From: Sphingobacteriia bacterium
Lineage (GTDB): Bacteria > Bacteroidota > Bacteroidia > Chitinophagales > Chitinophagaceae
Assembly: GCA_037129425.1 (NCBI GenBank)
Contig: JBAXUV010000010.1
Location: forward strand, 25,810-89,809
Length of the DNA: 64,000 bases
Reading direction: 5' to 3'
In this document: positions 1 through 64,000 of the stretch, piece by piece
Layout: every line of letters begins with the position of its first letter
Numbering within the stretch: the first letter of the stretch is position 1
Translations under genes and position numbers: made by a program
The notes under the pieces: model-generated
The model's input: only the letters and a program-made list of their open reading frames with translations
Databases searched by the model: none
Told to the model about the DNA's origin: nothing

Positions 1-2990
1 GCTCCTGCTCCAGAAGCTGTCATCAATGGAACAACGCCTAAAATAAATGCAAAGCTGGTCATTAGAATTGGTCTGAAACGAAGCCTTGCTCCTTCTATAG
101 CTGCTTCTAATGGAGCCAACCCTTCTTTATCCATTTTCATTTTAGCAAATTCAACAATTAAAATTGCATTCTTTGCATTCAGGCCAATTAACATCACTAA
201 TCCAATTTGTGCAAACACATTGTTCACATAAGTTGTTGCATATAATCCTCCTATGAACAATCCCAGTAATGCTCCCATTACAGCCCAAGGTGTTCCCAAC
301 AAAACACTGAATGGAAGTTTCCAGCTTTCGTACTGTGCGGCTAAAATTAAAAACACAAATAATAAGGCCATTGCAAAAACAGTGGCACCTTTTCCTGCGG
401 ATTCTTTTTCCTGATAAGATGTATTACTCCATGAATAACCAATATCAGGTGGCAATACTTTTTTAGCAACACCCTCCAGTACACGAAGTGCCATATCTGA
501 ACTTACGCCAGGTGCAGGCACACCATTCAATTCTGCTGATCGATAAATATTAAAGTGATTGGTAAATGACGGGCCTGTTGTATCCACTACTTTAGCCAAT
601 GTACCTAAGGAAACCATATCTCCAGCTGCATCTCTAACAAAATATTGATTGATATCATCTGGCTTCATTCTAAACTCCGCTTCACTTTGCATATATGCAC
701 GATACTGTCTACCAAACGCGTTAAAATTATTGATAAATGCACCTCCTAAATAGGCAGATATTGCTCCATTCACTTCCTGTAACGGAATACCTAATTTTTG
801 CACTTTATCTTTATCCACTTGAATAGATTTTTGAGGAACGATCGGACGGAATAGTGTATATATTTTTCCTATTTCGGGGCGTTTATTACAAATAGCAATA
901 AAGCGTTGTGTTTGTTGTGCAAGATATAATGGAGATTTTCCTGTTTTGTCTTGCAACATCATGGTGAATCCTGCACCAGATCCAAGACCTTGAATTGGAG
1001 GAGGACCAAATACAATCACCGTTGCATCGGTGATATTTTTAGTGAGCACCACATTCATTTCTGCAATAATATCAGCTACTGTTTTATGTCTTTCATCCCA
1101 AGGTTTTAAACTTATAAAAGCCATTGCTGAATTGGGAGTAGCTGTACCAGACAAAATATTAAATCCATTAATAGCTGTATAGGTATTGATCTCTTCCATT
1201 CCGCTAAAATAGCTTTCCACTTTTTTAGCAACTGCTTCTGTTCTTTCTTTAGAAGCAGCATCAGGTAATTGAATGGCCAACATAAAATACCCTTCATCTT
1301 CTTCAGGCACAAATCCACCAGGCACTTTTAATGCAAGAACAACAGTAAGTACAACTATACCTACTAATATCATTACGGTCATGAATAATTTTCTAGCAGC
1401 GAATCCAGCAACTTTTACATAGCCTAATGTGAACTTATCAAAATAATAGTTGAAGCCATTAAAGAATCTTTGCAACAATCCTTTGCTTTCTTTTTTTGGT
1501 TTCAATAAAATAGCTGCTAAAGCAGGGCTTAGTGTTAATGCATTGAATGCCGATAATGCAACAGAGATGGCAATGGTAATTGCAAACTGTTGATACAATC
1601 TTCCGGTGATTCCACCAGACAATGCTACAGGAATAAATACAGCACAAAGAATCACTGCAATTGCCACCACTGGCCCTCCTACTTCTTTCATTGCTTTTTT
1701 CGTTGCAGCTTTCGGATCCAGTCCATGTTCCATTTCATGTATCACTGCTTCAACTACAACAATGGCATCATCAACCACCAAACCAATGGCGAGTACCATT
1801 CCTAAAAGAGACAATTGGTTTACAGAGAATCCTAAAATAGGGAACACAATAAATGTTCCTATCAAAGAAACAGGAACAGTTAATAATGGAATCAATGTTG
1901 CGCGCCAATCTTGTAAGAAAAGGAACACCACTAATATAACTAAGAGTACTGCTTCTAGTAAAGTATGCAATACTTCTTCAATTCCTACAGTGATTGCTTG
2001 AGTAGTATCTAAACTTGTTGTATAATCTATACCAATTGGAAATCTGGTTTTCAATTCCTCCATTTTTGCCTTTGCTTTGTTAGCAACATCCAAACCATTT
2101 GATCCTGGAATTTGATAAATAGCAATCGCTGCACAAGGGCTTCCATTTAAGTTAGAACTCAGAGAATACATTTGCAAACCCAATTCTATTCTTGCAACAT
2201 CTTTTAGTCTTACCTGTGCACCATTAGCAGAAGTCTTTAAAAGAATATTTCCAAAATCTTCTTCGGAAACCAAACGTTGTTGTAAAGTAGCTGTATACGT
2301 ATTTTGAACACCATTTTTTGCAGGAGCGTCACCAAAAGAACCACCCGGAACAATATTGTTCTGTGCTTTAATGGCATTCATCACATCGGATGCAGTGATT
2401 TTTAGCTTTGCCAATCTATCTGGCTTCACCCAAATTCGCATTGCATATTCCGAACTACCCATTACAGTAACATCACCAATTCCTTTTATCCTTTTTAGTT
2501 CATCAATAAGATTAATGAACGCATAGTTATTAATGAAGTTGGCATCATAAGATTTAGTTGGTGAATAAACCGAAAACATCATCAATGGAAAAGTCAATGA
2601 TTTCTTTACGTTTACTCCTAAATTAATTACTTCTGGAGGAAGGAATGGATTAGCTCTTGATACGCGGTTTTGTGTTAGCATATTTGCCACATCCAAATCG
2701 GTTCCCACTTCAAAGGAAACCTGCAGCGTCATCGATCCGTTGTAATTCACCGACTTCATGTACAACATGTTCTCTACACCATTCACCTGTTGTTCAATGG
2801 GTGTAGCAACAGTTTGTTCCATATCCACTGCATTTGCTCCAGTATAAGTTGCAGAAATTTGCACCATTGGAGGCGTGATATCAGGATATTTGGCAACTGG
2901 AATTCCTTGTAATGTTAATAAACCCATTATCACAATGAAAATGGAAATCACCATTGCAACTATCGGTCTTCGTATAAAAAACTCACTCAT
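1..2990 (-). CDS. RND efflux pump inner-membrane permease (AcrB/HAE1 family), 3' end off the window
   Basis: Absent from the ORF track because no stop lies in the window. My reverse-strand read from the ATG at 2990-2988 gives MSEFFIRRPIVAMVISIFIVIMGLLTLQGIPVAKYPD, the canonical AcrB N-terminus. The same frame is still open at the left edge (...MTSFAFILGVVPLMTASGAGA). Spot-checked only, not translated end to end. Confidence 0.85.
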   Translation of the reverse strand, partial: MSEFFIRRPIVAMVISIFIVIMGLLTLQGIPVAKYPDITPPMVQISATYTGANAVDMEQTVATPIEQQVNGVENMLYMKSVNYNGSMTLQVSFEVGTDLDVANMLTQNRVSRANPFLPPEVINLGVNVKKSLTFPLMMFSVYSPTKSYDANFINNYAFINLIDELKRIKGIGDVTVMGSSEYAMRIWVKPDRLAKLKITASDVMNAIKAQNNIVPGGSFGDAPAKNGVQNTYTATLQQRLVSEEDFGNILLKTSANGAQVRLKDVARIELGLQMYSLSSNLNGSPCAAIAIYQIPGSNGLDVANKAKAKMEELKTRFPIGIDYTTSLDTTQAITVGIEEVLHTLLEAVLLVILVVFLFLQDWRATLIPLLTVPVSLIGTFIVFPILGFSVNQLSLLGMVLAIGLVVDDAIVVVEAVIHEMEHGLDPKAATKKAMKEVGGPVVAIAVILCAVFIPVALSGGITGRLYQQFAITIAISVALSAFNALTLSPALAAILLKPKKESKGLLQRFFNGFNYYFDKFTLGYVKVAGFAARKLFMTVMILVGIVVLTVVLALKVPGGFVPEEDEGYFMLAIQLPDAASKERTEAVAKKVESYFSGMEEINTYTAINGFNILSGTATPNSAMAFISLKPWDERHKTVADIIAEMNVVLTKNITDATVIVFGPPPIQGLGSGAGFTMMLQDKTGKSPLYLAQQTQRFIAICNKRPEIGKIYTLFRPIVPQKSIQVDKDKVQKLGIPLQEVNGAISAYLGGAFINNFNAFGRQYRAYMQSEAEFRMKPDDINQYFVRDAAGDMVSLGTLAKVVDTTGPSFTNHFNIYRSAELNGVPAPGVSSDMALRVLEGVAKKVLPPDIGYSWSNTSYQEKESAGKGATVFAMALLFVFLILAAQYESWKLPFSVLLGTPWAVMGALLGLFIGGLYATTYVNNVFAQIGLVMLIGLNAKNAILIVEFAKMKMDKEGLAPLEAAIEGARLRFRPILMTSFAFILGVVPLMTASGAG

Positions 2991-3014
2991 AAAAAGAGGT
3001 TCAAAAAATGATGA

Positions 3015-4172
3015 TTATTGTTGGGATGTGGAATCATAATTCCATGGAATCATTGTCGGCTTAACTGGCATTGAAGGCTTCACAGCAGCATTACCTATAA
3101 TGGCTAATTTGTCTCCTACTTTAACTCCTTCGTTAATAATCCAGTTACTGCCAATTCTTTTACCAGGTTTTACCACAACTGGATTCACTTTGTTGCTGTC
3201 ATTCAATACAAATACTTGGAATAAATTTTGAAACTGAATAACTGTCTGTTGAGGAACCAACAAAGCGTCCTTAAATTCATCTGTCTTTAATTTCAGCTTA
3301 ACATATTGTCCTGGCTTAATTAAACCTTGAGGGTTATCGAATATCGCTTGTAATAGCAAGGAACCTGTAGCAGGGTCAATCTGACGATTGGTTAAATTAA
3401 TATACCCTAGTTGATTGTATTTGGTTCCATCACTTAAAATCATTTCAACAGGCACATTTGCTTCAAATAACTTAGCAGAACTATTCGCTTTCATTTTTGC
3501 GAATTTGAGGTACTCATCTTCACTGATTGAAAATCTTGCTCTGATTGAATTGACTGATGAGATTACATTGAGCGGAGCTCCCGTATTTAATTTACCGATA
3601 AAATCTCCGACCCAATATTTGGATGTACCAATTATTCCTGTGATAGGTGCAGTAATACTAGCGTAACTCAATTCAATTTTAGCATTGCGCAATGCAGCTT
3701 GCGCGGCATCTACCTGGCTTAACGAAGCTTGGTAATTGGCTTTAGCTGCATCCAAATCCCTTTGACTTAGTGCATGCATTTGAGTAAGTGGTTCTACCCG
3801 ATCCAATTCTGCTTTATTCCTTACTTTACCAGTATTAGCTTGTGCTAAATTCGCTTCTGCCTGATCAATTTTATTTTTGATTGGTAAATCATCAATGGTA
3901 TATAATAATTGTCCTTTTTGAACCAATTCACCTTCTTTGAAATGGATAGAAGTAATCCAGCCTTCAATACGAGATTGAATTTGAATATCTTCTTTACCAA
4001 AAGTCTCCCCTACATATTCTGTGTAAAAAGGAACGGTTTTTTTACCAACTTCCACCACATTCACTTCAGGAATTAATGCGGCTGCATCTGCTTTTTTTTC
4101 TTTACAAGACTGTACCGAAATAAAACAAGCACTTAAAGCTAAATAGCTCCATAAGCCAATTTTCATATTCAT
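3015..4172 (-). CDS. RND efflux periplasmic adaptor (MFP, AcrA-like) lipoprotein
   Basis: 385 aa with a lipoprotein-type signal (..SACFISVQSC). It has a lipoyl-like motif (GELVQKGQLLYTID) and a coiled-coil hairpin region, and ends 24 nt upstream of the AcrB-like gene. Confidence 0.85.
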   Translation of the reverse strand: MNMKIGLWSYLALSACFISVQSCKEKKADAAALIPEVNVVEVGKKTVPFYTEYVGETFGKEDIQIQSRIEGWITSIHFKEGELVQKGQLLYTIDDLPIKNKIDQAEANLAQANTGKVRNKAELDRVEPLTQMHALSQRDLDAAKANYQASLSQVDAAQAALRNAKIELSYASITAPITGIIGTSKYWVGDFIGKLNTGAPLNVISSVNSIRARFSISEDEYLKFAKMKANSSAKLFEANVPVEMILSDGTKYNQLGYINLTNRQIDPATGSLLLQAIFDNPQGLIKPGQYVKLKLKTDEFKDALLVPQQTVIQFQNLFQVFVLNDSNKVNPVVVKPGKRIGSNWIINEGVKVGDKLAIIGNAAVKPSMPVKPTMIPWNYDSTSQQ

Positions 4173-4219
4173 TGCTTTTGTTGGCTCTAAATATAGTAAT
4201 TATTAAATTAATATATGTA

Positions 4220-4648
4220 TTAAGATTGTATGTAATTCTGAAGCTGTGAAATGGTTTCCTGCTGGTTCAAAATGGTTTCTGTTACCACATCATTGATGGA
4301 AATAATTCCAGCTAAATGTCCCTGATCAATTACTGGCAGATAACGTATATGTTTTGAAGACATCAATTGCATACACTTTTCTACGGTATCATTTAAGGAT
4401 ACAGGCGGAAAATCGCTGGTCATGATCTCACTGACTGGCGTTTCACTTGAATGCCTTCCCATTAAAATGACTTTTCGGGAATAGTCACGCTCTGTAAGAA
4501 TACCTGCAAATTGATCGTTTTTTAGGATCACTAAAGACCCAATATTTTTTTCTGACATTATTTGCAAAGCTTGAATCACAGTAGTGTCTGGACTTACACT
4601 TACCACCTGATTGCCTTTTCTGGAGAGTATATGACTTACTTTTCGCAT
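4220..4648 (-). CDS. CBS-domain pair protein
   Basis: 142 aa with two CBS-like repeats (IGSLVILKNDQFAGILTERD and IRYLPVIDQGHLAGIISINDV). Confidence 0.8.
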   Translation of the reverse strand: MRKVSHILSRKGNQVVSVSPDTTVIQALQIMSEKNIGSLVILKNDQFAGILTERDYSRKVILMGRHSSETPVSEIMTSDFPPVSLNDTVEKCMQLMSSKHIRYLPVIDQGHLAGIISINDVVTETILNQQETISQLQNYIQS

Positions 4649-4723
4649 AAAGCAAATTTTAAACCTAATTTACCAAAATAATATGAATTCTGTACATTTA
4701 TTCCTAATCCTAATAAAATTTAC

Positions 4724-5791
4724 ATGGAACCCAATCATTCCAATTCAACCATTTCATCAAGAAATATCATTGAAATTGTTGTCCGATTAATTGCCCTGAT
4801 TCTTCTGTTTGGCTGGTGTTTCAAAATCATAGAGCCTTTTATCACTCCTATTTTGTGGGGCTGTATCCTAGCAGTGGCTATTTATCCTGCTTATCATCAA
4901 CTAAAAAAAATATTGAAAGGGAGGCAAAATCTCGCTGCAATCATTCTTACTTTGATGCTCCTATTGGTTGTCATTATTCCTGCTGCTTTTTTAAGTGTAA
5001 AAATGGCGGATGAAGTACAGTTACTAACTTCGGCCTATAACAAACACGAACTTAATTTACCAGTAGTTCCAGAAAAAGTAAAATCATGGCCATTTATAGG
5101 ATCAAAATTGCACACTATTTGGAGCGATGCCAATTCCAATATTGAATTGGTCTTTCAAAAGAACCCCGAAATAACTACTAAAATAATTAATGTTTCGCTT
5201 GATATAATTGCAAGTGCAGGCAAGGGCGTTTTTGTTTTCCTATTCTCTATTATCATCAGTGGAATTTTTTTGGCTTTCACAGATCATGCATCTACATTCT
5301 CAAGAAAATTGTTTCATCGATTAATGGGTCCTATTAAATCAGATATGACAAGTATTGCCGCATCAACTATAAGGAGTGTAGTGAAAGGCGTGTTTGGTGT
5401 AACGATTATTCAAACCAGCTTAGCCGCAATTGGTTTTTTTACTGCAGGAATTCCTGCAGCGGGATTACTTACACTGTTTTGTTTTATTCTTGGAATAACC
5501 CAGATTGGCATGTTACCTGTAACACTTGGCGTTATCATTTATGCTTGGACTTCTTTAAGCAGTTTCACTGCTGTAGCATTGACCATCTGGATGCTTTTAG
5601 TGGGTCTTTCTGATAATATCATCAAACCCTGGCTACTTTCTAAAGGGTCTGTTGTGCCTATGCCTATTTTGTTAATTGGATCTTTAGGTGGGTTCATCTT
5701 TTCTGGATTTATAGGTCTATTTACTGGTGCTGTAATTTTTGCATTAGGTTATAAGTTGTTTATTGCATGGGTAGAAGGAGAAGAGATTTAA
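4724..5791 (+). CDS. AI-2E family (UPF0118, PerM/YhhT-like) membrane transporter
   Basis: 355 aa with multiple hydrophobic helices. Overall layout and the C-terminal GxxGxxxG-rich helices are typical of AI-2E permeases. Confidence 0.75.
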   Translation: MEPNHSNSTISSRNIIEIVVRLIALILLFGWCFKIIEPFITPILWGCILAVAIYPAYHQLKKILKGRQNLAAIILTLMLLLVVIIPAAFLSVKMADEVQLLTSAYNKHELNLPVVPEKVKSWPFIGSKLHTIWSDANSNIELVFQKNPEITTKIINVSLDIIASAGKGVFVFLFSIIISGIFLAFTDHASTFSRKLFHRLMGPIKSDMTSIAASTIRSVVKGVFGVTIIQTSLAAIGFFTAGIPAAGLLTLFCFILGITQIGMLPVTLGVIIYAWTSLSSFTAVALTIWMLLVGLSDNIIKPWLLSKGSVVPMPILLIGSLGGFIFSGFIGLFTGAVIFALGYKLFIAWVEGEEI

Positions 5792-5860
5792 GAAAATTTT
5801 AAAGCAAATAACCAAGAGGTAACATCATTTTTAATTAATTTAAATATCTAAAACTTGAAT

Positions 5861-6142
5861 ATGAAAAAATTGATTTTTGCCCTATTGATTTTCGCCGGTT
5901 CTTTTAGCACTGTATTTGCCCAAAACAAAACTGCAGATAAAGCAAAAGAGCAGAGCAAAGAAGTAAAGAAAAAAGCGGATGGAACACCTGACATGCGCTA
6001 CAAAGAAAATAAAGAAAAAGCCAAAGCCGAAGGACCTAAAAAAGCAGACGGCAGTCCTGATATGCGCTATAAAGAGAACAAAGAAAAAGAAGCTAAAGCA
6101 AAAACAGCTGAAACAAAAAAAGAAGTAAAGAAGAAAGGATAG
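5861..6142 (+). CDS. small secreted Lys/Glu-rich protein with internal tandem repeat
   Basis: The track ORF starts at a TTG (5855); an ATG lies at 5861. Signal peptide MKKLIFALLIFAGSFSTVFAQ, then KKADG(T/S)PDMRYKENKEK twice, 23 aa apart. Confidence 0.7.
   Translation: MKKLIFALLIFAGSFSTVFAQNKTADKAKEQSKEVKKKADGTPDMRYKENKEKAKAEGPKKADGSPDMRYKENKEKEAKAKTAETKKEVKKKG
5969..6088 (+). repeat. 69-nt-period tandem duplication inside the small Lys-rich ORF
   Basis: Residues K39-K55 and K62-K78 are KKADGTPDMRYKENKEK and KKADGSPDMRYKENKEK. The DNA copies differ mostly at third codon positions. Confidence 0.8.
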
Positions 6143-6150
6143 TAAAGTGT

Positions 6151-6180
6151 AAAAACCCTACAGAAATGTGGGGTTTTTAT
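6151..6180. terminator. bidirectional intrinsic terminator between convergent genes
   Basis: Stem aaaaccc (6152-6158) pairs with gggtttt (6171-6177), flanked by an A-run and a T-run. It lies between the stop at 6142 (+) and the stop at 6182 (-). Confidence 0.6.
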
Positions 6181-6181
6181 T

Positions 6182-7414
6182 TTACAACATTCTTGAGGCA
6201 ATCGTGTTGGCTGCAATCCAACCACTTGTCCAGGCATTTTGAAAATTGAATCCACCAGTTACTCCATCTACATCCATAATTTCTCCAGCGAAAAATAAAT
6301 TAGGCTGCAATTTGCTTTCCATTGTTTGGGGATTAATTTCATTGAGTTGAATGCCACCCGCAGTTACAAATTCCTCTTTAAAAGTTGTTTTGCCTTTTAC
6401 TTCAAATGAATGATTGGTGAGCAATTGAATTAATTTATTTTGTTCTGCGGATTTTAATTCTCCCCAACGAGTATCGGAATTTATTCCAGCCATTGACAAT
6501 AAAAATATCCATAAACGATTAGGCAATTCGAAAGGATGTTTATTGCCAATTTTATTGGCTGAATACTGTTCTCTGTAGCCACTCCAATCCTGACGAAGTT
6601 CAGCCTCATTGGTAGTTCCCAACCAATTCACTAAAACAGCAAATAGATAATTCTTGTCAGCCAACTGCCTTGCACCCCATGCAGATAATTTAAGTATTAC
6701 AGGACCGCTCAGTCCCCAATGTGTAATTAATAAAGGTCCTTCTTCCATTAATTTTGTTCCGGCAATTTTTACTTTGGCATTTGATACGCTCAATCCCATT
6801 AATTCTGTAATGGGATGTTTAGGAATATTAAAAGTAAATAAGGAAGGAACAGGTGTATTGATTGAATGACCGGTTTTTGTTAGCCATTGAAACATTTCGG
6901 TTTTAGGATAACCTCCACAAGCAACACAAACATAATCGGCGATCATTTTTTTTGAACCAGTAACCAATAATTCAAACTGATTATTGTTTTTAGCAATCGT
7001 TTGAACTTCGGTCTGCATGAATATTTCAACTTTGTATTTATCGGCTTCTTTCAACAAGCAATCGATAATGGTTTGTGAATTATTACTTACCGGAAACATC
7101 CTTCCGTCGGATTCTGTATGTAACACCACTCCTCTTTCTGCAAACCAATCAATGGTATTATTGGTATCAAATAAATGAAAAGCTTTTTTTAAAAATTGTT
7201 CTCCTCTTGGATATTTTTTAACCAACAAAGGAATTTCAAAACAGGCATGAGTTGTGTTACATCGCCCACCACCACTCACTTTTACTTTAGACAATAGCTT
7301 GGTAGATTTCTCTAATAAAATAACTTTTAATGCTGGGTTTAACCTTGCAGCATTCACTGCGCAGAAAAATCCCGCAGCACCACCACCTATAATAATTAAT
7401 TTTTGGGGATTCAT
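6182..7414 (-). CDS. HI0933/YhiN (BaiN-like) family flavoprotein
   Basis: 410 aa. N-terminal IIIGGGAAGFF dinucleotide-binding fold and VSGGGRCNTTH motif are typical of this family. Confidence 0.8.
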   Translation of the reverse strand: MNPQKLIIIGGGAAGFFCAVNAARLNPALKVILLEKSTKLLSKVKVSGGGRCNTTHACFEIPLLVKKYPRGEQFLKKAFHLFDTNNTIDWFAERGVVLHTESDGRMFPVSNNSQTIIDCLLKEADKYKVEIFMQTEVQTIAKNNNQFELLVTGSKKMIADYVCVACGGYPKTEMFQWLTKTGHSINTPVPSLFTFNIPKHPITELMGLSVSNAKVKIAGTKLMEEGPLLITHWGLSGPVILKLSAWGARQLADKNYLFAVLVNWLGTTNEAELRQDWSGYREQYSANKIGNKHPFELPNRLWIFLLSMAGINSDTRWGELKSAEQNKLIQLLTNHSFEVKGKTTFKEEFVTAGGIQLNEINPQTMESKLQPNLFFAGEIMDVDGVTGGFNFQNAWTSGWIAANTIASRML

Positions 7415-8947
7415 TTATTTCATCATCATAATGGCAGCCATGGTTTCAATACCGTTCCATAAATTACGGATTCGTATATTTTCATTTTCTGCGTGTTGAT
7501 TATTATCGTGGTTGGCTATTGGAACAGTAATGGTAGTTGCTTTCAATTCTTTTTCAAAAATAAACAAAGGTAAACTTCCTCCCATTGAGGGTAATAATAC
7601 AACAGGATCTTTTGTAGTTGTTTTTATTGCGTTCACCACATTTTGAGCAAAGGGTAAACTCAATGAAGTTCTTTGTGCATTATAACCATCACTTAGTTTT
7701 ATTTTAGCAATATTAGGATATTGTGCTCTTTCTAGTTCAGTAGGTTCATTATAAGTTATATAATATCCTTGACCTTTAATATGTTCAACTACTTTTTGTT
7801 GCTGTTTCTGATAATCATTTCCTGGAACCAATCGTAGATCTAACACAACTGAAGCCGATGTTGGAATTACATTACTTGCCTTAGTACCAATATTACCGCT
7901 TTGCATTCCATTGATATTTAATGAAGGAATGAGTATGGCTTCCTCTAAACTCATGCCTTCCATTTCTTCATTGATAAATTTTAATTCCTTTTTCATTTGC
8001 GCCCCAACTGGTGGAATTGCTGCAAGCGCTTTTCTCTCTTCAATGGTGAGGGGTTTAGTATCATCATAAAATCCTTTAATGATCACTCGCCCTTTCTCAT
8101 CTTTCATTGATGCTAATAATTTTGCCAGTTTCATACCTGGGTTAGGTGCCCAGTTGCCGTAATGTCCACTATGTAAAGGGCGGCTTGGGCCATATAGCGT
8201 AATATCAACATGGGCATCCCCACGAACGCCAAAAATAACGGCTTTGTTTCCTGATTGATGTACTGGACCATCACAAATAATCCAGCCATCTGATTGTAAT
8301 AATGAACGATGAATTTGGAATAGTTCTGCTAAATGTGTGGACCCTGCTTCTTCTTCTCCTTCAAAAAAAAATTTAAGATTATACTGTGGTGTAAGCCCAG
8401 CTTTTACCAATGCCTCATAGGCTGATAATATGGCCATGACTCCGGCTTTATCATCGGAAGCTGCTCTTCCATAAATTCTCCAATCAGGATTAATTGATTT
8501 TGCATTTTCATCAACAGCAACTATCTGTGCTCCATTTTCTAAAGAGCCATTCACCATAGTAGGTTTGAATGGATTTAATCCCTTTGCCCATTGCGAAGGG
8601 TCAACTGGTTGACCATCATAATGTGCATAAAAGATAAGTGTTTTAGTAGCACCGGGAGTATTCACTTCGCCATAAATAGCGGGTGCAACATTTTTTGAAT
8701 TGGCGTTGAGCAATTGTACATTGCTAATATTTCTTTGTTTCATCATATTCATGATGAAAGAGGCATTCTGCTTTAATCCGATAGTATCAACTGCAATATT
8801 TGGAATAGATAAAAAAGACAAATACTCTTTCATCCATATTTTTTCTTCTTGCTCTCGGACCGACCTGATCTTTAGTGTTTCTGGAGATTGAGCATTCGCT
8901 ATTAAAAAGAAAAAACAACAAAAAAAACCATATCCGATTTTATGCAT
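7415..8947 (-). CDS. secreted M20-family metallopeptidase/dipeptidase
   Basis: 510 aa with a signal peptide and M20 motifs (YAHYDGQPVD, ASDDKAG, FEGEEEAGS). Its stop abuts the start of the downstream flavoprotein gene with a 0-nt gap. Confidence 0.85.
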   Translation of the reverse strand: MHKIGYGFFCCFFFLIANAQSPETLKIRSVREQEEKIWMKEYLSFLSIPNIAVDTIGLKQNASFIMNMMKQRNISNVQLLNANSKNVAPAIYGEVNTPGATKTLIFYAHYDGQPVDPSQWAKGLNPFKPTMVNGSLENGAQIVAVDENAKSINPDWRIYGRAASDDKAGVMAILSAYEALVKAGLTPQYNLKFFFEGEEEAGSTHLAELFQIHRSLLQSDGWIICDGPVHQSGNKAVIFGVRGDAHVDITLYGPSRPLHSGHYGNWAPNPGMKLAKLLASMKDEKGRVIIKGFYDDTKPLTIEERKALAAIPPVGAQMKKELKFINEEMEGMSLEEAILIPSLNINGMQSGNIGTKASNVIPTSASVVLDLRLVPGNDYQKQQQKVVEHIKGQGYYITYNEPTELERAQYPNIAKIKLSDGYNAQRTSLSLPFAQNVVNAIKTTTKDPVVLLPSMGGSLPLFIFEKELKATTITVPIANHDNNQHAENENIRIRNLWNGIETMAAIMMMK

Positions 8948-8989
8948 ATTGATATTTTGTAGTAAGGTACCAAAAGCAAATCAAATTAC

Positions 8990-9922
8990 TTATAATTTAA
9001 CCAATAAGCCTGCGCCGATAATTGATTTTGTCTGTAACCTTGGAGCATCTTTTGTTGGACCAAATAAACGAACGTTATCATCGTAAATTAAATCTAAACT
9101 ATAAGTTACTGAAAGCACATTGGATATTTTTACAGCAAACAAGTTGTTCATATTGATGGCAACATTCTGTGGATTTTTTAAGTAATCGGAATACATATCT
9201 AATCTTCCGATATAGCTTACATTCTTATTGATATTGGCTTTGTAATTGATGGAAGCAAATGCACCTAATTGAAACAAACTTTTTGAACCAGGGCTAACTC
9301 CATATGCTCCTTTCTTAGACAAACTATCATTGTTTACAATAACCCAACGAGCAGTTAATGGAGAAAAGAAGATAGATAAATTTTTCACAGGCTTATAATC
9401 CAAACCGGAACCCAATAAAATATATCCCGGAGCCATAAATGCAGAATTCAAAATCTGTGTTGTTGCTGTTGGAAAATTATACCCATCAAAAAATTGAGAA
9501 CGAATATTAAAGAGTGTACTAAAATTTAATTTAGCGTTTATTTCATGACCATATTTAGAAACAATATCAAACCGATCGTCATTTTTTCTTGCTCCTAAAC
9601 TGGTATTGTTGATATATCCCAGATTAATATTAATCGTATTATCCCAACTATGTTTACCTTTCTTATAATATGCATAGCCACTAAATGCAGTGTTAACCGA
9701 GAAAGCGTAATCTTCTCCACCTGCAGCCCAGTTGGTTAATGAGCTCTGTGATAAATTCAAAGAAAAGAATCCACCTCTTTTCCAAGTTTTATTGGCAGTG
9801 TCTTTTGGATCTTTTGTAATGGCTTTTGCTTCTAATTCTTTTTTTAGAATAGTTGCTTCATTGTCTTGTGCTTGCGCAATAAAGGAGCTAAGAATCATTA
9901 CTAATACAACTGACTTTTTCAT
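8990..9922 (-). CDS. DUF3078-like outer-membrane beta-barrel protein
   Basis: 310 aa with a signal peptide and an alternating beta-strand pattern. The NLSQSSLTNWAAGGE motif is one I associate with DUF3078. Confidence 0.65.
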   Translation of the reverse strand: MKKSVVLVMILSSFIAQAQDNEATILKKELEAKAITKDPKDTANKTWKRGGFFSLNLSQSSLTNWAAGGEDYAFSVNTAFSGYAYYKKGKHSWDNTININLGYINNTSLGARKNDDRFDIVSKYGHEINAKLNFSTLFNIRSQFFDGYNFPTATTQILNSAFMAPGYILLGSGLDYKPVKNLSIFFSPLTARWVIVNNDSLSKKGAYGVSPGSKSLFQLGAFASINYKANINKNVSYIGRLDMYSDYLKNPQNVAINMNNLFAVKISNVLSVTYSLDLIYDDNVRLFGPTKDAPRLQTKSIIGAGLLVKL

Positions 9923-9939
9923 GGCAGTAAACTAATTGT

Positions 9940-10749
9940 TTAGATTGAATAATAACTGGAATTTAAATTGGAATTGGCTTTTTCTGCAGCTTCAATAATA
10001 CTATAATCAGATAAAATAAGCGCCTGATTTCTTTTTACACAAACATCGTGTTCAAAATGTACAGATACTTTTCCATCACGTGTTTTCACTGTCCAACCAT
10101 CATCTTCAGTATATACATCTTTAGTTCCCAAATTAATCATTGGCTCGATGGCCAGCACTAAATTTTCTTTCATCTTTGGCCCTGTTCCACGTTTTCCGTA
10201 ATTGGGCATTTGTGGATCTTCGTGTAAGCTCCTTCCTAAACCATGACCCACCAATTCTCTTACAACTCCGTATCCGTGTTTGATCTCGGTATGCTCTTGT
10301 ATAGCATAAGAAATATCACCTATTCGATTATTTATGATTGCTTTTTCAATCCCTTTGTATAAAGATTCTTTAGTAACTTTTACCAATTGTATAGCTTCTG
10401 GTGCAGCTTCTCCAATAATAAAGGTATATGCATGATCTCCATGCCAACCATTCAGAATAACTCCCATATCGATAGAAACTATATCACCATCTTTTAATGG
10501 TGTTTTGTCAGGGAAACCATGCACTACCACATCGTTTACCGAAGCACAAATCGTAAATGGATAACCTCTGTAATTTAAAAATGAAGAAACCCCTTTATGG
10601 TCTTTGATAAAGGTTGAACATAATTCATCAATCTGCAATGTATTCATTCCTGGCTTTAAGGCAATAGCTACTTCTGTGAGTGTTTTACTCACTAACAATG
10701 CAGCTTCTTTCATCATTGCTACTTCTGAATCTGTTTTATAAATAATCAT
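9940..10749 (-). CDS. map: type I methionine aminopeptidase
   Basis: Metal-ligand context is present (VVHGFP, DIVSIDMG, HGLGRSLHE, AIEPM, FEHDV). The track ORF extends to 10779, but that extension overlaps the secY terminator T-run, so the start at MIIYKTDSE (10749) is preferred. Confidence 0.9.
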   Translation of the reverse strand: MIIYKTDSEVAMMKEAALLVSKTLTEVAIALKPGMNTLQIDELCSTFIKDHKGVSSFLNYRGYPFTICASVNDVVVHGFPDKTPLKDGDIVSIDMGVILNGWHGDHAYTFIIGEAAPEAIQLVKVTKESLYKGIEKAIINNRIGDISYAIQEHTEIKHGYGVVRELVGHGLGRSLHEDPQMPNYGKRGTGPKMKENLVLAIEPMINLGTKDVYTEDDGWTVKTRDGKVSVHFEHDVCVKRNQALILSDYSIIEAAEKANSNLNSSYYSI

Positions 10750-10769
10750 ATTATTCCTTCGAGTCATGA

Positions 10770-10805
10770 TAAAAAACAAACCTGTTCAGCAAGCTAAACA
10801 GGTTT
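10770..10805 (-). terminator. intrinsic terminator after secY
   Basis: Stem aaacctgtt (10778-10786) pairs with aacaggttt (10797-10805). On the minus strand it is followed by gttttttat. Confidence 0.55.
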
Positions 10806-10828
10806 ATAAAGTTCGTAATTAATAATGA

Positions 10829-12175
10829 TTAAATAGAGGATGAAGAAACAGTCTGCCTACCTTGCACTCTTCCGCTCTTCATTAAACCATCGTATTGTCT
10901 CATTAATAAATATGTTTCTATTTGTTGTAATGTGTCTAATACAACACCTACCATAATTAAAAGTGATGTTCCACCAAAGAAAGAACTGAATCCTTGAGTT
11001 ACACCTAAACGCTGAGCAAAGCCTGGTAAAATACCCACCAATGCTAAAAATATAGCTCCTGGTAAAGTAATTCTATCCATGATAGCTCCAATATAATCAG
11101 CAGTTGGTTGACCAGGGCGAACACCAGGAATAAATCCGTTATTGCGCTTAAGGTCTTCTGCAATTTGCTTAGGATTAAATATCAATGCAGTGTATAAGAA
11201 AGTAAATCCAATCACCATCACTGAATAAATAACCATGTACCAAACGTTGCTATGATCATTGAAGATTTTTACAATACCCTGTGCAGAATCTAAATTGGTA
11301 AAAGATGCTAAAGTTGGCAAGAACATAATTGCTTGTGCAAAAATGATCGGCATTACACCAGCACTATTTACTTTAACGGGTAAGAATTGTCTTGCACCAC
11401 CAAATTGTTTGTTTCCGATAATTTGTTTGGCATAATTCACAGGAATTTTTCTTACTCCCTGAACCAAGATGATTAAACCCATGATAATGGTAACCAGGAT
11501 AGCAATTTCAATTAAGAAAATTAACAATCCACCGCCGCCACTAACACCTTTGGCACCAAATTCTTGAATAATTGATTGAGGTAAACGAGCTAAGATACCT
11601 ACCATGATAATAATAGAAGTACCATTTCCTAAACCTTTGTCTTGAATTCTTTCACCCAACCACATTACAAATAATGTACCTGCTGTTAAAGTAATTACAG
11701 TAGAAAACCAGAAATACGCTTTATACGCTGGTAAGATTGCTTCAGCATAACCTGGGCTATTCAAATAAGCAACATAAGCACCTGCCTGGAAAGCGGTAAC
11801 TATTACAGTAAGGTAACGAGTCCATTGATTGATTTTCTTACGGCCACTCTCTCCTTCTTTTTGTACTTTTTGTAATTGTGGTACCAAGATGGTCATCAAT
11901 TGCATAAAGATAGAAGCAGAAATATAGGGCATGATTCCAAGAGCAAGAATAGATGCTTGTGAAAAAGCACCTCCGGCAAACATATCAAAAATGCCTAAAA
12001 GACCATTACTTTTTGAAGCGGCCATGGCTGCTTCAATTTTGTTAGGATCAATACCAGGCAATACAATATGCGTACCTACTCTGTAAGTCAAAACCAAAGC
12101 AAGTGTTACGAGTATTTTATTACGCAACTCTTCGATGGTCCAAATATTCTTAAAAGTTTCAACTAATTTTTTCAC
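10829..12175 (-). CDS. secY: preprotein translocase subunit SecY
   Basis: 448 aa with 10-TM SecY architecture and conserved segments (GIMPYISASI, GGTSLLIMVGV). Confidence 0.97.
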   Translation of the reverse strand: MKKLVETFKNIWTIEELRNKILVTLALVLTYRVGTHIVLPGIDPNKIEAAMAASKSNGLLGIFDMFAGGAFSQASILALGIMPYISASIFMQLMTILVPQLQKVQKEGESGRKKINQWTRYLTVIVTAFQAGAYVAYLNSPGYAEAILPAYKAYFWFSTVITLTAGTLFVMWLGERIQDKGLGNGTSIIIMVGILARLPQSIIQEFGAKGVSGGGGLLIFLIEIAILVTIIMGLIILVQGVRKIPVNYAKQIIGNKQFGGARQFLPVKVNSAGVMPIIFAQAIMFLPTLASFTNLDSAQGIVKIFNDHSNVWYMVIYSVMVIGFTFLYTALIFNPKQIAEDLKRNNGFIPGVRPGQPTADYIGAIMDRITLPGAIFLALVGILPGFAQRLGVTQGFSSFFGGTSLLIMVGVVLDTLQQIETYLLMRQYDGLMKSGRVQGRQTVSSSSI

Positions 12176-12199
12176 TTCGCTTAATTATGGCATTAAAAC

Positions 12200-12233
12200 T
12201 TAAAAACCAAAAAGACGCATATCAAATGCGTCT
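12200..12233 (-). terminator. terminator-like hairpin between rplO and secY (possible attenuator)
   Basis: Stem agacgcat (12213-12220) pairs with atgcgtct (12226-12233). On the minus strand it is followed by ttttggttttt. Confidence 0.45.
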
Positions 12234-12250
12234 GGCAATTTACAGTAAAA

Positions 12251-12700
12251 TTATTTGATAATCTCTACTGAACCGCCTACAGCTTCTATAGCTGCTTTTG
12301 CTTTATCACTGATTGCATTGATTTTGAAGCTCAATTTAGCTTTCAATTCACCATGAGCCAATACTTTTACACGATCGGTTCTGTTGATCAAGCCATTGAT
12401 ATATAAGTTTTCTAAAGAAACTTCTGTAAATCCGTATTTTTCTACCAATTGATCCAATTGACCAAGGTTAAATACTTTATATTCTACGCGATTGATATTT
12501 TTAAATCCACGCTTAGGGATACGACGCTGAATAGGCATTTGACCACCTTCATGACCCATTTTGCTTTTATAACCTGCACGGCTTTGACCACCTTTGTTAC
12601 CTTTTGTAGATGTACCACCTTTACCAGATGCCTCACCTCTACCAATTCTGATTGCTTTTTTTACTGAACCTTCTGCAGGTTTTAAGTTGTGTAGTTTCAT
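12251..12700 (-). CDS. rplO: 50S ribosomal protein L15
   Basis: 149 aa with a Gly/Lys-rich N-terminus (GRGEASGKGGTSTKGNKGGQS) and the expected operon position. Confidence 0.97.
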   Translation of the reverse strand: MKLHNLKPAEGSVKKAIRIGRGEASGKGGTSTKGNKGGQSRAGYKSKMGHEGGQMPIQRRIPKRGFKNINRVEYKVFNLGQLDQLVEKYGFTEVSLENLYINGLINRTDRVKVLAHGELKAKLSFKINAISDKAKAAIEAVGGSVEIIK

Positions 12701-12767
12701 TTTATATTGATTTTGAACTTACGGGGTATCACCCCTCGCTGATTGAAAATTATGAATTATGAGTTAT

Positions 12768-12857
12768 GAATTAAGAGTTTTGAATTTTGTATTTAAAATA
12801 AGAATGAATAATTGTAGATAATCCAATTATTCATTCTTAATTCTTCTCTCTTAATTC
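12768..12857 (-). other. ~90-nt AU-rich extended hairpin in the rpmD-rplO spacer
   Basis: Perfect 15-bp inverted repeat aagaatgaataattg (12800-12814) with caattattcattctt (12824-12838). It is nested in a 10-bp outer stem, gaattaagag (12768-12777) with ctcttaattc (12848-12857). Confidence 0.6.
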
Positions 12858-12866
12858 CTAATTCTT

Positions 12867-13046
12867 TTAAGCTTCTTCAACTTTCACTAGATGGCTAACT
12901 TTATTCACCATTCCTAAAATTTGAGGAGTTGCTTCAACTTCTTTTGTTGCGTTTAATTTCTTCAAACCCAAGGCAATCAATGTTTGCTTTTGACGCTCAG
13001 ATCTGTCAATTCCGCTTTTTATTTGTGTGATCTTAATCTTTTTCAT
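12867..13046 (-). CDS. rpmD: 50S ribosomal protein L30
   Basis: Not in the track because it is 59 aa. My translation is [59 protein letters not shown]; it sits in the expected slot between rpsE and rplO. Confidence 0.9.
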
Positions 13047-13145
13047 ACCCTAAACCCAAAAGGGTTATTTAGTTTTATTATGAATTATCCTAATTCCTCC
13101 GTTAGAGCCTGTCCCGACTTGTCGGGAGGGTTAGGGGGTGGTTTA

Positions 13146-13667
13146 TTACCCGTTAAATACTTTACTCAATTTGATGCTTCTACCTTTTGCAACTTGTACA
13201 GGCTCTCTTAACAAACTCAAAGCTTTGATTGTAGCTTTAACCACATTGTGTGGGTTAGCAGAACCTAAACTTTTTGCTAATACGTCAGTAACACCAGCGC
13301 TTTCTAATACAGAACGCATGCTACCTCCTGCGATTACACCCGCTCCATGTGCAGCTGGCTTAATCAATACTTTTGCAGCACCTTCTTTTGCCCACTGTTC
13401 GTGAGGAATAGTTCCGTGCATGATCGGCACTTTTACTAAATTTTTCTTAGCATCTTCAATACCTTTTGCAATTGCTTCTTGTACTTCTTTTGCTTTTCCT
13501 AAACCTTGGCCAACTACACCATTTTCATTTCCTACAACTACAAGTGCAGAAAAGCTAAATGTACGTCCACCTTTTGTGGTTTTAACCACACGGTTAATAG
13601 CAACTACTTTATCTTTAAGTTCGATGTCGCCACCCGCTTTTACTTTATTTACGCTTACTTTAGACAT
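13146..13667 (-). CDS. rpsE: 30S ribosomal protein S5
   Basis: 173 aa; conserved [17 protein letters not shown] motif. Confidence 0.97.
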
Positions 13668-13696
13668 TTATTGAGCGATTAATTGTTGTTAGCAAA

Positions 13697-14047
13697 TTAA
13701 AATTGTAATCCACCTTCTCTTGCACCATCTGCAACAGATTTCACACGACCGTGATATAAGTTTCCACCTCTATCAAATACACAACCACTTAAGCCTAAGG
13801 CAAGTGCTTTTGTTGCAACTGCTGCACCTACTAATTTAGATTTCTCTGTTTTAGTAATTTTTTGCGCAGCAATATCTTTGTCTCTAGAAGATGCAGCTAC
13901 CAATGTAACTCCATTATCATCATCAATTAATTGAGCATAGATATCTGCATTGCTTCTGTATACCGCTAGGCGAGGCTTAACAGCTGTACCTACTACTTTC
14001 TTACGAATGCGGTATCTGATTTTCTGCCTTTGAATTAATTTACCCAT
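13697..14047 (-). CDS. rplR: 50S ribosomal protein L18
   Basis: 116 aa; [16 protein letters not shown] and FDRGG..YHGRVK motifs. Confidence 0.97.
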
Positions 14048-14096
14048 TGTTGTTTTATTTGTAACCTCCGATTCGGCCGGAAGTTTGTTTTATTAT

Positions 14097-14651
14097 TTAT
14101 TTACCTGCTGCTTTACCTGCTTTTCTTCTTAAGATTTCACCAGCGTATTTAACACCTTTTCCTTTGTATGGTTCAGGTTTACGTAAGCTGCGTAATTTAG
14201 CTGCTACCTGGCCGATCAATTGCTTGTCGATTCCTTCTAAAAAGATCTTAGGGTTCTGCCCTTTTTCAGTAGTAGTTGATACTTTCAATTCACTAGGAAT
14301 TTCAAAAATGATATTATGAGAATATCCTAATGAAAGATCCAAGATATTTCCAGTATTAGCGGCTTTATAACCTACCCCTACTAATTCTAATTCTTTTGTA
14401 TATCCTTCAGTTACACCTTTAACCATATTGCTCACCAATGAACGGTATAAACCATGCATTGCGCGGTGACGAATTTGATCGGTTGGACGTACAAAAGTCA
14501 TTTGACCATCCGCTATTTCTACTTTGATATCTCTATCAATTGCTTCTTTTAATACACCTTTAGGTCCTTTAACCGTAACAACATTGTCGTTGCCGATTGA
14601 AAGGGTAACTCCATTTGGAATAATTACCGGTTGTTTACCTATACGAGACAT
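14097..14651 (-). CDS. rplF: 50S ribosomal protein L6
   Basis: 184 aa; MSRIGKQPV start and PEPYKGKGV motif. Confidence 0.97.
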   Translation of the reverse strand: MSRIGKQPVIIPNGVTLSIGNDNVVTVKGPKGVLKEAIDRDIKVEIADGQMTFVRPTDQIRHRAMHGLYRSLVSNMVKGVTEGYTKELELVGVGYKAANTGNILDLSLGYSHNIIFEIPSELKVSTTTEKGQNPKIFLEGIDKQLIGQVAAKLRSLRKPEPYKGKGVKYAGEILRRKAGKAAGK

Positions 14652-14729
14652 AGTCGATTTTTTATTTTATGATGAACTTAGCTCTGTGTTCAGCCACGAC
14701 TAAGAGGCTTAATTGTCAGAACCATTAAT

Positions 14730-15128
14730 TTATGAAATATAACACAACACTTCACCACCCACATTCTGCGCTTTTGCTTGCTTATCAGTAAGCACTCCTT
14801 TTGAAGTACTTAAAATAGCTACACCTAATCCATTGATTACACGCTTAATTTCTGCAGGCTTAGCATACTGGCGTAAACCAGGACGGCTAACTCTTTCCAA
14901 AGAACGGATAGCAGGCACTTTTGTATTAGGATCGTATTTCAAAGCGATCTTAATCAACCCTTGCTTGTTATCATCTTCGAATTTGTATTTCAAGATATAA
15001 CCTTGATCATACAAAATCTCTGTTAAACGCTTCTTCAAATTAGAAGCAGGAATTTCAACCAGTCTATGACCAGCCAACTGAGCATTACGAATTCTAGTTA
15101 AGAAGTCTGCTATAGGATCAGTTACCAT
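14730..15128 (-). CDS. rpsH: 30S ribosomal protein S8
   Basis: 132 aa; DPIADFLTRIRNA start and GGEVLCY end. Confidence 0.97.
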   Translation of the reverse strand: MVTDPIADFLTRIRNAQLAGHRLVEIPASNLKKRLTEILYDQGYILKYKFEDDNKQGLIKIALKYDPNTKVPAIRSLERVSRPGLRQYAKPAEIKRVINGLGVAILSTSKGVLTDKQAKAQNVGGEVLCYIS

Positions 15129-15175
15129 ATTATTATTATTATACTAGTTCTAAATTTTGTTTACCAAACTGGATA

Positions 15176-15445
15176 CTACCAGCTTGCTTTTTTAACACCT
15201 GGAATCATACCGTTCAAAGCCATGTCGCGGAACATAATCCTAGACAAACCGAAGTAACGCATATAACCTTTAGGTCTTCCTGTAAGCTGACAACGGTTTT
15301 TTAAACGAACCGGTGAAGCGTTTTTAGGTAGTTGATCTAAACCAGCGTAATCTCCTGCTGCTTTAAGAGCTGCACGCTTTTCAGCATACTGAGCTACCAT
15401 TTTTTCGCGCTTTCTTTGTCTGGCTTTTACTGATTCTTTTGCCAT
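15176..15445 (-). CDS. rpsN: 30S ribosomal protein S14 (long, non-zinc form)
   Basis: 89 aa; C-terminal [21 protein letters not shown]. Confidence 0.97.
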
Positions 15446-15464
15446 AATTTTATTGGGTGTTTAA

Positions 15465-16034
15465 TTAATCTTTCTTGGTTCCTTTGAACGGCATTCCCAA
15501 TTCTTTAAGCAATTCATATGCTTCTTCATTGGTATTCGCACTTGTTACAAATGTGATATCTAATCCAGTGATCTTATTTACTTTATCGATATCGATTTCA
15601 GGGAAAATGATTTGTTCAGTAACACCTAAAGTGTAATTACCTCTTCCGTCAAAAGCTTTATCGCTGATCCCTTTGAAGTCACGTACACGTGGCAACGCAA
15701 CAGAAACCAATCTGTCTAGGAATTCATACATTTTTTCTCCTCTTAAAGTTACGCGAGCACCAATTGGCATTCCCTTACGTAATTTAAAGTTTGAAATATC
15801 TTTTTTAGACATTGTAGGAACTGCTTTTTGACCAGTGATGGTGTTTAACTCATCAACAGCAATATCTACTAATTTTTTATCTGTTACCGCTCCGTTAACA
15901 CCACGGTTAATACAGATTTTTGATAATTTAGGAGCTTGCATTACAGTTTTGTAAGAAAACTTCTTCATTAAAGCAGGTACAACTTCTTTGGTGTACTTAG
16001 TTGCTAATCTTGGTGTATATTTTTCAGTACTCAT
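15465..16034 (-). CDS. rplE: 50S ribosomal protein L5
   Basis: 189 aa with conserved L5 blocks. Its start overlaps the rplX stop by 1 nt (TAATG). Confidence 0.97.
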
Positions 16035-16372
16035 TATTTGATTACCTCCCCAGATTTTTTAGATATACGTATTAATTTACCAGTTTCACGAGTGCGCTTA
16101 ACTTTAGTTGGTTCACTTGTTTTAGCATCCCATAACATCACATTACTAATGTTAATTGGCGCTTCAACTTTAACGATACCACCTTTGGTATTTTGAGCCG
16201 ACGGTTTTGTGTGCTTAGTAACAATGTTCACTCCTTCAACCACTACACGACCTTTATCTAGAATTACTTCCAACACTTTCCTTGGCTTTTTCAAATCCTT
16301 ATCATCTCCAGTAATTACCACTACGGTATCACCTTTTTTGATGCTGAATTTGGCTTTAAATCTTGTACTCAT
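16034..16372 (-). CDS. rplX: 50S ribosomal protein L24
   Basis: 112 aa; [17 protein letters not shown] motif. Confidence 0.97.
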
Positions 16373-16394
16373 TTTATTTAGCTTTTAGCTTTTT

Positions 16395-16763
16395 TTATAA
16401 TACTTCAGGAGCAAGAGAAATAATCTTCATGTATCCTTTATCACGTAATTCTCTTGCTACTGGTCCGAATATACGTGTGCCGCGCGGCTCATCTGATGTG
16501 TTTAACAACACTACAGCGTTGTCGTCGAAACGAATGTAAGAACCATCTTTTCTGCGAAGCTTGTTTTTAGTACGAACAATAACTGCTTTAGAAACTGTTC
16601 CTTTTTTAACGCCTCCTGCAGGGATAGCATCTTTCACGGTTACAACAATCTTATCGCCAATTTTAGCATAGTCCTGTCCGCTGTTACCAAGTACTTTAAT
16701 ACAAAGTACTTCTTTAGCTCCGCTGTTGTCGGCTACGTTTAATCTGCTCTCTTGCTGAATCAT
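16395..16763 (-). CDS. rplN: 50S ribosomal protein L14
   Basis: 122 aa; [17 protein letters not shown] start. Confidence 0.98.
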
Positions 16764-16837
16764 TTTATTTAATTTGAAAATTTTTAAATTTCAGATTTGA
16801 TTTTTTATAAATCTCAAACCTCAAATCAGAAATATAT

Positions 16838-17095
16838 TTATTTCGCTTTTTCAACTACTTCAACCAATCTCCAACGCTTTGTTTTACTAAGCGGACGAGT
16901 TTCCATGATCTTTACTACATCACCAATCGTACACTCTCCTTTTTCATCATGAGCATGGAACTTGGTAGTTTTCTTTACGAACTTACCATAGATAGGGTGT
17001 TTTACTTTTCTTTCAACCGCAACAGTAATGGTTTTATCCATCTTATCGCTGGTAACGATCCCTGTTCTTGTTTTACGCAAATTTCTTTCTTCCAT
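16838..17095 (-). CDS. rpsQ: 30S ribosomal protein S17
   Basis: 85 aa; [14 protein letters not shown] and HPIYGK motifs. Confidence 0.97.
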
Positions 17096-17112
17096 TGTTT
17101 TTAATTTATGGT

Positions 17113-17328
17113 TTAAACACCCATTTCTTTTTTGGTCAATTCCGTTTTTAAACGGGCGATATCTCTACGAAGACCGCGAATATTCATTGGATTTTCCAAT
17201 GGAGAAATTGCGTGAGCAAACTCCAATTTTTTTAATCTCAACTGATCTTCTTGGATCTTAGCCTTAAGATCTACAACTGTAAGATCTTTTAGGTTTTTGT
17301 TGAATTCGTATGTTTTTTTATTAGCCAT
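17113..17328 (-). CDS. rpmC: 50S ribosomal protein L29
   Basis: 71 aa in the expected operon position, with a helical L29 pattern. Confidence 0.93.
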
Positions 17329-17346
17329 TGCAATTTCTTTTTTTGG

Positions 17347-17766
17347 TTATGCTTGCAAATCTCTTCTGATTACAAATTTTGTTGCGATAGGCAGTTTTTG
17401 TGCTGCTAATCCCATCGCTTCTTTTGCTACAGCTTCTGTAACACCGTCACATTCGAAAATGATGCGTCCTGGTTCAACTACTGCTGCCCAAAACTCAGGG
17501 TTACCCTTACCTTTACCCATCCTCACTTCTGCAGGTTTACGAGTAATGATTTTATCAGGGAAAATTCTGATCCATACATTTCCTTCACGCTTCATTGCAC
17601 GAGTCATTGCCTGACGAGCAGACTCGATCTGACGGTTAGTTAACCAAATTGGTTCTAATGCTTTTAAGGCAAAAGATCCGAATGATATTGCTGTACCGCG
17701 CTTTGCAACTTCGCGAATGCGTCCTTTTTGTTGCTTCCTATGTTTACTTCTTTTCGGCTGTAACAT
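17347..17766 (-). CDS. rplP: 50S ribosomal protein L16
   Basis: 139 aa; [16 protein letters not shown] start. Confidence 0.98.
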
Positions 17767-17822
17767 TTTGTAGTTTTTTTGTCACCGGAAATTTTATTCC
17801 GATTAATTGAAACTTATTATTA

Positions 17823-18602
17823 TTAATTTCTGCGCTCTCCGCCTCTTCCACCACCTCTTCTGTCATCTCTTCTATCGCCACCTTGTCTTCTATCATCTCC
17901 TCCAGGTCTGCTGTCTCTTCTATCACTCATGTCGTTCTTTCCACCGACAAAATTTGGATTCAATTCACGCTTTCCAAGTACTTCACCTTTACAGATCCAT
18001 ACTTTGATACCGATTTTACCGTATACCGTTTGAGCAAATACATTGGCATAATCAATATCCATACGGAAAGTATGTAATGGAGTACGTCCTTGTTTAAACT
18101 CTTCACTACGAGCAATTTCAGATCCACCTAAACGACCACTCAATTTTACTTTGATACCTTCTGCACCCATACGAAGTGTAGAAGCGATCGCCATCTTAGT
18201 AGCACGTTTAAAGTTGATACGGTTCTCAATTTGACGAGCAATTGTATCACCTACAATTGTTGCATCAAGTTCAGGTCTACGGATCTCCAGAATATTAATC
18301 TGAACATCTTCCTTACCGGTTAACTTCTTCAATTCTTCTTTGATACGATCAACCTCGTTACCACCTTTTCCGATGATGATACCTGGTTTAGAAGTATGAA
18401 TAGTTACAATCAATTTACCTAGTGTACGCTCGATTACAATCTTTGCGATACCACCTTTGTTGATACGGGCACTCAAGTAGGTACGGATCTTATGATCTTC
18501 GATCAGTTTGGATGCATAGTCTTTCTTACTACCATACCAGTTACTGTCCCATCCGCGGATGATGCCTAACCTGTTACCAATTGGATTTGCTTTCTGACCC
18601 AT
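17823..18602 (-). CDS. rpsC: 30S ribosomal protein S3 with Arg/Gly/Asp-rich C-terminal tail
   Basis: 259 aa with [13 protein letters not shown] start and KH domain. The last ~37 aa are [37 protein letters not shown]. Confidence 0.97.
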
Positions 18603-18614
18603 ATAATGGTTTTA

Positions 18615-18962
18615 CTAATTAGTTTTAGAATCTACGATTAATGTTACATGGTTGCTGCGCTTACGTACTCTGTAACCACGGCCTTGAGGTGCTGGGCGCA
18701 TACGCTTTAACACTCTGCCACCATCTACAAATACGGTTTTAACCACCAAGCTGCTATCGGCAGCACTTGCCCCATTGTTTTTCTGTTCCCAGTTGCTGAT
18801 TGCACTTTTCAACAGTTTTGCCAATGGAGTGGCATTGTGCTGTGGGTGGAATTCTAGAATTGCCAAGGCTTTTTCTACTTCCATTCCACGGATCACATCG
18901 GCTAACAGGCGCATCTTACGCGGCCCTGTCGGATAATTGTTCAGTTTAGCTACTGCTTCCAT
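18615..18962 (-). CDS. rplV: 50S ribosomal protein L22
   Basis: 115 aa; [13 protein letters not shown] motif. Confidence 0.96.
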
Positions 18963-19041
18963 TTCTTTTTTTGTTTGAAGTTTGAACTGTTATTGATTGG
19001 TAGAAATTAATTTCCTTGATCAATAGTCAATCCTAACTATA

Positions 19042-19311
19042 TTATTTTTTAGTTCCTGCGTGTCCTCTGAAATTTCTGGTAGGAGAAAATTCACCTAATT
19101 TATGACCTACCATGAATTCTGTTACATAAACAGGGATAAACTTGTTACCGTTGTGCACTGCAAAAGTATGTCCAACAAAATCAGGAGTAATAGTGCTGCG
19201 GCGACTCCAGGTTTTGATAACATTCTTCTTCACCTTGCCATCGTTTATTGCAACAATCTTACCTTCTAAGTTTGCGTCTACGTAAGGACCTTTTTTAATC
19301 GAACGACCCAT
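19042..19311 (-). CDS. rpsS: 30S ribosomal protein S19
   Basis: 89 aa; [11 protein letters not shown] and [10 protein letters not shown] motifs. Confidence 0.98.
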
Positions 19312-19357
19312 AATTAATTTTGTTTACTGGTCTATTATTTATTTAGTTACCTGCTAA

Positions 19358-20197
19358 TTACTTAGCCAATTTTTTTCCGTCTCTGCGTTGGATAATTAAT
19401 TTATCGCTTCCTTTTCCTTTGGTTCTTGTCTTCTCACCTTTAGCATACTTACCAGTTCTGCTACGAGGATGACCACCAGAAGCTTTACCTTCACCACCAC
19501 CCATCGGATGATCTACAGGGTTCATGGCAACACCACGAACACGAGGGCGAATACCTTTCCAACGATTCTTTCCAGCTTTACCAGCAGTTTCCAAGTTATG
19601 ATCACTGTTAGATACAACACCAACGGTTGCATAACAATTGATCAATACTTTTCTCAACTCACCAGAAGGCATTTTTAATACTGCGTATTTTTCTTCTTTG
19701 TTGGCTAATTGAGCAGAAGTACCTGCACTTCTAACCATTTTACCACCTTGTCCTGGTTGTAATTCTATGTTGTGAATCATAGTACCCAAAGGCATATTCT
19801 TCATCACCAAAGCGTTACCAATTTCAGGAGCAACTTCATCTCCAGCGATTACATTAGCACCTACTTGAAGACCGTTTGGAGCAATGATGTATCTTTTTTC
19901 GCCATCAGCATATTGCAACAAAGCAATAAAAGATGTACGGTTAGGATCGTATTCAATTGATACTACTGTTGCAGCGATATCTCTTTTGTTACGTTTGAAA
20001 TCGATAATACGATAGTGTTGCTTATTTCCACCACCCATGTAGCGCATTACACGACGACCTTGGAAGTTACGTCCTGCAGTGTTCTTCTGTGGTTCTAACA
20101 AACTCTTTTCAGGCTTATTAGTAGTGATTTCAGCATAAGCATTACCAATTCTCCAACGAGTTCCTGCTGTGATTGGTTTGTACTTTTTTAGTGCCAT
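19358..20197 (-). CDS. rplB: 50S ribosomal protein L2
   Basis: 279 aa; [16 protein letters not shown] motif. Confidence 0.98.
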
Positions 20198-20241
20198 TTT
20201 TATTTTGTTTAATGCGGACTTTTCAGCTCCGCGGCTATATA

Positions 20242-20541
20242 TTAAATATTTGCGTAAAGATCAATTGTTTCTCCTTCAGCAACTGTTACAAATGCTTTCT
20301 TGTAAGCAGATTTCATTCCTTGAATAAAACCAGCTTTTGTATAACGAGCTTTGTTTTTTCCTGGAGCAACTGCGGTATTAACATCAATTACATTCACACC
20401 ATAGAAATCTTCAATTGCTTTTTTGATCTCTAATTTATTTGCTCTACGGTCAACTTTAAAAGCATATCTTCTCAACGATTCTTGCTGAGCATTTGCTTTT
20501 TCTGTTAAGATCGGCTTTATTAAAATTTCTGACTGTCTCAT
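20242..20541 (-). CDS. rplW: 50S ribosomal protein L23
   Basis: 99 aa in the expected operon position; [11 protein letters not shown] motif. Confidence 0.95.
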
Positions 20542-20567
20542 TGTTAATTATTGAAACGTTACTTAAA

Positions 20568-21206
20568 TTATGCTACTGCTGCTGCTTCATCTTCTGCGAA
20601 GATTTTAGCAGTATTTTCTGTTATAACTAATACATCTGCATTCATAATGTCATAAGTATTAATGTCGGCTAATAAAGTACTAGCAACATTTGGAACATTA
20701 CGTGTGCTGAGGTAAAGATTATCATTGTATTCAGGTAAAACAATCAATGCTTTTTTATCAGACACTTTTAAGTTACCCATCACTTCAACCAATTGCTTGG
20801 TTTTAGGTGCTGCCATAGTAATTTCTTCAACAACAATGATTGCATTGTCTTTTGCTTTATGACTCAAAGCAGAAATTTTAGCAAGATCTTTTACTTTACG
20901 ATTCAATTTGAAATCGTAAGAGTGTGGTTTTGGTCCAAAAATAGTACCACCACCTTTATACAAAGGGTTACGGATATTACCCTTACGAGCTCCACCAGTA
21001 CCTTTTTGCTTATGTAATTTGCGGCTAGCACCTTGTACTTCAGCACGCGTTTTTACTTTATGTGTTCCTGTTCTACGTGCAGCTAAGTATTGCTTTACAG
21101 CTAAATAAATTACGTGGTCATTTGGTTCGATACCAAAAATTTCCTGCGGTAACTCAACTGTTCTGCCGGTTTTTTGTCCTTTTATATCTAATACATCTAC
21201 TTGCAT
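20568..21206 (-). CDS. rplD: 50S ribosomal protein L4
   Basis: The track ORF is 214 aa, ending at 21212. The likely start is the third codon (MQVDVLDIKG..). KQKGTGGAR motif present. Confidence 0.95.
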   Translation of the reverse strand: MQVDVLDIKGQKTGRTVELPQEIFGIEPNDHVIYLAVKQYLAARRTGTHKVKTRAEVQGASRKLHKQKGTGGARKGNIRNPLYKGGGTIFGPKPHSYDFKLNRKVKDLAKISALSHKAKDNAIIVVEEITMAAPKTKQLVEVMGNLKVSDKKALIVLPEYNDNLYLSTRNVPNVASTLLADINTYDIMNADVLVITENTAKIFAEDEAAAVA

Positions 21207-21228
21207 GATCATTCTTTTAAACTGGTGA

Positions 21229-21846
21229 TTATTTCTGGATTAAAACGATTGAACCATTATTACCTGGTACAGATCCACTGATAAGGATATAGTTCTTCTC
21301 TGGAAATATTTTAACCACTTTCAAACCTTTCATTTTTACACGGTCACCGCCCATACGGCCAGCCATTCTCATTCCTTTGAATACTCTTGAAGGATAAGAA
21401 GAACCACCAATAGAACCTGGTGCACGTTGACGGTCATGCTGACCATGAGATGCTTCACCAACTCCAGAAAAACCATGGCGTTTTACAACACCCTGGAAAC
21501 CTTTTCCTTTGGTAGTACCAACAATCTCAACACTATCACCTTCTTCGAAGATGTCTAATGTTACAGTGTCTCCTAAATTCTTTTCTATTGAGTAGTTGCG
21601 AAATTCTTTTACAAATTTCTTAGCAGCAGTTTGTGCTTTAGCGTAGTGATTTAACTCGGACTTTGTAGAGTGTTTTTCTTTCTTGTCGCCGAGACCTAAT
21701 TGAACAGCAGAATAACCATCGGTCTCCTGTGTTTTAACTTGTGTAACGGTATTCGGAGCAGCTTCGATAATGGTACAAGCGGTTTGCTTGCCATCAGCAG
21801 CGAAGATGCTGGTCATGCCGATTTTTTTTCCAATAATTCCTTTCAT
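21229..21846 (-). CDS. rplC: 50S ribosomal protein L3
   Basis: 205 aa; [15 protein letters not shown] start and [13 protein letters not shown] motif. Confidence 0.98.
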
Positions 21847-22096
21847 CGTTTGCGGTTTATGCCCCGCATGGTTGTGAGGACATTCCGATGATGAAATCGG
21901 AATTCAATCCTTGTTTGCTACCGACCTTTTCCGTTGTTTTCTCAACAAGTTGAGAAGAGGAAGTACCAGTAGTAAACAAACCTCGAAGGGCCTGTTTATA
22001 TGTTTGTTGCTTTTCAGAGCTGCTTTCTCGTGTTATCGATTGGCAGATGATATATTATTTTATAAGAGCTATCCTCCCCTTTTGGGGTCGGGGGTG
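21847..22096 (-). other. unusually long (250 nt) hairpin-rich spacer between rpsJ and rplC
   Basis: Hairpin 1: attccgat (21882-21889) with atcggaat (21896-21903). Hairpin 2: aacaaac (21975-21981) with gtttgtt (22002-22008). Hairpin 3: tgcgg (21851-21855) with ccgca (21864-21868), 5 nt upstream of the rplC ATG. Hairpin 4: cccc/gggg (22076-22087), just after the rpsJ stop. Confidence 0.5.
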
Positions 22097-22402
22097 TTAT
22101 GCTTTGATTTCAACCTCCACTCCTGAAGGAAGATCTAACTTACTCAATGCATCTACTGTTCTAGAAGAAGAAGTGTAGATATCCAATAGACGCTTGTGCG
22201 TAGCTAATTGGAACTGCTCACGGCTCTTCTTGTTCACGTGTGGTGAACGCAAAACAGTAAAAATTCTCTTGTGTGTAGGCAAAGGAATAGGACCTGTAAC
22301 TACTGCACCTGTACTGCGTACTGTCTTTACGATCTTTTCTGCAGATTTATCTACAAGGTTGTGATCGTATGATTGTAATTTTATTCTGATTCGCTGAGAC
22401 AT
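22097..22402 (-). CDS. rpsJ: 30S ribosomal protein S10
   Basis: The track ORF starts at a TTG (22435) that lies inside the promoter box. The true start is [14 protein letters not shown] at 22402 (101 aa). Confidence 0.96.
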
Positions 22403-22432
22403 AGTCAAAAACCAATTTTTACGTTGGGGTTG

Positions 22433-22463
22433 CAAAGGTAAGTAGCTGCAATGGAATAGACAA
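22433..22463 (-). promoter_or_regulatory. Bacteroidota sigma-A-type promoter of the S10 operon
   Basis: The minus strand reads TTG (22463-22461), a 20-nt spacer, then TACCTTTG (22440-22433), 30 nt upstream of the rpsJ ATG. Confidence 0.55.
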
Positions 22464-22689
22464 GTTTTTATTGTTTTTTTTCGGTCTTTTTTTAGGAATT
22501 GCTAAAATAAATCAATAAAAAAGACTTCACCCCTAATAATGGACCCTAAAATTCAATTTGTATAACAAATATCTTTAATGTAAAATCAAAGGATTTGCAA
22601 ATAATTGGGTATTTCACTGAAAGAGAAATTGCTCAAAAGTTTAGTTGCTGCAAATCTTTTAGTGCAGTGGCCAATTCTAATCGACGTAA

Positions 22690-22730
22690 AAACAAAAACT
22701 CCTCTCTTTCACTGAAAGAGAGGAGTTTTA
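22690..22730 (-). terminator. intrinsic terminator after fusA
   Basis: 13-bp stem actcctctctttc (22698-22710) with gaaagagaggagt (22715-22727). On the minus strand it is followed by ttttgttttt. Confidence 0.75.
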
Positions 22731-22752
22731 CTATACTTAGTATTTCTTATCA

Positions 22753-24903
22753 TCAGTCCTCTATCTTCACCTTACCCTTGCTCTTAGCAATGATCTCTTC
22801 TGCCACGTTATTTGGTGCAGGAGAATAGTGAGAGAATTCCATGGTTGATGTTGCACGACCAGAACTCAATGAACGTAATTGGGTTACATAACCAAACATT
22901 TCACTCAAAGGAACTTTCGCTTTGATAACCTGAAGGTTTGCACGACTGTCCATTCCTTCTAACATACCTCTACGACGGTTCAAGTCGCCGGTAACATCTC
23001 CCATGTATTGGTCTGGAGTTAACACTTCCACTTTCATGATCGGCTCTAACAATGTTGGTTTTGCTTTACGGCCAGCTTCGCGGAACCCGCCCTTTGCACA
23101 TAATTCAAAACTCATTGCATCAGAATCCACATCATGGTAGCTTCCATCAAACACACGAACTTTCATGTTATTTACTGGATAACCAGCCAATACTCCTGTT
23201 GTCATTGAAGTTTCAAAACCTTTCTGAATAGCAGGAACAAATTCTTTAGGGATAGATCCACCAAATAAATCATTCACAAACTGGAAATGTTTTCCTTCAT
23301 TTGTTTTCATCCACTCTTCATCTGCAGGTCCGATTTCAAATTGAATATCGGCAAACTTACCACGACCACCAGACTGTTTCTTCAACACTTCTCTATGTTC
23401 AACGGTCTTACCAAATGATTCTTTATAAGCAACCTGAGGAGCTCCTTGGTTTACTTCTACTTTAAATTCTCTGCGCATACGATCGATGATGATCTCTAAG
23501 TGCAATTCACCCATTCCACGAAGAATGGTCTGACCAGTATCTTCATCAGTATTTACACGCAAAGTAGGATCTTCTTCTACCAATTTAGCGATTGCCATTC
23601 CCATTTTATCAACGTCTGCTTGAGTTTTAGGCTCAACAGCTATGGCGATAACTGGTTCTGGAATAAACATATTCTCCAAAGTAATTGGATGTTTTTCATC
23701 ACATAAAGTATCTCCGGTTTTAATTTCCTTGAAACCTACTGCTGCTGCAATATCTCCTGCTTCAATGAAATCAATTGGGTTTTGCTTATTAGCAAACATC
23801 TTCATGATACGGCTGATACGCTCTTTCTTACCACTTCTTACATTCAATACATAAGAACCAGCATCTAAGTGACCAGAGTAACAACGGAAGAATGCCAAAC
23901 GACCTACGAAAGGATCAGTCATGATTTTGAAAGCCAAAGCAGCAAATGGTGCTTTTGGATCTGGCTTACGTGTAATAGTTTCTCCAGTTTCAGGATCTGT
24001 ACCTACTGTATCTTCCAAATCAATTGGAGAAGGCAGGTAACGACAAACCGCATCTAAAGCAGTTTGCACTCCTTTATTTTTGAAAGAAGAACCACACATC
24101 ATCGGAACAATGCTCAAATCGATACACGCTTTACGAATTGCTTCGTGAACTTCTTCTTCAGAAATGGTATCTGGATTATCGAAGAATTTCTCCATCAAAT
24201 TATCGTCGTATTCTGCAACAGCTTCTATCAAATTCTGTCTCCAGAAATTAACATCTTCCATCATTTCAGCAGGAACAGGAATTTCATCGAAAGTCATCCC
24301 TTCGGTTTCCATATGCCAGATGATACCTTTCATCTTAATCAAATCTACCACACCAGTAAAATTATCTTCAGCACCAATTGGTAATTGCAAAGGCACAGCC
24401 TTAGCACCCAACATTTCTTTTACTTGGTTTACTACCATTAAGAAATCAGCACCTGCACGGTCCATTTTATTTACGAAACCGATACGTGGAACCTTATAAC
24501 GATTTGCTTGACGCCAAACAGTTTCAGACTGAGGTTCAACCCCATCTACTGCAGAAAATAAAGCGATCAAACCATCCAATACACGCATTGAACGTTCTAC
24601 TTCTACAGTAAAATCCACGTGACCTGGAGTATCAATAATATTGAAGTAGTAAGACTTTGTATTTGCATCGTCCTTTCCCTTATTGGTAGGAAATTTCCAT
24701 GCACAGCTTACAGCGGCTGAAGTAATGGTAATACCTCTTTCTTTTTCTTGCTCCATCCAGTCGGTTGTAGCAGCACCATCATGTACTTCACCAATCTTAT
24801 GAATCATACCTGTATAACGCAGGATACGCTCAGTGGTGGTGGTTTTACCGGCATCAATGTGGGCGGCAATACCAAAGTTTCTTTGAAATTTCAAGTCAGC
24901 CAT
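22753..24903 (-). CDS. fusA: translation elongation factor G
   Basis: 716 aa with GTPase motifs [14 protein letters not shown] and NKMD, and full-length EF-G domain order. Confidence 0.98.
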
Positions 24904-24929
24904 AAAGAGTTCTTATTTTTTAGAGGCGG

Positions 24930-24958
24930 CAAAGGTACACATTCTCTACTTTCTACAA
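24930..24958 (-). promoter_or_regulatory. promoter of fusA
   Basis: The minus strand reads TTG (24958-24956), an 18-nt spacer, then TACCTTTGCCGCC (box 24937-24930), 26 nt upstream of the ATG. Confidence 0.5.
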
Positions 24959-25007
24959 AGGGTTGTTGAAGATTTAATTTGGATGGGGAAAACTCTTATA
25001 CATATAA

Positions 25008-25045
25008 CAAAAAAAATGATCCTAGGCACCAGCGCTTAGGATCAT
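25008..25045 (-). terminator. intrinsic terminator after the 188-aa secreted-protein gene
   Basis: Stem atgatccta (25016-25024) with taggatcat (25037-25045). On the minus strand it is followed by a T8 run. Confidence 0.6.
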
Positions 25046-25064
25046 CTAATAGGCGATTAACCGA

Positions 25065-25631
25065 TTATTTCATTGCATTTATTTTCGTTACAGATTCAGC
25101 CAACTTGCTATAATCTGTTTGATTGTTTTTAATAGCAGCCAAGATGGTTGCATTGTTCGCAAACACTTGCTCAGCAACGGTTTTGTAGTTTTCAGCGGTG
25201 ATATGATAAAATCCATCACTAGCAATTTGTTGTAAATAATAGTCATTGATCTTTCCAGTTACTGCCACAGTTGTTAAAGGCTGGCTTCCATTGTAATAAA
25301 TTTTACCATTGTTATCGGTTACTTTTTGCAAAAGGTTCAATTTAGCACCTGTAACCATTACTTTGTAAAAATCTCCTGAATAGCTGATGTATTGCTCCCC
25401 GTTCATTTCAAAACCTTGAATGTCATTGGGTGTATAGGGTGTTTTTTTGCCATTTGACGCTGCAAACACAATTAAGCCCCTCTGCTTAAATTGCTGTTTT
25501 ACTGTACCAACTGTTTTTTCATTCGAAAAGCTGGTAAAAGAACCAGGTAAAAAATCGGTTGTATTTGTTTGTGCAAATACAGTTATTGCAAAAAACAAAG
25601 CAATAACAAGGGAAAATGCTGTCTTTTTCAT
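25065..25631 (-). CDS. hypothetical secreted protein (188 aa)
   Basis: Signal peptide MKKTAFSLVIALFFAITVFAQ; I recognise no family. It lies downstream of the TetR gene and carries the same operator-like box upstream. Confidence 0.7.
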   Translation of the reverse strand: MKKTAFSLVIALFFAITVFAQTNTTDFLPGSFTSFSNEKTVGTVKQQFKQRGLIVFAASNGKKTPYTPNDIQGFEMNGEQYISYSGDFYKVMVTGAKLNLLQKVTDNNGKIYYNGSQPLTTVAVTGKINDYYLQQIASDGFYHITAENYKTVAEQVFANNATILAAIKNNQTDYSKLAESVTKINAMK

Positions 25632-25657
25632 GATGGTTGATTTTGTGGTTTATAATT

Positions 25658-25679
25658 ATACTTACTAATAAGTAAGTAT
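25658..25679. promoter_or_regulatory. putative TetR operator 1 (palindrome atacttact-aata-agtaagtat)
   Basis: 9-bp perfect inverted arms. It contains the 16-mer tacttactaataagta (25659-25674), which recurs upstream of the TetR gene. It lies 28-43 nt upstream of the ATG at 25631. Confidence 0.55.
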
Positions 25680-25694
25680 ATTGGTTAAAAAAAA

Positions 25695-26267
25695 TTATTT
25701 TTTGATTTGATCCAATAAGGCTTTTACAATTTCATTAAAATCATTCTTTCCGGTGATTCTGGCCAATTGAACCCCAGCTGCTAAATTGGTCATGATCAAT
25801 AATGATTTGGTCTTTGGTTCTTCGCTAAAAGTCAACTCCCCTTTGGCTCTGCCGTCTGCTAAGGTTTGAGCGACCATGTTGATGACCAAGTCAATTAATT
25901 TCAATACTTTTTCCCTGACAGATTTGGGTAAGGTATTGTAATCAGATGCAACAGAACCAATAATACAAATACTTTTCTGGTCAATTAGTACAGAATACTT
26001 CTCAATAAATAATGAAAGCTTTTGCAAAGAACTAATTGGGGCTGCTATCAGTTGCTTTCCCAGGTGCTGGTATTCTTCTATATATGTATCAATTACACCC
26101 AATAACAAATCTTCTTTTGCCGGATAGTGATAGTGAATAGCAGCATTCTTAATATTCAATTGCTGGGCAATATCCGCATAGCTAAATGCATTGTACCCCA
26201 ATTGCCTCATCAAATCTTTAGCGATTGTAAGAATTGCTGTTTTCGTATCTATTGATTTTTCTAACAT
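25695..26267 (-). CDS. TetR/AcrR family transcriptional regulator
   Basis: 190 aa. N-terminal HTH (TAILTIAKDLMRQLGYNAFSYADIAQQLNIKNAAIHYHYPAKEDL) is typical of TetR_N. Confidence 0.88.
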   Translation of the reverse strand: MLEKSIDTKTAILTIAKDLMRQLGYNAFSYADIAQQLNIKNAAIHYHYPAKEDLLLGVIDTYIEEYQHLGKQLIAAPISSLQKLSLFIEKYSVLIDQKSICIIGSVASDYNTLPKSVREKVLKLIDLVINMVAQTLADGRAKGELTFSEEPKTKSLLIMTNLAAGVQLARITGKNDFNEIVKALLDQIKK

Positions 26268-26279
26268 AAAAGTAATACT

Positions 26280-26295
26280 TACTTACTAATAAGTA
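26280..26295. promoter_or_regulatory. putative TetR operator 2 (autoregulatory)
   Basis: Identical 16-mer tacttactaataagta, 13-28 nt upstream of the TetR ATG (26267). Confidence 0.55.
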
Positions 26296-26338
26296 TAATT
26301 ATTTCTTGATTATTTTTTCAAATCTATTCAATTTAAGG

Positions 26339-26365
26339 CAAAAAAAAGTCCCGATTACTCGGGAC
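26339..26365 (-). terminator. intrinsic terminator after rpsG
   Basis: Stem gtcccga (26348-26354) with tcgggac (26359-26365). On the minus strand it is followed by a T8 run. Confidence 0.7.
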
Positions 26366-26397
26366 CCTATATAAACTGTTAGTTTTTGACTTGTTTT

Positions 26398-26865
26398 TTA
26401 AACCTTAAAGTGAGAGAAAGCTTTGTTTGCTTCTGCCATACGGTGTGTATCTTCTTTCTTTTTGAAAGCAGCACCTTCACCTTTTGCAGCTGCCATGATC
26501 TCACTAGACAACTTGTCGGCCATAGTTCTACCATTTCTTTCACGGCTGTAGCGGATTAACCACTTCATACTTAAAGAAATTTTACGATCTGCACGAACTT
26601 CAGCAGGAATTTGGAAGGTAGCACCACCAATTCTTCTACTTCTTACTTCAACAGCTGGTGTAACGTTGGCAATTGCCTTTTTCCAGATCTCATAACCATC
26701 TTCTCCTGTTGCTTTAGATACTTTATCTACTGCATCATAGAAAATGTTGATTGCTGTACTTTTTTTACCATCCCACATCAAATTATTGATGAATCTGGTA
26801 ACTAATTTGTCGTTGAAACGACCATCTGGTGCTAAGGGTAACTTTTTCGCTTGTGCTTTACGCAT
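26398..26865 (-). CDS. rpsG: 30S ribosomal protein S7
   Basis: 155 aa; MRKAQAKK start and VEVRSRRIGGATFQIP motif. Confidence 0.98.
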   Translation of the reverse strand: MRKAQAKKLPLAPDGRFNDKLVTRFINNLMWDGKKSTAINIFYDAVDKVSKATGEDGYEIWKKAIANVTPAVEVRSRRIGGATFQIPAEVRADRKISLSMKWLIRYSRERNGRTMADKLSSEIMAAAKGEGAAFKKKEDTHRMAEANKAFSHFKV

Positions 26866-26934
26866 TGTTTAATTTTTAAATTAAGCTGAAATTCTTCAAG
26901 TATTAAAACTTTACTCAGCTTAAATGATGAAATA

Positions 26935-27315
26935 CTATTTCTTGGCTTTTACTTTCTTGGTACCATATTTAGAACGGCTCTGCTTACGGTCTTTAACACC
27001 TGCAGTATCCAAACTTCCACGAACAATATGGTAACGTACTCCTGGCAAATCTTTTACACGACCTCCGCGGATTAACACGATAGAGTGCTCTTGTAAATTA
27101 TGCCCCTCTCCAGGGATATAAGCAATCACTTCGATTTTGTTTGTTAAACGCACTTTAGCCACTTTACGCAAGGCTGAGTTTGGTTTTTTAGGAGTGGTAG
27201 TGTACACACGTGTACAAACACCACGACGCTGAGGACATGCATCCAAAGCTCTTGACTTACTCTTAGCCCTGATTATTTCGCGGCCTTTTCTAACTAATTG
27301 CTGTATTGTAGGCAT
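26935..27315 (-). CDS. rpsL: 30S ribosomal protein S12
   Basis: The true start is [13 protein letters not shown] at 27315; the track extension to 27366 runs through the promoter box. [12 protein letters not shown] motif present. Confidence 0.97.
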
Positions 27316-27341
27316 TATAAACCATTTAAAATTTCGGACGG

Positions 27342-27371
27342 CAAAGGTAATGGCCAAAAACGACAATCCAA
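27342..27371 (-). promoter_or_regulatory. promoter of rpsL-rpsG
   Basis: The minus strand reads TTG (27371-27369), a 19-nt spacer, then TACCTTTGCCG (box 27349-27342), 26 nt upstream of the ATG. Confidence 0.55.
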
Positions 27372-27502
27372 AATGTTTTTAACACAAAAAGTAGAAATTC
27401 CTTTGTTTCGCCCGTTTTATAACCCAATTTCATCCCTTCCTTTGGCAAAATAGAGATTCTCTATTTATTTTGATTTTGTACCCCGCAGCAGACCAATACC
27501 CT

Positions 27503-30500
27503 ATGAAACTGTCCTTTTATGCCCTTTTGATGGGCTTTCTCGCCTATACCCATATGGCTATTAGCCAGTCATTGACTGGAATAAACTATAGCACTCAAAA
27601 TACAGTCTATACACAAAATTTTGATGGATTACCCAGTTCTGGAACTTTCACACTGGTTGGAAAAGGTCCTACCGCATTGAGTAACCCTCCAATTAATGGG
27701 GTGAATTTAACGGGCTGGCAGTTTTTAATGGCGAGTGGAAGTGGAACCAATGCTGGTTTTGTAGTCGGTACTGGATCCGGAACCGGTAGCAGTATATACA
27801 GTTATGGATTGTCCAATGCAACAGATAGAACTTTAGGAATGTTGGCCTCCAGCACCGGAATATATTCCATAGGAATTGTATTAACCAATACCACGGGAAT
27901 TACTTTAAACACAGCAACTATTTCTTTTATTGCCAAACAATGGAGAAAGGGAGGATCAGGAAATAAAAATACCTGGAAGTGTAAGTACAAAACTGGTTCA
28001 TTTAATTCAATTGATCAATCCAATTTAGTGGATGAACCAATGCTCAACTTTAGTTCAGTCCAAACAAGTACAGGAACTGCCACATTGAATGGAAATCTAT
28101 CAGAAAATCAAACAACAATTAATTACACACTTCAAAATATTCAATGGAAAAATGGTGAGCAACTATTAATCAGGTGGGACGATGCTGATGAAGTTGGAAG
28201 TGATGACGCAATGGGGATCGATCAATTTAGTTTTTCGGCCAAATACAATACTCCAAATCCATTTCCAATTAACGATATTCAAAGCTTAGCAAATAACCCT
28301 ACGAATGCAGACACCATTCAATATGCGATTAAACTGGGAGGAAATACAAGTGGTTTAAGCACTGCCAATTTTCAATTAAAATCAAATGGGATGCTAGATG
28401 CAAAATTGGTGTCCATTTCGGGAACGGGAAATGAATATACTGCAACTATTTATACAGGAAAAGGAGAGGGATATATTCAACTAGGAATTGTAAATGATGA
28501 AAACCTTATTCCTGGCTTACAAGGCCTCCCCTATTTTGATATTGATACACAATGGATCGATAAAATAGGACCGATCATTAAAAAATTATCTATCCCAAAT
28601 CAATTGATGAGGGGCGGTGATACTGTACCAGTTTTAATATATGTAAATCCAGCAAAAACAACCTGCAAATTGTTTCAAGGAAATATTAATAATTATGTAA
28701 TTCAACCAATCAAAAAAGAAACAGATTCTACCTATAGCAGCTACTTTATTATACCAACAAACGGAACAGATATTCTAGCGAAAGATCCTATTCCATTATC
28801 TATAATTTTGCAAGATAGTTTAGGAAATAAAAGTGATGTGTACAATTTACCAATCGAGCAAAACAATGATGCGATTGATTTTAATAAACCCGTACAAATT
28901 TCATTTAACTGCATATCCGATTCCCTTTTAAAAGCTGGTGATACATTGAAATTGGTCATACAATTTAATGAGCCTGTTAATCTTGATATAAACTCTCCTA
29001 CTAATTTTATACCAGTAACTATTGGTAGCAGAGTTAAAAATGTGCAATTTGCTATCGGCAATAATACTTCCGCTTTACAATTTCATTATACTATTCAAGC
29101 CGGAGAAACAGATAAAGATGGAATTAGAATTGCCTCCTCCTTTTCTACTAAAAATCTATTGATCAAAGATATTGCAGGAAACGCAGCAAATTTATCGATT
29201 CAATCGGGGCCTATTCAACATATAAAAGTAGATGCGATAGCTCCTGAATTCACCAATCCAAAAGATACCAGTATTACCGTTTGTGCTTCGAATTCAAAAA
29301 TGCCTATCAACGAAATACTCAAAGTGAATAATAAAGAAACAGATGAATTATTAACTTGGCGAGTAGTAAGCCCACCAAAAGCTTTACTGCTCAATAAATT
29401 GAATCATCAACAAAGTAGTTCAGCTTCGAGTATTACACCGATAGATTTTTTTGTTGAGAATCCGGAATCTTACAAAGGTATCGACTCTGCCAGTTTTAGT
29501 TTATCAGATGGTATAAATGTGGTAGTCAAAAAAATCTATTTCAATTCAATTTCCATTGAATCAATTAATAGCATTCAATCGAATCAGGAAATTTGTATTG
29601 GAACAATCCCTACTATACTTACTGGAACAATTAAATCTAACAAAGACAGCGCCGCTGTTTATTTGTGGGAGCAAAGTACTACTAATGATAGCACAGGATT
29701 TACACCGGCCAGTGGCAAGAACAATGAATTCAATTATCAACCAACTGCTCAATCCAGAGCAAGTTGGTGGAGAAGAAAATTGCTTTTGAATACTTGCACC
29801 AATACTTCAAATATTGTACAAATTTCAATGGCAAAAACAAGTCTCTGGTTAGGAAAAATGAGCGTCGATTGGAATAATCCATCTAACTGGTGTGGAAATT
29901 CAATACCAGCTGATTCAGCAGATATTATAATTCCATCTAACACTAGTTATTCGCCATCAATTTCTGCTACTACGGTTAGTGGAAGAAATATTCAAATAAA
30001 TAAAGGTGCTCGATTAGTCATCAATGGAGCATTACTCATCAGTGGTAATATATCAGCAGACTCAGGAGCAATTAATGCAATAAATGGAACCATTGTTTTA
30101 AAGGGAAATGCTTTACAAAATTTGAATGGTCAGATCTTTGAAAATAACCGCATTAGTGAATTACAGATTAATAATGGATCAGGTGTAAACATTAATAATA
30201 AAGTAATCATTAGCAAAATGCTTAGTTTATCAAAAGGAACTCTTTTTACCAACAATCAATTAACCCTTAGTTACAAAGCTCAGGTTGGCTCATCTGCAAT
30301 TGGCACAGCCATTAATGGTATAGTATCTGTTGAACAAGATTTTGCGTCGATGACAAAAGGGAAATTTTTAGTTGGCCATCCATTTAACCAGTCGATATCC
30401 ATTAATCAAATTAATCAATTGCCCAATCAATTTTTTCATCTTCAAACTAGCAATCAAGACAGTAGTAATCTGCTGAAATTATGGCAACCTTTCAATATGA

Positions 30501-31615
30501 ATACATTGAATGAAAATAATCTGTGGAAACAATACCAGGGAATTCTTTTGCAGCTAGAATCAACCAATGCAGGCACTGGTTTAAAATCCAACTTTGCTGG
30601 TTCGCTCAATCATGGATCACAAGAAATTAGACTAACAAAATGGGGAAACAATGGTTTGAATGTAATTGCAAACCCTTTTGTAAGTCCAATCAAACTCCAT
30701 ACAATCTCAAAAGGATCGATGGTAGGCAATCATTATTGGCTATGGAATCCCAAGCAAGGCTTGAATGGAGGGTATACTGCTATTTCCACCAATCAAGATT
30801 ATACGCTCAATCCTTTTGAGGCGTTTATTGCAGAAGCACGTTCTAACACAGAAAACCAGTTATTGATCTCAGAAGAAAGTAAAACCAATCTTTGGAATAA
30901 TAGTTCAAGCATTTCTTATGTAGAAGAAAATAAATACCACACAGTAATTGGATTGTACTCTGACAATCAATATTGGGATCAATTTGTTTTAATAGATCAT
31001 GGCACCAATAAAAATAGTTTTGACACAACTGATGCCATTAAATTAACCAATCCTGATGTGAATTTATTTAGTCAAAGTTCCGATCTGCAAAAACTATCCG
31101 TAGATGCCAGAAGAATCAATAATAATACCATTGTTCCTATACAAATAGAATCTTCTGTTAATCAATCCTTTTATTTTAAAGTCCTTCAAGCCATTTTGCC
31201 ATCCGACAACAAATTGGTTTTACATGATCGATTGACCAATCAATATTTACCATTGATTAAAGACAGTATTTATGCATTTACCCTTAGTGATGATTCTGCA
31301 AAAAATAAAGACAGGTTTGAAATAAGTCAATTCGTCCCAAAAGGAAACATTAATCAGTTGCTTCAATTGTTAACCATTAAAATGCACCCAAATCCAGTGA
31401 AGAATGAGCTTACTGTTGGAATTAAGTCATCGCTTTCCGCCAATACAAGTATTCAGATTTACTCAAGTACTGGTATTTTAATAAAAACGATTGCTGTAGG
31501 TTCGCTTCAATCAGGAAACATTCAAATACCAGTTTCAGAACTACATGCCGGAACATATATTCTGCAGGTTATTAATGGAGATCATCAACGTTCACTCACT
31601 TTTATAAAGCAATAA
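27503..31615 (+). CDS. giant secreted protein with T9SS C-terminal sorting domain
   Basis: Likely ATG at 27503 (MKLSFYALLMGFLAYTHMAISQ signal). The C-terminal ~80 aa (HPNPVKNELTV...GTYILQVINGDHQRSLTFIKQ) match the T9SS type A CTD pattern. The body looks like Ig-like/beta-sandwich repeats that I cannot name. Confidence 0.85.
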   Translation: MKLSFYALLMGFLAYTHMAISQSLTGINYSTQNTVYTQNFDGLPSSGTFTLVGKGPTALSNPPINGVNLTGWQFLMASGSGTNAGFVVGTGSGTGSSIYSYGLSNATDRTLGMLASSTGIYSIGIVLTNTTGITLNTATISFIAKQWRKGGSGNKNTWKCKYKTGSFNSIDQSNLVDEPMLNFSSVQTSTGTATLNGNLSENQTTINYTLQNIQWKNGEQLLIRWDDADEVGSDDAMGIDQFSFSAKYNTPNPFPINDIQSLANNPTNADTIQYAIKLGGNTSGLSTANFQLKSNGMLDAKLVSISGTGNEYTATIYTGKGEGYIQLGIVNDENLIPGLQGLPYFDIDTQWIDKIGPIIKKLSIPNQLMRGGDTVPVLIYVNPAKTTCKLFQGNINNYVIQPIKKETDSTYSSYFIIPTNGTDILAKDPIPLSIILQDSLGNKSDVYNLPIEQNNDAIDFNKPVQISFNCISDSLLKAGDTLKLVIQFNEPVNLDINSPTNFIPVTIGSRVKNVQFAIGNNTSALQFHYTIQAGETDKDGIRIASSFSTKNLLIKDIAGNAANLSIQSGPIQHIKVDAIAPEFTNPKDTSITVCASNSKMPINEILKVNNKETDELLTWRVVSPPKALLLNKLNHQQSSSASSITPIDFFVENPESYKGIDSASFSLSDGINVVVKKIYFNSISIESINSIQSNQEICIGTIPTILTGTIKSNKDSAAVYLWEQSTTNDSTGFTPASGKNNEFNYQPTAQSRASWWRRKLLLNTCTNTSNIVQISMAKTSLWLGKMSVDWNNPSNWCGNSIPADSADIIIPSNTSYSPSISATTVSGRNIQINKGARLVINGALLISGNISADSGAINAINGTIVLKGNALQNLNGQIFENNRISELQINNGSGVNINNKVIISKMLSLSKGTLFTNNQLTLSYKAQVGSSAIGTAINGIVSVEQDFASMTKGKFLVGHPFNQSISINQINQLPNQFFHLQTSNQDSSNLLKLWQPFNMNTLNENNLWKQYQGILLQLESTNAGTGLKSNFAGSLNHGSQEIRLTKWGNNGLNVIANPFVSPIKLHTISKGSMVGNHYWLWNPKQGLNGGYTAISTNQDYTLNPFEAFIAEARSNTENQLLISEESKTNLWNNSSSISYVEENKYHTVIGLYSDNQYWDQFVLIDHGTNKNSFDTTDAIKLTNPDVNLFSQSSDLQKLSVDARRINNNTIVPIQIESSVNQSFYFKVLQAILPSDNKLVLHDRLTNQYLPLIKDSIYAFTLSDDSAKNKDRFEISQFVPKGNINQLLQLLTIKMHPNPVKNELTVGIKSSLSANTSIQIYSSTGILIKTIAVGSLQSGNIQIPVSELHAGTYILQVINGDHQRSLTFIKQ

Positions 31616-31642
31616 AAAACGCCCCGAAAAAATCGGGGCGTT
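31612..31642. terminator. bidirectional intrinsic terminator (strong for ilvE on the minus strand)
   Basis: 10-bp stem aacgccccga (31618-31627) with tcggggcgtt (31633-31642). The T-run is on the minus-strand side. Confidence 0.75.
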
Positions 31643-31666
31643 GCAGTTTATAAGCAGGCAATCGAT

Positions 31667-32731
31667 CTAAATTTTAACCATCCAATTGTGCAGATCCGCT
31701 GAATGTCCTGTGCGAATAGCATCTAAACTTTTCTTTAAAGCCGGTGCAATTGTCCACTGATTGGTATCAAAATGCATCACGTAATCTTTATACCTTAATT
31801 CTTTAATCAAAGAGATCGTTGCAGCAGTGCCGGTTCCAAATACTTCAGATACCAAACCAGCTTTGTGCGCATCGATCAATTCGTCAATACTGATCTTACG
31901 TTCAGCAACTTCATAACCCATATCTTGTAAAAGTTGTAAAGCACTATCACGGGTAATTCCAGCCAAAATAGTTCCCTCTTCTAACGATGGGGTAACCGCA
32001 ATATTGTTAATGATGAAAAACACATTCATCATACCAACTTCTTGCAAGTATTTATGTTCAAAAGCGTCCGTCCATAAAACCTGGTCATAGCCCAATTCTT
32101 TGGCTTTTGAAGTTGGATACATACTTGAACCATAATTTCCGGCATTCTTTGAAAATCCAACACCGCCAGTAACAGCTCGAGTATATTTTTCTTCTACATA
32201 AATACGCATTGGTTCACTATAATAAGGCCCAGTTGGACTCAATAGAATAATGAAAGAATAAGTATCAGAAGGTTTTACTCCCAATACAGCATCTGTAGCG
32301 AACATGAATGGTCGTATATATAATGAATGATCTTTAAAAGCTGGAACCCAGTTCTTATCCAATTCTACCAAAGCTTTCATACCATCAATAAAAATACCTT
32401 TAGGTATGGTAGGCATTTGCATACGTTTGGCTGAAATATTAAAGCGCTCCAAATTATCATAGGGGCGAGAAATATATACTTCCCCATCTGGGTGTTTATA
32501 TGCTTTAACTCCTTCGAAAATGGATTGTCCATAATGTAATGCAGCCAAAGAAGGCTCTAATGTTAAAGGCTGATATGGTTTAATTTCAATATTCTGCCAT
32601 TCCCCATTCGCAAAATTAGCCACCAACATATGGTCAGTAAAAATGTGCCCAAAAGCAATATTTTCTAAAGACTGGTCATTCACTCTGGTTTTGTTAATCT
32701 GGGTAATGTTTATATCGATCACTGCGCTCAT
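31667..32731 (-). CDS. ilvE: branched-chain amino acid aminotransferase
   Basis: Class IV aminotransferase pattern (EGVKAY, YIRP, GNYGSSM). The likely start is MSAVIDINI at 32731. Confidence 0.9.
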   Translation of the reverse strand: MSAVIDINITQINKTRVNDQSLENIAFGHIFTDHMLVANFANGEWQNIEIKPYQPLTLEPSLAALHYGQSIFEGVKAYKHPDGEVYISRPYDNLERFNISAKRMQMPTIPKGIFIDGMKALVELDKNWVPAFKDHSLYIRPFMFATDAVLGVKPSDTYSFIILLSPTGPYYSEPMRIYVEEKYTRAVTGGVGFSKNAGNYGSSMYPTSKAKELGYDQVLWTDAFEHKYLQEVGMMNVFFIINNIAVTPSLEEGTILAGITRDSALQLLQDMGYEVAERKISIDELIDAHKAGLVSEVFGTGTAATISLIKELRYKDYVMHFDTNQWTIAPALKKSLDAIRTGHSADLHNWMVKI

Positions 32732-32804
32732 AGTTTTATATTTGGTGCAAAGAAACAAAAAAATAAAAAACTAACGCTTGTTATTATTTTAAAAGGTCAT
32801 TAAA

Positions 32805-33395
32805 ATGGACAATAAACTACCAGATTTCATACTTACAGACCTATTTCCTAACAGTTTGGTGCTGGTGGAGTCTGAAATATCCCTTCCAAAAGGAAAAATT
32901 GTTGAGGAAAAAACTGTGGAGACCCCTATTATTTTACCAACAGAAAAGGATACTAAAAAAACTAAACAGGAAAAAACACCGTCAAAAGCAAGTCCAGAAA
33001 AATGGTTTTTGGGTAATAATGATAAAAAAATCACCATTCTTGTTAACGAACCCGATGTAGTTTTTTTGGAAGAGAATAGTCTACAATTTCTCACTAAAAT
33101 TTTAGGAGCTTGTAAATTGAACATGGGAGATATTGCAGTTGTTAATATTGCTCAGTTTCCTACTAGTTTTGATTTAATTAAAAAAGATTTATTACCCAAC
33201 ACCTGCATCTTATTTGATGTAAATGCACCATCCATTGCACTTCCATTTACTATCCCCGATTATCAGATACAGAAATACGGTGGATGTACTTTTTTAATGG
33301 CGCCTTCCATTGCTTCATTTGATGGAGACTCAACTGAAGCTAAATTGGCAAAAACAAAACTCTGGGTAAGTTTAAAAACTATTTTTAATTTGTAA
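32805..33395 (+). CDS. hypothetical protein (196 aa), first gene of an apparent operon with rdgB
   Basis: Short N-terminal segment, a K/E/T-rich linker, then a ~110-aa C-terminal domain. No family recognised. It ends 11-17 nt upstream of rdgB. Confidence 0.6.
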   Translation: MDNKLPDFILTDLFPNSLVLVESEISLPKGKIVEEKTVETPIILPTEKDTKKTKQEKTPSKASPEKWFLGNNDKKITILVNEPDVVFLEENSLQFLTKILGACKLNMGDIAVVNIAQFPTSFDLIKKDLLPNTCILFDVNAPSIALPFTIPDYQIQKYGGCTFLMAPSIASFDGDSTEAKLAKTKLWVSLKTIFNL

Positions 33396-33411
33396 CGTTT
33401 TATCCATGCAC

Positions 33412-33993
33412 ATGCAAACGCTCATTTTTGCTACTAATAATATCAATAAAGTAAAAGAAATAAAATCCGTAGTTGGAGATTCAATCAATATTATTTCATT
33501 AGCTGAAGCGGGTATTGATATTGATATTCCTGAGCCACATGATACGCTTATGGCAAATGCCAGTGAAAAATCTTCTGTCATTCATCAATTAACTGGCCAA
33601 AACTGTTTTAGTGAAGATACTGGATTAGAAGTAGCTGAATTAAATGGAGAACCAGGAGTAAAGAGTGCACGCTATGCTGGTGATGGAAGGAATTTTCAAG
33701 ACAATATCGATTTATTGTTACAAAAATTATCGGGCAAACCCAACCGCAGTGCACAATTCAGAACAGTCATTTCACTAATCTGGAATCAAAAAGAATATTT
33801 TTTTGAAGGAACTTGTAAAGGTAAAATCACTGAGATTCAAAATGGGTTAGAAGGGTTTGGATATGATCCTGTTTTTATTCCAGAAGGATCAACTAAAACT
33901 TTTGCAGAAATGAGTATGGAAGAAAAAAATAGTTTTAGTCATAGAAAAAAAGCGGTTGCACAATTAATTTCATTTTTGAAAACCATTGAATGA
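33412..33993 (+). CDS. rdgB: non-canonical purine NTP pyrophosphatase (RdgB/HAM1)
   Basis: LIFATNN.NK..E, EDTGLEV..L.G.PG..SARYAG and GFGYDP.F motifs. Confidence 0.92.
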   Translation: MQTLIFATNNINKVKEIKSVVGDSINIISLAEAGIDIDIPEPHDTLMANASEKSSVIHQLTGQNCFSEDTGLEVAELNGEPGVKSARYAGDGRNFQDNIDLLLQKLSGKPNRSAQFRTVISLIWNQKEYFFEGTCKGKITEIQNGLEGFGYDPVFIPEGSTKTFAEMSMEEKNSFSHRKKAVAQLISFLKTIE

Positions 33994-34418
33994 ACAGAAT
34001 AAAAATAAAATTACCAGACCAATTTTCTTTTAGTACAAAGTTGACCATCAGAGTCAGTGATTTAAATTATGGCGGGCATGTTGGCAACGATACGATTTTA
34101 TCTATTTTACAAGAAGCAAGACAACAATACTTAGTATGGAAAGGCTTTAGAGAATTGAATATTCATGGCAATGGATTGATCATGGTTGATGCATCAATTG
34201 AATACAAAAAGGAATTGAATTATGCCGACACTATTCTAGTATCAGTTGCTGCGATTGATTTTGACAAAATGGGTTTTGATTTTTATTACAAAATCGACTT
34301 GATACAAGACGAACAATCCATGCTTGCTATAAGAGCTAAAACAGGCATGTTATTGTATGATTACGCTAATAAAAAGAAAGTACCTATTACGGAGGAATTA
34401 ATAAAAGAACTTAGTTGA
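33990..34418 (+). CDS. hotdog-fold acyl-CoA thioesterase (YbgC/4HBT-like)
   Basis: 142 aa; SDLNYGGHVGNDTIL pattern of 4HBT thioesterases. Overlaps the rdgB stop by 4 nt. Confidence 0.75.
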   Translation: MNRIKIKLPDQFSFSTKLTIRVSDLNYGGHVGNDTILSILQEARQQYLVWKGFRELNIHGNGLIMVDASIEYKKELNYADTILVSVAAIDFDKMGFDFYYKIDLIQDEQSMLAIRAKTGMLLYDYANKKKVPITEELIKELS

Positions 34419-35148
34419 TATCATTCCAAATATCCCAGCTTGCCTCTGCTTGTAATACCAACATTTCAAACCCATTTTGAATAGTTGCTCCTTTTGTTTT
34501 TCCTTGTTGTAAAAATGAGGTTTCATTGGGATTATAAATAAGATCAAATAAATGATGCTGAGAACTCAAATATTCATAAGGCAATGCTGGAGCATCATTG
34601 ATATTAGGATATTGTCCGACAGGGCTTGTATTTACAATTAAAGTATGATCGAAGATTATACCAGCATTTAATTGTTCATATGAAAGATTCAATTCACTAG
34701 CTTCCCTAGAAACAAATTGAAATTCAATATTTAATTTACCCAGAACGTATGCCACTGCTGCAGCTGCCCCTCCTGTTCCAAGTATTAAGGCTTTTTGATG
34801 ATGTGGTTTCAAAAAAGGTTGTAATGATTTTTCAAATCCAATTACATCTGTATTGTATCCAAATAATTCACCGTTTTTTATGTGAACACAGTTACAAGCA
34901 CCTAATGCTTTAACTGTTTCACTGGCATGTGTCAAAAAAGGCAATACCTTTTTTTTATAGGGTATGGTAATATTGAAACCGCAAAGATTTGGATGAGTTG
35001 CAATTATTTCATTTAAGTCTTTAATGTCAGGAATAGAAAAAGTGAAATATTCAGCATCATTAATGCCCAGCTCAAAAAACTTTTGCGTAAAATATTGTTG
35101 CGAAAACGAATGTGTAAGCGGAAATCCAATCAAACCATATGTCCGCAT
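34411..35148 (-). CDS. aroE: shikimate dehydrogenase
   Basis: 245 aa; YGLIGFPL.HS.S, NITIPYK and GTGGAA motifs. Confidence 0.9.
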   Translation of the reverse strand: MRTYGLIGFPLTHSFSQQYFTQKFFELGINDAEYFTFSIPDIKDLNEIIATHPNLCGFNITIPYKKKVLPFLTHASETVKALGACNCVHIKNGELFGYNTDVIGFEKSLQPFLKPHHQKALILGTGGAAAAVAYVLGKLNIEFQFVSREASELNLSYEQLNAGIIFDHTLIVNTSPVGQYPNINDAPALPYEYLSSQHHLFDLIYNPNETSFLQQGKTKGATIQNGFEMLVLQAEASWDIWNDIN

Positions 35149-35150
35149 AT

Positions 35151-35915
35151 CTATTTTTTATCGAGGTATAATTCAAAAGTATCCCCTCTTAATCCAATTC
35201 GCATAGATTCTAAAGGAATCACTTCATTGGGTGCAATATTGCCTAGATTTACATTACATCCAATTAACTCTAAGAAATACAATTGCTGAGCTTTTTGAGG
35301 AGCTTCCCAAATAATTTTCTCAGCAGGAATTTGAGTTAAGATTTCTTGAACCAATCCTTCTCTTACTTCTCCACTTCCTCTATAAATACCCACATTTCCG
35401 GCCTCCCTTGCTTCAGCTATTACATAAGAAGAACCTGCTTCTAATTCGGCTCTCATCAATTCGATCCATTTATAAGGAGGAATAATATGTGCAGCATCTT
35501 TGCTTCCTACTTCACTTAAAACTGTTGCATGTTTGGTTAGTTTTTCTATATACCCACATTTTTCCGCATGAGGAATAGCAATAGAACCATCACTTACTTC
35601 AATATAGTTGATTCCATAATCTTTACAAACCGCTATAAAATCATCAAACTGATTTCTGATTAAAAAAGCTTCGAATAAAGTTCCTCCAAAATATATAGGA
35701 AGATTGTAAGAATGGTATAATTCTATTTTTTCTCTCAAATTGGGAGTTACAAATGAAGTTCCAAAACCTAATTTCACTATATCTACATGAGGACCTGCAA
35801 CACTCATGAAATCTTTTACCTGGTTAATGCTAAGCCCTTTATCCATCACCATGGTTAATCCATAATTACGTGGTTGCTTTGTTCTTTCTGGGATTTGAGT
35901 AAGATTGAAATTCAT
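35151..35915 (-). CDS. phosphosulfolactate synthase (ComA) family protein
   Basis: 254 aa. N-terminal PERTKQPRNYGLTMVMDKGL and the TIM-barrel pattern are typical of the ComA family. Only 2 nt separate it from aroE. Confidence 0.75.
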   Translation of the reverse strand: MNFNLTQIPERTKQPRNYGLTMVMDKGLSINQVKDFMSVAGPHVDIVKLGFGTSFVTPNLREKIELYHSYNLPIYFGGTLFEAFLIRNQFDDFIAVCKDYGINYIEVSDGSIAIPHAEKCGYIEKLTKHATVLSEVGSKDAAHIIPPYKWIELMRAELEAGSSYVIAEAREAGNVGIYRGSGEVREGLVQEILTQIPAEKIIWEAPQKAQQLYFLELIGCNVNLGNIAPNEVIPLESMRIGLRGDTFELYLDKK

Positions 35916-35935
35916 ATTGTCTAATTAATCAGCGG

Positions 35936-35943
35936 CAAAGGTA
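35936..35943 (-). promoter_or_regulatory. -7 promoter box upstream of the ComA-like gene
   Basis: The minus strand reads TACCTTTGCCGC, 20 nt upstream of the ATG at 35915. Confidence 0.45.
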
Positions 35944-35997
35944 ATCAAATACAATGAAATGAATAATTGCGTAGTTTATTCGATTACTAAAAAATTG

Positions 35998-37419
35998 CTA
36001 AATCTTTTTCCCCTTTTTAAACCGAGCTATAATGTCTACTACCTGATTATTTTGTAAAATAGATGGATTTAATTCAATGAATTTTTTGAGCAATTTTGGC
36101 GCTTTGTTCATGCCTTCTTCTAATTGCAATAATGCTTCTTTAGATTTTCCTAAAACAAATAAGGAAGTACTAGCATAAAAATAAAAAATTGGCTTTGTAT
36201 CAGTAGCTTTTAAGGCATTCAAAGATTGATCTAATGCTTCTTCAAAAAACTCTGCTTTAAGTAAACAGCGAATTAATGCTTCCCATCCAGCCGCATTCTT
36301 TGGTTTGTGGCGGACTACAGTTCCAAAATATTGAATGGCTTCCTTGAACTTATTCATGTTCATTTTACATTCTCCCATTGCAAGATTATATTCAGGTACT
36401 GTTCGCTGAATACGCATGGCATTTTCCAATTGTTTACATGCACTTGACCATTGCTCTTCTAACATATAAGTTACAGCAATCTTATAGTGAAGTTTACTAT
36501 CGTCCGGATTTAAATGTACCGCTTTCTTATAATTAAATCGGGCTTGTGCATTTTTTCCCATTCTATGATAACAATGTCCTATTGCTTCATAAATCACATC
36601 TTCAGGTCTTGTTAACTCCAAGACTTTTTCTAAAACTTCTATTGCTTCTTTGTATTTTCTTAATCTTAAGAATGCATCGCCCATATTTCTATAGGCATAA
36701 TCAAATTTTTCATCAATTGCTACAGCATATTGATATGCATCAATAGACTTTTCATACAATTTAATTCCCTGGTAAGCAGCTGCCAAATTAAACCAGGCCA
36801 ATTCATTGAATGGAAACTCATCTATAATTTGTTGGTGCAATCTGATACTTTCTTCATTTCTTCCGGTGAAATCAGTCCAGAAACAAATTTTATATAAAGC
36901 CTCTTCATTGGATGGTTCTTCTTCAAGGATTAATTTTAAGCAATCAAATACTTTATCGAATTCTTCATAATCATCATATACATCAGCCAATTCAAACAAT
37001 AAATCCAACCGTTCATCTCCTTCAAATAAATTTAAAGCTGATTCTAATAATTCAACTGCTTTAGATTGCTGATCTAATGCCAAATAAGCATCTGTTTTTA
37101 AAATATATAAATTCAAATCACTACTATCAAAGAGGCCAGCAGTTTCTAAAATATCCAGCGCTTCCTGATACTTTCTTGTGGCTAACAATAAATCGGCTTT
37201 TTTAATCATCAAGTTAGAAGAGTAAGGGAATTGCTCTAAGGCAATTTCTGCTGCTTCCATTGCTTCGGGAATATTGTCTTTTTCGTCGTAGTAGTCAATT
37301 ATTCGCTCAAATGCATCTTCTTCTAAGAAACTATGTGATCTTCCGTGCTTCAGATTTTGGTACTGATTGATCAGTTCCTTCATTTCTTCACGGTCTTCGC
37401 GGTAGGGATTTTCTCGCAT
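35998..37419 (-). CDS. tetratricopeptide (TPR) repeat protein
   Basis: 473 aa with repeated 34-aa A/Y/L-patterned helical repeats throughout. Confidence 0.8.
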   Translation of the reverse strand: MRENPYREDREEMKELINQYQNLKHGRSHSFLEEDAFERIIDYYDEKDNIPEAMEAAEIALEQFPYSSNLMIKKADLLLATRKYQEALDILETAGLFDSSDLNLYILKTDAYLALDQQSKAVELLESALNLFEGDERLDLLFELADVYDDYEEFDKVFDCLKLILEEEPSNEEALYKICFWTDFTGRNEESIRLHQQIIDEFPFNELAWFNLAAAYQGIKLYEKSIDAYQYAVAIDEKFDYAYRNMGDAFLRLRKYKEAIEVLEKVLELTRPEDVIYEAIGHCYHRMGKNAQARFNYKKAVHLNPDDSKLHYKIAVTYMLEEQWSSACKQLENAMRIQRTVPEYNLAMGECKMNMNKFKEAIQYFGTVVRHKPKNAAGWEALIRCLLKAEFFEEALDQSLNALKATDTKPIFYFYASTSLFVLGKSKEALLQLEEGMNKAPKLLKKFIELNPSILQNNQVVDIIARFKKGKKI

Positions 37420-37560
37420 ATGCCTATTGGTTATTCTAATTTAGACCAATTATTTGAACTTTTTAACCCTTTTTTTGTCATTTATCCTATTATTAACGTT
37501 TTTTCTCAAATGTTAATAAAAAATAAAAATTGCCAAAATAAGAATTAAATATACCTTTGC

Positions 37561-37917
37561 ATGGTGAAGAAGCAGTTAAAATACCAAAAAATAGCCTTAG
37601 TTGTTATGCTCGTTATGAGTATGCAATTGGCTTATGCTGCCCTTTCTTTCACTGGAATTGTAGACGATAAAACGCGCAATAATAAATATTCTTTGCGCAG
37701 CTTGAATAACTATACTAGAAAAGGATTAACACTAGGCGCCATCAAGTCTAGTTTACAATACAAGGGTATTCATATTCCAAATGCAGCTTCTGGTTTTCAA
37801 GGCAATGAGATTAACAGCATGTTGCAATACGACAATGGAAACACTACTTATATTTACCCTTATAAGTTTAAAGTGAAAGTTCCAAAATTCAAAACACCAT
37901 CTCCTGCTGGACATTAA
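37561..37917 (+). CDS. small hypothetical exported protein
   Basis: 118-aa ORF with a hydrophobic N-terminal segment. The start is uncertain because a TACCTTTG box (37552-37559) sits 2 nt before this ATG. Confidence 0.5.
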   Translation: MVKKQLKYQKIALVVMLVMSMQLAYAALSFTGIVDDKTRNNKYSLRSLNNYTRKGLTLGAIKSSLQYKGIHIPNAASGFQGNEINSMLQYDNGNTTYIYPYKFKVKVPKFKTPSPAGH

Positions 37918-38549
37918 TTAAGCAATCGATAGCCGCTTGTGGGTATATCAAATTTAGACGCAGGCACTGGATTCAAATTGATTTTAGTTGCAGTATAAAT
38001 AATTTTTACCCCCTTTCCTTCTAGTGCTTCGTATTCTAAAACAAAACCTGGGATATCTTTAAACTGGTATTCGAATTCTTTTACTGAAGGAGCAATTGCT
38101 GTTGAATAATAAACTGTAAATGAACTTCCATCCTGCAGTTGTAAGATGGCTTTTTTACACTCATAACCAAGTATTTGCTTGACTTCATTTACATAAGAAA
38201 TCGTCATGCCGTTGAATTTACTGTTTTGTTCAACCCATGCTTTATTGTCTAGCTTAGTCATGAATTTATTGGCACCTAATTCTCGCATAATTACCGCTTT
38301 GCCGGTAGATTTATCGTACACCAAGGTTTGCAAAAAAGAGGTACTCAGTAAATCAACCCTGCTATCATTCCCTTTAATATAAACCGTTTTACTACTTGAT
38401 TTTAATAATGCAGCGGTCTCATTATCTACTTTTTCATCTCCATTAATTTGAATGGAATAGTTTACTGTGCATTCTGCAACAACTCTCGTTTGTGCATGAA
38501 CAGTATTCAATGTGAAAAAACATATAAGCGAAAAGATAATATTTTTCAT
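37914..38549 (-). CDS. hypothetical secreted protein (211 aa)
   Basis: Signal peptide MKNIIFSLICFFTLNTVHAQ; no family recognised. Confidence 0.65.
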   Translation of the reverse strand: MKNIIFSLICFFTLNTVHAQTRVVAECTVNYSIQINGDEKVDNETAALLKSSSKTVYIKGNDSRVDLLSTSFLQTLVYDKSTGKAVIMRELGANKFMTKLDNKAWVEQNSKFNGMTISYVNEVKQILGYECKKAILQLQDGSSFTVYYSTAIAPSVKEFEYQFKDIPGFVLEYEALEGKGVKIIYTATKINLNPVPASKFDIPTSGYRLLN

Positions 38550-38564
38550 AAAGTGAAATTAACT

Positions 38565-38595
38565 AAAAAACCCTTCTAATTAAGAAGGGTTTTTA
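38565..38595 (-). terminator. intrinsic terminator after yidC
   Basis: Stem aaaaacccttc (38566-38576) with gaagggttttt (38584-38594), with a T-run on the minus strand. Confidence 0.6.
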
Positions 38596-38601
38596 CATAA
38601 C

Positions 38602-40440
38602 TTATTTTTTATTGGTTTTGGATTTTAAATCCTGCAATTTTTTCTGACTTTCCATCATTTGTTCATAACGCTCCTGCCATTTACTTTTGGTCTTTGGAGC
38701 CTTTCTCTTTTGATCAATTTTAGCCAATATCTTATCATGATCAATGATATAATTCTGAATTACAAACTGTAATGCCAATGTGATAATATTTGAAACTGTA
38801 TAATACCATGTTAATGCAGAAGGAAGGCTATTAAAGATGAATAATAACATGAAAGGGAAAATATAAGGCATGTATTTTAACGCAGGATTATCCTGAGTTG
38901 GAGTCATACTCATATTATAAATAGAAATCAGGAAGCTGGTTATAACTGCGGTAATAGTAAATAGACTAATATGATTACCAAATGCAGGAATCATGAATGG
39001 TAAGGTTGCAATTGAATCATAAGAAGACAAATCTTTACTCCATAAGAACTCCTGCCCTCTCAATGCAATATTTGAATTAAAGAAACTATACAAAGCGAAG
39101 AAAATAGGGATCTGTAGTAATGCTGGAATACAACCTCCTAAAGGGTTCACTCCTGCTTCTCTGAATAACTTCATTTGTTCCATTGCAAAACCTTGCTGGT
39201 CGTCTCCGAATTTTTTCTTGAGCGTATCCAATTCGGGCTTCATAGCTTTCATTTTAGCACCACTCAAATAACTTGTGTAAGTTAATGGCGCTGTAACCAA
39301 GCGAATAAATAATGTTAGAAGCAATACTACCCAACCGTAGTTTTTTACAAAGCCAGCAAAGAAGTCAAATACATTCATGATAATGTATTTATTGATCGGA
39401 CGAACAAATGAATACATATCCCTTCCTAGGTTCACAATTTTATCCATTTCAGGCGCTTGCTTACTCAGCAATTTGTATTCGCTTGGTCCAATATAAAATT
39501 GAAAAGGAATGGAAATAGATGCAGCTGGTTGCAATTTCATTTGTAGTGAAGCAGTAGCAGTAGCTAATTCATGAGAAGTATCCGTTTTACGAGCCCATTT
39601 TATTCCTCCACTTGAAAAACTATTTCCTGCAATCAATGTATTATTAAAAAATTGCTGAACTACAGAAACCCATTGAATTGGTTTTTCAAAATTATGTTCC
39701 GTTTTAGATGAAATGTAGTCGAAAGAATTTCCTTCAGAAAAACAAATATTAGAAACCTGGCGTTCATATACAGCAGTTCTCTCCATCTGGCGTGTAGCAA
39801 CATTCCAATTTAAATTCAATGCACCATTTGTTAATAGTTGATCTGCTCCATTCATGATCAATTTCCAATCAATCATAAAACTATTGGACTTCACTATATA
39901 TTGATGCTCTACATGTTGACCATTTGCAGCATCAATTGTAAATTTAATCAACTGACTATTATCACTCAATTTCTCAACTATGCCAGCATTAAAAAACAAG
40001 GTTTCGCTACTAGCAGATTGACCAGGCGCAGTATTAATTGTATAACTGACAATATTGTTATCCGCCAACACTACTGGATTGCCTTTGCCGTCTTTGTAAT
40101 TTTTAAGTATTATTTTTTTAATTTGAGCTCCTTTATTGGTGAAAGTAGCCGTCATTAATTCATTCTCTATCGTTACAAAAGTTTCAATACCCAGCGCTGC
40201 ACTGGTGAAGTTTCCGGCAGTCGCTTTTCTAACAGCAGTATCTCTTTTTAATGAATCAATTTTTGCTGTAACAGTATCCAATATTTTCACTCTAGCAGCT
40301 GCAATTTTTGCCAAAGAATCTTCTTCTCTCTGCTTTAACTTTAGCACAGCATTTTGTTGTTGTCCTGTATACCAGAAATAAAGAATTAACAGTGCTCCTA
40401 GTAATACAAATCCAATGACCGAATTTTTATCCGTCTTCAT
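38602..40440 (-). CDS. yidC: membrane protein insertase YidC (long Bacteroidota form)
   Basis: 612 aa with an N-terminal anchor, a large periplasmic domain and a C-terminal 60-kDa IMP core (GCIPALLQIPIFFALY). Confidence 0.93.
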   Translation of the reverse strand: MKTDKNSVIGFVLLGALLILYFWYTGQQQNAVLKLKQREEDSLAKIAAARVKILDTVTAKIDSLKRDTAVRKATAGNFTSAALGIETFVTIENELMTATFTNKGAQIKKIILKNYKDGKGNPVVLADNNIVSYTINTAPGQSASSETLFFNAGIVEKLSDNSQLIKFTIDAANGQHVEHQYIVKSNSFMIDWKLIMNGADQLLTNGALNLNWNVATRQMERTAVYERQVSNICFSEGNSFDYISSKTEHNFEKPIQWVSVVQQFFNNTLIAGNSFSSGGIKWARKTDTSHELATATASLQMKLQPAASISIPFQFYIGPSEYKLLSKQAPEMDKIVNLGRDMYSFVRPINKYIIMNVFDFFAGFVKNYGWVVLLLTLFIRLVTAPLTYTSYLSGAKMKAMKPELDTLKKKFGDDQQGFAMEQMKLFREAGVNPLGGCIPALLQIPIFFALYSFFNSNIALRGQEFLWSKDLSSYDSIATLPFMIPAFGNHISLFTITAVITSFLISIYNMSMTPTQDNPALKYMPYIFPFMLLFIFNSLPSALTWYYTVSNIITLALQFVIQNYIIDHDKILAKIDQKRKAPKTKSKWQERYEQMMESQKKLQDLKSKTNKK

Positions 40441-40459
40441 ACTCCATTTTATTGAGCGG

Positions 40460-40467
40460 CAAAGGTA
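40460..40467 (-). promoter_or_regulatory. -7 promoter box upstream of yidC
   Basis: The minus strand reads TACCTTTGCCGC, 19 nt upstream of the ATG at 40440. Confidence 0.45.
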
Positions 40468-40638
40468 GTATTTGGAATGACAAATGTGAATTAGAACTTG
40501 AATAGTCGTTAAAAAAGCTATAAAAAAGGGCTATTTTGACTAAATATTGAATATTCGTCGTTTCTTTAGACCTCCTTCCAACCAACAACCAACCATTTTT
40601 TTTCATTTTTCAAGTGGACTCACTTCAAATGCGTTGTT

Positions 40639-43397
<2,759 letters not shown>

Positions 43398-43499
43398 TTA
43401 TCTACCATTAAATAATAAAACACCCAAAAAGCCGCATATTAACAGAAATATTGAATACGGTATTAGGATGATCCGTGAATGAATGAATTCGCGAATTCA

Positions 43500-43557
43500 A
43501 TAAAAAATAAGAACAAAACGACCTTGGAATATTGAACTGAAATAGTTCTGAGGTCGT
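43500..43557 (-). other. terminator-like hairpin plus U-tract in the pyrG 5' region
   Basis: Outer stem acgacct (43518-43524) with aggtcgt (43551-43557), plus an inner gaact/agttc stem. On the minus strand it is followed by tttgttcttattttttatt. It lies 110-170 nt upstream of the pyrG ATG. Confidence 0.4.
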
Positions 43558-43660
43558 ACAAACCTACAGCAAATAATTAATTCCAAAAAATAGTCCTTAG
43601 GATTTAGACTTTAGTTAATGGAAAGTGTTAATTTAACGTGCAAATCTTATGCATACAAAT

Positions 43661-44539
43661 ATGAAAAAAATCCTATTGATTACTGTGGCAGCTTTTTCAA
43701 CAGCTGCATTCCTGGCCAATACCAATAAAAATCCAGCCCCAAAAATGCTTAGTCCGGCTTGTTATGAGTCTTGTTTTAGTGGTGATGTAAGGGAACAGTT
43801 CAGAAACGAAGCCAATACAGCCAGTTTTGCTGCTTTACATGAAAATCCAAAAGCCTTTGTTTTAGAAAATCAAACGGGGAATACCATTCAATTTAAAAGC
43901 CCTGATGGAAAAGAAGGGTCGGCCTATTTGATCAAAAGCAAGAAAAAAACAAAGAACTGGATCTTTGTTATTCAAGAATGGTGGGGATTGAATGATAATA
44001 TTAAAAGAGAAGCAGAAGCGCTTTCCCTAGAATTAGGGAATGTAAACGTATTGGCATTGGATATGTATGATGGAAAAGTAGCTACTACCGCAGATAGCGC
44101 AATGGCTTATATGAGAGCTGCTACAACACCAAGACTAGAAAGCATCGTTAAAGGTGCAATTGCTTATGTAGGAGAAGATGCAAAAATATTTACAATAGGA
44201 TGGTGCTTTGGAGGAATGTGGAGTTTACAAACCAGCTTATTGGCTGGAAATCAAGCAGCTGGATGTGTAATGTATTATGGTAGACCTGAAACCAATTTAG
44301 AAAAACTAAAGAACCTTAATTGTGAGGTAATTGGTTTCTTTGGTAATAAAGACCAAAGCCCAGCGCCAGCAGTTGTTACAAAATTTGAAGCAGATATGGC
44401 TTCAGTTGGAAAGAAAATTACTACTAATAAATACGAAGCTGGACATGGCTTTGCCAATCCTAGCAACCCAAGTTTTAATAAAGAAGCAACAGAAGATGCA
44501 CATATTAAAACCATTGAATTCTTGAAGAAAAAATTATAG
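43661..44539 (+). CDS. dienelactone hydrolase family protein (secreted)
   Basis: Signal peptide from the ATG at 43661. Alpha/beta hydrolase nucleophile elbow GWCFGG and a C-terminal GHGF motif. Confidence 0.8.
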   Translation: MKKILLITVAAFSTAAFLANTNKNPAPKMLSPACYESCFSGDVREQFRNEANTASFAALHENPKAFVLENQTGNTIQFKSPDGKEGSAYLIKSKKKTKNWIFVIQEWWGLNDNIKREAEALSLELGNVNVLALDMYDGKVATTADSAMAYMRAATTPRLESIVKGAIAYVGEDAKIFTIGWCFGGMWSLQTSLLAGNQAAGCVMYYGRPETNLEKLKNLNCEVIGFFGNKDQSPAPAVVTKFEADMASVGKKITTNKYEAGHGFANPSNPSFNKEATEDAHIKTIEFLKKKL

Positions 44540-44586
44540 GCATAATTATTGATATTTAGTTGAAAGTTTTAATTAAAACCAACAAC

Positions 44587-45870
44587 ATGAAGCCCTTTCT
44601 TTTGTCTATTAGTTTTATTTTTATAATAGGTTACTCATTTGCTCAAGTTGTTGCAGTTCCACCAGGAAGAGTGGTTACTAATCCAAATGAAACAAGAGAT
44701 GTTATTACTATAAATGGTGTCATTACAACAGCAGATAACACAAAAGATGCTGTAAATATCACGAAAAATGCCTACCCCAATAATTCCTCAGCTCAAAACA
44801 ACAACACATCTCCTTTAGTAATATCAGGAAACAAATCGCTTGATAATGTTGGGAATATTTTTAATAAATCTTTGCCAATTATAAACCTTGATGTCAAAAC
44901 CTTAAAAAGTTCAATCAATTTATCACAGGTAAGTACCATTAGACTAATTGATGTAAGAATCGATCAACAAAAAACAGGATTCTTACCTATTCTTTTACCA
45001 TTAAAGAAACAAGGATATGATTTGATTGGATTAACTATTAATCAAAGCCCATTGGTATGGTTAAAAAAATGGTTAGAAGAAATACCGCTCTCGACTGACA
45101 CCAGTTCTGCTAGAAAATTAATATTTGTATTAAGAGATTGTTGGTTTAGTCAAGATGCTTTTGTTCATAGACATTCAGCAAACAATTCATTGGTAACTAC
45201 TTTAAATTATAACATCGAACTTTTTACTCAACTTGAAAATGACTATTACCCTTTAAAAAAATTAAATGGTGAATTTTCATCAACTTTTGAAGATGGAAAG
45301 TCTTTTCAAATTTTAATGGATAGCTTACAACAATTAATCGAAAAAAAGGGCATTGAAATAATCGACGGAAAAACTGAAATAAATAAATTAAAAATTGATG
45401 CAACAACATTCAACGCCTATTTAAATGAGATTAGAGCTAAAAAAACATTTGCCATGAATCCTGTAAAAGGGGTTTATGAAAGTTTTGAAAAATTTATTGA
45501 CCAAGCCCCATTTGCTGATTCTGCTATTGTAATAAAATCATATAATTTGGGTGAAAATATACCAACTTACGCCACTCAAATTCAACCAGTCATTAATGGA
45601 ATGGAAAAAAACAGTTATGGAATTTGGGGCTATTTTGATGGTAAAGATTTATTCTATAATACTGGGAATGGATTGTTTATCAAACTGATCAAAGACAATG
45701 AAAATGGATATTATTTCAAACATTTAAATGTGTTCTTAAGAGACAATATCAAGCCTATATTATTATCAAATGTAAAATTTGGGAAAAGCGACTACTCAAT
45801 TATTAAAGAATATTCGCGCATTTCACCACTCACCTACAAACTAAATTTAAGCGACGGCAAGTTGTATTAA
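44587..45870 (+). CDS. hypothetical exported protein (~427 aa)
   Basis: The track ORF starts at a TTG (44560). The ATG at 44587 gives MKPFLLSISFIFIIGYSFAQ. No family recognised. Confidence 0.6.
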   Translation: MKPFLLSISFIFIIGYSFAQVVAVPPGRVVTNPNETRDVITINGVITTADNTKDAVNITKNAYPNNSSAQNNNTSPLVISGNKSLDNVGNIFNKSLPIINLDVKTLKSSINLSQVSTIRLIDVRIDQQKTGFLPILLPLKKQGYDLIGLTINQSPLVWLKKWLEEIPLSTDTSSARKLIFVLRDCWFSQDAFVHRHSANNSLVTTLNYNIELFTQLENDYYPLKKLNGEFSSTFEDGKSFQILMDSLQQLIEKKGIEIIDGKTEINKLKIDATTFNAYLNEIRAKKTFAMNPVKGVYESFEKFIDQAPFADSAIVIKSYNLGENIPTYATQIQPVINGMEKNSYGIWGYFDGKDLFYNTGNGLFIKLIKDNENGYYFKHLNVFLRDNIKPILLSNVKFGKSDYSIIKEYSRISPLTYKLNLSDGKLY

Positions 45871-46671
45871 TTACATATCCTGAATAATCTTTTTATAACT
45901 AGTCACAATTCCTTTGATGAGTGAAGAACTAAAACCCTGGTGTTCCATTTCATTTAAACCTGCAATGGTACAGCCTTTCGGAGTAGTTACTTTGTCTATT
46001 TCTTGCTCTGGATGTGTATTTTTTTGTAGTAGTAATTCTGCAGCTCCTTTTACAGTTTGAGCCGCAATTAATGAAGCTGTTGCTGCAGAAAATCCTATTT
46101 CAATTCCCCCTTGTATATTGGCCCTGATATAACGCATGGCATAGGCGGTTCCACAAGCGCCTAGCACTGTAGCTGCATCCATTAATTTTTCTTCAATTAA
46201 TACTGTTTTTCCTAATTGATTGAAAAGCTGAGTTACAAATTCTGTTTGTACTGTTGTTACTTTATTTCCATTGATGCAAGTCATGCTTTCCTGAATGGCA
46301 ATTGCTGTATTTGGCATTGCCCTAAATACCGGAAAATCTTCTCCTACAATTTCTTGAATTTCATTGATCCAAACTCCAGTTACTACACTAATTAATACAT
46401 GCTTGTCTTTATGTAGCATTGGCTTGATCTCTTGGAGTACTTCTTTAATTTGAAAAGGTTTAATGGCAAGAATGATCCAACTCGCTTTAACAACAGCTTC
46501 TACATTATTATTGGATATTATTACTCCTTTTGAAGCCAATGCTGATAGCGTAGTAGTATTTCGTTTGGTAACGATAATATTTTCAGGCCTACTAAACGCA
46601 CTATTTACCAAACCTTCTGCCATTGCAGTACCTAAATTACCTCCACCGATAATTGCGATCGTATTTACCAT
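45871..46671 (-). CDS. proC: pyrroline-5-carboxylate reductase
   Basis: 266 aa; IAIIGGGNLG Rossmann start and P5CR C-terminal dimerisation pattern (PKGCTIAGL). Confidence 0.9.
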   Translation of the reverse strand: MVNTIAIIGGGNLGTAMAEGLVNSAFSRPENIIVTKRNTTTLSALASKGVIISNNNVEAVVKASWIILAIKPFQIKEVLQEIKPMLHKDKHVLISVVTGVWINEIQEIVGEDFPVFRAMPNTAIAIQESMTCINGNKVTTVQTEFVTQLFNQLGKTVLIEEKLMDAATVLGACGTAYAMRYIRANIQGGIEIGFSAATASLIAAQTVKGAAELLLQKNTHPEQEIDKVTTPKGCTIAGLNEMEHQGFSSSLIKGIVTSYKKIIQDM

Positions 46672-46682
46672 AAAAAATAAAA

Positions 46683-47705
46683 TTAAAATTGCTTTGATAC
46701 TGCTAAATAATTGCGAACATAATCATCAACTCCTAATTCTAAAGAATAAAAAGGTTCATGATAACCGGCATTATTTAACTTATTCATGTCGGCTTCAGTA
46801 AAATATTGGTATTTGTCTCTTATATCCAATGGCATATCTATGAACTGGATTTTTGGAGTTAAATCAAGTCCTTTAAATGTAGCATTTACTAAATCAGTGA
46901 ATGTTCTTGCTTTGCCCGTACCCAAATTATAAATACCGTTAATTGAACTAGTCCAAGGAGTTGGAGATTCATTTTCTTCAACATCACCCATTTTCTCCAT
47001 CATCCAGTAAATGACCTTCAACACATCTTTTACATAAATGAAATCCCGTAATTGTTCCCCATCTTTAAAGCCCTCTTTATGGCTTTTAAAAAGTTTTACC
47101 AATCCATTCAACTTGATTTGATTAAAAGAATGCCATATTACGCTTGACATTCTTTCTTTATGTGATTCATTTGGACCATACACATTGAAAAATTTCAACC
47201 CTGCCCAATAAGGTGGCTGATCCAATTGCTGCAAAGCCCATTTATCAAACTCATTTTTACTTACACCATATGGATTGAGAGGAATTAACTGGTTGATTAA
47301 TGTATGATCGTCACTATACCCAAATGCCCCATCTCCGTAGGTGGCTGCACTTGAAGCATAAATAAGTGGAATTTTATTTGCAACGCAATAATTCCAAATT
47401 GATTTAGAATATTCTAGATTTAACTCAACATGAACTGCGTAATCAAATTCAGTTGTATCGGTTCTTGCACCGAGATGAATAACAATTTCAATTTTTGGTT
47501 TATGCTCTTCTAACCAGTTGAATAAATTATATCGCTCTACAATTGTTTCAAAAGATTTCGATTCCCAGTTTTTTCTTTTTTCTTCTACACCAAAATCATC
47601 TACTAAAATCAATTTGCCATATCCCTGATCGTTCAAATATTGAACCATACAACTACCAATAAATCCTGCTGCACCTGTTACCAATATTTGTTTATCCTTA
47701 TCCAT
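46683..47705 (-). CDS. hldD: ADP-glyceromanno-heptose 6-epimerase-like NAD-dependent epimerase
   Basis: 340 aa. By-eye match to E. coli RfaD/HldD blocks (VTGAAGFIGS, YASSAATYG, FNVYGP.E.HK..M.SV, NLGTG.A.TF). The substrate assignment is less certain than the fold. Confidence 0.7.
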   Translation of the reverse strand: MDKDKQILVTGAAGFIGSCMVQYLNDQGYGKLILVDDFGVEEKRKNWESKSFETIVERYNLFNWLEEHKPKIEIVIHLGARTDTTEFDYAVHVELNLEYSKSIWNYCVANKIPLIYASSAATYGDGAFGYSDDHTLINQLIPLNPYGVSKNEFDKWALQQLDQPPYWAGLKFFNVYGPNESHKERMSSVIWHSFNQIKLNGLVKLFKSHKEGFKDGEQLRDFIYVKDVLKVIYWMMEKMGDVEENESPTPWTSSINGIYNLGTGKARTFTDLVNATFKGLDLTPKIQFIDMPLDIRDKYQYFTEADMNKLNNAGYHEPFYSLELGVDDYVRNYLAVSKQF

Positions 47706-47710
47706 CGCAA

Positions 47711-49915
47711 TTATTGAATCATCTTTTCTATAGCTGTATCATATTTCTCTTTCCAACCATTAATATCTCCCCAATTTTCTCCACTCACTTCAATAGCAGC
47801 TTCTGTTACTGTTCCTACTATTGTGCAAGCGATTCCAGCAGTTTTTGCATCATTCAGTAGACTTTCCAAATCTTTGGCATTCACTGAAATAACAACTCTT
47901 CCTTGGGCTTCTCCAAACCAAAAAGCGTCTTTTCTGATTTCTATTGATGGATTAGTTGCAAATCCTTTATTTCCTGCAAATCCGCTTTCTAATAAAGTAA
48001 TCATCAAACCACCTTCGCTAATATCGTGAGCACTGTTGATTTTCTTTTTTTGTATGAGCTCATACACAAACTGTTGTGTATTGTATTCTTCATCCAGATT
48101 AAAATAGGGTGCTGGTGAATATTGAACCTTCTTCAATTTATGTAAATATTCACTTGATGCAATATCATTGTGTTGTTGACCAATTAATATAATTGCATCA
48201 CCAGCATTTTTAAAATGCATTGTCATCTTTGCATCAATATCGTCTAGTATACCCACCATTCCAATTGTTGGAGTTGGATATACCGGACCATCAGGATTTT
48301 GATTATAGAAACTCACATTACCTCCTGTTACCGGTGTGTTGAATTTTTTGCAAGCATCACCCATACCTGTAACAGCATGAACAAACTGAAAATACACTTC
48401 CGGATCATATGGATTTCCAAAATTCAAACAATTGGTTACGCCGATTGGCTCTCCGCCACTGCATACTATATTTCTAGCTGCTTCTGCAACAGCAATCATC
48501 CCTCCGATATATGGATTCGCATAAACATATTTGCTATTGCAATCTACTGTCATTGCCAATGCTTTACCAGTTCCCTTTGCTAAAACTATGGAAGCATCAC
48601 TCGGATTATTGGTACTCAAATTTGCAGCACCAACCATGCTATCATATTGTGTATATATCCATCTTTTACTGGCAATATTCGGCAATGACACTAAAGATTC
48701 AGCTGCTTCTTTTATATCAGCAACATCTTCGATATCTGCAATATTAAATGCATTGATTTTTTCGAAATAAGCTGGTTCCTTATATTCTCTGGTATATTGA
48801 GGAGCACCACCACCTAATACCAATTCATAAGCAGGTAATTCTGCTTCGAGTACTCCGTTCATGTAAAACTTTAATAAACCGTCGTCGGTAACATGTCCAA
48901 TGGTGCTTGCACTTAAATCCCATTTTTCAAAAACAGCCACTACTTCTGCTTCCCTTCCTTTCTCTACAACCATCAACATTCTTTCCTGACTTTCACTTAA
49001 GAGTAATTCCCAGGCCTTCATATTTTGTTGTCGAGTAGGCACTTTTTCTAAATCAATATGCATTCCCACTTCTCCTTTTGCACTCATCTCGGCAGTACTG
49101 CAAATAATTCCTGCAGCTCCCATATCCTGCATGCCTACAACAGCGCCTGTTGTTAATACTTCTAAGCAAGCTTCTAATAATTTCTTTTCTTGAAATGGAT
49201 CGCCCACTTGAACTGCTGGTAATTCTTGAACACTATCATGGGTAATATCGGCACTTGCAAAACTAGCTCCACCTATACCATCTTTTCCTGTTGCACTTCC
49301 CACATATATTACAGGGTTACCAGTGCCTTTTGCTGTTGCACTTACCATATCTCCTGCTTTCATGATCCCAACGCTCATGGCATTCACTAAAGGATTGGTA
49401 TGGTAACAGTCTTCAAAATAAACCTCTCCACCAACAGTTGGAACGCCAAAACAATTTCCATAATGGCCAATCCCTTTTACAACACCTGATAATAAATGTT
49501 GTGTTTTTTTGTCTTTTAGATTTCCAAAGCGTAAACTATTCATCGAAGCAATTGGCCTAGCACCCATTGTGAAAATATCTCTTTGAATTCCCCCAACACC
49601 TGTTGCAGCTCCTTGAAATGGTTCTATTGCACTGGGATGATTATGGCTTTCTATTTTAAACACTACACCAAAGCCATTGCCCATATCCATTAAACCTGCA
49701 TTTTCTTCTCCAGCAGCTACTAACATTCTTCCACCATTTCTTGGCAATGTTTTTAACCATTTAATGGAGTTTTTATAACTACAATGTTCACTCCACATGC
49801 CGCTAAAAGCGCATAACTCAGTGAAATTGGGTGTTCTATTTAATTTTTGTTGGATCAGCTCAAATTCTTCAGCAGTAAGACGGAGCTGTTGAGCAGTTTT
49901 TACAGTGATTTCCAT
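47711..49915 (-). CDS. purL: phosphoribosylformylglycinamidine synthase subunit PurL (small form)
   Basis: 734 aa; MWSEHCSYK, ESHNHPS and duplicated AIR-synthase-like domains. Confidence 0.95.
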   Translation of the reverse strand: MEITVKTAQQLRLTAEEFELIQQKLNRTPNFTELCAFSGMWSEHCSYKNSIKWLKTLPRNGGRMLVAAGEENAGLMDMGNGFGVVFKIESHNHPSAIEPFQGAATGVGGIQRDIFTMGARPIASMNSLRFGNLKDKKTQHLLSGVVKGIGHYGNCFGVPTVGGEVYFEDCYHTNPLVNAMSVGIMKAGDMVSATAKGTGNPVIYVGSATGKDGIGGASFASADITHDSVQELPAVQVGDPFQEKKLLEACLEVLTTGAVVGMQDMGAAGIICSTAEMSAKGEVGMHIDLEKVPTRQQNMKAWELLLSESQERMLMVVEKGREAEVVAVFEKWDLSASTIGHVTDDGLLKFYMNGVLEAELPAYELVLGGGAPQYTREYKEPAYFEKINAFNIADIEDVADIKEAAESLVSLPNIASKRWIYTQYDSMVGAANLSTNNPSDASIVLAKGTGKALAMTVDCNSKYVYANPYIGGMIAVAEAARNIVCSGGEPIGVTNCLNFGNPYDPEVYFQFVHAVTGMGDACKKFNTPVTGGNVSFYNQNPDGPVYPTPTIGMVGILDDIDAKMTMHFKNAGDAIILIGQQHNDIASSEYLHKLKKVQYSPAPYFNLDEEYNTQQFVYELIQKKKINSAHDISEGGLMITLLESGFAGNKGFATNPSIEIRKDAFWFGEAQGRVVISVNAKDLESLLNDAKTAGIACTIVGTVTEAAIEVSGENWGDINGWKEKYDTAIEKMIQ

Positions 49916-50041
49916 ATTGCGGCGAAGTTAAGAAAGTACCTTAAACAGACCATATGAAGTTTTCCTCTTCTATCATTCTTACAAATTAACCAGTATTGGG
50001 TATTTTTTTAATGGATATTGATAAAATACCTTAAATGATTC

Positions 50042-50057
50042 TACCAACCAGTTGGTA
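50042..50057. promoter_or_regulatory. 16-bp palindrome TACCAAC-CA-GTTGGTA in the purL / T9SS-gene divergent intergenic region
   Basis: Perfect 7-bp inverted arms. A related half-site, ccagtattgggtatttt, lies at 49990-50006. Confidence 0.3.
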
Positions 50058-50276
50058 TTTTAAAACCAGTCTTATTTGCAAGTAATTCTTTTAATTTACT
50101 GTAAATGAATCGATTACGAAATAAAATAAATTAATTTTTCTGACTGATTATATACCAAACAAGGGCGAAATTTCGTTAGCGAATAGGATTTGAGATAATT
50201 TTAAATCAGAATCATCCAATTCCTTTAATCCTGCCTTATAGTGAACAATTATTAATCGTTTACTAAATAGGAATAT

Positions 50277-52769
50277 ATGCTTAAGAAATTTACGCATTAT
50301 CTAGGGCTAACAATACTTATTCTAGTTTCCACCAATTCAATTGGTCAATACCAATACTTAGGCACTTATGATAATGAGGGAAGACCTAATTATTTATTGC
50401 CAACTAGAGATGTGCTTAGTGCATCATTCTTAAGTAAGATTGCCGCTTCTTTACCGGAGAGCAGACCTGTACCTACTTATAACCCTCGATTAATTGCAGA
50501 TGGTAGAACCGAAACCATTGATGTGAAATGTCCATCGGATGTATGGATCACTTTTGTTGATGAAGGTGCTGGCTATAGAAATGGATTAGGATATTATACT
50601 TTCAATACCGACAATCCTCCTACTACACCACCTGCTGCAAATCAAATCAAAATTATTTTCCCCAATGCATCTAAAAGTGGAGCTGGTGGCGGATTAACTG
50701 CAGGTGATAAAGTATTCTTAGGTAATTTTCCTGCAAAAACAGGTATTGGATTTGTATTGATGGCTGATGGTTGGAATGGTTCAATTGTTACTCCAGGAAA
50801 CTGGGTATTATACTCTACTTCAGCTTTTAATCCAGAACCAATTGTTTCCAATAAAAAACATACTGTTTTACTAAGAGATTCTAGTACCAATAGAATTGTT
50901 GTTGGTTTTGAAGATATTAGAAGAGATAACAATAGCTGTGATAATGATTTTAATGATTTGATATTTTATACTACAGTTACACCAATTGAATGCGTCAACA
51001 AAATGGATAGCATTCCCGATTTAACACTTGATGGAAAAATTTCATTCTCAGGAAATACTGGTGGACTAGAAAGTAAAAGCCTGGGAGACAAAATTGCTAA
51101 AAGAATTTATGGAAAATTATTAGAAGGCAGCAACGGTGAAGTGAATTATCAAAATATGCAATTGCTCGAAACATCTTCTAGGATGGTCACTAGCAATGCA
51201 ACTTCTTCTGCTACTGGCTTGAAATTGGCAGACTTAATGCCATCTCGCATATTAGATCCAGGATACACAGCATACATCACTACTCCAACAGATATACCAT
51301 CTATTACAAACGCTAAAGAAGTAAGGTCTGTTGACTTTACAAAAGATGGCATATGTAAAGCAGTGGCTTTTGCAACCAAAACACAGGGTGTAATGTATGA
51401 TCACACTAAGCCAATGTGTGATCGATTAAAAGGAGCAGAATTATTGAACGTAGAGAATTTTTCTTTAAACAGTTTAAATTTTGTCAGATACACATTAAAA
51501 CAGTCTACTGGAAATATTGAATATGCAATGAGTTTTTCAATAGGTAAAAAAACTGGAAGGAATAATTTCTCATTTCAATCTAACTGGTTGAATAAGGATT
51601 ATGTAAGTGAAGACACATTAATTAACTACCAGGTTTGGGCAGCAGCTCCGTATTTATGCATTGATATGGCTTTAGAAATTTTAAGCAAATTGAATGCTAT
51701 AATGCCTGTTCAGCAGTTTGTGGCATCAGCAGAATTACCTAAAACATATATTACCAGTGGAAGTCGTAACGGAACCAATTTAAATTTAACCATCAATAAT
51801 CAAAGCATCTTTAGTAGTGGATATTTTGAAGTTGAAGAGAAAGCCAATGAAAGAGCTACTATAAAAACAAAAAGAACAGTTCCGTTTAATTTAAATGCAT
51901 TCAATAAATCAACTATCAGTTTCCCAATGAGTGATGTTTTTGAGAGCAATGTTTCGATGTATATCAACGGTAAATTACAGGATCAGGTTTATATGAGTGA
52001 TGGCACCTGGGGTATTGATTATGACTCTACTAAAACAGTAGTAAAAGAGTTTAACATAATAAATGATACTGCAAAAGGTTTTGCTGCAGGAGACTATCCT
52101 GTATTCAGAAATGTCAAAATCAATGCAACAACAACTAATTATGTTACCGCTTACAAAGTCTTAAAGGGAGCAGGTGTGGCCGTAGATTTGAGTGAATATA
52201 AAACATTGGTATTAACAGCTAAAGGAGATGCAAGACTAAAAATTACATTGGCCAAAAACTCCATTAACGATTTTGAAAAACAATTTAAATACAGCACCAC
52301 TGTAGGAAAAGAATTCAAAGAGTACAGAATAGATTTGAGTAGTTTCAAATCAACGAATTCAACCACAGGTTTTGTTGCAAACGATATTGTTACTGTTGTA
52401 TTTGCTTTTGAAACTTTTGACGGAAGATCAACTACAATTGATGCTGCCATCAATAATATTGCATTCTCTAAAAAAGCGCCTGAAGAACCTGCTGCTGCCA
52501 TCAATACATCTATCAATGTATTTCCTAATCCAGCAAAAGGTGGAAAATTCACCGCCAAATTCAACAGTGAAGTAAATACTACCGCAACCATTAAAGTAAC
52601 AGATGCAACAAGCGGTAGAGTGTTGTTCACCAAAGATGCCAATGTAGTGAAAGGGGAAAATCAGGTTCCGGTTCAAATGACCAATTTACCAGGAATATCT
52701 ATCAGCATTCTAACCATTGAGGGAAATGGCATCAAGCTTCAGCCACAGAAAATATATGTTCAGCAATAA
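50277..52769 (+). CDS. T9SS cargo protein: DUF4114-like head + conserved ~570-aa module + T9SS CTD
   Basis: 830 aa with a signal peptide. A DUF4114-like block (GAGYRNGLGYYTF ... GFEDIRRDNNSCDNDFNDLIFY) spans about 50514-50982. C-terminal CTD: VFPNPAKGGKFTAKF...ILTIEGNG. Confidence 0.85.
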   Translation: MLKKFTHYLGLTILILVSTNSIGQYQYLGTYDNEGRPNYLLPTRDVLSASFLSKIAASLPESRPVPTYNPRLIADGRTETIDVKCPSDVWITFVDEGAGYRNGLGYYTFNTDNPPTTPPAANQIKIIFPNASKSGAGGGLTAGDKVFLGNFPAKTGIGFVLMADGWNGSIVTPGNWVLYSTSAFNPEPIVSNKKHTVLLRDSSTNRIVVGFEDIRRDNNSCDNDFNDLIFYTTVTPIECVNKMDSIPDLTLDGKISFSGNTGGLESKSLGDKIAKRIYGKLLEGSNGEVNYQNMQLLETSSRMVTSNATSSATGLKLADLMPSRILDPGYTAYITTPTDIPSITNAKEVRSVDFTKDGICKAVAFATKTQGVMYDHTKPMCDRLKGAELLNVENFSLNSLNFVRYTLKQSTGNIEYAMSFSIGKKTGRNNFSFQSNWLNKDYVSEDTLINYQVWAAAPYLCIDMALEILSKLNAIMPVQQFVASAELPKTYITSGSRNGTNLNLTINNQSIFSSGYFEVEEKANERATIKTKRTVPFNLNAFNKSTISFPMSDVFESNVSMYINGKLQDQVYMSDGTWGIDYDSTKTVVKEFNIINDTAKGFAAGDYPVFRNVKINATTTNYVTAYKVLKGAGVAVDLSEYKTLVLTAKGDARLKITLAKNSINDFEKQFKYSTTVGKEFKEYRIDLSSFKSTNSTTGFVANDIVTVVFAFETFDGRSTTIDAAINNIAFSKKAPEEPAAAINTSINVFPNPAKGGKFTAKFNSEVNTTATIKVTDATSGRVLFTKDANVVKGENQVPVQMTNLPGISISILTIEGNGIKLQPQKIYVQQ
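51060..52769 (+). repeat. paralogous protein module, copy 1 (GGLESKSLGD ... T9SS CTD)
   Basis: By eye it aligns over its full length with 60121-61839, roughly half the residues identical. An example block is [16 protein letters not shown]....QSNWLNKDY. Confidence 0.8.
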
Positions 52770-52792
52770 ACTTTTAGGACTTCAATAGAAAT

Positions 52793-52818
52793 AGCCTCCA
52801 GCAATGGGGGCTTTTTTA
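52793..52818 (+). terminator. intrinsic terminator after the 830-aa gene
   Basis: Stem agcctcc (52793-52799) with gggggct (52806-52812, one G-U pair), followed by a T6 run. Confidence 0.55.
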
Positions 52819-53454
52819 TACATTAAATTCAATCATGAATTTTACCAAAGCAGCAGGAGAATTTAATTGTAATTTATGCATGATATTTTTACGATGTGTT
52901 TCAACCGTATAAATACTCAAGTGTAGCTTTTCTGCTATTTGTTGATTGGTATAAGTTTGCTTTAAGTAATAAACAATTTCTAATTCCCTCTTTGTGAGGT
53001 TGAATTTGTGCAAGAAAGTATCTAATTTTTTGAAAGCATCTGGCAGGTTTTCTTCTTTCCCCAAAATAAATACAGACTCACCTGCTGCTACTTTTTTAAT
53101 GGCACCAGATAACTCATCTTTGCTACTATTCTTTAGTATATATCCGTCAGCACCAGCTTTTTTAGCTTGTTCAATTAGTTTTGCATCATTGTAGGCAGAT
53201 AGCATTAGTACCCTAACAGTAACAAAGGATTGTTTGATGTATTTGATGGTGTCTAAGCCATTTAAGTTGGGCATATTCACATCTAATAAAATCAAATCGA
53301 TATCAGGTTGTTGAGTAAGTAAGTAAAGTAACTGCTTACCATCATTAGCAATGCCTGCAATATTAATTGCTGGATCATTTCCCAATATCATCTTTAGACC
53401 TTCCACAAAAAGTGGATGATCGTCCGCAATCATTAAGTTAATTTTCTCGCTCAT
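52816..53454 (-). CDS. NarL/LuxR-family response regulator (REC + HTH)
   Basis: 212 aa. Receiver motifs are ADDHPLF, DLILLDVNMP (phospho-Asp context) and LSAY. C-terminal LuxR HTH: LTKRELEIVYYLKQTYTNQQIAEKLHLSIYTVETHRKNIMHKL. Confidence 0.9.
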   Translation of the reverse strand: MSEKINLMIADDHPLFVEGLKMILGNDPAINIAGIANDGKQLLYLLTQQPDIDLILLDVNMPNLNGLDTIKYIKQSFVTVRVLMLSAYNDAKLIEQAKKAGADGYILKNSSKDELSGAIKKVAAGESVFILGKEENLPDAFKKLDTFLHKFNLTKRELEIVYYLKQTYTNQQIAEKLHLSIYTVETHRKNIMHKLQLNSPAALVKFMIEFNV

Positions 53455-53473
53455 AAATAAAATTCAATATACA

Positions 53474-55261
53474 TCATTTTTTGAAAGGAACAAACATTGG
53501 TCCTGCAAAACAAGGGTAAGACTTAATTTTATAGATCCCGCCCTCATAATAGGTTTCAGCCCAACAATATTTGGAACCAGGAGTATCGTCATTCTTCATT
53601 TGAGGAACATACCAAAGTACCAGATCTGTATTAACAATTTGCTCTGGATTAGGTTCAATGAATTTTTCGGGGCCCTGTCTGTAATCGCTATTGCAACATG
53701 GACCAATCGTTACCAAATCAGTTTCTCCTTCATTTTTATCTAAATGGTTTTTTGTAATGTATAAATATGCATTATCTCCCCTACCACTGTCATTAAACTG
53801 ACCCTTGCCTGGCTCTATATAAAATCCATTGTTGGCACTTGTTTGGAGTTGATACTGAAAACCCTTGGGCGAATAAGCAGTAGTTGGTTGTTGTAGCTGC
53901 CATTTTTCTTTTTCCCAAATATTCCAATCATTATTGCCCCATTCATAAAAGGATTGTTTATTCCCTGCAAATGAAATACGCATCACAGGCCGGTAAATTC
54001 CATTGTTTCCACATCCCCTACCTAAGCTAGCACAAACCATTCTGAACTGTCCATTTTTGTAAAAGAAAAAACGCTGGGAATAACTATAATTGCAGGCAAT
54101 GGGCCATAATTCACTGAAGAATCGCTGCTCGAGCATAAAACCAACTGTACTGTCTCCTTCAATAATATCAGCTATAATAGGCGGATCTGTTGCTACAACA
54201 GCCGATTGACTAAAGATTGGACAACCAACTGCATCACTGTATCCAAACCCATCCGTACCGGAATAACTTACATGCCAATCTACCAATTTAGCACTATTGA
54301 TTATTTTGTTTGAATTGAAACTGACATTACTGATCATGAGTCCATCAGAGGCTGTTAAAACATAATCAACAGACCAGTTATTTTTTTTAACGGTGTTGAT
54401 TTTTTCGCAGTAACAATCAGCCATATTTTCATTCTGTAATTTTCTTTCTGTAACCACTAAGTTTTCTGCATCCTTTCCAACATTGGTCCAACGTAACCCT
54501 ACCAGTCGATTTTCTGTAAGGTCTACAATTGCCCATAGTGCTCTATTGCCTTTTACAAAAGTTGGTGCAACGCATAAATGCTGAGACCTTTCACATTTTG
54601 TTCGGTTCAATGCTGTTTTGGTACTCGACATGATGGGCATATCTGCTGAAGGCTTAAACCCGAGTGCCTTCTCTACTTCAGGAGAATTAACCGCAATTTT
54701 TACAGCCAATTTGGTAAGTCTCGAAGGAATATCTGGTTGCATTTGAGGATAATGATCTACACTGATCATTTTATGCGTAATAATATTGACCACACCAATC
54801 GTTGTTAAATTCAACGCATAATTATACATTTCAATACGCAATAATGAACCTGGTAAATTCACTACTCCTTTTCTGATATCACCAGGTCTTGCAGGATAGA
54901 CTCCAAATATTTCGTTCCATAATGGTTGATGCGTTTTTCTATCAAAAATATATTTGGTAAAAAAACTGTCTTGCAAAGCAATATTTTGAGCCAACATGGT
55001 CCTTTCATCAGTTTTATCGGAATAGTATTTTACGGGAATATCATCATGCAATATGGAGTCGATTTGTTTTTTTCTTTGAACAATAAAACTGGCAGTATCT
55101 GGTTTTTTGGTCGAAAATAAAGATTCCTTGAACTCGCTCAAATATATAGCATCATTGGTTTTGGCGGCTTTTGAGCTGGCTTTTTTTTGTTGTGCATTTA
55201 AGCCAAGTGAGCTCATTAATAACACCAATATGATACAAGAATTTTTTATTTGTACAATCAT
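53474..55261 (-). CDS. exported copper-amine-oxidase-like protein lacking the copper His triad
   Basis: 595 aa with signal peptide ..LLMSSLGLNAQ. By-eye alignment to the CuAO catalytic domain: CNYSYSQRFFFYKNGQFRMVCASLG vs AGAO [25 protein letters not shown]. Also TDLVLWYVPQMKN vs QDIVVWHTFGLTH, and an N3-like ..NRALWAIVDLTENRLVGL. There is no H-x-H anywhere in the protein. Confidence 0.6.
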   Translation of the reverse strand: MIVQIKNSCIILVLLMSSLGLNAQQKKASSKAAKTNDAIYLSEFKESLFSTKKPDTASFIVQRKKQIDSILHDDIPVKYYSDKTDERTMLAQNIALQDSFFTKYIFDRKTHQPLWNEIFGVYPARPGDIRKGVVNLPGSLLRIEMYNYALNLTTIGVVNIITHKMISVDHYPQMQPDIPSRLTKLAVKIAVNSPEVEKALGFKPSADMPIMSSTKTALNRTKCERSQHLCVAPTFVKGNRALWAIVDLTENRLVGLRWTNVGKDAENLVVTERKLQNENMADCYCEKINTVKKNNWSVDYVLTASDGLMISNVSFNSNKIINSAKLVDWHVSYSGTDGFGYSDAVGCPIFSQSAVVATDPPIIADIIEGDSTVGFMLEQRFFSELWPIACNYSYSQRFFFYKNGQFRMVCASLGRGCGNNGIYRPVMRISFAGNKQSFYEWGNNDWNIWEKEKWQLQQPTTAYSPKGFQYQLQTSANNGFYIEPGKGQFNDSGRGDNAYLYITKNHLDKNEGETDLVTIGPCCNSDYRQGPEKFIEPNPEQIVNTDLVLWYVPQMKNDDTPGSKYCWAETYYEGGIYKIKSYPCFAGPMFVPFKK

Positions 55262-55263
55262 TC

Positions 55264-56322
55264 TTATTTATTGAAAGGATTCATGAATTGTTTATTTCTT
55301 AAATAGCTTGTATCGGTTAAAGCAGCCAAAAACTCAATTAATTCTATTTGCTCTTTCTCTGATAAACTAAAACCATTTATTAAAGCAGATTTATTTTTAT
55401 TGCTTCTCCCATCGCCTTTATTTTCTTTGGCTTCAATTAATCTACCTCCTCTTTTATAAATATAAATCATTTGCTGGATTGTTTCAACAGAGCCATCATG
55501 CGCATAAGGTGCTGTAATGAGTACGTTCCTTAATGAGGGCACTCTAAACTTTCCTCTATCGTTGGTGTTTTTGGTAATTTCGTACAAGCCTTGATCTGAG
55601 GCTGGGTAAGACCCAAGATCATCCAAATTGTATAACCCAGTATTTTCGTACAATAATTGTTGTTGAGCAACATTCAAGGAATGACATTTAAAACATCCTA
55701 ACTTTTCCGAATTAAATAGCGCCAGCCCATTGATCGCTTTTTCATTCATCGCTTTTTTATTCCCCTTTAAATATTGATCATAAGGGCTATTCTGAGATTG
55801 TATTTGATTTTCAAAAGCAGCAATTGCTTCCTGGAAAAAAACGGTTGAAAAAGGATTTTTTTCCTTTGGAAATGCCTTATTGAAAAGGGTTTGGTAAAAA
55901 GGATCCGATTTAAAGCGATTAATAATCTCTATTTCATTATTGGTCCAACCCAGTTCTTTTGGGTGTTCATTAAATAGGGGGAAAACCATTTGTTGTGCAA
56001 ACGTATGTATAGAACTATCTCCCCATGTAAGGGCTTTTAAATATTTGGCATTTAAAATGGAAGGGGCATTCCTGCGTAGATTTTCTCCATCAGCTCCAAC
56101 AGATTTTCTATACCCATCTGAAAATGCAAATTGAGGGTCATGACAAGAGGCACATGACTTTGTTTGATTGTAAGACAATTTATTATCAAAAAATAAATGC
56201 CTGCCTAAATTGATTTTGGAATCTGAAGAATTATTAATCGGAGAAGAAAACAATTGATCAATAAAGAAGGAAGAAAAAATAATCAGCACTAAAAAAAATA
56301 ATATGCGCCATTGCTTTTTCAT
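55264..56322 (-). CDS. di-haem cytochrome c peroxidase / MauG family enzyme
   Basis: 352 aa with an N-terminal anchor/signal. CASCH is encoded at 56140-56154 and CFKCH at 55681-55695. FRVPSLRNVLITAPYAHDGS is the family signature. Confidence 0.9.
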   Translation of the reverse strand: MKKQWRILFFLVLIIFSSFFIDQLFSSPINNSSDSKINLGRHLFFDNKLSYNQTKSCASCHDPQFAFSDGYRKSVGADGENLRRNAPSILNAKYLKALTWGDSSIHTFAQQMVFPLFNEHPKELGWTNNEIEIINRFKSDPFYQTLFNKAFPKEKNPFSTVFFQEAIAAFENQIQSQNSPYDQYLKGNKKAMNEKAINGLALFNSEKLGCFKCHSLNVAQQQLLYENTGLYNLDDLGSYPASDQGLYEITKNTNDRGKFRVPSLRNVLITAPYAHDGSVETIQQMIYIYKRGGRLIEAKENKGDGRSNKNKSALINGFSLSEKEQIELIEFLAALTDTSYLRNKQFMNPFNK

Positions 56323-56326
56323 AGCC

Positions 56327-57319
56327 TTATTTGAAGTCGATCAAGTCCCAGTTTTTTGATGCAGTATTCCACTTAAAAGTATATTGTGTTTCTGGTTTTT
56401 CACTTGAAGCTTGTAAGTTATAATTAAATGCAACACCACTAATAATTAAAGCTCCATCTACCATTTTTATTTTTCTAGCTTTATCATCACCTCTAGGCCC
56501 AAACCCTTCGAGGCTAAGCTCTTTACGCAATTTAGACTTTACTAATTGGCCTTGAGCATTGATTGGAATAGAAATAATATTTCCGTTTCTTGCACTTCCT
56601 ATATACAATCGTTTTTGTTTATTTTCATCGAAGGCCACATTAAGACCAATTGCATCTTTTTTTGAAAAAGAATCTATGATTTTTTGGGTGTTTGGATTGA
56701 TCAAAAAAATGATTCCTTTTTCTTGATAACGATCAGAACCAGCTACAGTAGAAGCAATCAAAATATTAGCAGTGCAATCGTATGTGATGCCCAATAAACC
56801 AAAAGGATTTTGAGAAGATGCTTTTGAATTAACTGGGAGATTTAACCATTCACTCAATACACCTGTATACTGATCCAATCGATAGATTGTATTTAATTTA
56901 TCTATTGGATTATACAACATGGAAATTAAAGGAGTTGGAATGGTATACGCATTGCCATTGATATCAAAAGCAATGGAAGAAAGATAGCCGAATGATTTCC
57001 AAGAAGGAGCCTGATACAATGATTTTTTGGGATTGGTTGGAGAAGGTGATTTTTGGCCTTCTAGCTTTTCAAATTCAATTAATGCGATTCCAGTGTACTT
57101 TTTTTCACTGGTACTCAAAGCAGTCCACAATGGATCAAATCCTAAAGTTTTGATGAAGTCTGGTTCTTTTTGGCAGGGCTTAATGGCAGTTTGGGCTACC
57201 AAGTTGTTGGGTATTATGAAAAAACACAAAAAATTAATACTGACACTTGCAAATAAATTAACATATGTTCGAAGTCTTGACAACTTTTTATATGAAATTT
57301 TATTTGAATATATATTCAT
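56327..57319 (-). CDS. hypothetical exported protein, beta-propeller-like repeats
   Basis: The track ORF starts at a TTG (57340); an ATG lies at 57319. It has a hydrophobic anchor (LFASVSINFLCFFIIPNNLVAQ). Repeated short beta-strand blocks (e.g. ANILIASTVAG, KGIIFLINP, RLYIGSARNGNIISIP, GALIISGVAF) suggest a propeller or NHL-like fold. Confidence 0.6.
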   Translation of the reverse strand: MNIYSNKISYKKLSRLRTYVNLFASVSINFLCFFIIPNNLVAQTAIKPCQKEPDFIKTLGFDPLWTALSTSEKKYTGIALIEFEKLEGQKSPSPTNPKKSLYQAPSWKSFGYLSSIAFDINGNAYTIPTPLISMLYNPIDKLNTIYRLDQYTGVLSEWLNLPVNSKASSQNPFGLLGITYDCTANILIASTVAGSDRYQEKGIIFLINPNTQKIIDSFSKKDAIGLNVAFDENKQKRLYIGSARNGNIISIPINAQGQLVKSKLRKELSLEGFGPRGDDKARKIKMVDGALIISGVAFNYNLQASSEKPETQYTFKWNTASKNWDLIDFK

Positions 57320-57564
57320 TTGCTTTATAATGTGAAACAAGTAAATTTAAAATAAATATTGAAACCCATAGGTAAAAATACTTGAATTTAGCTAAAAGGC
57401 TCCAATTAAACATACAATTTAGTTTGTATATGTATAGCTCTGAAAGGATTCTACAATATGGAATTCCAGATTCTATCAAATGGAAAACAGTAAATTTTAC
57501 AATAAAAATGTGTAATTTTACGTCGGATGTAGAAGATAAACTACAAGAAATGTTTTTTTGTTTA

Positions 57565-57576
57565 CACAATATTGTG
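57565..57576. promoter_or_regulatory. perfect 12-bp palindrome CACAATATTGTG in the divergent control region
   Basis: It lies 58-69 nt upstream of the ATG at 57634 and about 245 nt upstream of the operon start. Confidence 0.3.
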
Positions 57577-57633
57577 GAAAAAAAACGTTCCCGTGAGTTT
57601 TTACGCACATGGTTTTATTTTAAATGTACTGTT

Positions 57634-60600
57634 ATGAAAAAAATTTACTCAACTATTTTTAATGCAAAAAAATCATTTGGCATTTCCATTGCCTTATGTG
57701 TTTTTGCTTTAAGTTCTTTAAACCTTTCTGCTCAAGTGAGTGGAAATGTATTTAGAGATTATAATGCTACCGGAATAAAAGAATCAGGTAGCGGTTACAA
57801 TGAACCTAACGTTCCAGGTATTACTGTTAAAGCATATAATGCTGCAGGAACAGTCCTTGCCACCACTACAACTGGCGCTAATGGAAATTATAGTTTTACA
57901 GCTGGTCAAATTCCAGCAGCAACTAAAGTTCGTTTAGAATTTACTGGTTGGATGTCAGAAGACTATCCTGGAGCTTATGGTACCGATAATAAAACAAGTG
58001 TTCAATTTGTTACAGCTCCAAATAACACTGCCAATTTTGCGATTAATTATCCTGGAGATTATGTGGACGCACCTAATGCAAGAATTATTGTTCCATCGTA
58101 TACCAATGGTAATAACCAAATTCCTGGTGCTTGGCCAGCAGCATCCGGTGCAGATAATACCTACGCTTTTAATTATGGAAGTGGTGCAGCCGCTAATATA
58201 ATTAGTGATATGGGACAAATTGGATCTGTTTGGGCTACAGCATATAGTAGAAAAGCAGACAAATTATTCTATGCAGCTTTTGTAAAAAGACATGTATCGC
58301 TAGGACCTCTTGGCATGAATGGAATCTATGTTACTACAGGAGCTAAAGCAATAACTACCAAGACCAACACTGGTAACTTCGTTAATCTAAATGCGATCAA
58401 TCCAGCATTTGATGCAGGTTCTTTACCTGGTAGATCTTTTTCTCCTGGTAACCAATTTAGAAATCAGGCCAATAGGGATGATATGACTGGTGGCAATGTG
58501 TTTGACGAAGTAGGTAAAAAAGGTATTGGCGGAATGACTATTTCAGATGATGGAAGATATTTGTATATCATCAATTTGAATGATCGCAAATTATGGAGAG
58601 TAGATATTGGTGTTAATGGAACTGCTCCCACTTTAGCTTCTCAAATTGTAGCATATAATGCATTTCCTGTAGTGGCTGGAAACAGCACATTCAGACCATT
58701 TGCAGTTAAATTTTATAGAGGAGCTATTTATGTTGGTGGTGTATTAGATGGAGTAAAACCTGATAACTCTTCGGTGAATAGAAGTGAATTGAAAGCGGTT
58801 GTATTAAAAGTGAGTGCTACTGTAACACCAGGCTCAGAAACTTTTACAACTGTATTGGATGCTCCACTTACTTATCAGCGTAGGGCAAATATAAATACTG
58901 GATTTGGAGTAAATAAAAATACCAATTATACTGATCCTAATGGAACGATTGCTGCTGCCACACTATGCCAAGGTTCATGGCATCCATGGGCTAGAAATTT
59001 TTCTGAAGTAGTTATTCCTCCAGGATCTGATAAAATTATTTACCCTCAACCTATGTTGAGCTCTTTGGATTTTGACCCTGCAGATGGATCAATGATATTG
59101 GGAATCACTGATAGAACTGGTCATCAGGCTGGAAACCAAAATTTAGGACCAACTAGTATCGGAAATAATACTTTGTATACTTCTAATTCCGCTGGTGATA
59201 TCTTGAAAGCAGCCAACAATGGTACTTATTCCAGTTTTACATTAGAAAGTAATGGAACAAATGGAGCTTATACTACAAGCGGTGCTGGTAACAATGAAGG
59301 ACCTGGTGGTGGTGAGTTTTTCTATACAGATCGTTATGAAAATGGAGTAGGTGGTGCTTTGGGAATTGGAAATACAGCCAATGGATCTAACCCAGGTACT
59401 TCTCATGAAGAAACCAGTACTGGTAGTATTGCTATGTTCCCAGGTAAAGAATTAATAGCCACTGCATTTGACCCGATTGATAACTGGTTTACAGGTGGTG
59501 TTCGCTATTATTCTTCTACAGATGGTATTGCTAAAGATGGTAAAGTATTGTACTTAGGTGCAAGTGTAGAATATTTTGGTAAAGCAAATGGTTTAGGTGA
59601 TTTAGAAATTATTTCTGCACCAGCACCAATTGAAATCGGTAACCGTGTTTGGTTCGATGCAAATGCCAATGGTGTTCAGGATGCCGATGAAAATGGAATT
59701 GCTGGTGTTACTGTTCAATTAACTTCTAATACTCCTCCATATAGTCCATCTTTATATACAGTTATTGCAACTGCAGTTACTGATGCGAATGGAAATTATA
59801 TTTTCTCTTCGGATGCAAGTAAAACTTCAACTGGTTCAGAGAAATATGGTATTGCTCAGTTCACAGACCCTATCAATAATTTTAGGGTTCAAATACCAAA
59901 CCTTCCTGGAAGCACAACTGTTCAAGCTCCATTGGTTGGATATGATGTTACCTTAAAAGATAATGGAGGTGCCGATGCTAACGCAGATGAAAGAGACAAT
60001 GATGCCAATGCTTGGAATGAATTTGGTACTAATAATATTGCGGTAATTTATTTCACTACAGGCGGAATTGCTGGTGCTAACAACCATAGCTACGATTTTG
60101 GATTTGCAACAGCAGGTTCAGTTGGTGGTGGTGGAGGTGGTGGTGTTGAAAGCAAGAGCTTAGGCGACGCAATTGCCCTTCGTGTATATAACAAAGCAAT
60201 CAACAGTATTGCAGAAAAGGCAGATTATAGCAAAATGCCTTCGGCAGAAAGAACAGGAAATATTGTTAGCAATGCAACTGGAACTCAGTTGAAATTAACT
60301 GATATTTTACCTCGTCAATTAGCCAACTATAATTTTAAATCTTTTGTATCAACACCTAAAGATTTAATTGGTATTACCAATGCAAAAGATGTATTATCAA
60401 TTGACTTTGTAAACGAGAATACACCAAAAGCGGTTGCATTTGGTACACAAACTCAAGGTGAAGTATATGATCATACCAAGGCAATTTGTGATCGTTTGAA
60501 AGGATATGAATTGGTAGGAATGCAAAATGTTACAGTTAAAGGGATCAACATGGTTCAATATAACCTAAGAAACAATGATGGTAATATTGAATATGCAATG

Positions 60601-61839
60601 AGCTTTATCATAGGCGCCAAAACAGGAAGAAATAGTTATACCATTCAATCAAATTGGTTGAATAAAGATTATACTGTTGATGAAACCATGTACAATATTC
60701 AACTTTGGGGTGGTTCTCCTGTTCTTGCTACAGATATGGCAGCTGATATCATTACTCGCTTAACTGCTGGTTTACCAGTGAATGAAATCAAAAGCAATGC
60801 TGGTTTACCAAAAACATATATTACTGCTGGTAAACGTGTAGAAGACAACCTTTCATTGACTATTAATAATGTTACTTCTGCAACTAGTGGCTATTTTGAA
60901 GTATCAGATAGAGCAACTGAAAACACTACTGTATATACGAAGCGTACTGTTCCATTTACAGTAAATGGTAATGGCAAAACAACTATAGCTCTCCCAACCG
61001 GAGACTTATATGAGTCTACCATCAAATTGTATATGAATGGAGTTATTCAAGATGAAGTATTCATGGCTGATGGATCTTGGGGTGTTGATTATAATACCAA
61101 TACAACAAGTGTTAAGAAATTTGAAGTAAAGAATAGTACAGCACAATTAGCAAAAGATGAATTCCATCTTTTCAGAAATGTAGATGTGAATGCAACTACA
61201 CCTGACTTAATTGGAGTATACAAATTATTAAGAGGTGGTGGAGCTCCACAAGATTTAAGTGCATTCAAAACATTGAAAATTACTGCAGCTGGTAATTCAG
61301 TATTAACAGTTACTTTGGTAAAACAATCTATTACCAATTGGGCTGATCAATATACTTATCAGTTCTCAGTGAATAAGGATGCAACTGATTTCTTAATCCC
61401 ATTGACCGACTTTAAATCTTCAGGATCTAATAAACCAATTGATCCAAAAGATATCACCACTATGATTGTTGCATTAGGAACTACTTCTGCAGGAAAAAAT
61501 GCCAATGTTGAAGTTTCATTAAGCAATGTTTCATTTACTAAAGAAGATATAGGCTATATCAGAAGTTTATCTGCAAAAGATGTTACTGCATATCCTAATC
61601 CATCTAAAGGAACATTTAACCTTAAGTTTAAAGCAGATAAAGATTATGCGCTTACTTTAAAAGTTACAGAAGCTGGAACAGGCAATGTAATAATGAGTCA
61701 AGCAATAAATGCTACAAAAGGTGAAAACTCTGTACCGGTGAATTTAAACATCAACAAAGGTCAAAAAATGTACATCATTAGTCTTGATGGAAGCAATGTA
61801 AAATACAAAGCGACCAAATTGGTAATGGGTAAGGATTAA
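57634..61839 (+). CDS. T9SS cargo protein: SdrD-B-like repeats + large central domain + conserved ~570-aa module + T9SS CTD
   Basis: The track ORF starts at 57382, but the ATG at 57634 gives a signal peptide ([34 protein letters not shown]). SdrD B-like blocks: [20 protein letters not shown] and [41 protein letters not shown]: [14 protein letters not shown]... Confidence 0.85.
60121..61839 (+). repeat. paralogous protein module, copy 2 (Gly7 linker, [10 protein letters not shown] ... T9SS CTD)
   Basis: Collinear with 51060-52769 and in the same orientation. Confidence 0.8.
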
Positions 61840-61859
61840 TTCAAACTATATAAATGTAT

Positions 61860-61888
61860 AAAGCGCTCCAATCGGGGCGCTTTTTTTA
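61860..61888 (+). terminator. intrinsic terminator after the 1401-aa gene
   Basis: Stem gcgctcc (61863-61869) with ggggcgc (61874-61880), followed by a T7 run. Confidence 0.7.
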
Positions 61889-62002
61889 TGTCTATGCTGT
61901 TTCTAAAATAGGGATAACGAAGTTGTGAACAAATTAAAATAAATTATATGTATTTATTTTTACCCTTTTTATGCCCAAAATTTGATTTTCCTTCTGTGTT
62001 AA

Positions 62003-62034
62003 TTGACAGTTTAATATAAAAAGCTTTATTTTTG
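62003..62034 (+). promoter_or_regulatory. promoter of the glutamine synthetase gene
   Basis: TTG (62003-62005), a 21-nt spacer, then TATTTTTG (62027-62034), 22 nt upstream of the ATG. Confidence 0.45.
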
Positions 62035-62056
62035 ACTCGAAAAAACACGAAAACTT

Positions 62057-64000
62057 ATGTCTTTAAGATTTAATGCAATTAGCAACATCTCCAAAGAAAA
62101 TGATGGCTTAGCATCAAAACCTAGTACAAAAATTACCGGAATTTTCGGGGAAAGTGTATTTACGCTCAAAACCGCACGTGAATTTTTAAGCGATGAAGCT
62201 TATAAAAGTTTAATCACCAGCATTCGAGGTGGCAAAAAAATTGATAGAAATGTTGCCAGTCAAATCGCCAATGGAATTAGAGCTTGGGCAGAGAGCAAAG
62301 GTGTAACACACTATACACACTGGTTTCAACCCTTAACAGGAACCACAGCAGAAAAGCATGATTCGTTTTTTACTTTAAAAAGTGATGGTACTGCAATCGA
62401 AGAATTTGACGGTGCTGCATTAATTCAGCAGGAACCAGATGCATCTTCATTCCCGAGTGGTGGATTAAGAGCTACTTTCGAAGCACGCGGATATACAGCA
62501 TGGGATCCTTCTTCTCCTGCTTTTATCATTGAAACTGGTGATGGAAGAACATTGTGTATTCCTACTATTTTCGTTTCTTATACTGGTGAATCTTTAGATT
62601 ATAAAGCTCCTTTATTAAAAGCGTTAGAGTCTTTGAATAAATCTGCAGTTGAAGTATGTAATTATTTCGACAAGAATGTTACTAAAGTAACTGCTACTTT
62701 GGGATGGGAACAAGAATATTTTGTTATAGACGAAGCATTGGCAAATGCTCGCCCCGATTTAGTGCAAAGCGGCAGAACTGTATTTGGTGCTGCTCCAGCT
62801 AAAGGTCAACAATTAGAAGATCATTATTTTGGATCTATCCCTGAGAGAGTTTACGCATTTATGCGCGACTACGAAGCAGAAGCATATAAATTAGGCATTC
62901 CTTTAAGAACGCGCCACAATGAAGTTGCACCTGCACAATTTGAGTGTGCTCCTATTTTTGAAGAAGTAAATATTGCGGTTGACCATAACACACTACTAAT
63001 GGATGTTATGAGTCGTGTTGCAAAAAGACATAAGCTCGTTGTATTGTTGCATGAAAAACCATTTGCAGGTATTAATGGAAGTGGTAAGCACAATAACTGG
63101 AGTATGGCTACAGATACAGGTGTGAATTTATTAGCACCAGGAAAAACGCCAAAGACCAATTTAATGTTCCTTACTTTCTTTGTGAATACCATTAAAGCAG
63201 TTCATGATTATGCCGATATTTTACGTGCTGCAATTGCATCTGCCCCTAACGATCATCGTTTAGGTGCCAATGAAGCTCCACCAGCAATCATTTCTGTTTT
63301 TGTTGGTCAATATTTAGCAAAGGTATTAGCTGATGTAGAAACAAGGGTTGGGCATAAATTTGATGAACAAGATGAAGCTATCTTAAAATTGGATTTACAT
63401 CGTAGCATTCCGGAATTGATGTTAGACAATACAGATCGTAACAGAACATCTCCTTTTGCTTTTACTGGAAATAAATTTGAGTTCCGTGCTGTAGGTTCTT
63501 CTGCAAACTGTGCTATCTCAATGACTGTATTGAATACCATTGTAGCAGATACATTGAGAAAATTCAAAATTGATGTAGATGCATTAATTGAAAAAGGCGA
63601 CAAGAAAGAAATTGCCATTATGCATGTAATTCAGAAATACATTGTAGAAAGTAAAAAAGTTTTATTCGAAGGAGATGGATATAGCGATGATTGGCATCAT
63701 GAAGCTGAACGCAGAGGTTTGCCTAATTTAAAAACTACTCCAGTTGCATTAGATGCAATGGTTACTGAAAAAGCAAAGCATTTATTTGAAACCAATAATG
63801 TGTATTCTCACACTGAGTTAGAAGCTCGTCATGAAATAGAATTAGAGAAGTACATCAAGAAGGTACAGATTGAAGCAAGAATCATGGGCGATCTAGCAAT
63901 CAATCATATTTTACCTGCGGCAATTAAATATCAAAATGATTTATTGACCAATGTAAATGGTTTAAAAGCTGCTGGTTTACCAGAATCTGCATATGCAAGT
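62057..64000 (+). CDS. glnN: type III glutamine synthetase (GlnN), 3' end off the window
   Basis: Absent from the track because no stop lies in the window. My translation from the ATG at 62057 is MSLRFNAISNISKENDG...THYTHWFQPLTG...NEVAPAQFECAPIFE...LHEKPFAGINGSGKHNNWS, typical GSIII blocks. The frame stays open to 64000. Confidence 0.9.
   Translation, partial: MSLRFNAISNISKENDGLASKPSTKITGIFGESVFTLKTAREFLSDEAYKSLITSIRGGKKIDRNVASQIANGIRAWAESKGVTHYTHWFQPLTGTTAEKHDSFFTLKSDGTAIEEFDGAALIQQEPDASSFPSGGLRATFEARGYTAWDPSSPAFIIETGDGRTLCIPTIFVSYTGESLDYKAPLLKALESLNKSAVEVCNYFDKNVTKVTATLGWEQEYFVIDEALANARPDLVQSGRTVFGAAPAKGQQLEDHYFGSIPERVYAFMRDYEAEAYKLGIPLRTRHNEVAPAQFECAPIFEEVNIAVDHNTLLMDVMSRVAKRHKLVVLLHEKPFAGINGSGKHNNWSMATDTGVNLLAPGKTPKTNLMFLTFFVNTIKAVHDYADILRAAIASAPNDHRLGANEAPPAIISVFVGQYLAKVLADVETRVGHKFDEQDEAILKLDLHRSIPELMLDNTDRNRTSPFAFTGNKFEFRAVGSSANCAISMTVLNTIVADTLRKFKIDVDALIEKGDKKEIAIMHVIQKYIVESKKVLFEGDGYSDDWHHEAERRGLPNLKTTPVALDAMVTEKAKHLFETNNVYSHTELEARHEIELEKYIKKVQIEARIMGDLAINHILPAAIKYQNDLLTNVNGLKAAGLPESAYAS

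Follow-up and report, generated by a model that had tools for sequence, protein, structure and literature searches.

A conserved operon pairs a copper-less amine oxidase-like protein with an MbnH-family di-haem enzyme, a candidate for cofactor maturation in trans

The window, meaning the whole 64,000-nucleotide stretch of DNA analysed, carries a conserved, co-transcribed, extracytoplasmic module of three proteins (Table 1): an orphan β-propeller, as judged from its model; a di-haem protein that, from its sequence, is an MbnH-family member with a predicted MauG-type His-Tyr haem ligand; and a true but, on profile alignment, very remote homologue of copper amine oxidases (CuAOs), which belongs to an unnamed family. 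By the same alignments, the last of these keeps quinone-pocket residues (Asn391-Tyr392 and Tyr333, with an invariant Asp343 nearby) and has no copper-ligand histidine. Normal amine oxidases generate their protein-derived cofactor unaided, a task that may here fall to the haem enzyme; tentatively, with confidence a little short of even, we propose that this enzyme matures a Tyr392 cofactor in trans on the copper-less protein, a proposal consistent with every computational test run. The module falls under the MauG/MbnH theme of a di-haem enzyme plus a substrate protein, and we found no description in the literature of a CuAO-fold protein paired with a MauG-type enzyme.

Table 1. Genes and sequence features of the module and its neighbours (window coordinates)
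Feature	Position	Strand	Remark
212-aa ORF, NarL/LuxR-type response regulator (REC + GerE)	52816..53454	-	
595-aa ORF, CuAO-fold protein without copper site, predicted exported	53474..55261	-	
Asn557, third copper ligand position (TynA His719, mature His689)	53591..53593	-	hhalign column mapping
Residues 415-435 (RGCGNNGIYRPVMRISFAGNK), in place of the CuAO H-x-H copper-ligand strand	53957..54019	-	No His
C390-N-Y392-S-Y394 motif (CNYSY)	54080..54094	-	Tyr392 is the equivalent of the TPQ precursor tyrosine
Tyr333, equivalent of E. coli CuAO Tyr369	54263..54265	-	hhalign to TynA precursor Y399
352-aa ORF, MbnH-family, MauG-type di-haem c-type enzyme	55264..56322	-	
Tyr289, predicted axial ligand of the six-coordinate haem (His-Tyr, MauG type)	55456..55458	-	
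PSLRN...APYAHDGS	55486-55539	-	Di-haem protein
CFKCH, second haem motif (C210-H214)	55681..55695	-	H214 aligns with MauG His205
CASCH, first haem motif (C57-H61)	56140..56154	-	H61 aligns with MauG His35
337-aa ORF, TTG start, β-propeller	56327..57340	-	Putative export
1485-aa T9SS-sorted surface protein, divergently transcribed	57382..61839	+	SdrD_B, Por_Secre_tail domains

The ORF coordinates bear out the tight four-gene minus-strand run of the original prediction (gaps of 19, 2 and 4 nt in ascending coordinates). A hydrophobic N-terminal segment, read from the translations, heads the 337-, 352- and 595-aa proteins, each of which had been given a signal peptide or anchor, and the motifs singled out earlier (CASCH, CFKCH, PSLRN...APYAHDGS and CNYSY) were all located. 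Conservation of the three genes as neighbours, the second expectation, is seen across relatives: all three are present in 62 of 80 genome loci, and in complete trio loci they are invariably co-directional (66/66) and closely packed (median gap 3 nt; at most 50 nt for 117 of 132 gaps), spacing that is not due to chance. Gene order in these 66 loci takes three circularly permuted arrangements, which place the di-haem gene beside either partner. The trio is still found in metagenome loci where identity of the CuAO-like protein to the 595-aa protein is 43-53%, and MbnH-type genes lie beside CuAO-like members of 30-37% identity (L107, L108 and L113). The response regulator (PF00072, 4e-26; PF00196, 2.2e-15; Pfam), which the original prediction counted within the operon, drops out of the conserved module: its gene lies downstream in 34 of 80 loci, all from a Sediminibacterium-like clade, making this NarL-type regulator a clade-specific addition.

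CuAO ancestry of the 595-aa protein, first proposed from its letters, is upheld by profile-profile comparison with a diverse CuAO profile (hhalign, 98.9%, E 1.1e-17, 490 columns) and by structure searches, in which the best 50 Foldseek matches are all CuAOs (top E 4.5e-18), from an AF2 model that is itself moderate (pLDDT 74.9, Foldseek TM 0.33). Of the Pfam profiles suggested for this check, PF02727 and PF02728 gave no match in a Pfam profile search; PF01179 touches 68 of 68 family members and for the window protein stays below its gathering threshold (partial match, residues 289-337, 21.9 bits, cutoff 27). Relatives number more than 1500 (90%-identity clusters), falling into 274 clusters at 50% identity and drawn from 304 species genomes. 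Homology to canonical CuAOs (E. coli TynA, Arthrobacter AGAO and Hansenula HPAO) spans the N-terminal and the catalytic (D2-D4) domains. Identity to them is only ~12%, under the Pfam gathering threshold. Unlike them, the protein shares its operon with a propeller and, as a rule, with a MauG-type enzyme too; its family also has ten conserved cysteines, two of which form a vicinal pair (C522-C523).

Self-processing of tyrosine to TPQ in CuAOs needs copper and O2, and Tyr369 of the E. coli enzyme hydrogen-bonds TPQ O4. The CNYSY motif, whose tyrosine was originally taken for the retained cofactor residue, does align, in both of two independent hhalign comparisons (one of them weak), with G-N-Y496-D-Y of TynA (TPQ466 in the mature protein). 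Like canonical CuAOs, the family conserves the Asn-Tyr of the TPQ position and the equivalent of Tyr369 (Y392 99%, Y333 99%, D343 99%, Y394 98% and C390 98% in 140 sequences, down to ~30% identity), whereas the residue after the tyrosine is S, N or R and not the canonical D or E. The position of the catalytic-base Asp falls in an alignment gap, and model pLDDT is below 50 at residues 342-352. The three copper histidines of canonical CuAOs are gone, as had been predicted: hhalign mapping and the family alignment place no His at any of the three ligand positions, the column of Asn557 is N or T family-wide and never His, and H228 and H330 are the sole conserved His among the 140 sequences. The whole 595-aa protein has 7 His, with residues 331-505 and everything beyond 506 free of them. 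With no copper site, TPQ self-processing should be impossible.

Loss of the metal site would also suit a degenerate pseudo-enzyme with a surface-binding or scaffold role, possibly for the T9SS adhesin-like neighbour; the conserved Tyr and Cys of the CuAO-like protein would then be structural, and the di-haem enzyme would serve an unrelated oxidative-stress role. The ten cysteines suggest a disulfide-stabilised extracellular protein, PKD/Ig-like surface domains occur in distant members and a large T9SS surface protein is often nearby. We regard this as quite improbable: TPQ-pocket residues kept at ~99% while identity falls to ~30% would be unusual for a pseudo-enzyme, the operon link to redox proteins (a MauG-type enzyme or GSDH-type propellers, even fused) is strict, and in a scavenging peroxidase one would expect a Met ligand where Tyr289 stands.

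Profile searches sharpen the earlier MauG/CcpA-family assignment of the 352-aa protein. CCP_MauG (PF03150, Pfam) matches at 2.5e-44 and TIGR04039 (MbnH, NCBI) at 377.6, over its cutoff of 362.85; unlike MauG itself, the protein reaches only 150.7 with the MauG equivalog model, far short of the 443.85 that is its cutoff. Its top PDB match is 6e1c (1.1e-75), and it is 46% identical to Methylocystis MbnH. Tyr289 aligns with MauG Tyr294 and MbnH Tyr317, and with the Met330 ligand of canonical CCP; W100 aligns with the inter-haem Trp of MauG (W93). These matches, with those of H61 and H214, predict a MauG-like six-coordinate His-Tyr haem and inter-haem Trp. Both CxxCH motifs are present in all 64 operon-linked homologues and Tyr289 in 62 of them. 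Bis-Fe(IV) states are formed by the His-Tyr enzymes MauG, MbnH and BthA, whose peroxidase activity is poor, and the first two of these enzymes modify a partner protein (PMC11892367, PMC6405878, PMC11951088); low haem potentials accompany the poor peroxidase activity typical of such enzymes (PMC11892367, PMC6405878). A Tyr where peroxidases have Met makes simple H2O2 removal unlikely, which weakens the alternative, entertained at the outset, of a peroxidase that merely removes H2O2.

Propeller-like character, likewise proposed earlier for the product of the 337-aa ORF, finds agreement in its AF2 model (pLDDT 87.6), which Foldseek matches to six- and seven-bladed propellers, including strictosidine synthase, YncE, glucose dehydrogenase and PON1 (E ~1e-6, TM ~0.45); searches of Pfam and the PDB returned neither a family nor a sequence relative. 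Homologues are ~330 aa long, so the ATG at 57319 is likely the real start, giving 330 aa. W107 and W324 are invariant among them, and in 67 of 80 genome loci the propeller and CuAO-like genes are adjacent.

Such a component list recalls known systems. Methylamine dehydrogenase (MADH) has a heavy subunit that is a seven-bladed propeller and a TTQ subunit, with MauG in addition; here too the operon that encodes the di-haem enzyme also encodes a propeller and a protein that putatively bears a cofactor. In contrast to that system, mau genes are absent, a CuAO-fold protein takes the place of the small TTQ light subunit as putative substrate, and the candidate residue is a Tyr and not a Trp pair. 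In MbnH/MbnP, kynurenine is installed in a copper-binding protein. The window protein shares with MbnH its family cutoff, its closest structure and its tight coupling to a neighbouring predicted exported gene; it differs in having a 595-aa CuAO-fold protein and a propeller for partners and no MbnP homologue, no methanobactin or TonB-transporter context at these loci, and Chitinophagaceae, not methanotrophs, as hosts. QHNDH is periplasmic and comprises a di-haem α-subunit, a propeller β-subunit and a CTQ-bearing γ-subunit, a small cross-linked peptide matured by the radical-SAM QhpD and the flavoprotein QhpG; the module resembles it in its list of a di-haem c-type protein, a propeller and a putative quinone-bearing protein. 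The QHNDH α-subunit does not have the CCP/MauG fold, and no QhpD/QhpG-type or other QHNDH genes occur in these loci.

By analogy with QHNDH, whose di-haem α-subunit takes electrons from CTQ, the CuAO-like protein, whether cofactor-bearing or not, might be a dehydrogenase or oxidase, the di-haem protein its electron acceptor or local H2O2 consumer and not a maturase, and the propeller a second catalytic or substrate-binding subunit. Copper loss would abolish the O2-reoxidation route of CuAOs and so call for an external acceptor, and a c-type di-haem gene lies 2 nt upstream in a conserved link. We think this unlikely. The enzyme has the CCP/MauG fold and belongs to the MbnH family, with a five-coordinate peroxide-binding haem motif besides the His-Tyr haem; the low potentials and poor peroxidase activity of His-Tyr enzymes are ill-suited to electron acceptance or scavenging (PMC11892367, PMC6405878); and cofactor formation without copper is left unexplained.

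Maturation in trans, the reading we prefer, would run as follows. The copper-less protein would be unable to process its own tyrosine; the di-haem enzyme would react with H2O2 to reach a bis-Fe(IV) state and, by long-range hole transfer, oxidise one of the CuAO-like protein's residues, Tyr392 being the most plausible, to a TPQ-like quinone. Once matured, and probably complexed with the propeller, the CuAO-like protein would be a copper-independent quinoprotein dehydrogenase or oxidase, periplasmic or located at the cell surface, whose substrate is of amine type, with the NarL-type regulator as a lineage-specific add-on. Favouring this are the CuAO homology, purifying selection on a pocket that lacks a metal site, the MauG-type ligand of the di-haem enzyme, the gene linkage and the analogy with MADH and QHNDH; profile and similarity searches also found no MbnP-like protein in the loci as an alternative substrate, and neither partner resembles MbnP. 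Against it stand the gapped catalytic-base Asp, the S/N/R after Tyr392 and the moderate model, and the fact that MauG and MbnH are known to target tryptophan, not tyrosine.

Indeed, Trp is the substrate in both characterised MauG-type reactions (PMC11951088), and the enzyme could equally well act on the propeller. It might oxidise a Trp (for example, to kynurenine) or another residue there or elsewhere on the CuAO-like protein, generating a metal-binding or redox site as in MbnH-MbnP, with Tyr392 conserved for other reasons. Candidates exist in the invariant propeller tryptophans and in seven of the CuAO-like family conserved at 93% or more (W243, W296, W329, W386, W446, W550 and W567), and the permuted gene orders leave the di-haem gene adjoining one partner or the other. 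We nonetheless judge a different target improbable: in several loci no di-haem gene adjoins the CuAO-like and propeller genes, neither partner resembles MbnP, conservation reveals no obvious His/Met copper-site motif, and the three retained TPQ-pocket positions are most simply a quinone-type site.

The original idea of a dedicated di-haem neighbour holds for the 62 complete genome loci but is not universal. Four Bacteroidota loci (L058, L064, L068 and L074) have CuAO-like and propeller genes with no adjacent di-haem gene, which counts against maturation. Loci of the most distant branch carry as partner either a GSDH-type propeller or a di-haem enzyme, and rarely the two together; most of these loci have the propeller and no nearby di-haem gene, and Tyr392 is still conserved, so its conservation does not track di-haem adjacency. 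A di-haem gene could lie elsewhere in those genomes. GSDH dehydrogenase-type propellers are sometimes fused to the CuAO-like domain in distant relatives, and some distant CuAO-like members bear PKD and Ig-like surface domains.

The T9SS surface protein often, though not always, accompanies the trio: in 28 of the 35 loci with enough flank, distant ones included, a homologue of its N-terminal 800 aa is encoded no more than 1.5 kb away.

The best-supported reading of the propeller, di-haem and copper amine oxidase (CuAO)-like genes (the trio) is a three-component extracytoplasmic redox module. These three minus-strand frames and that of the adjoining response regulator all lie where the original prediction placed them, with intergenic gaps of 19, 2 and 4 nt, and the motifs quoted from them (CASCH, CFKCH, PSLRN...APYAHDGS and CNYSY) are all found in the window. 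The propeller frame opens with a TTG at 57340; database homologues are ~330 aa long, consistent with an ATG start at 57319, which would shorten the predicted region by 21 nt. A hydrophobic N-terminal segment of the exported-protein type is present on all three trio proteins, as read by eye. G+C content of the window is ~35%, and the genomes most closely related to it come from Sediminibacterium and other Chitinophagaceae. Scanning for sigma-70 promoters and terminators performed no better than on shuffled sequence; the sigma-70 model is ill-suited to Bacteroidota promoters.

Genes of the operon and its flanks, with positions in the window
Product	Position	Strand	Basis or context
830-aa protein, DUF4114 domain	50277-52769	(+)	flanks operon
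NarL/LuxR-type response regulator, 212 aa	52816-53454	(-)	ORF reading
CuAO-like protein, 595 aa	53474-55261	(-)	ORF reading
Di-haem protein, 352 aa	55264-56322	(-)	ORF reading
Propeller protein, 337 aa	56327-57340	(-)	ORF reading
1485-aa protein, SdrD-B-like domain	57382-61839	(+)	flanks operon

Homology of the 595-aa protein to CuAOs is established across the N-terminal and catalytic β-sandwich domains. PF01179 matches the window protein only partially and below threshold (21.9 bits versus a gathering cutoff of 27, residues 289-337 only), but is touched by all 68 aligned family members (best E 6.7e-08), which touch no other Pfam family; PF02727 and PF02728 (N2/N3 domains) match none of the 68. 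PDB sequence searches with the single sequence and with the family profile found nothing. Structure searches with an AlphaFold2 model (pLDDT 74.9) return CuAOs only among the Foldseek top 50 (best 1oac, E 4.5e-18, probability 1.0), at a global TM-score of just 0.33, so the domain packing of the model is unreliable. An initial hhalign comparison to a narrow enterobacterial TynA profile covered 26 columns at 1.7% probability, placing CNYSY on GNYDY; aligning 140 family members, distant ones included, with 13 CuAOs from Proteobacteria, Actinobacteria and Archaea gave 98.9% (E 1.1e-17, 490 columns, query 56-593 versus TynA 88-741), significance being reached only once both profiles were diversified. 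Profile and structure searches agree on the predicted fold. The family is unnamed and comprises >1500 clusters at 90% identity (274 at 50% identity); it is represented in 304 species-level genomes.

Mapping hhalign columns onto TynA (precursor number = mature number + 30) identifies window Tyr392 as the counterpart of the topaquinone (TPQ) tyrosine (TynA Tyr496, ECAO TPQ466), with two hhalign runs lining up C-N-Y392-S-Y with G-N-Y496-D-Y, and Tyr333 as that of the tyrosine hydrogen-bonding TPQ O4 (TynA Tyr399, ECAO Tyr369). Copper ligands TynA His554 and His556 (ECAO H524 and H526) map to the His-free window residues 415-435 (RGCGNNGIYRPVMRISFAGNK), and TynA His719 (ECAO H689) maps to Asn557. 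The catalytic base (TynA Asp413, ECAO Asp383) falls within a 12-residue alignment gap; adjoining this gap is an invariant Tyr341-Ser-Asp343, which could be its counterpart (model pLDDT <50 at 342-352). Among the 140 sequences, Tyr392, Tyr333, Asp343 and Tyr423 are 99% conserved and Tyr394 and Cys390 98%, S, N or R stands in place of the Asp/Glu after the TPQ tyrosine, and no histidine apart from His228 and His330 is conserved. The whole window protein has seven histidines, none at 331-505 and none past 506. The proposal that this protein kept the cofactor tyrosine and lost the copper ligands is borne out: the quinone pocket is under strong purifying selection, and the copper site has been lost family-wide.

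Ten cysteines are >90% conserved (C223, C230, C285, C347, C390, C417, C522/C523, C566 and C584); an eleventh, C283, is limited to the close clade. C522/C523 form a vicinal Cys-Cys pair (GPCCN), and Cys390 sits two residues ahead of the TPQ-position tyrosine. Vicinal disulfides are rare; methanol dehydrogenase has one that stacks on its PQQ.

The 352-aa protein belongs to Pfam CCP_MauG (PF03150, 2.5e-44) and carries two CxxCH motifs (CASCH and CFKCH). It passes the NCBIfam MbnH model TIGR04039 by a narrow margin (377.6 versus a curated cutoff of 362.85) and falls far short of the equivalog for MauG proper, TIGR03791 (150.7 versus 443.85); no mau genes occur in the window or related loci. Among solved structures it is best matched by 6e1c ('Di-heme enzyme', 1.1e-75, residues 28-350 aligned), which we take to be MbnH. 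Alignment with Paracoccus denitrificans MauG (numbering anchored on haem histidines 35 and 205), a Methylocystis MbnH annotated beside an MbnP gene, and a canonical Agrobacterium peroxidase reveals that Tyr289, the predicted axial ligand of the six-coordinate haem, is equivalent to MauG Tyr294, MbnH Tyr317 and the Met330 ligand of the canonical enzyme; Trp100, His61 and His214 correspond to MauG Trp93 (the inter-haem tryptophan), His35 and His205. Tyr289 is kept in 62 of 64 operon-linked homologues and Trp100 in 91%. A canonical bacterial cytochrome c peroxidase (CcpA) was rejected as an assignment, the methionine site of the high-potential His-Met haem for electron transfer being occupied by tyrosine. 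His-Met ligation marks H2O2-scavenging peroxidases, and His-Tyr ligation marks MauG-type enzymes (MauG, MbnH and BthA), which reach a bis-Fe(IV) state and perform poorly as peroxidases (PMC11892367, PMC6405878).

This haem type disfavours the alternative raised originally, that the enzyme merely clears H2O2. A rival reading, which casts the di-haem protein as an electron acceptor or a local H2O2 consumer, fits both the His-Tyr haem and the conservation of the pocket less well, and we consider it unlikely. The same two observations sit poorly with the CuAO-like protein being a non-catalytic surface protein, which we judge quite improbable. As to the target, MauG produces TTQ in methylamine dehydrogenase (MADH) and MbnH produces kynurenine in MbnP (PMC11951088); by analogy with the MbnH-MbnP pair, a tryptophan or the propeller could be what is oxidised here, a reading to which we give only a small chance. 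No MbnP model matches any neighbour in the window, and none was found among the related loci, where the trio alone is conserved. A disguised MbnP was also rejected as the identity of the partners, with which a genuine MbnP (L140) shares no similarity.

The 337-aa protein has no Pfam family and no PDB sequence relative; its AlphaFold2 model (pLDDT 87.6) matches generic six- and seven-bladed propellers in Foldseek (strictosidine synthase, YncE, glucose and aldose dehydrogenases and PON1, E ~1e-6). At the sequence level it is not a divergent GSDH-type protein, with no PF07995 match and an hhalign probability of 4% when compared with the GSDH proteins encoded beside distant family members.

Only three clusters are widely conserved across 80 genome loci, namely the CuAO-like (78), di-haem (69) and propeller (67) genes. 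HMM assignment finds the trio complete in 62 of the 80, the remainder being mostly contigs that end early. In the 66 loci (genome and metagenome pooled) with exactly one copy of each gene, the trio is always co-directional, with a median gap of 3 nt and gaps of ≤50 nt in 117/132 cases, so its co-occurrence in related genomes holds. Gene order varies (propeller-dihaem-CuAO in 39, dihaem-CuAO-propeller in 24 and CuAO-propeller-dihaem in 3), and linkage that persists through such rearrangement argues well for a functional tie between the genes. All three orders are rotations of a single cyclic order, with no non-cyclic order seen in loci L001-L080 and L119-L126. The predicted four-gene unit survives as the trio only: the response regulator (PF00072, 4e-26, and PF00196, 2.2e-15; receiver plus GerE helix-turn-helix) lies behind it in just 34 of the 80 loci, all of a Sediminibacterium-like clade, and is a lineage-specific addition rather than a core component. 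Three metagenome-assembled genomes bear labels discordant with their Chitinophagaceae-type operon: Synechococcus sp. UW140 (L036), uncultured Bifidobacterium (L064) and Sphingobacterium thalpophilum (L001), whose CuAO-like genes are 74%, 59% and 96% identical to that of the window; mis-binning or mislabelling is the likely cause.

Linkage to the di-haem gene has limits. At L058, L064, L068 and L074 (Bacteroidota), the CuAO-like and propeller genes overlap or lie a few bases apart, with unrelated genes in the di-haem place. The trio is retained at L119, L123, L124 and L125, where the CuAO-like protein is 43-53% identical to that of the window. Proteins of the most distant branch (30-37% identity, many of them carrying PKD or Ig-like domains at the C-terminus), from which a metagenome scan was seeded using subset A5 because the full alignment A4 is too diverse, retain Tyr392 in 70 of 72 cases. 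Their usual neighbour is a GSDH-type (PF07995) propeller, convergent and adjoining at L090, L093, L096 and L099, and fused C-terminally to the CuAO-like domain at L094 (3119-5932) and in P0290; such fusions are Rosetta-stone-type evidence that the CuAO-like domain works with a propeller. An MbnH-type di-haem neighbour occurs at L107, L108 and L113, and neither partner at L097 or L098. These mixed neighbours indicate that the oldest and tightest association is that of the CuAO-like protein with a propeller. A MauG-type enzyme often joins this pair, independently recruited or retained, and is not universal as a neighbour. L098 encodes two tandem CuAO-like paralogues (1467-3158 and 3315-5414); at L097, a Rieske [2Fe-2S] protein and a thioredoxin-like redoxin (1671-2336 and 2431-2778) lie directly upstream of the CuAO-like gene, replacing the di-haem and propeller genes.

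Oxidation in trans is the favoured reading, given a CuAO-like protein without copper, a MauG-class neighbour and a component list like those of known quinoproteins. TPQ is the textbook self-processing cofactor, for which copper and O2 are enough; lacking copper, the CuAO-like protein would be incapable of self-processing. The di-haem enzyme would oxidise it in trans, most plausibly converting Tyr392 to a TPQ-like quinone, and the matured protein would, together with the propeller, function as a quinoprotein that needs no copper. To our knowledge, the MauG/MbnH class contains the only enzymes that make protein-derived cofactors by long-range oxidation. Both MADH with MauG and quinohaemoprotein amine dehydrogenase combine a propeller, a cofactor-bearing protein and a di-haem c-type protein, a list that the trio mirrors. 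Fold, residue correspondences, type of haem ligation and gene linkage are observed here, and the modification, where it occurs and any catalytic function are inferred from them. That a MauG/MbnH-type enzyme converts Tyr392 in trans, yielding a copper-independent, enzyme-installed tyrosine-derived quinone that would be the first of its kind, we put forward tentatively, as a possibility on balance doubtful.

What appears to be new here is the class of protein with which a MauG/MbnH-type enzyme is partnered. A full-text literature search of incomplete coverage returned no description of such an enzyme paired with an amine oxidase, which is absence of evidence; a 2025 review of protein-derived cofactors presents TPQ as autocatalytic only, and MauG and MbnH only with their known tryptophan substrates. 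The system poses the questions of whether a tyrosyl quinone can be made in trans and whether MauG-type enzymes act on tyrosine. If so, MauG-type chemistry would reach beyond tryptophan, and MADH and MbnP would be joined by a third class of substrate; other members of the enzyme family (for example, BthA) are still cryptic in function. It would also establish extracytoplasmic quinoprotein dehydrogenases with CuAO-fold and propeller subunits as a new family, widespread in Chitinophagaceae and beyond, and give a function to >1500 unnamed proteins of freshwater and soil Bacteroidota. Should the target or the chemistry differ, the conserved trio would still represent an uncharacterised extracytoplasmic redox module, open to expression and direct testing.

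The two plus-strand proteins flanking the operon are paralogous: they have in common a C-terminal module of 564 aa (43% identity, E 9e-154), which a T9SS sorting domain closes. Family and structure searches with the N-terminal 800 aa of the 1485-aa protein gave nothing informative past the SdrD-B-like domain. Homologues of this region lie ≤1.5 kb from the trio in 28 of 35 loci with sufficient flank, including the distant genome loci L049, L065, L071 and L078, and a homologue also stands beside the trio at metagenome loci L119, L123 and L124. The 1485-aa T9SS protein may be a fourth, facultative component of the module, or a substrate.

Follow-up and report, generated by a model that had tools for sequence, protein, structure and literature searches.

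The gene for a copper amine oxidase-like (CAO-like) protein of 595 residues, with an ATG start, was found on the minus strand at 53474..55261 of the window, a 64,000-nucleotide stretch of contig JBAXUV010000010.1 of Sphingobacteriia bacterium (GCA_037129425.1). Upstream on the same strand, across a gap of 2 bp, lies the gene for a 352-residue MbnH-family (MauG-type) di-haem enzyme (55264..56322). Another 4 bp separate this from the preceding gene, for a 337-residue beta-propeller protein, PROP (56327..57340, minus strand), whose true start is probably M8, position 57319. The gene for a LuxR/NarL-type response regulator with Response_reg and GerE domains (52816..53454, minus strand) follows the CAO-like gene after 19 bp. 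The PROP, di-haem and CAO-like genes form a tight operon. Scanning revealed no terminator-like site on the minus strand, and scans for sigma-70 promoters and terminators gave no useful information. A giant surface protein with an SdrD_B domain and a T9SS-type C-terminus is divergently transcribed (57382..61839, plus strand). Searches of NCBIfam and the PDB gave no function for it, and its homologues are found beside most Chitinophagia copies of the module, rearranged loci among them.

The CAO-like protein carries a predicted signal peptide at residues 1-23 (MIVQIKNSCIILVLLMSSLGLNA, followed by QQ; 55193..55261, minus strand), with the cleavage site placed by eye on the translation. The structural model has a helix at residues 2-22 followed by a disordered linker (23-53), and the protein is predicted to be exported. 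Its seven histidines are at positions 72, 111, 163, 170, 228, 330 and 506, and of its 13 cysteines one, C9, is located in the signal peptide, leaving 12 in the mature form, among them C390, C410, C417 and C522-C523. A recount of the translation agreed with the original prediction on the seven histidines, the lack of an H-x-H, H506 as the sole histidine after the N-Y-S-Y motif, the 12 mature cysteines and the position of C390-N-Y-S-Y394 at 54080-54094.

The CAO-like protein spans domains D2-D3-D4 of the copper amine oxidase (CuAO) fold and is a true remote homologue of these enzymes over D2-D4, as the original prediction of a CuAO-like fold had proposed. Alignment of the CAO-like family with nine real CuAOs by hhalign gave a probability of 98.9% and an E-value of 2.6e-17 over 484 columns (query 60-594), and the best 50 Foldseek matches listed for the model in the PDB were all CuAOs (E about 1e-15), with a global TM of only about 0.3. 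The Pfam domain PF01179 scored 21.9 bits, below its cut-off of 27, and NF008559 scored 21.7 bits against a cut-off of 651. Neither phmmer with the protein nor hmmsearch with the family profile recovered a CuAO from the PDB sequences, so the kinship is visible only by profile-profile and fold comparison. The relatives constitute a large, uncharacterised family; the CAO-like family was not found in the literature on MbnH or MauG in connection with amine oxidase or topaquinone, nor in that on 6E1C.

Conservation was counted in 81 diverse CAO-like relatives, down to about 28% identity. In the hhalign mapping, N391, Y392, S393 and Y394 of the C390-N391-Y392-S393-Y394 stretch (54080..54094, minus strand) align with N465, TPQ466, D467 and Y468 of E. 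coli amine oxidase (ECAO), which places Y392 at the TPQ-precursor position. Compared with the TPQ consensus N-Y-(D/E)-Y, the first, second and fourth residues are in register and the third is serine. Y392 is kept in 79, Y394 in 78 and C390 in 78 of the 81 relatives. Residue 393 is R, N, S, Y or F across the family, with E in one of the 40 site patterns listed. Composition alone predicts about 0.1 occurrences of N-Y-x-Y in a chain of 595 residues; the motif stands out from chance because it falls in the TPQ register of a significant profile-profile alignment and is nearly invariant across the family. The loop Y333-C347 (YSGTDGFGYSDAVGC; 54221..54265, minus strand) is modelled with a pLDDT below 50 at residues 333-345. 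It holds Y333 (80/81), which aligns with ECAO Y369, the tyrosine that hydrogen-bonds to O4 of TPQ, as well as D343 (79/81), C347 (81/81) and D337 (27/81). The catalytic base had been proposed to be a retained aspartate, D336. Residue 336 is a threonine, the aspartate of SGTDGF being D337, and this position is aspartate in only 27 relatives and a gap in 23. The CuAO base itself (ECAO D383, AGAO D298) falls in an hhalign gap, alongside neither D337 nor D343. The proposal of this aspartate as the base is not supported by these counts.

None of the three copper-ligand histidines of CuAOs, the H-x-H and the C-terminal histidine, is present. The H-x-H strand is replaced by Y423-R-P-V-M-R428 (53978..53995, minus strand), as judged by conservation and hhalign, and Y423 (79/81), R424 (74/81), P425 (73/81) and R428 (79/81) are well kept. 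The CuAO H-x-H falls in an hhalign gap adjoining this strand, and re-alignment of segment 384-436 to the CuAO H-x-H region gave no unique replacement for H524 and H526; if R428-I-S is anchored on the CuAO R-L-D, Y423 would take the second-histidine position. The earlier equation of IYRPVMRISF with the H-x-H region is accordingly plausible in location and ambiguous in the hhalign alignment. The third position fared better: N557 (53591..53593, minus strand) is paired with ECAO H689, just as had been suggested, and is N in 45 and T in 24 of the 81 relatives and histidine in none. The reported absence of copper histidines extends to the entire family, and no member has a histidine in the 417-431 strand. 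H228 and H330 are the only conserved histidines, and none lies C-terminal to Y392. The only tyrosines conserved to at least 90% are Y333, Y392, Y394 and Y423, all in or beside the old active site. Six tryptophans are also conserved to at least 90%, including W386, six residues before Y392.

Among relatives the conserved cysteines disappear in pairs, as would be expected of disulfide partners (522/523, 390/417, 223/230 and 566/584), which makes the cysteine-linked cofactor considered in the original prediction unlikely. The cysteines behave as five disulfides in the alignment. C522 and C523 (53693..53698, minus strand), which lie in a low-confidence loop of the model (515-534), are jointly missing in seven relatives retaining every other cysteine, and this co-loss points to a probable vicinal disulfide. 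A Cys-Tyr or cysteinyl-quinone cofactor at C390 was rejected as leading idea, C390 and C417 being lost together in P0213. A predicted hairpin (strands 394-401 and 406-412) would set residue 390 opposite 416/417, which is compatible with a disulfide.

The di-haem protein scored 377.6 bits against TIGR04039, above the cut-off of 362.85, and matched PF03150 with an E-value of 2.5e-44; its orthologue at locus L001 scored 369.6 bits against TIGR04039. The best PDB match was 6e1c, annotated 'Di-heme enzyme' (E 1.1e-75), which we take to be MbnH. Against the MauG model TIGR03791 it reached 150.7 bits, far under the equivalog cut-off of 443.85. Both haem-binding motifs, C57-A-S-C-H61 (56140..56154, minus strand) and C210-F-K-C-H214 (55681..55695, minus strand), are invariant in all 79 partner di-haem proteins. 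Y289 (55456..55458, minus strand) aligns with the tyrosine of ...DIYSEGGR in 6e1c and is kept in 77 of the 79; by this alignment it is the candidate axial ligand of the six-coordinate haem and would provide the MauG-type signature. His-Tyr ligation separates MauG-type enzymes from canonical peroxidases and accompanies low haem potentials and poor peroxidase activity (PMC11892367). Three MauG-type enzymes have been characterised, of which MauG and MbnH modify adjacently encoded proteins, while the activity of BthA is not known (PMC11892367, PMC11951088, PMC3621798).

The AF2 model of PROP had a pLDDT of 87.1, and Foldseek returned only generic six- to seven-bladed propellers (YncE, PON1 and WDR91; E about 1e-5). 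No family was found for PROP in Pfam or NCBIfam. W114 and W331 are invariant. Kinship of PROP with the GSDH domain fused to Chloroflexota relatives was tried and rejected (hhalign probability 1.2%).

The gene neighbourhood is well conserved. In 65 of 70 assessable Chitinophagia genomes the CAO-like gene is immediately preceded by a di-haem gene in the same orientation; of 56 genomes assessable for PROP, 55 have it in the cluster, and the trio occurs in two different gene orders. Four Chitinophagia genomes are without an adjoining di-haem gene. The response regulator, found 22-33 bp downstream in loci of the Sediminibacterium clade and missing from the other arrangement, belongs to the cluster only in that clade. 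Four Chloroflexota loci (L093, L113, L114 and L143) have CAO-like genes beside MauG-type di-haem genes and propellers of the GSDH (PQQ sugar dehydrogenase) family; in Chloroflexota such propellers are sometimes fused to the CAO-like domain. As the di-haem partners there are of other subfamilies (TIGR03981-like and MauG/MbnH-like) and the propellers are GSDH, the Chloroflexota trio is a non-orthologous recurrence. Most loci in Chloroflexota and other remote branches have no di-haem gene within the sequenced flanks. In the trio of L124 a mono-haem cytochrome c follows the propeller and a di-haem gene is missing from the surrounding 8 kb, an arrangement as compatible with the haem protein being a redox partner as with its being a maturase. 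L119 and L120 have a tri-haem cytochrome c nearby. Surface domains of the PKD or Ig-like type occur in remote CAO-like relatives. The Chloroflexota module also has Rieske and redoxin genes upstream, which had no signal peptide by eye and were for this reason not counted as redox partners.

The CAO-like protein shares with CuAOs (PF01179; E. coli TynA/ECAO, Arthrobacter AGAO) the D2-D3-D4 fold, the predicted export, the O4-binding tyrosine and an N-Y-x-Y whose first tyrosine falls at the TPQ position. The family differs in the loss of all three copper histidines, in variable residues in place of the D/E after the TPQ tyrosine, in ten conserved cysteines that probably form five disulfides including the vicinal pair, and in being encoded together with a MauG-type di-haem enzyme. 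The classic example of a protein cofactor that arises by copper-dependent self-processing is TPQ. Canonical CuAOs generate it by autocatalysis with Cu and O2 (PMC11951088) and therefore need no MauG-type di-haem enzyme. The operon with an MbnH-family enzyme and a propeller, a context absent from the original prediction, alters the mechanistic picture.

Among known systems, MauG and pre-methylamine dehydrogenase (TTQ) likewise combine a MauG-type enzyme with an adjacently encoded periplasmic protein needing a protein-derived quinone, and their gene set includes a beta-propeller protein, as in the CAO-like operon. The heavy subunit of methylamine dehydrogenase is a propeller. Here, however, the putative target has a CuAO fold and is not a small disulfide-rich light subunit, and the candidate residues are Tyr rather than Trp; mau genes or methylamine dehydrogenase were not found in the window. 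To our knowledge, only a few targets of MauG-type enzymes are known. In the MbnH/MbnP system (TIGR04039 and TIGR04052), to which the di-haem enzyme is related as a TIGR04039 member with 6e1c as nearest solved structure, MbnP is missing here and the CAO-like protein and propeller stand in its place, in departure from the pairing rule (TIGR04052; GenProp0940) (PMC3621798). Precedents exist in LodA/GoxA (CTQ), where a quinone cofactor needs a separate, adjacently encoded maturase, LodB/GoxB, and in lysyl oxidase (LTQ), which has a Tyr-derived cross-linked quinone (PMC11951088). Their folds and type of maturase are unlike those of the CAO-like system, LodB/GoxB being a flavoprotein and LTQ being copper-dependent.

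We propose, with a probability of roughly 40%, that the CAO-like protein is a copper-independent quinoprotein with a Tyr392-centred cofactor installed by the di-haem enzyme. It would be an exported, copper-independent member of the CuAO superfamily in which the old pocket (Y392, Y394, N391 and the O4-binding Y333) appears from the alignments to be kept, with Y423/P425 (approximately) and N557 in place of the three copper histidines. Lacking copper, Tyr392 would be unable to self-process with O2. Instead, the MbnH/MauG-type enzyme would use H2O2 to reach its bis-Fe(IV) state and oxidise the pocket through long-range hole transfer, yielding a redox cofactor built from the protein itself around Y392, either similar to TPQ or with a cross-link to the nearby invariant Y423. 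Once matured, the CAO-like protein may serve in the periplasm as a quinoprotein, an oxidase or a dehydrogenase whose substrate is probably an amine, with the beta-propeller as partner. The more specific version, a Tyr-derived quinone made by a MauG-type enzyme and not by Cu, as a copper-free TPQ or a Tyr392-Tyr423 'tyrosine tyrosylquinone' (cf. TTQ) in a copper-free CuAO fold with a propeller partner, is rather unlikely. It is just as conceivable that the di-haem enzyme acts on a Trp, or on the propeller. Points against the maturase model are the residue after the tyrosine, which unlike in all CuAOs is not D/E, the remote loci and the four Chitinophagia genomes without the di-haem gene, and the position of the base aspartate in an alignment gap.

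An alternative that we consider rather doubtful is that the di-haem protein is a redox partner, removing H2O2 formed by the oxidase or taking up electrons as a cytochrome c, with the CAO-like cofactor acquired otherwise or Tyr392 used unmodified, and with the propeller performing the following step, such as aldehyde or sugar oxidation or lactone hydrolysis. The cytochromes c at L124, L119 and L120, the GSDH propellers and fusions of Chloroflexota and the lack of a di-haem gene at most remote loci agree with such a role, as does the arrangement of canonical amine oxidase genes, which adjoin that of a product dehydrogenase (tynA-feaB). The associated di-haem proteins that were tested nevertheless best match MauG-type, protein-modifying families and not canonical peroxidases. 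They also keep the signature tyrosine, a feature of haems with low potential and of weak peroxidases (PMC11892367), and a redox partner offers no route to the cofactor without copper.

Membership of the MbnH family above the curated cut-off raises a different idea, since the known MbnH chemistry converts Trp to kynurenine and gives a Cu site in MbnP (PMC11951088). The di-haem enzyme might likewise turn a Trp of the CAO-like protein or the propeller into kynurenine, or oxidise it otherwise, making a new metal (Cu) site, and the system would then serve metal handling and not amine oxidation. The six conserved tryptophans including W386, the conserved H228 and H330 and the invariant W114 and W331 of the propeller would suit this. 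It is nonetheless improbable: neither the CAO-like protein nor the propeller matches TIGR04052 at E-values up to 1, it is the tyrosines of the former TPQ pocket that are conserved most strongly, and the window around the module has no copper-transport or TonB genes. The CAO-like protein may also be a pseudo-enzyme, a structural or binding protein that has kept the CuAO fold and lost catalysis, perhaps acting with the giant surface protein. Loss of all three copper ligands and of the D/E after the tyrosine, the base aspartate left without a partner in the alignment, the PKD/Ig-like domains of remote relatives and the synteny with an adhesin-like giant protein fit this description. It is disfavoured, and we regard it as quite unlikely, because the former active-site residues are among the best conserved of the family over a wide divergence, a pattern unexpected after loss of function; the tight coupling of the module to redox proteins also speaks against it.

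The preferred reading, installation of a Tyr392-centred cofactor by the di-haem enzyme, is open to experiment, because cultured hosts of the module exist, such as Sediminibacterium salmoneum NBRC 103935 (L037). The CAO-like proteins are a large conserved family that has kept the TPQ pocket, discarded copper and become genetically tied to MauG-type enzymes. This raises two testable questions, namely whether the many orphan MauG/MbnH homologues have further targets, and whether quinone or other chemistry takes place on a CuAO scaffold without copper. If true, a Tyr quinone installed by a MauG-type enzyme would represent a new class of quinoproteins across Bacteroidota and Chloroflexota.

The open reading frame at 53474-55261 (-) was found to be real and to encode a 595-aa protein, here termed CAO-like for its relationship to copper amine oxidases (CuAOs), and the C390-N-Y-S-Y394 motif was confirmed at coding position 54080-54094. 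The protein contains seven His (72, 111, 163, 170, 228, 330 and 506) and no H-x-H, and H506 is the only His C-terminal to the motif. Of the 13 Cys, C9 is located in the signal peptide, leaving 12 in the mature protein. The catalytic base proposed in the original prediction as D336 was misnumbered; position 336 is occupied by Thr, and the Asp in SGTDGF lies one residue further on, at D337. The G+C content of the window is about 35%, and the genomes nearest to the source are Sediminibacterium and other Chitinophagaceae.

The CuAO relationship was barely visible to plain sequence methods. PF01179 matched residues 289-337 with 21.9 bits, below the gathering score of 27, and the protein is therefore outside PF01179 by family thresholds. 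The NCBIfam primary-amine oxidase model scored 21.7 (cut-off 651), and neither phmmer nor hmmsearch gave a CuAO match in PDB sequences. A profile of 81 family members was compared by hhalign with a CuAO profile of E. coli TynA (ECAO) and eight diverse plasmid-borne CuAOs. The two aligned over 484 columns with a probability of 98.9% (E 2.6e-17), query residues 60-594 corresponding to ECAO precursor residues 109-742, i.e. domains D2, D3 and D4. The AlphaFold2 model had a mean pLDDT of 73.7, with low confidence in the loops bearing D343, C417 and C522/C523. The top 50 Foldseek matches of this model in the PDB were all CuAOs (E about 1e-15, probability 1.00), with low global TM-scores of about 0.3. 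On the basis of the hhalign and Foldseek results, the fold originally assigned was right.

Residue pairs common to local and global hhalign runs were used for active-site mapping. N391, Y392, S393 and Y394 aligned with ECAO N465, TPQ466, D467 and Y468, placing Y392 at the position of the Tyr-derived cofactor TPQ, and N557 aligned with H689, the third copper ligand, both as predicted. Y333 aligned with ECAO Y369, the tyrosine that hydrogen bonds to TPQ O4. The ECAO base D383 and the H524/H526 pair fell in alignment gaps, and realignment of the segment alone left the HxH equivalents ambiguous. Anchoring on an R-[ILM]-[DS] motif (R428-I-S versus R-L-D in CuAOs) would place Y423 at the second HxH histidine; whichever register holds, the strand replacing HxH contains no histidine.

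Conservation was counted in 81 relatives, down to about 28% identity. Y392 (79/81), Y394 (78/81), C390 (78/81), Y333 (80/81) and D343 (79/81) were kept, as were the strand residues Y423 (79/81), R424 (74/81), P425 (73/81) and R428 (79/81). Position 557 was N in 45 relatives, T in 24 and never His, and position 393, D/E in CuAOs, was variable. The base suggested at D336/D337 was not conserved, being D in only 27/81 and a gap in 23/81. In the whole protein only Y333, Y392, Y394 and Y423 are tyrosines conserved at 90% or more, and only H228 and H330 stand out among histidine columns. As read from the alignments, this pattern argues that the old active-site pocket has been retained under selection after loss of the copper ligands.

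Ten Cys are conserved in the relatives (223, 230, 285, 347, 390, 417, 522, 523, 566 and 584). C522 and C523 were lost jointly in seven relatives and C566 with C584 in relative P0143. In relative P0213, C390 was lost with C417 and C223 with C230; this protein also lacks D343, and its D2/D3 region is replaced by low-complexity sequence, with Y392 and Y423 kept. In a predicted hairpin (strands 394-401 and 406-412), residue 390 faces 416/417. The simplest reading is that the conserved Cys of this exported protein would form five disulfides, including a vicinal one, which makes the Cys-linked cofactor first suggested unnecessary. The vicinal pair C522/C523 is noteworthy; in methanol dehydrogenase such a pair adjoins PQQ.

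The operon context was overlooked in the original prediction. Four minus-strand genes are separated by gaps of only 4, 2 and 19 bp: genes for a propeller protein of 337 aa (56327-57340) and a di-haem protein of 352 aa (55264-56322), then the CAO-like gene, and last a response regulator of the LuxR type (52816-53454). Against the MbnH family TIGR04039 the di-haem protein scored 377.6, above the curated cut-off of 362.85, and its best solved relative was 6e1c, 'Di-heme enzyme' (E 1.1e-75). Both CxxCH motifs are invariant among the di-haem partners, and Y289, kept in 77/79, aligns with the Tyr of the 6e1c segment IYSEGGR. The 337-aa protein gave a confident beta-propeller model (pLDDT 87.1) with generic Foldseek matches only; database homologues of 330 aa imply a start at M8 (57319). 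A GC-rich hairpin with a T-run (52793-52812), between the convergent ends of an 830-aa gene and the response-regulator gene, is likely a bidirectional terminator closing the operon. Large T9SS-type surface proteins (50277-52769 and 57382-61839, both +), for which no function was found, flank the module and have in common a 564-aa C-terminal region with 43% identity. The latter, of 1485 aa, probably starts at M85 (MKKIYSTIF, signal-peptide-like), and its homologues adjoin the module in most Chitinophagia loci despite differing gene order (L001, L063, L077, L082, L083).

Clustered at 90% identity the CAO-like family falls into at least 1538 groups, and at 50% into 274; it is present in 381 of the scanned species-representative genomes and is annotated as hypothetical in every source. 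In 80 Chitinophagia species genomes, the di-haem gene was directly upstream on the same strand at 65/70 assessable loci and downstream at one more; four genomes had no adjacent copy. The propeller was in the cluster at 55/56 assessable loci, upstream of the di-haem gene in 34 and immediately after the CAO-like gene in 21. Because the linkage survives gene-order rearrangement, it points to a functional module. Contigs L048 and L076 carry a Bacteroidota-type CAO-like gene and are labelled Synechococcus and Bifidobacterium MAGs, probably through binning contamination.

A remote branch, of about 35-40% identity, consists mostly of sequences from Chloroflexota (Anaerolineae, Ardenticatenaceae); a single relative carries the label Acidobacteriota. 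Proteins of this branch have tails of PKD or Ig-like type, or are fused to a propeller of the PQQ-type sugar dehydrogenase (GSDH, PF07995). Fusions were seen in P0170, P0408, P0425, P0447 and P0481 and at loci L095 and L144, mostly Chloroflexota where an organism is named (P0481 is labelled Acidobacteriota); at other loci one or two GSDH genes stand separately beside the CAO-like gene, a frequent arrangement (L093, L096, L102, L103, L106, L141-L143). No relation of the Bacteroidota propeller to GSDH was detectable. At L093 and L143 the CAO-like gene is followed by two GSDH genes and then a MauG-type di-haem gene; a di-haem gene is also close by at L113, L114 and L138. These remote di-haem proteins best match other MauG-type subfamilies (L143 nearest TIGR03981, L113 about equally MbnH and MauG), and the trio therefore recurs with non-orthologous parts. 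Most remote loci have no di-haem gene within the available flanks. L124 (7761-10850), from a low-GC lineage, encodes, in this order, a CAO-like lipoprotein, a propeller and a 158-aa mono-haem cytochrome c, with no di-haem gene within 8 kb; it and most remote loci argue against a universal link. Eight loci of the high-GC remote branch (L095, L098, L111, L116, L121, L139, L141, L142; the L141 and L142 organisms are Chloroflexota) have genes for a TlpA-like CxxC redoxin and a 115-aa Rieske [2Fe-2S] protein directly upstream of the CAO-like gene, both seemingly without signal peptides.

Given the observed CuAO homology, copper-ligand loss, conservation pattern, operon-like spacing and synteny, we tentatively favour (probability about 0.4) a copper-free CuAO-fold protein that would be the substrate of the adjacent MauG-type enzyme. 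This enzyme would mature the Tyr392-centred pocket, the product may be a protein-derived redox cofactor, and the mature protein would act in the periplasm with the propeller. MauG-type enzymes have weak peroxidase activity, are set apart from canonical peroxidases by His-Tyr ligation and form bis-Fe(IV); MauG and MbnH oxidize proteins, and the activity of BthA is still cryptic (PMC11892367; PMC11951088). That the haem protein is instead a redox partner or peroxidase appears rather unlikely. The usual partner of MbnH is MbnP, TIGR04052 (PMC3621798). The di-haem neighbour belongs to TIGR04039, but neither the CAO-like protein nor the propeller matched the MbnP model, and we consider it improbable that the target is a Trp, converted as in MbnP to give a metal site with kynurenine. 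A non-catalytic CAO-like protein, a reading to which the missing copper ligands lend themselves, is about equally improbable; retention of the pocket under selection argues against a decayed pseudo-enzyme.

Maturation of the CAO-like protein by its di-haem neighbour would combine known parts in a new way. Nothing on this family, or on its pairing with a di-haem enzyme, was found in the open literature. In a 2025 survey of protein-derived cofactors TPQ is formed autocatalytically, and the only MauG/MbnH targets listed are MADH and MbnP (PMC11951088). Should the cofactor turn out to be a tyrosyl quinone, either cross-linked or made by a MauG-type enzyme, its chemistry would be new.
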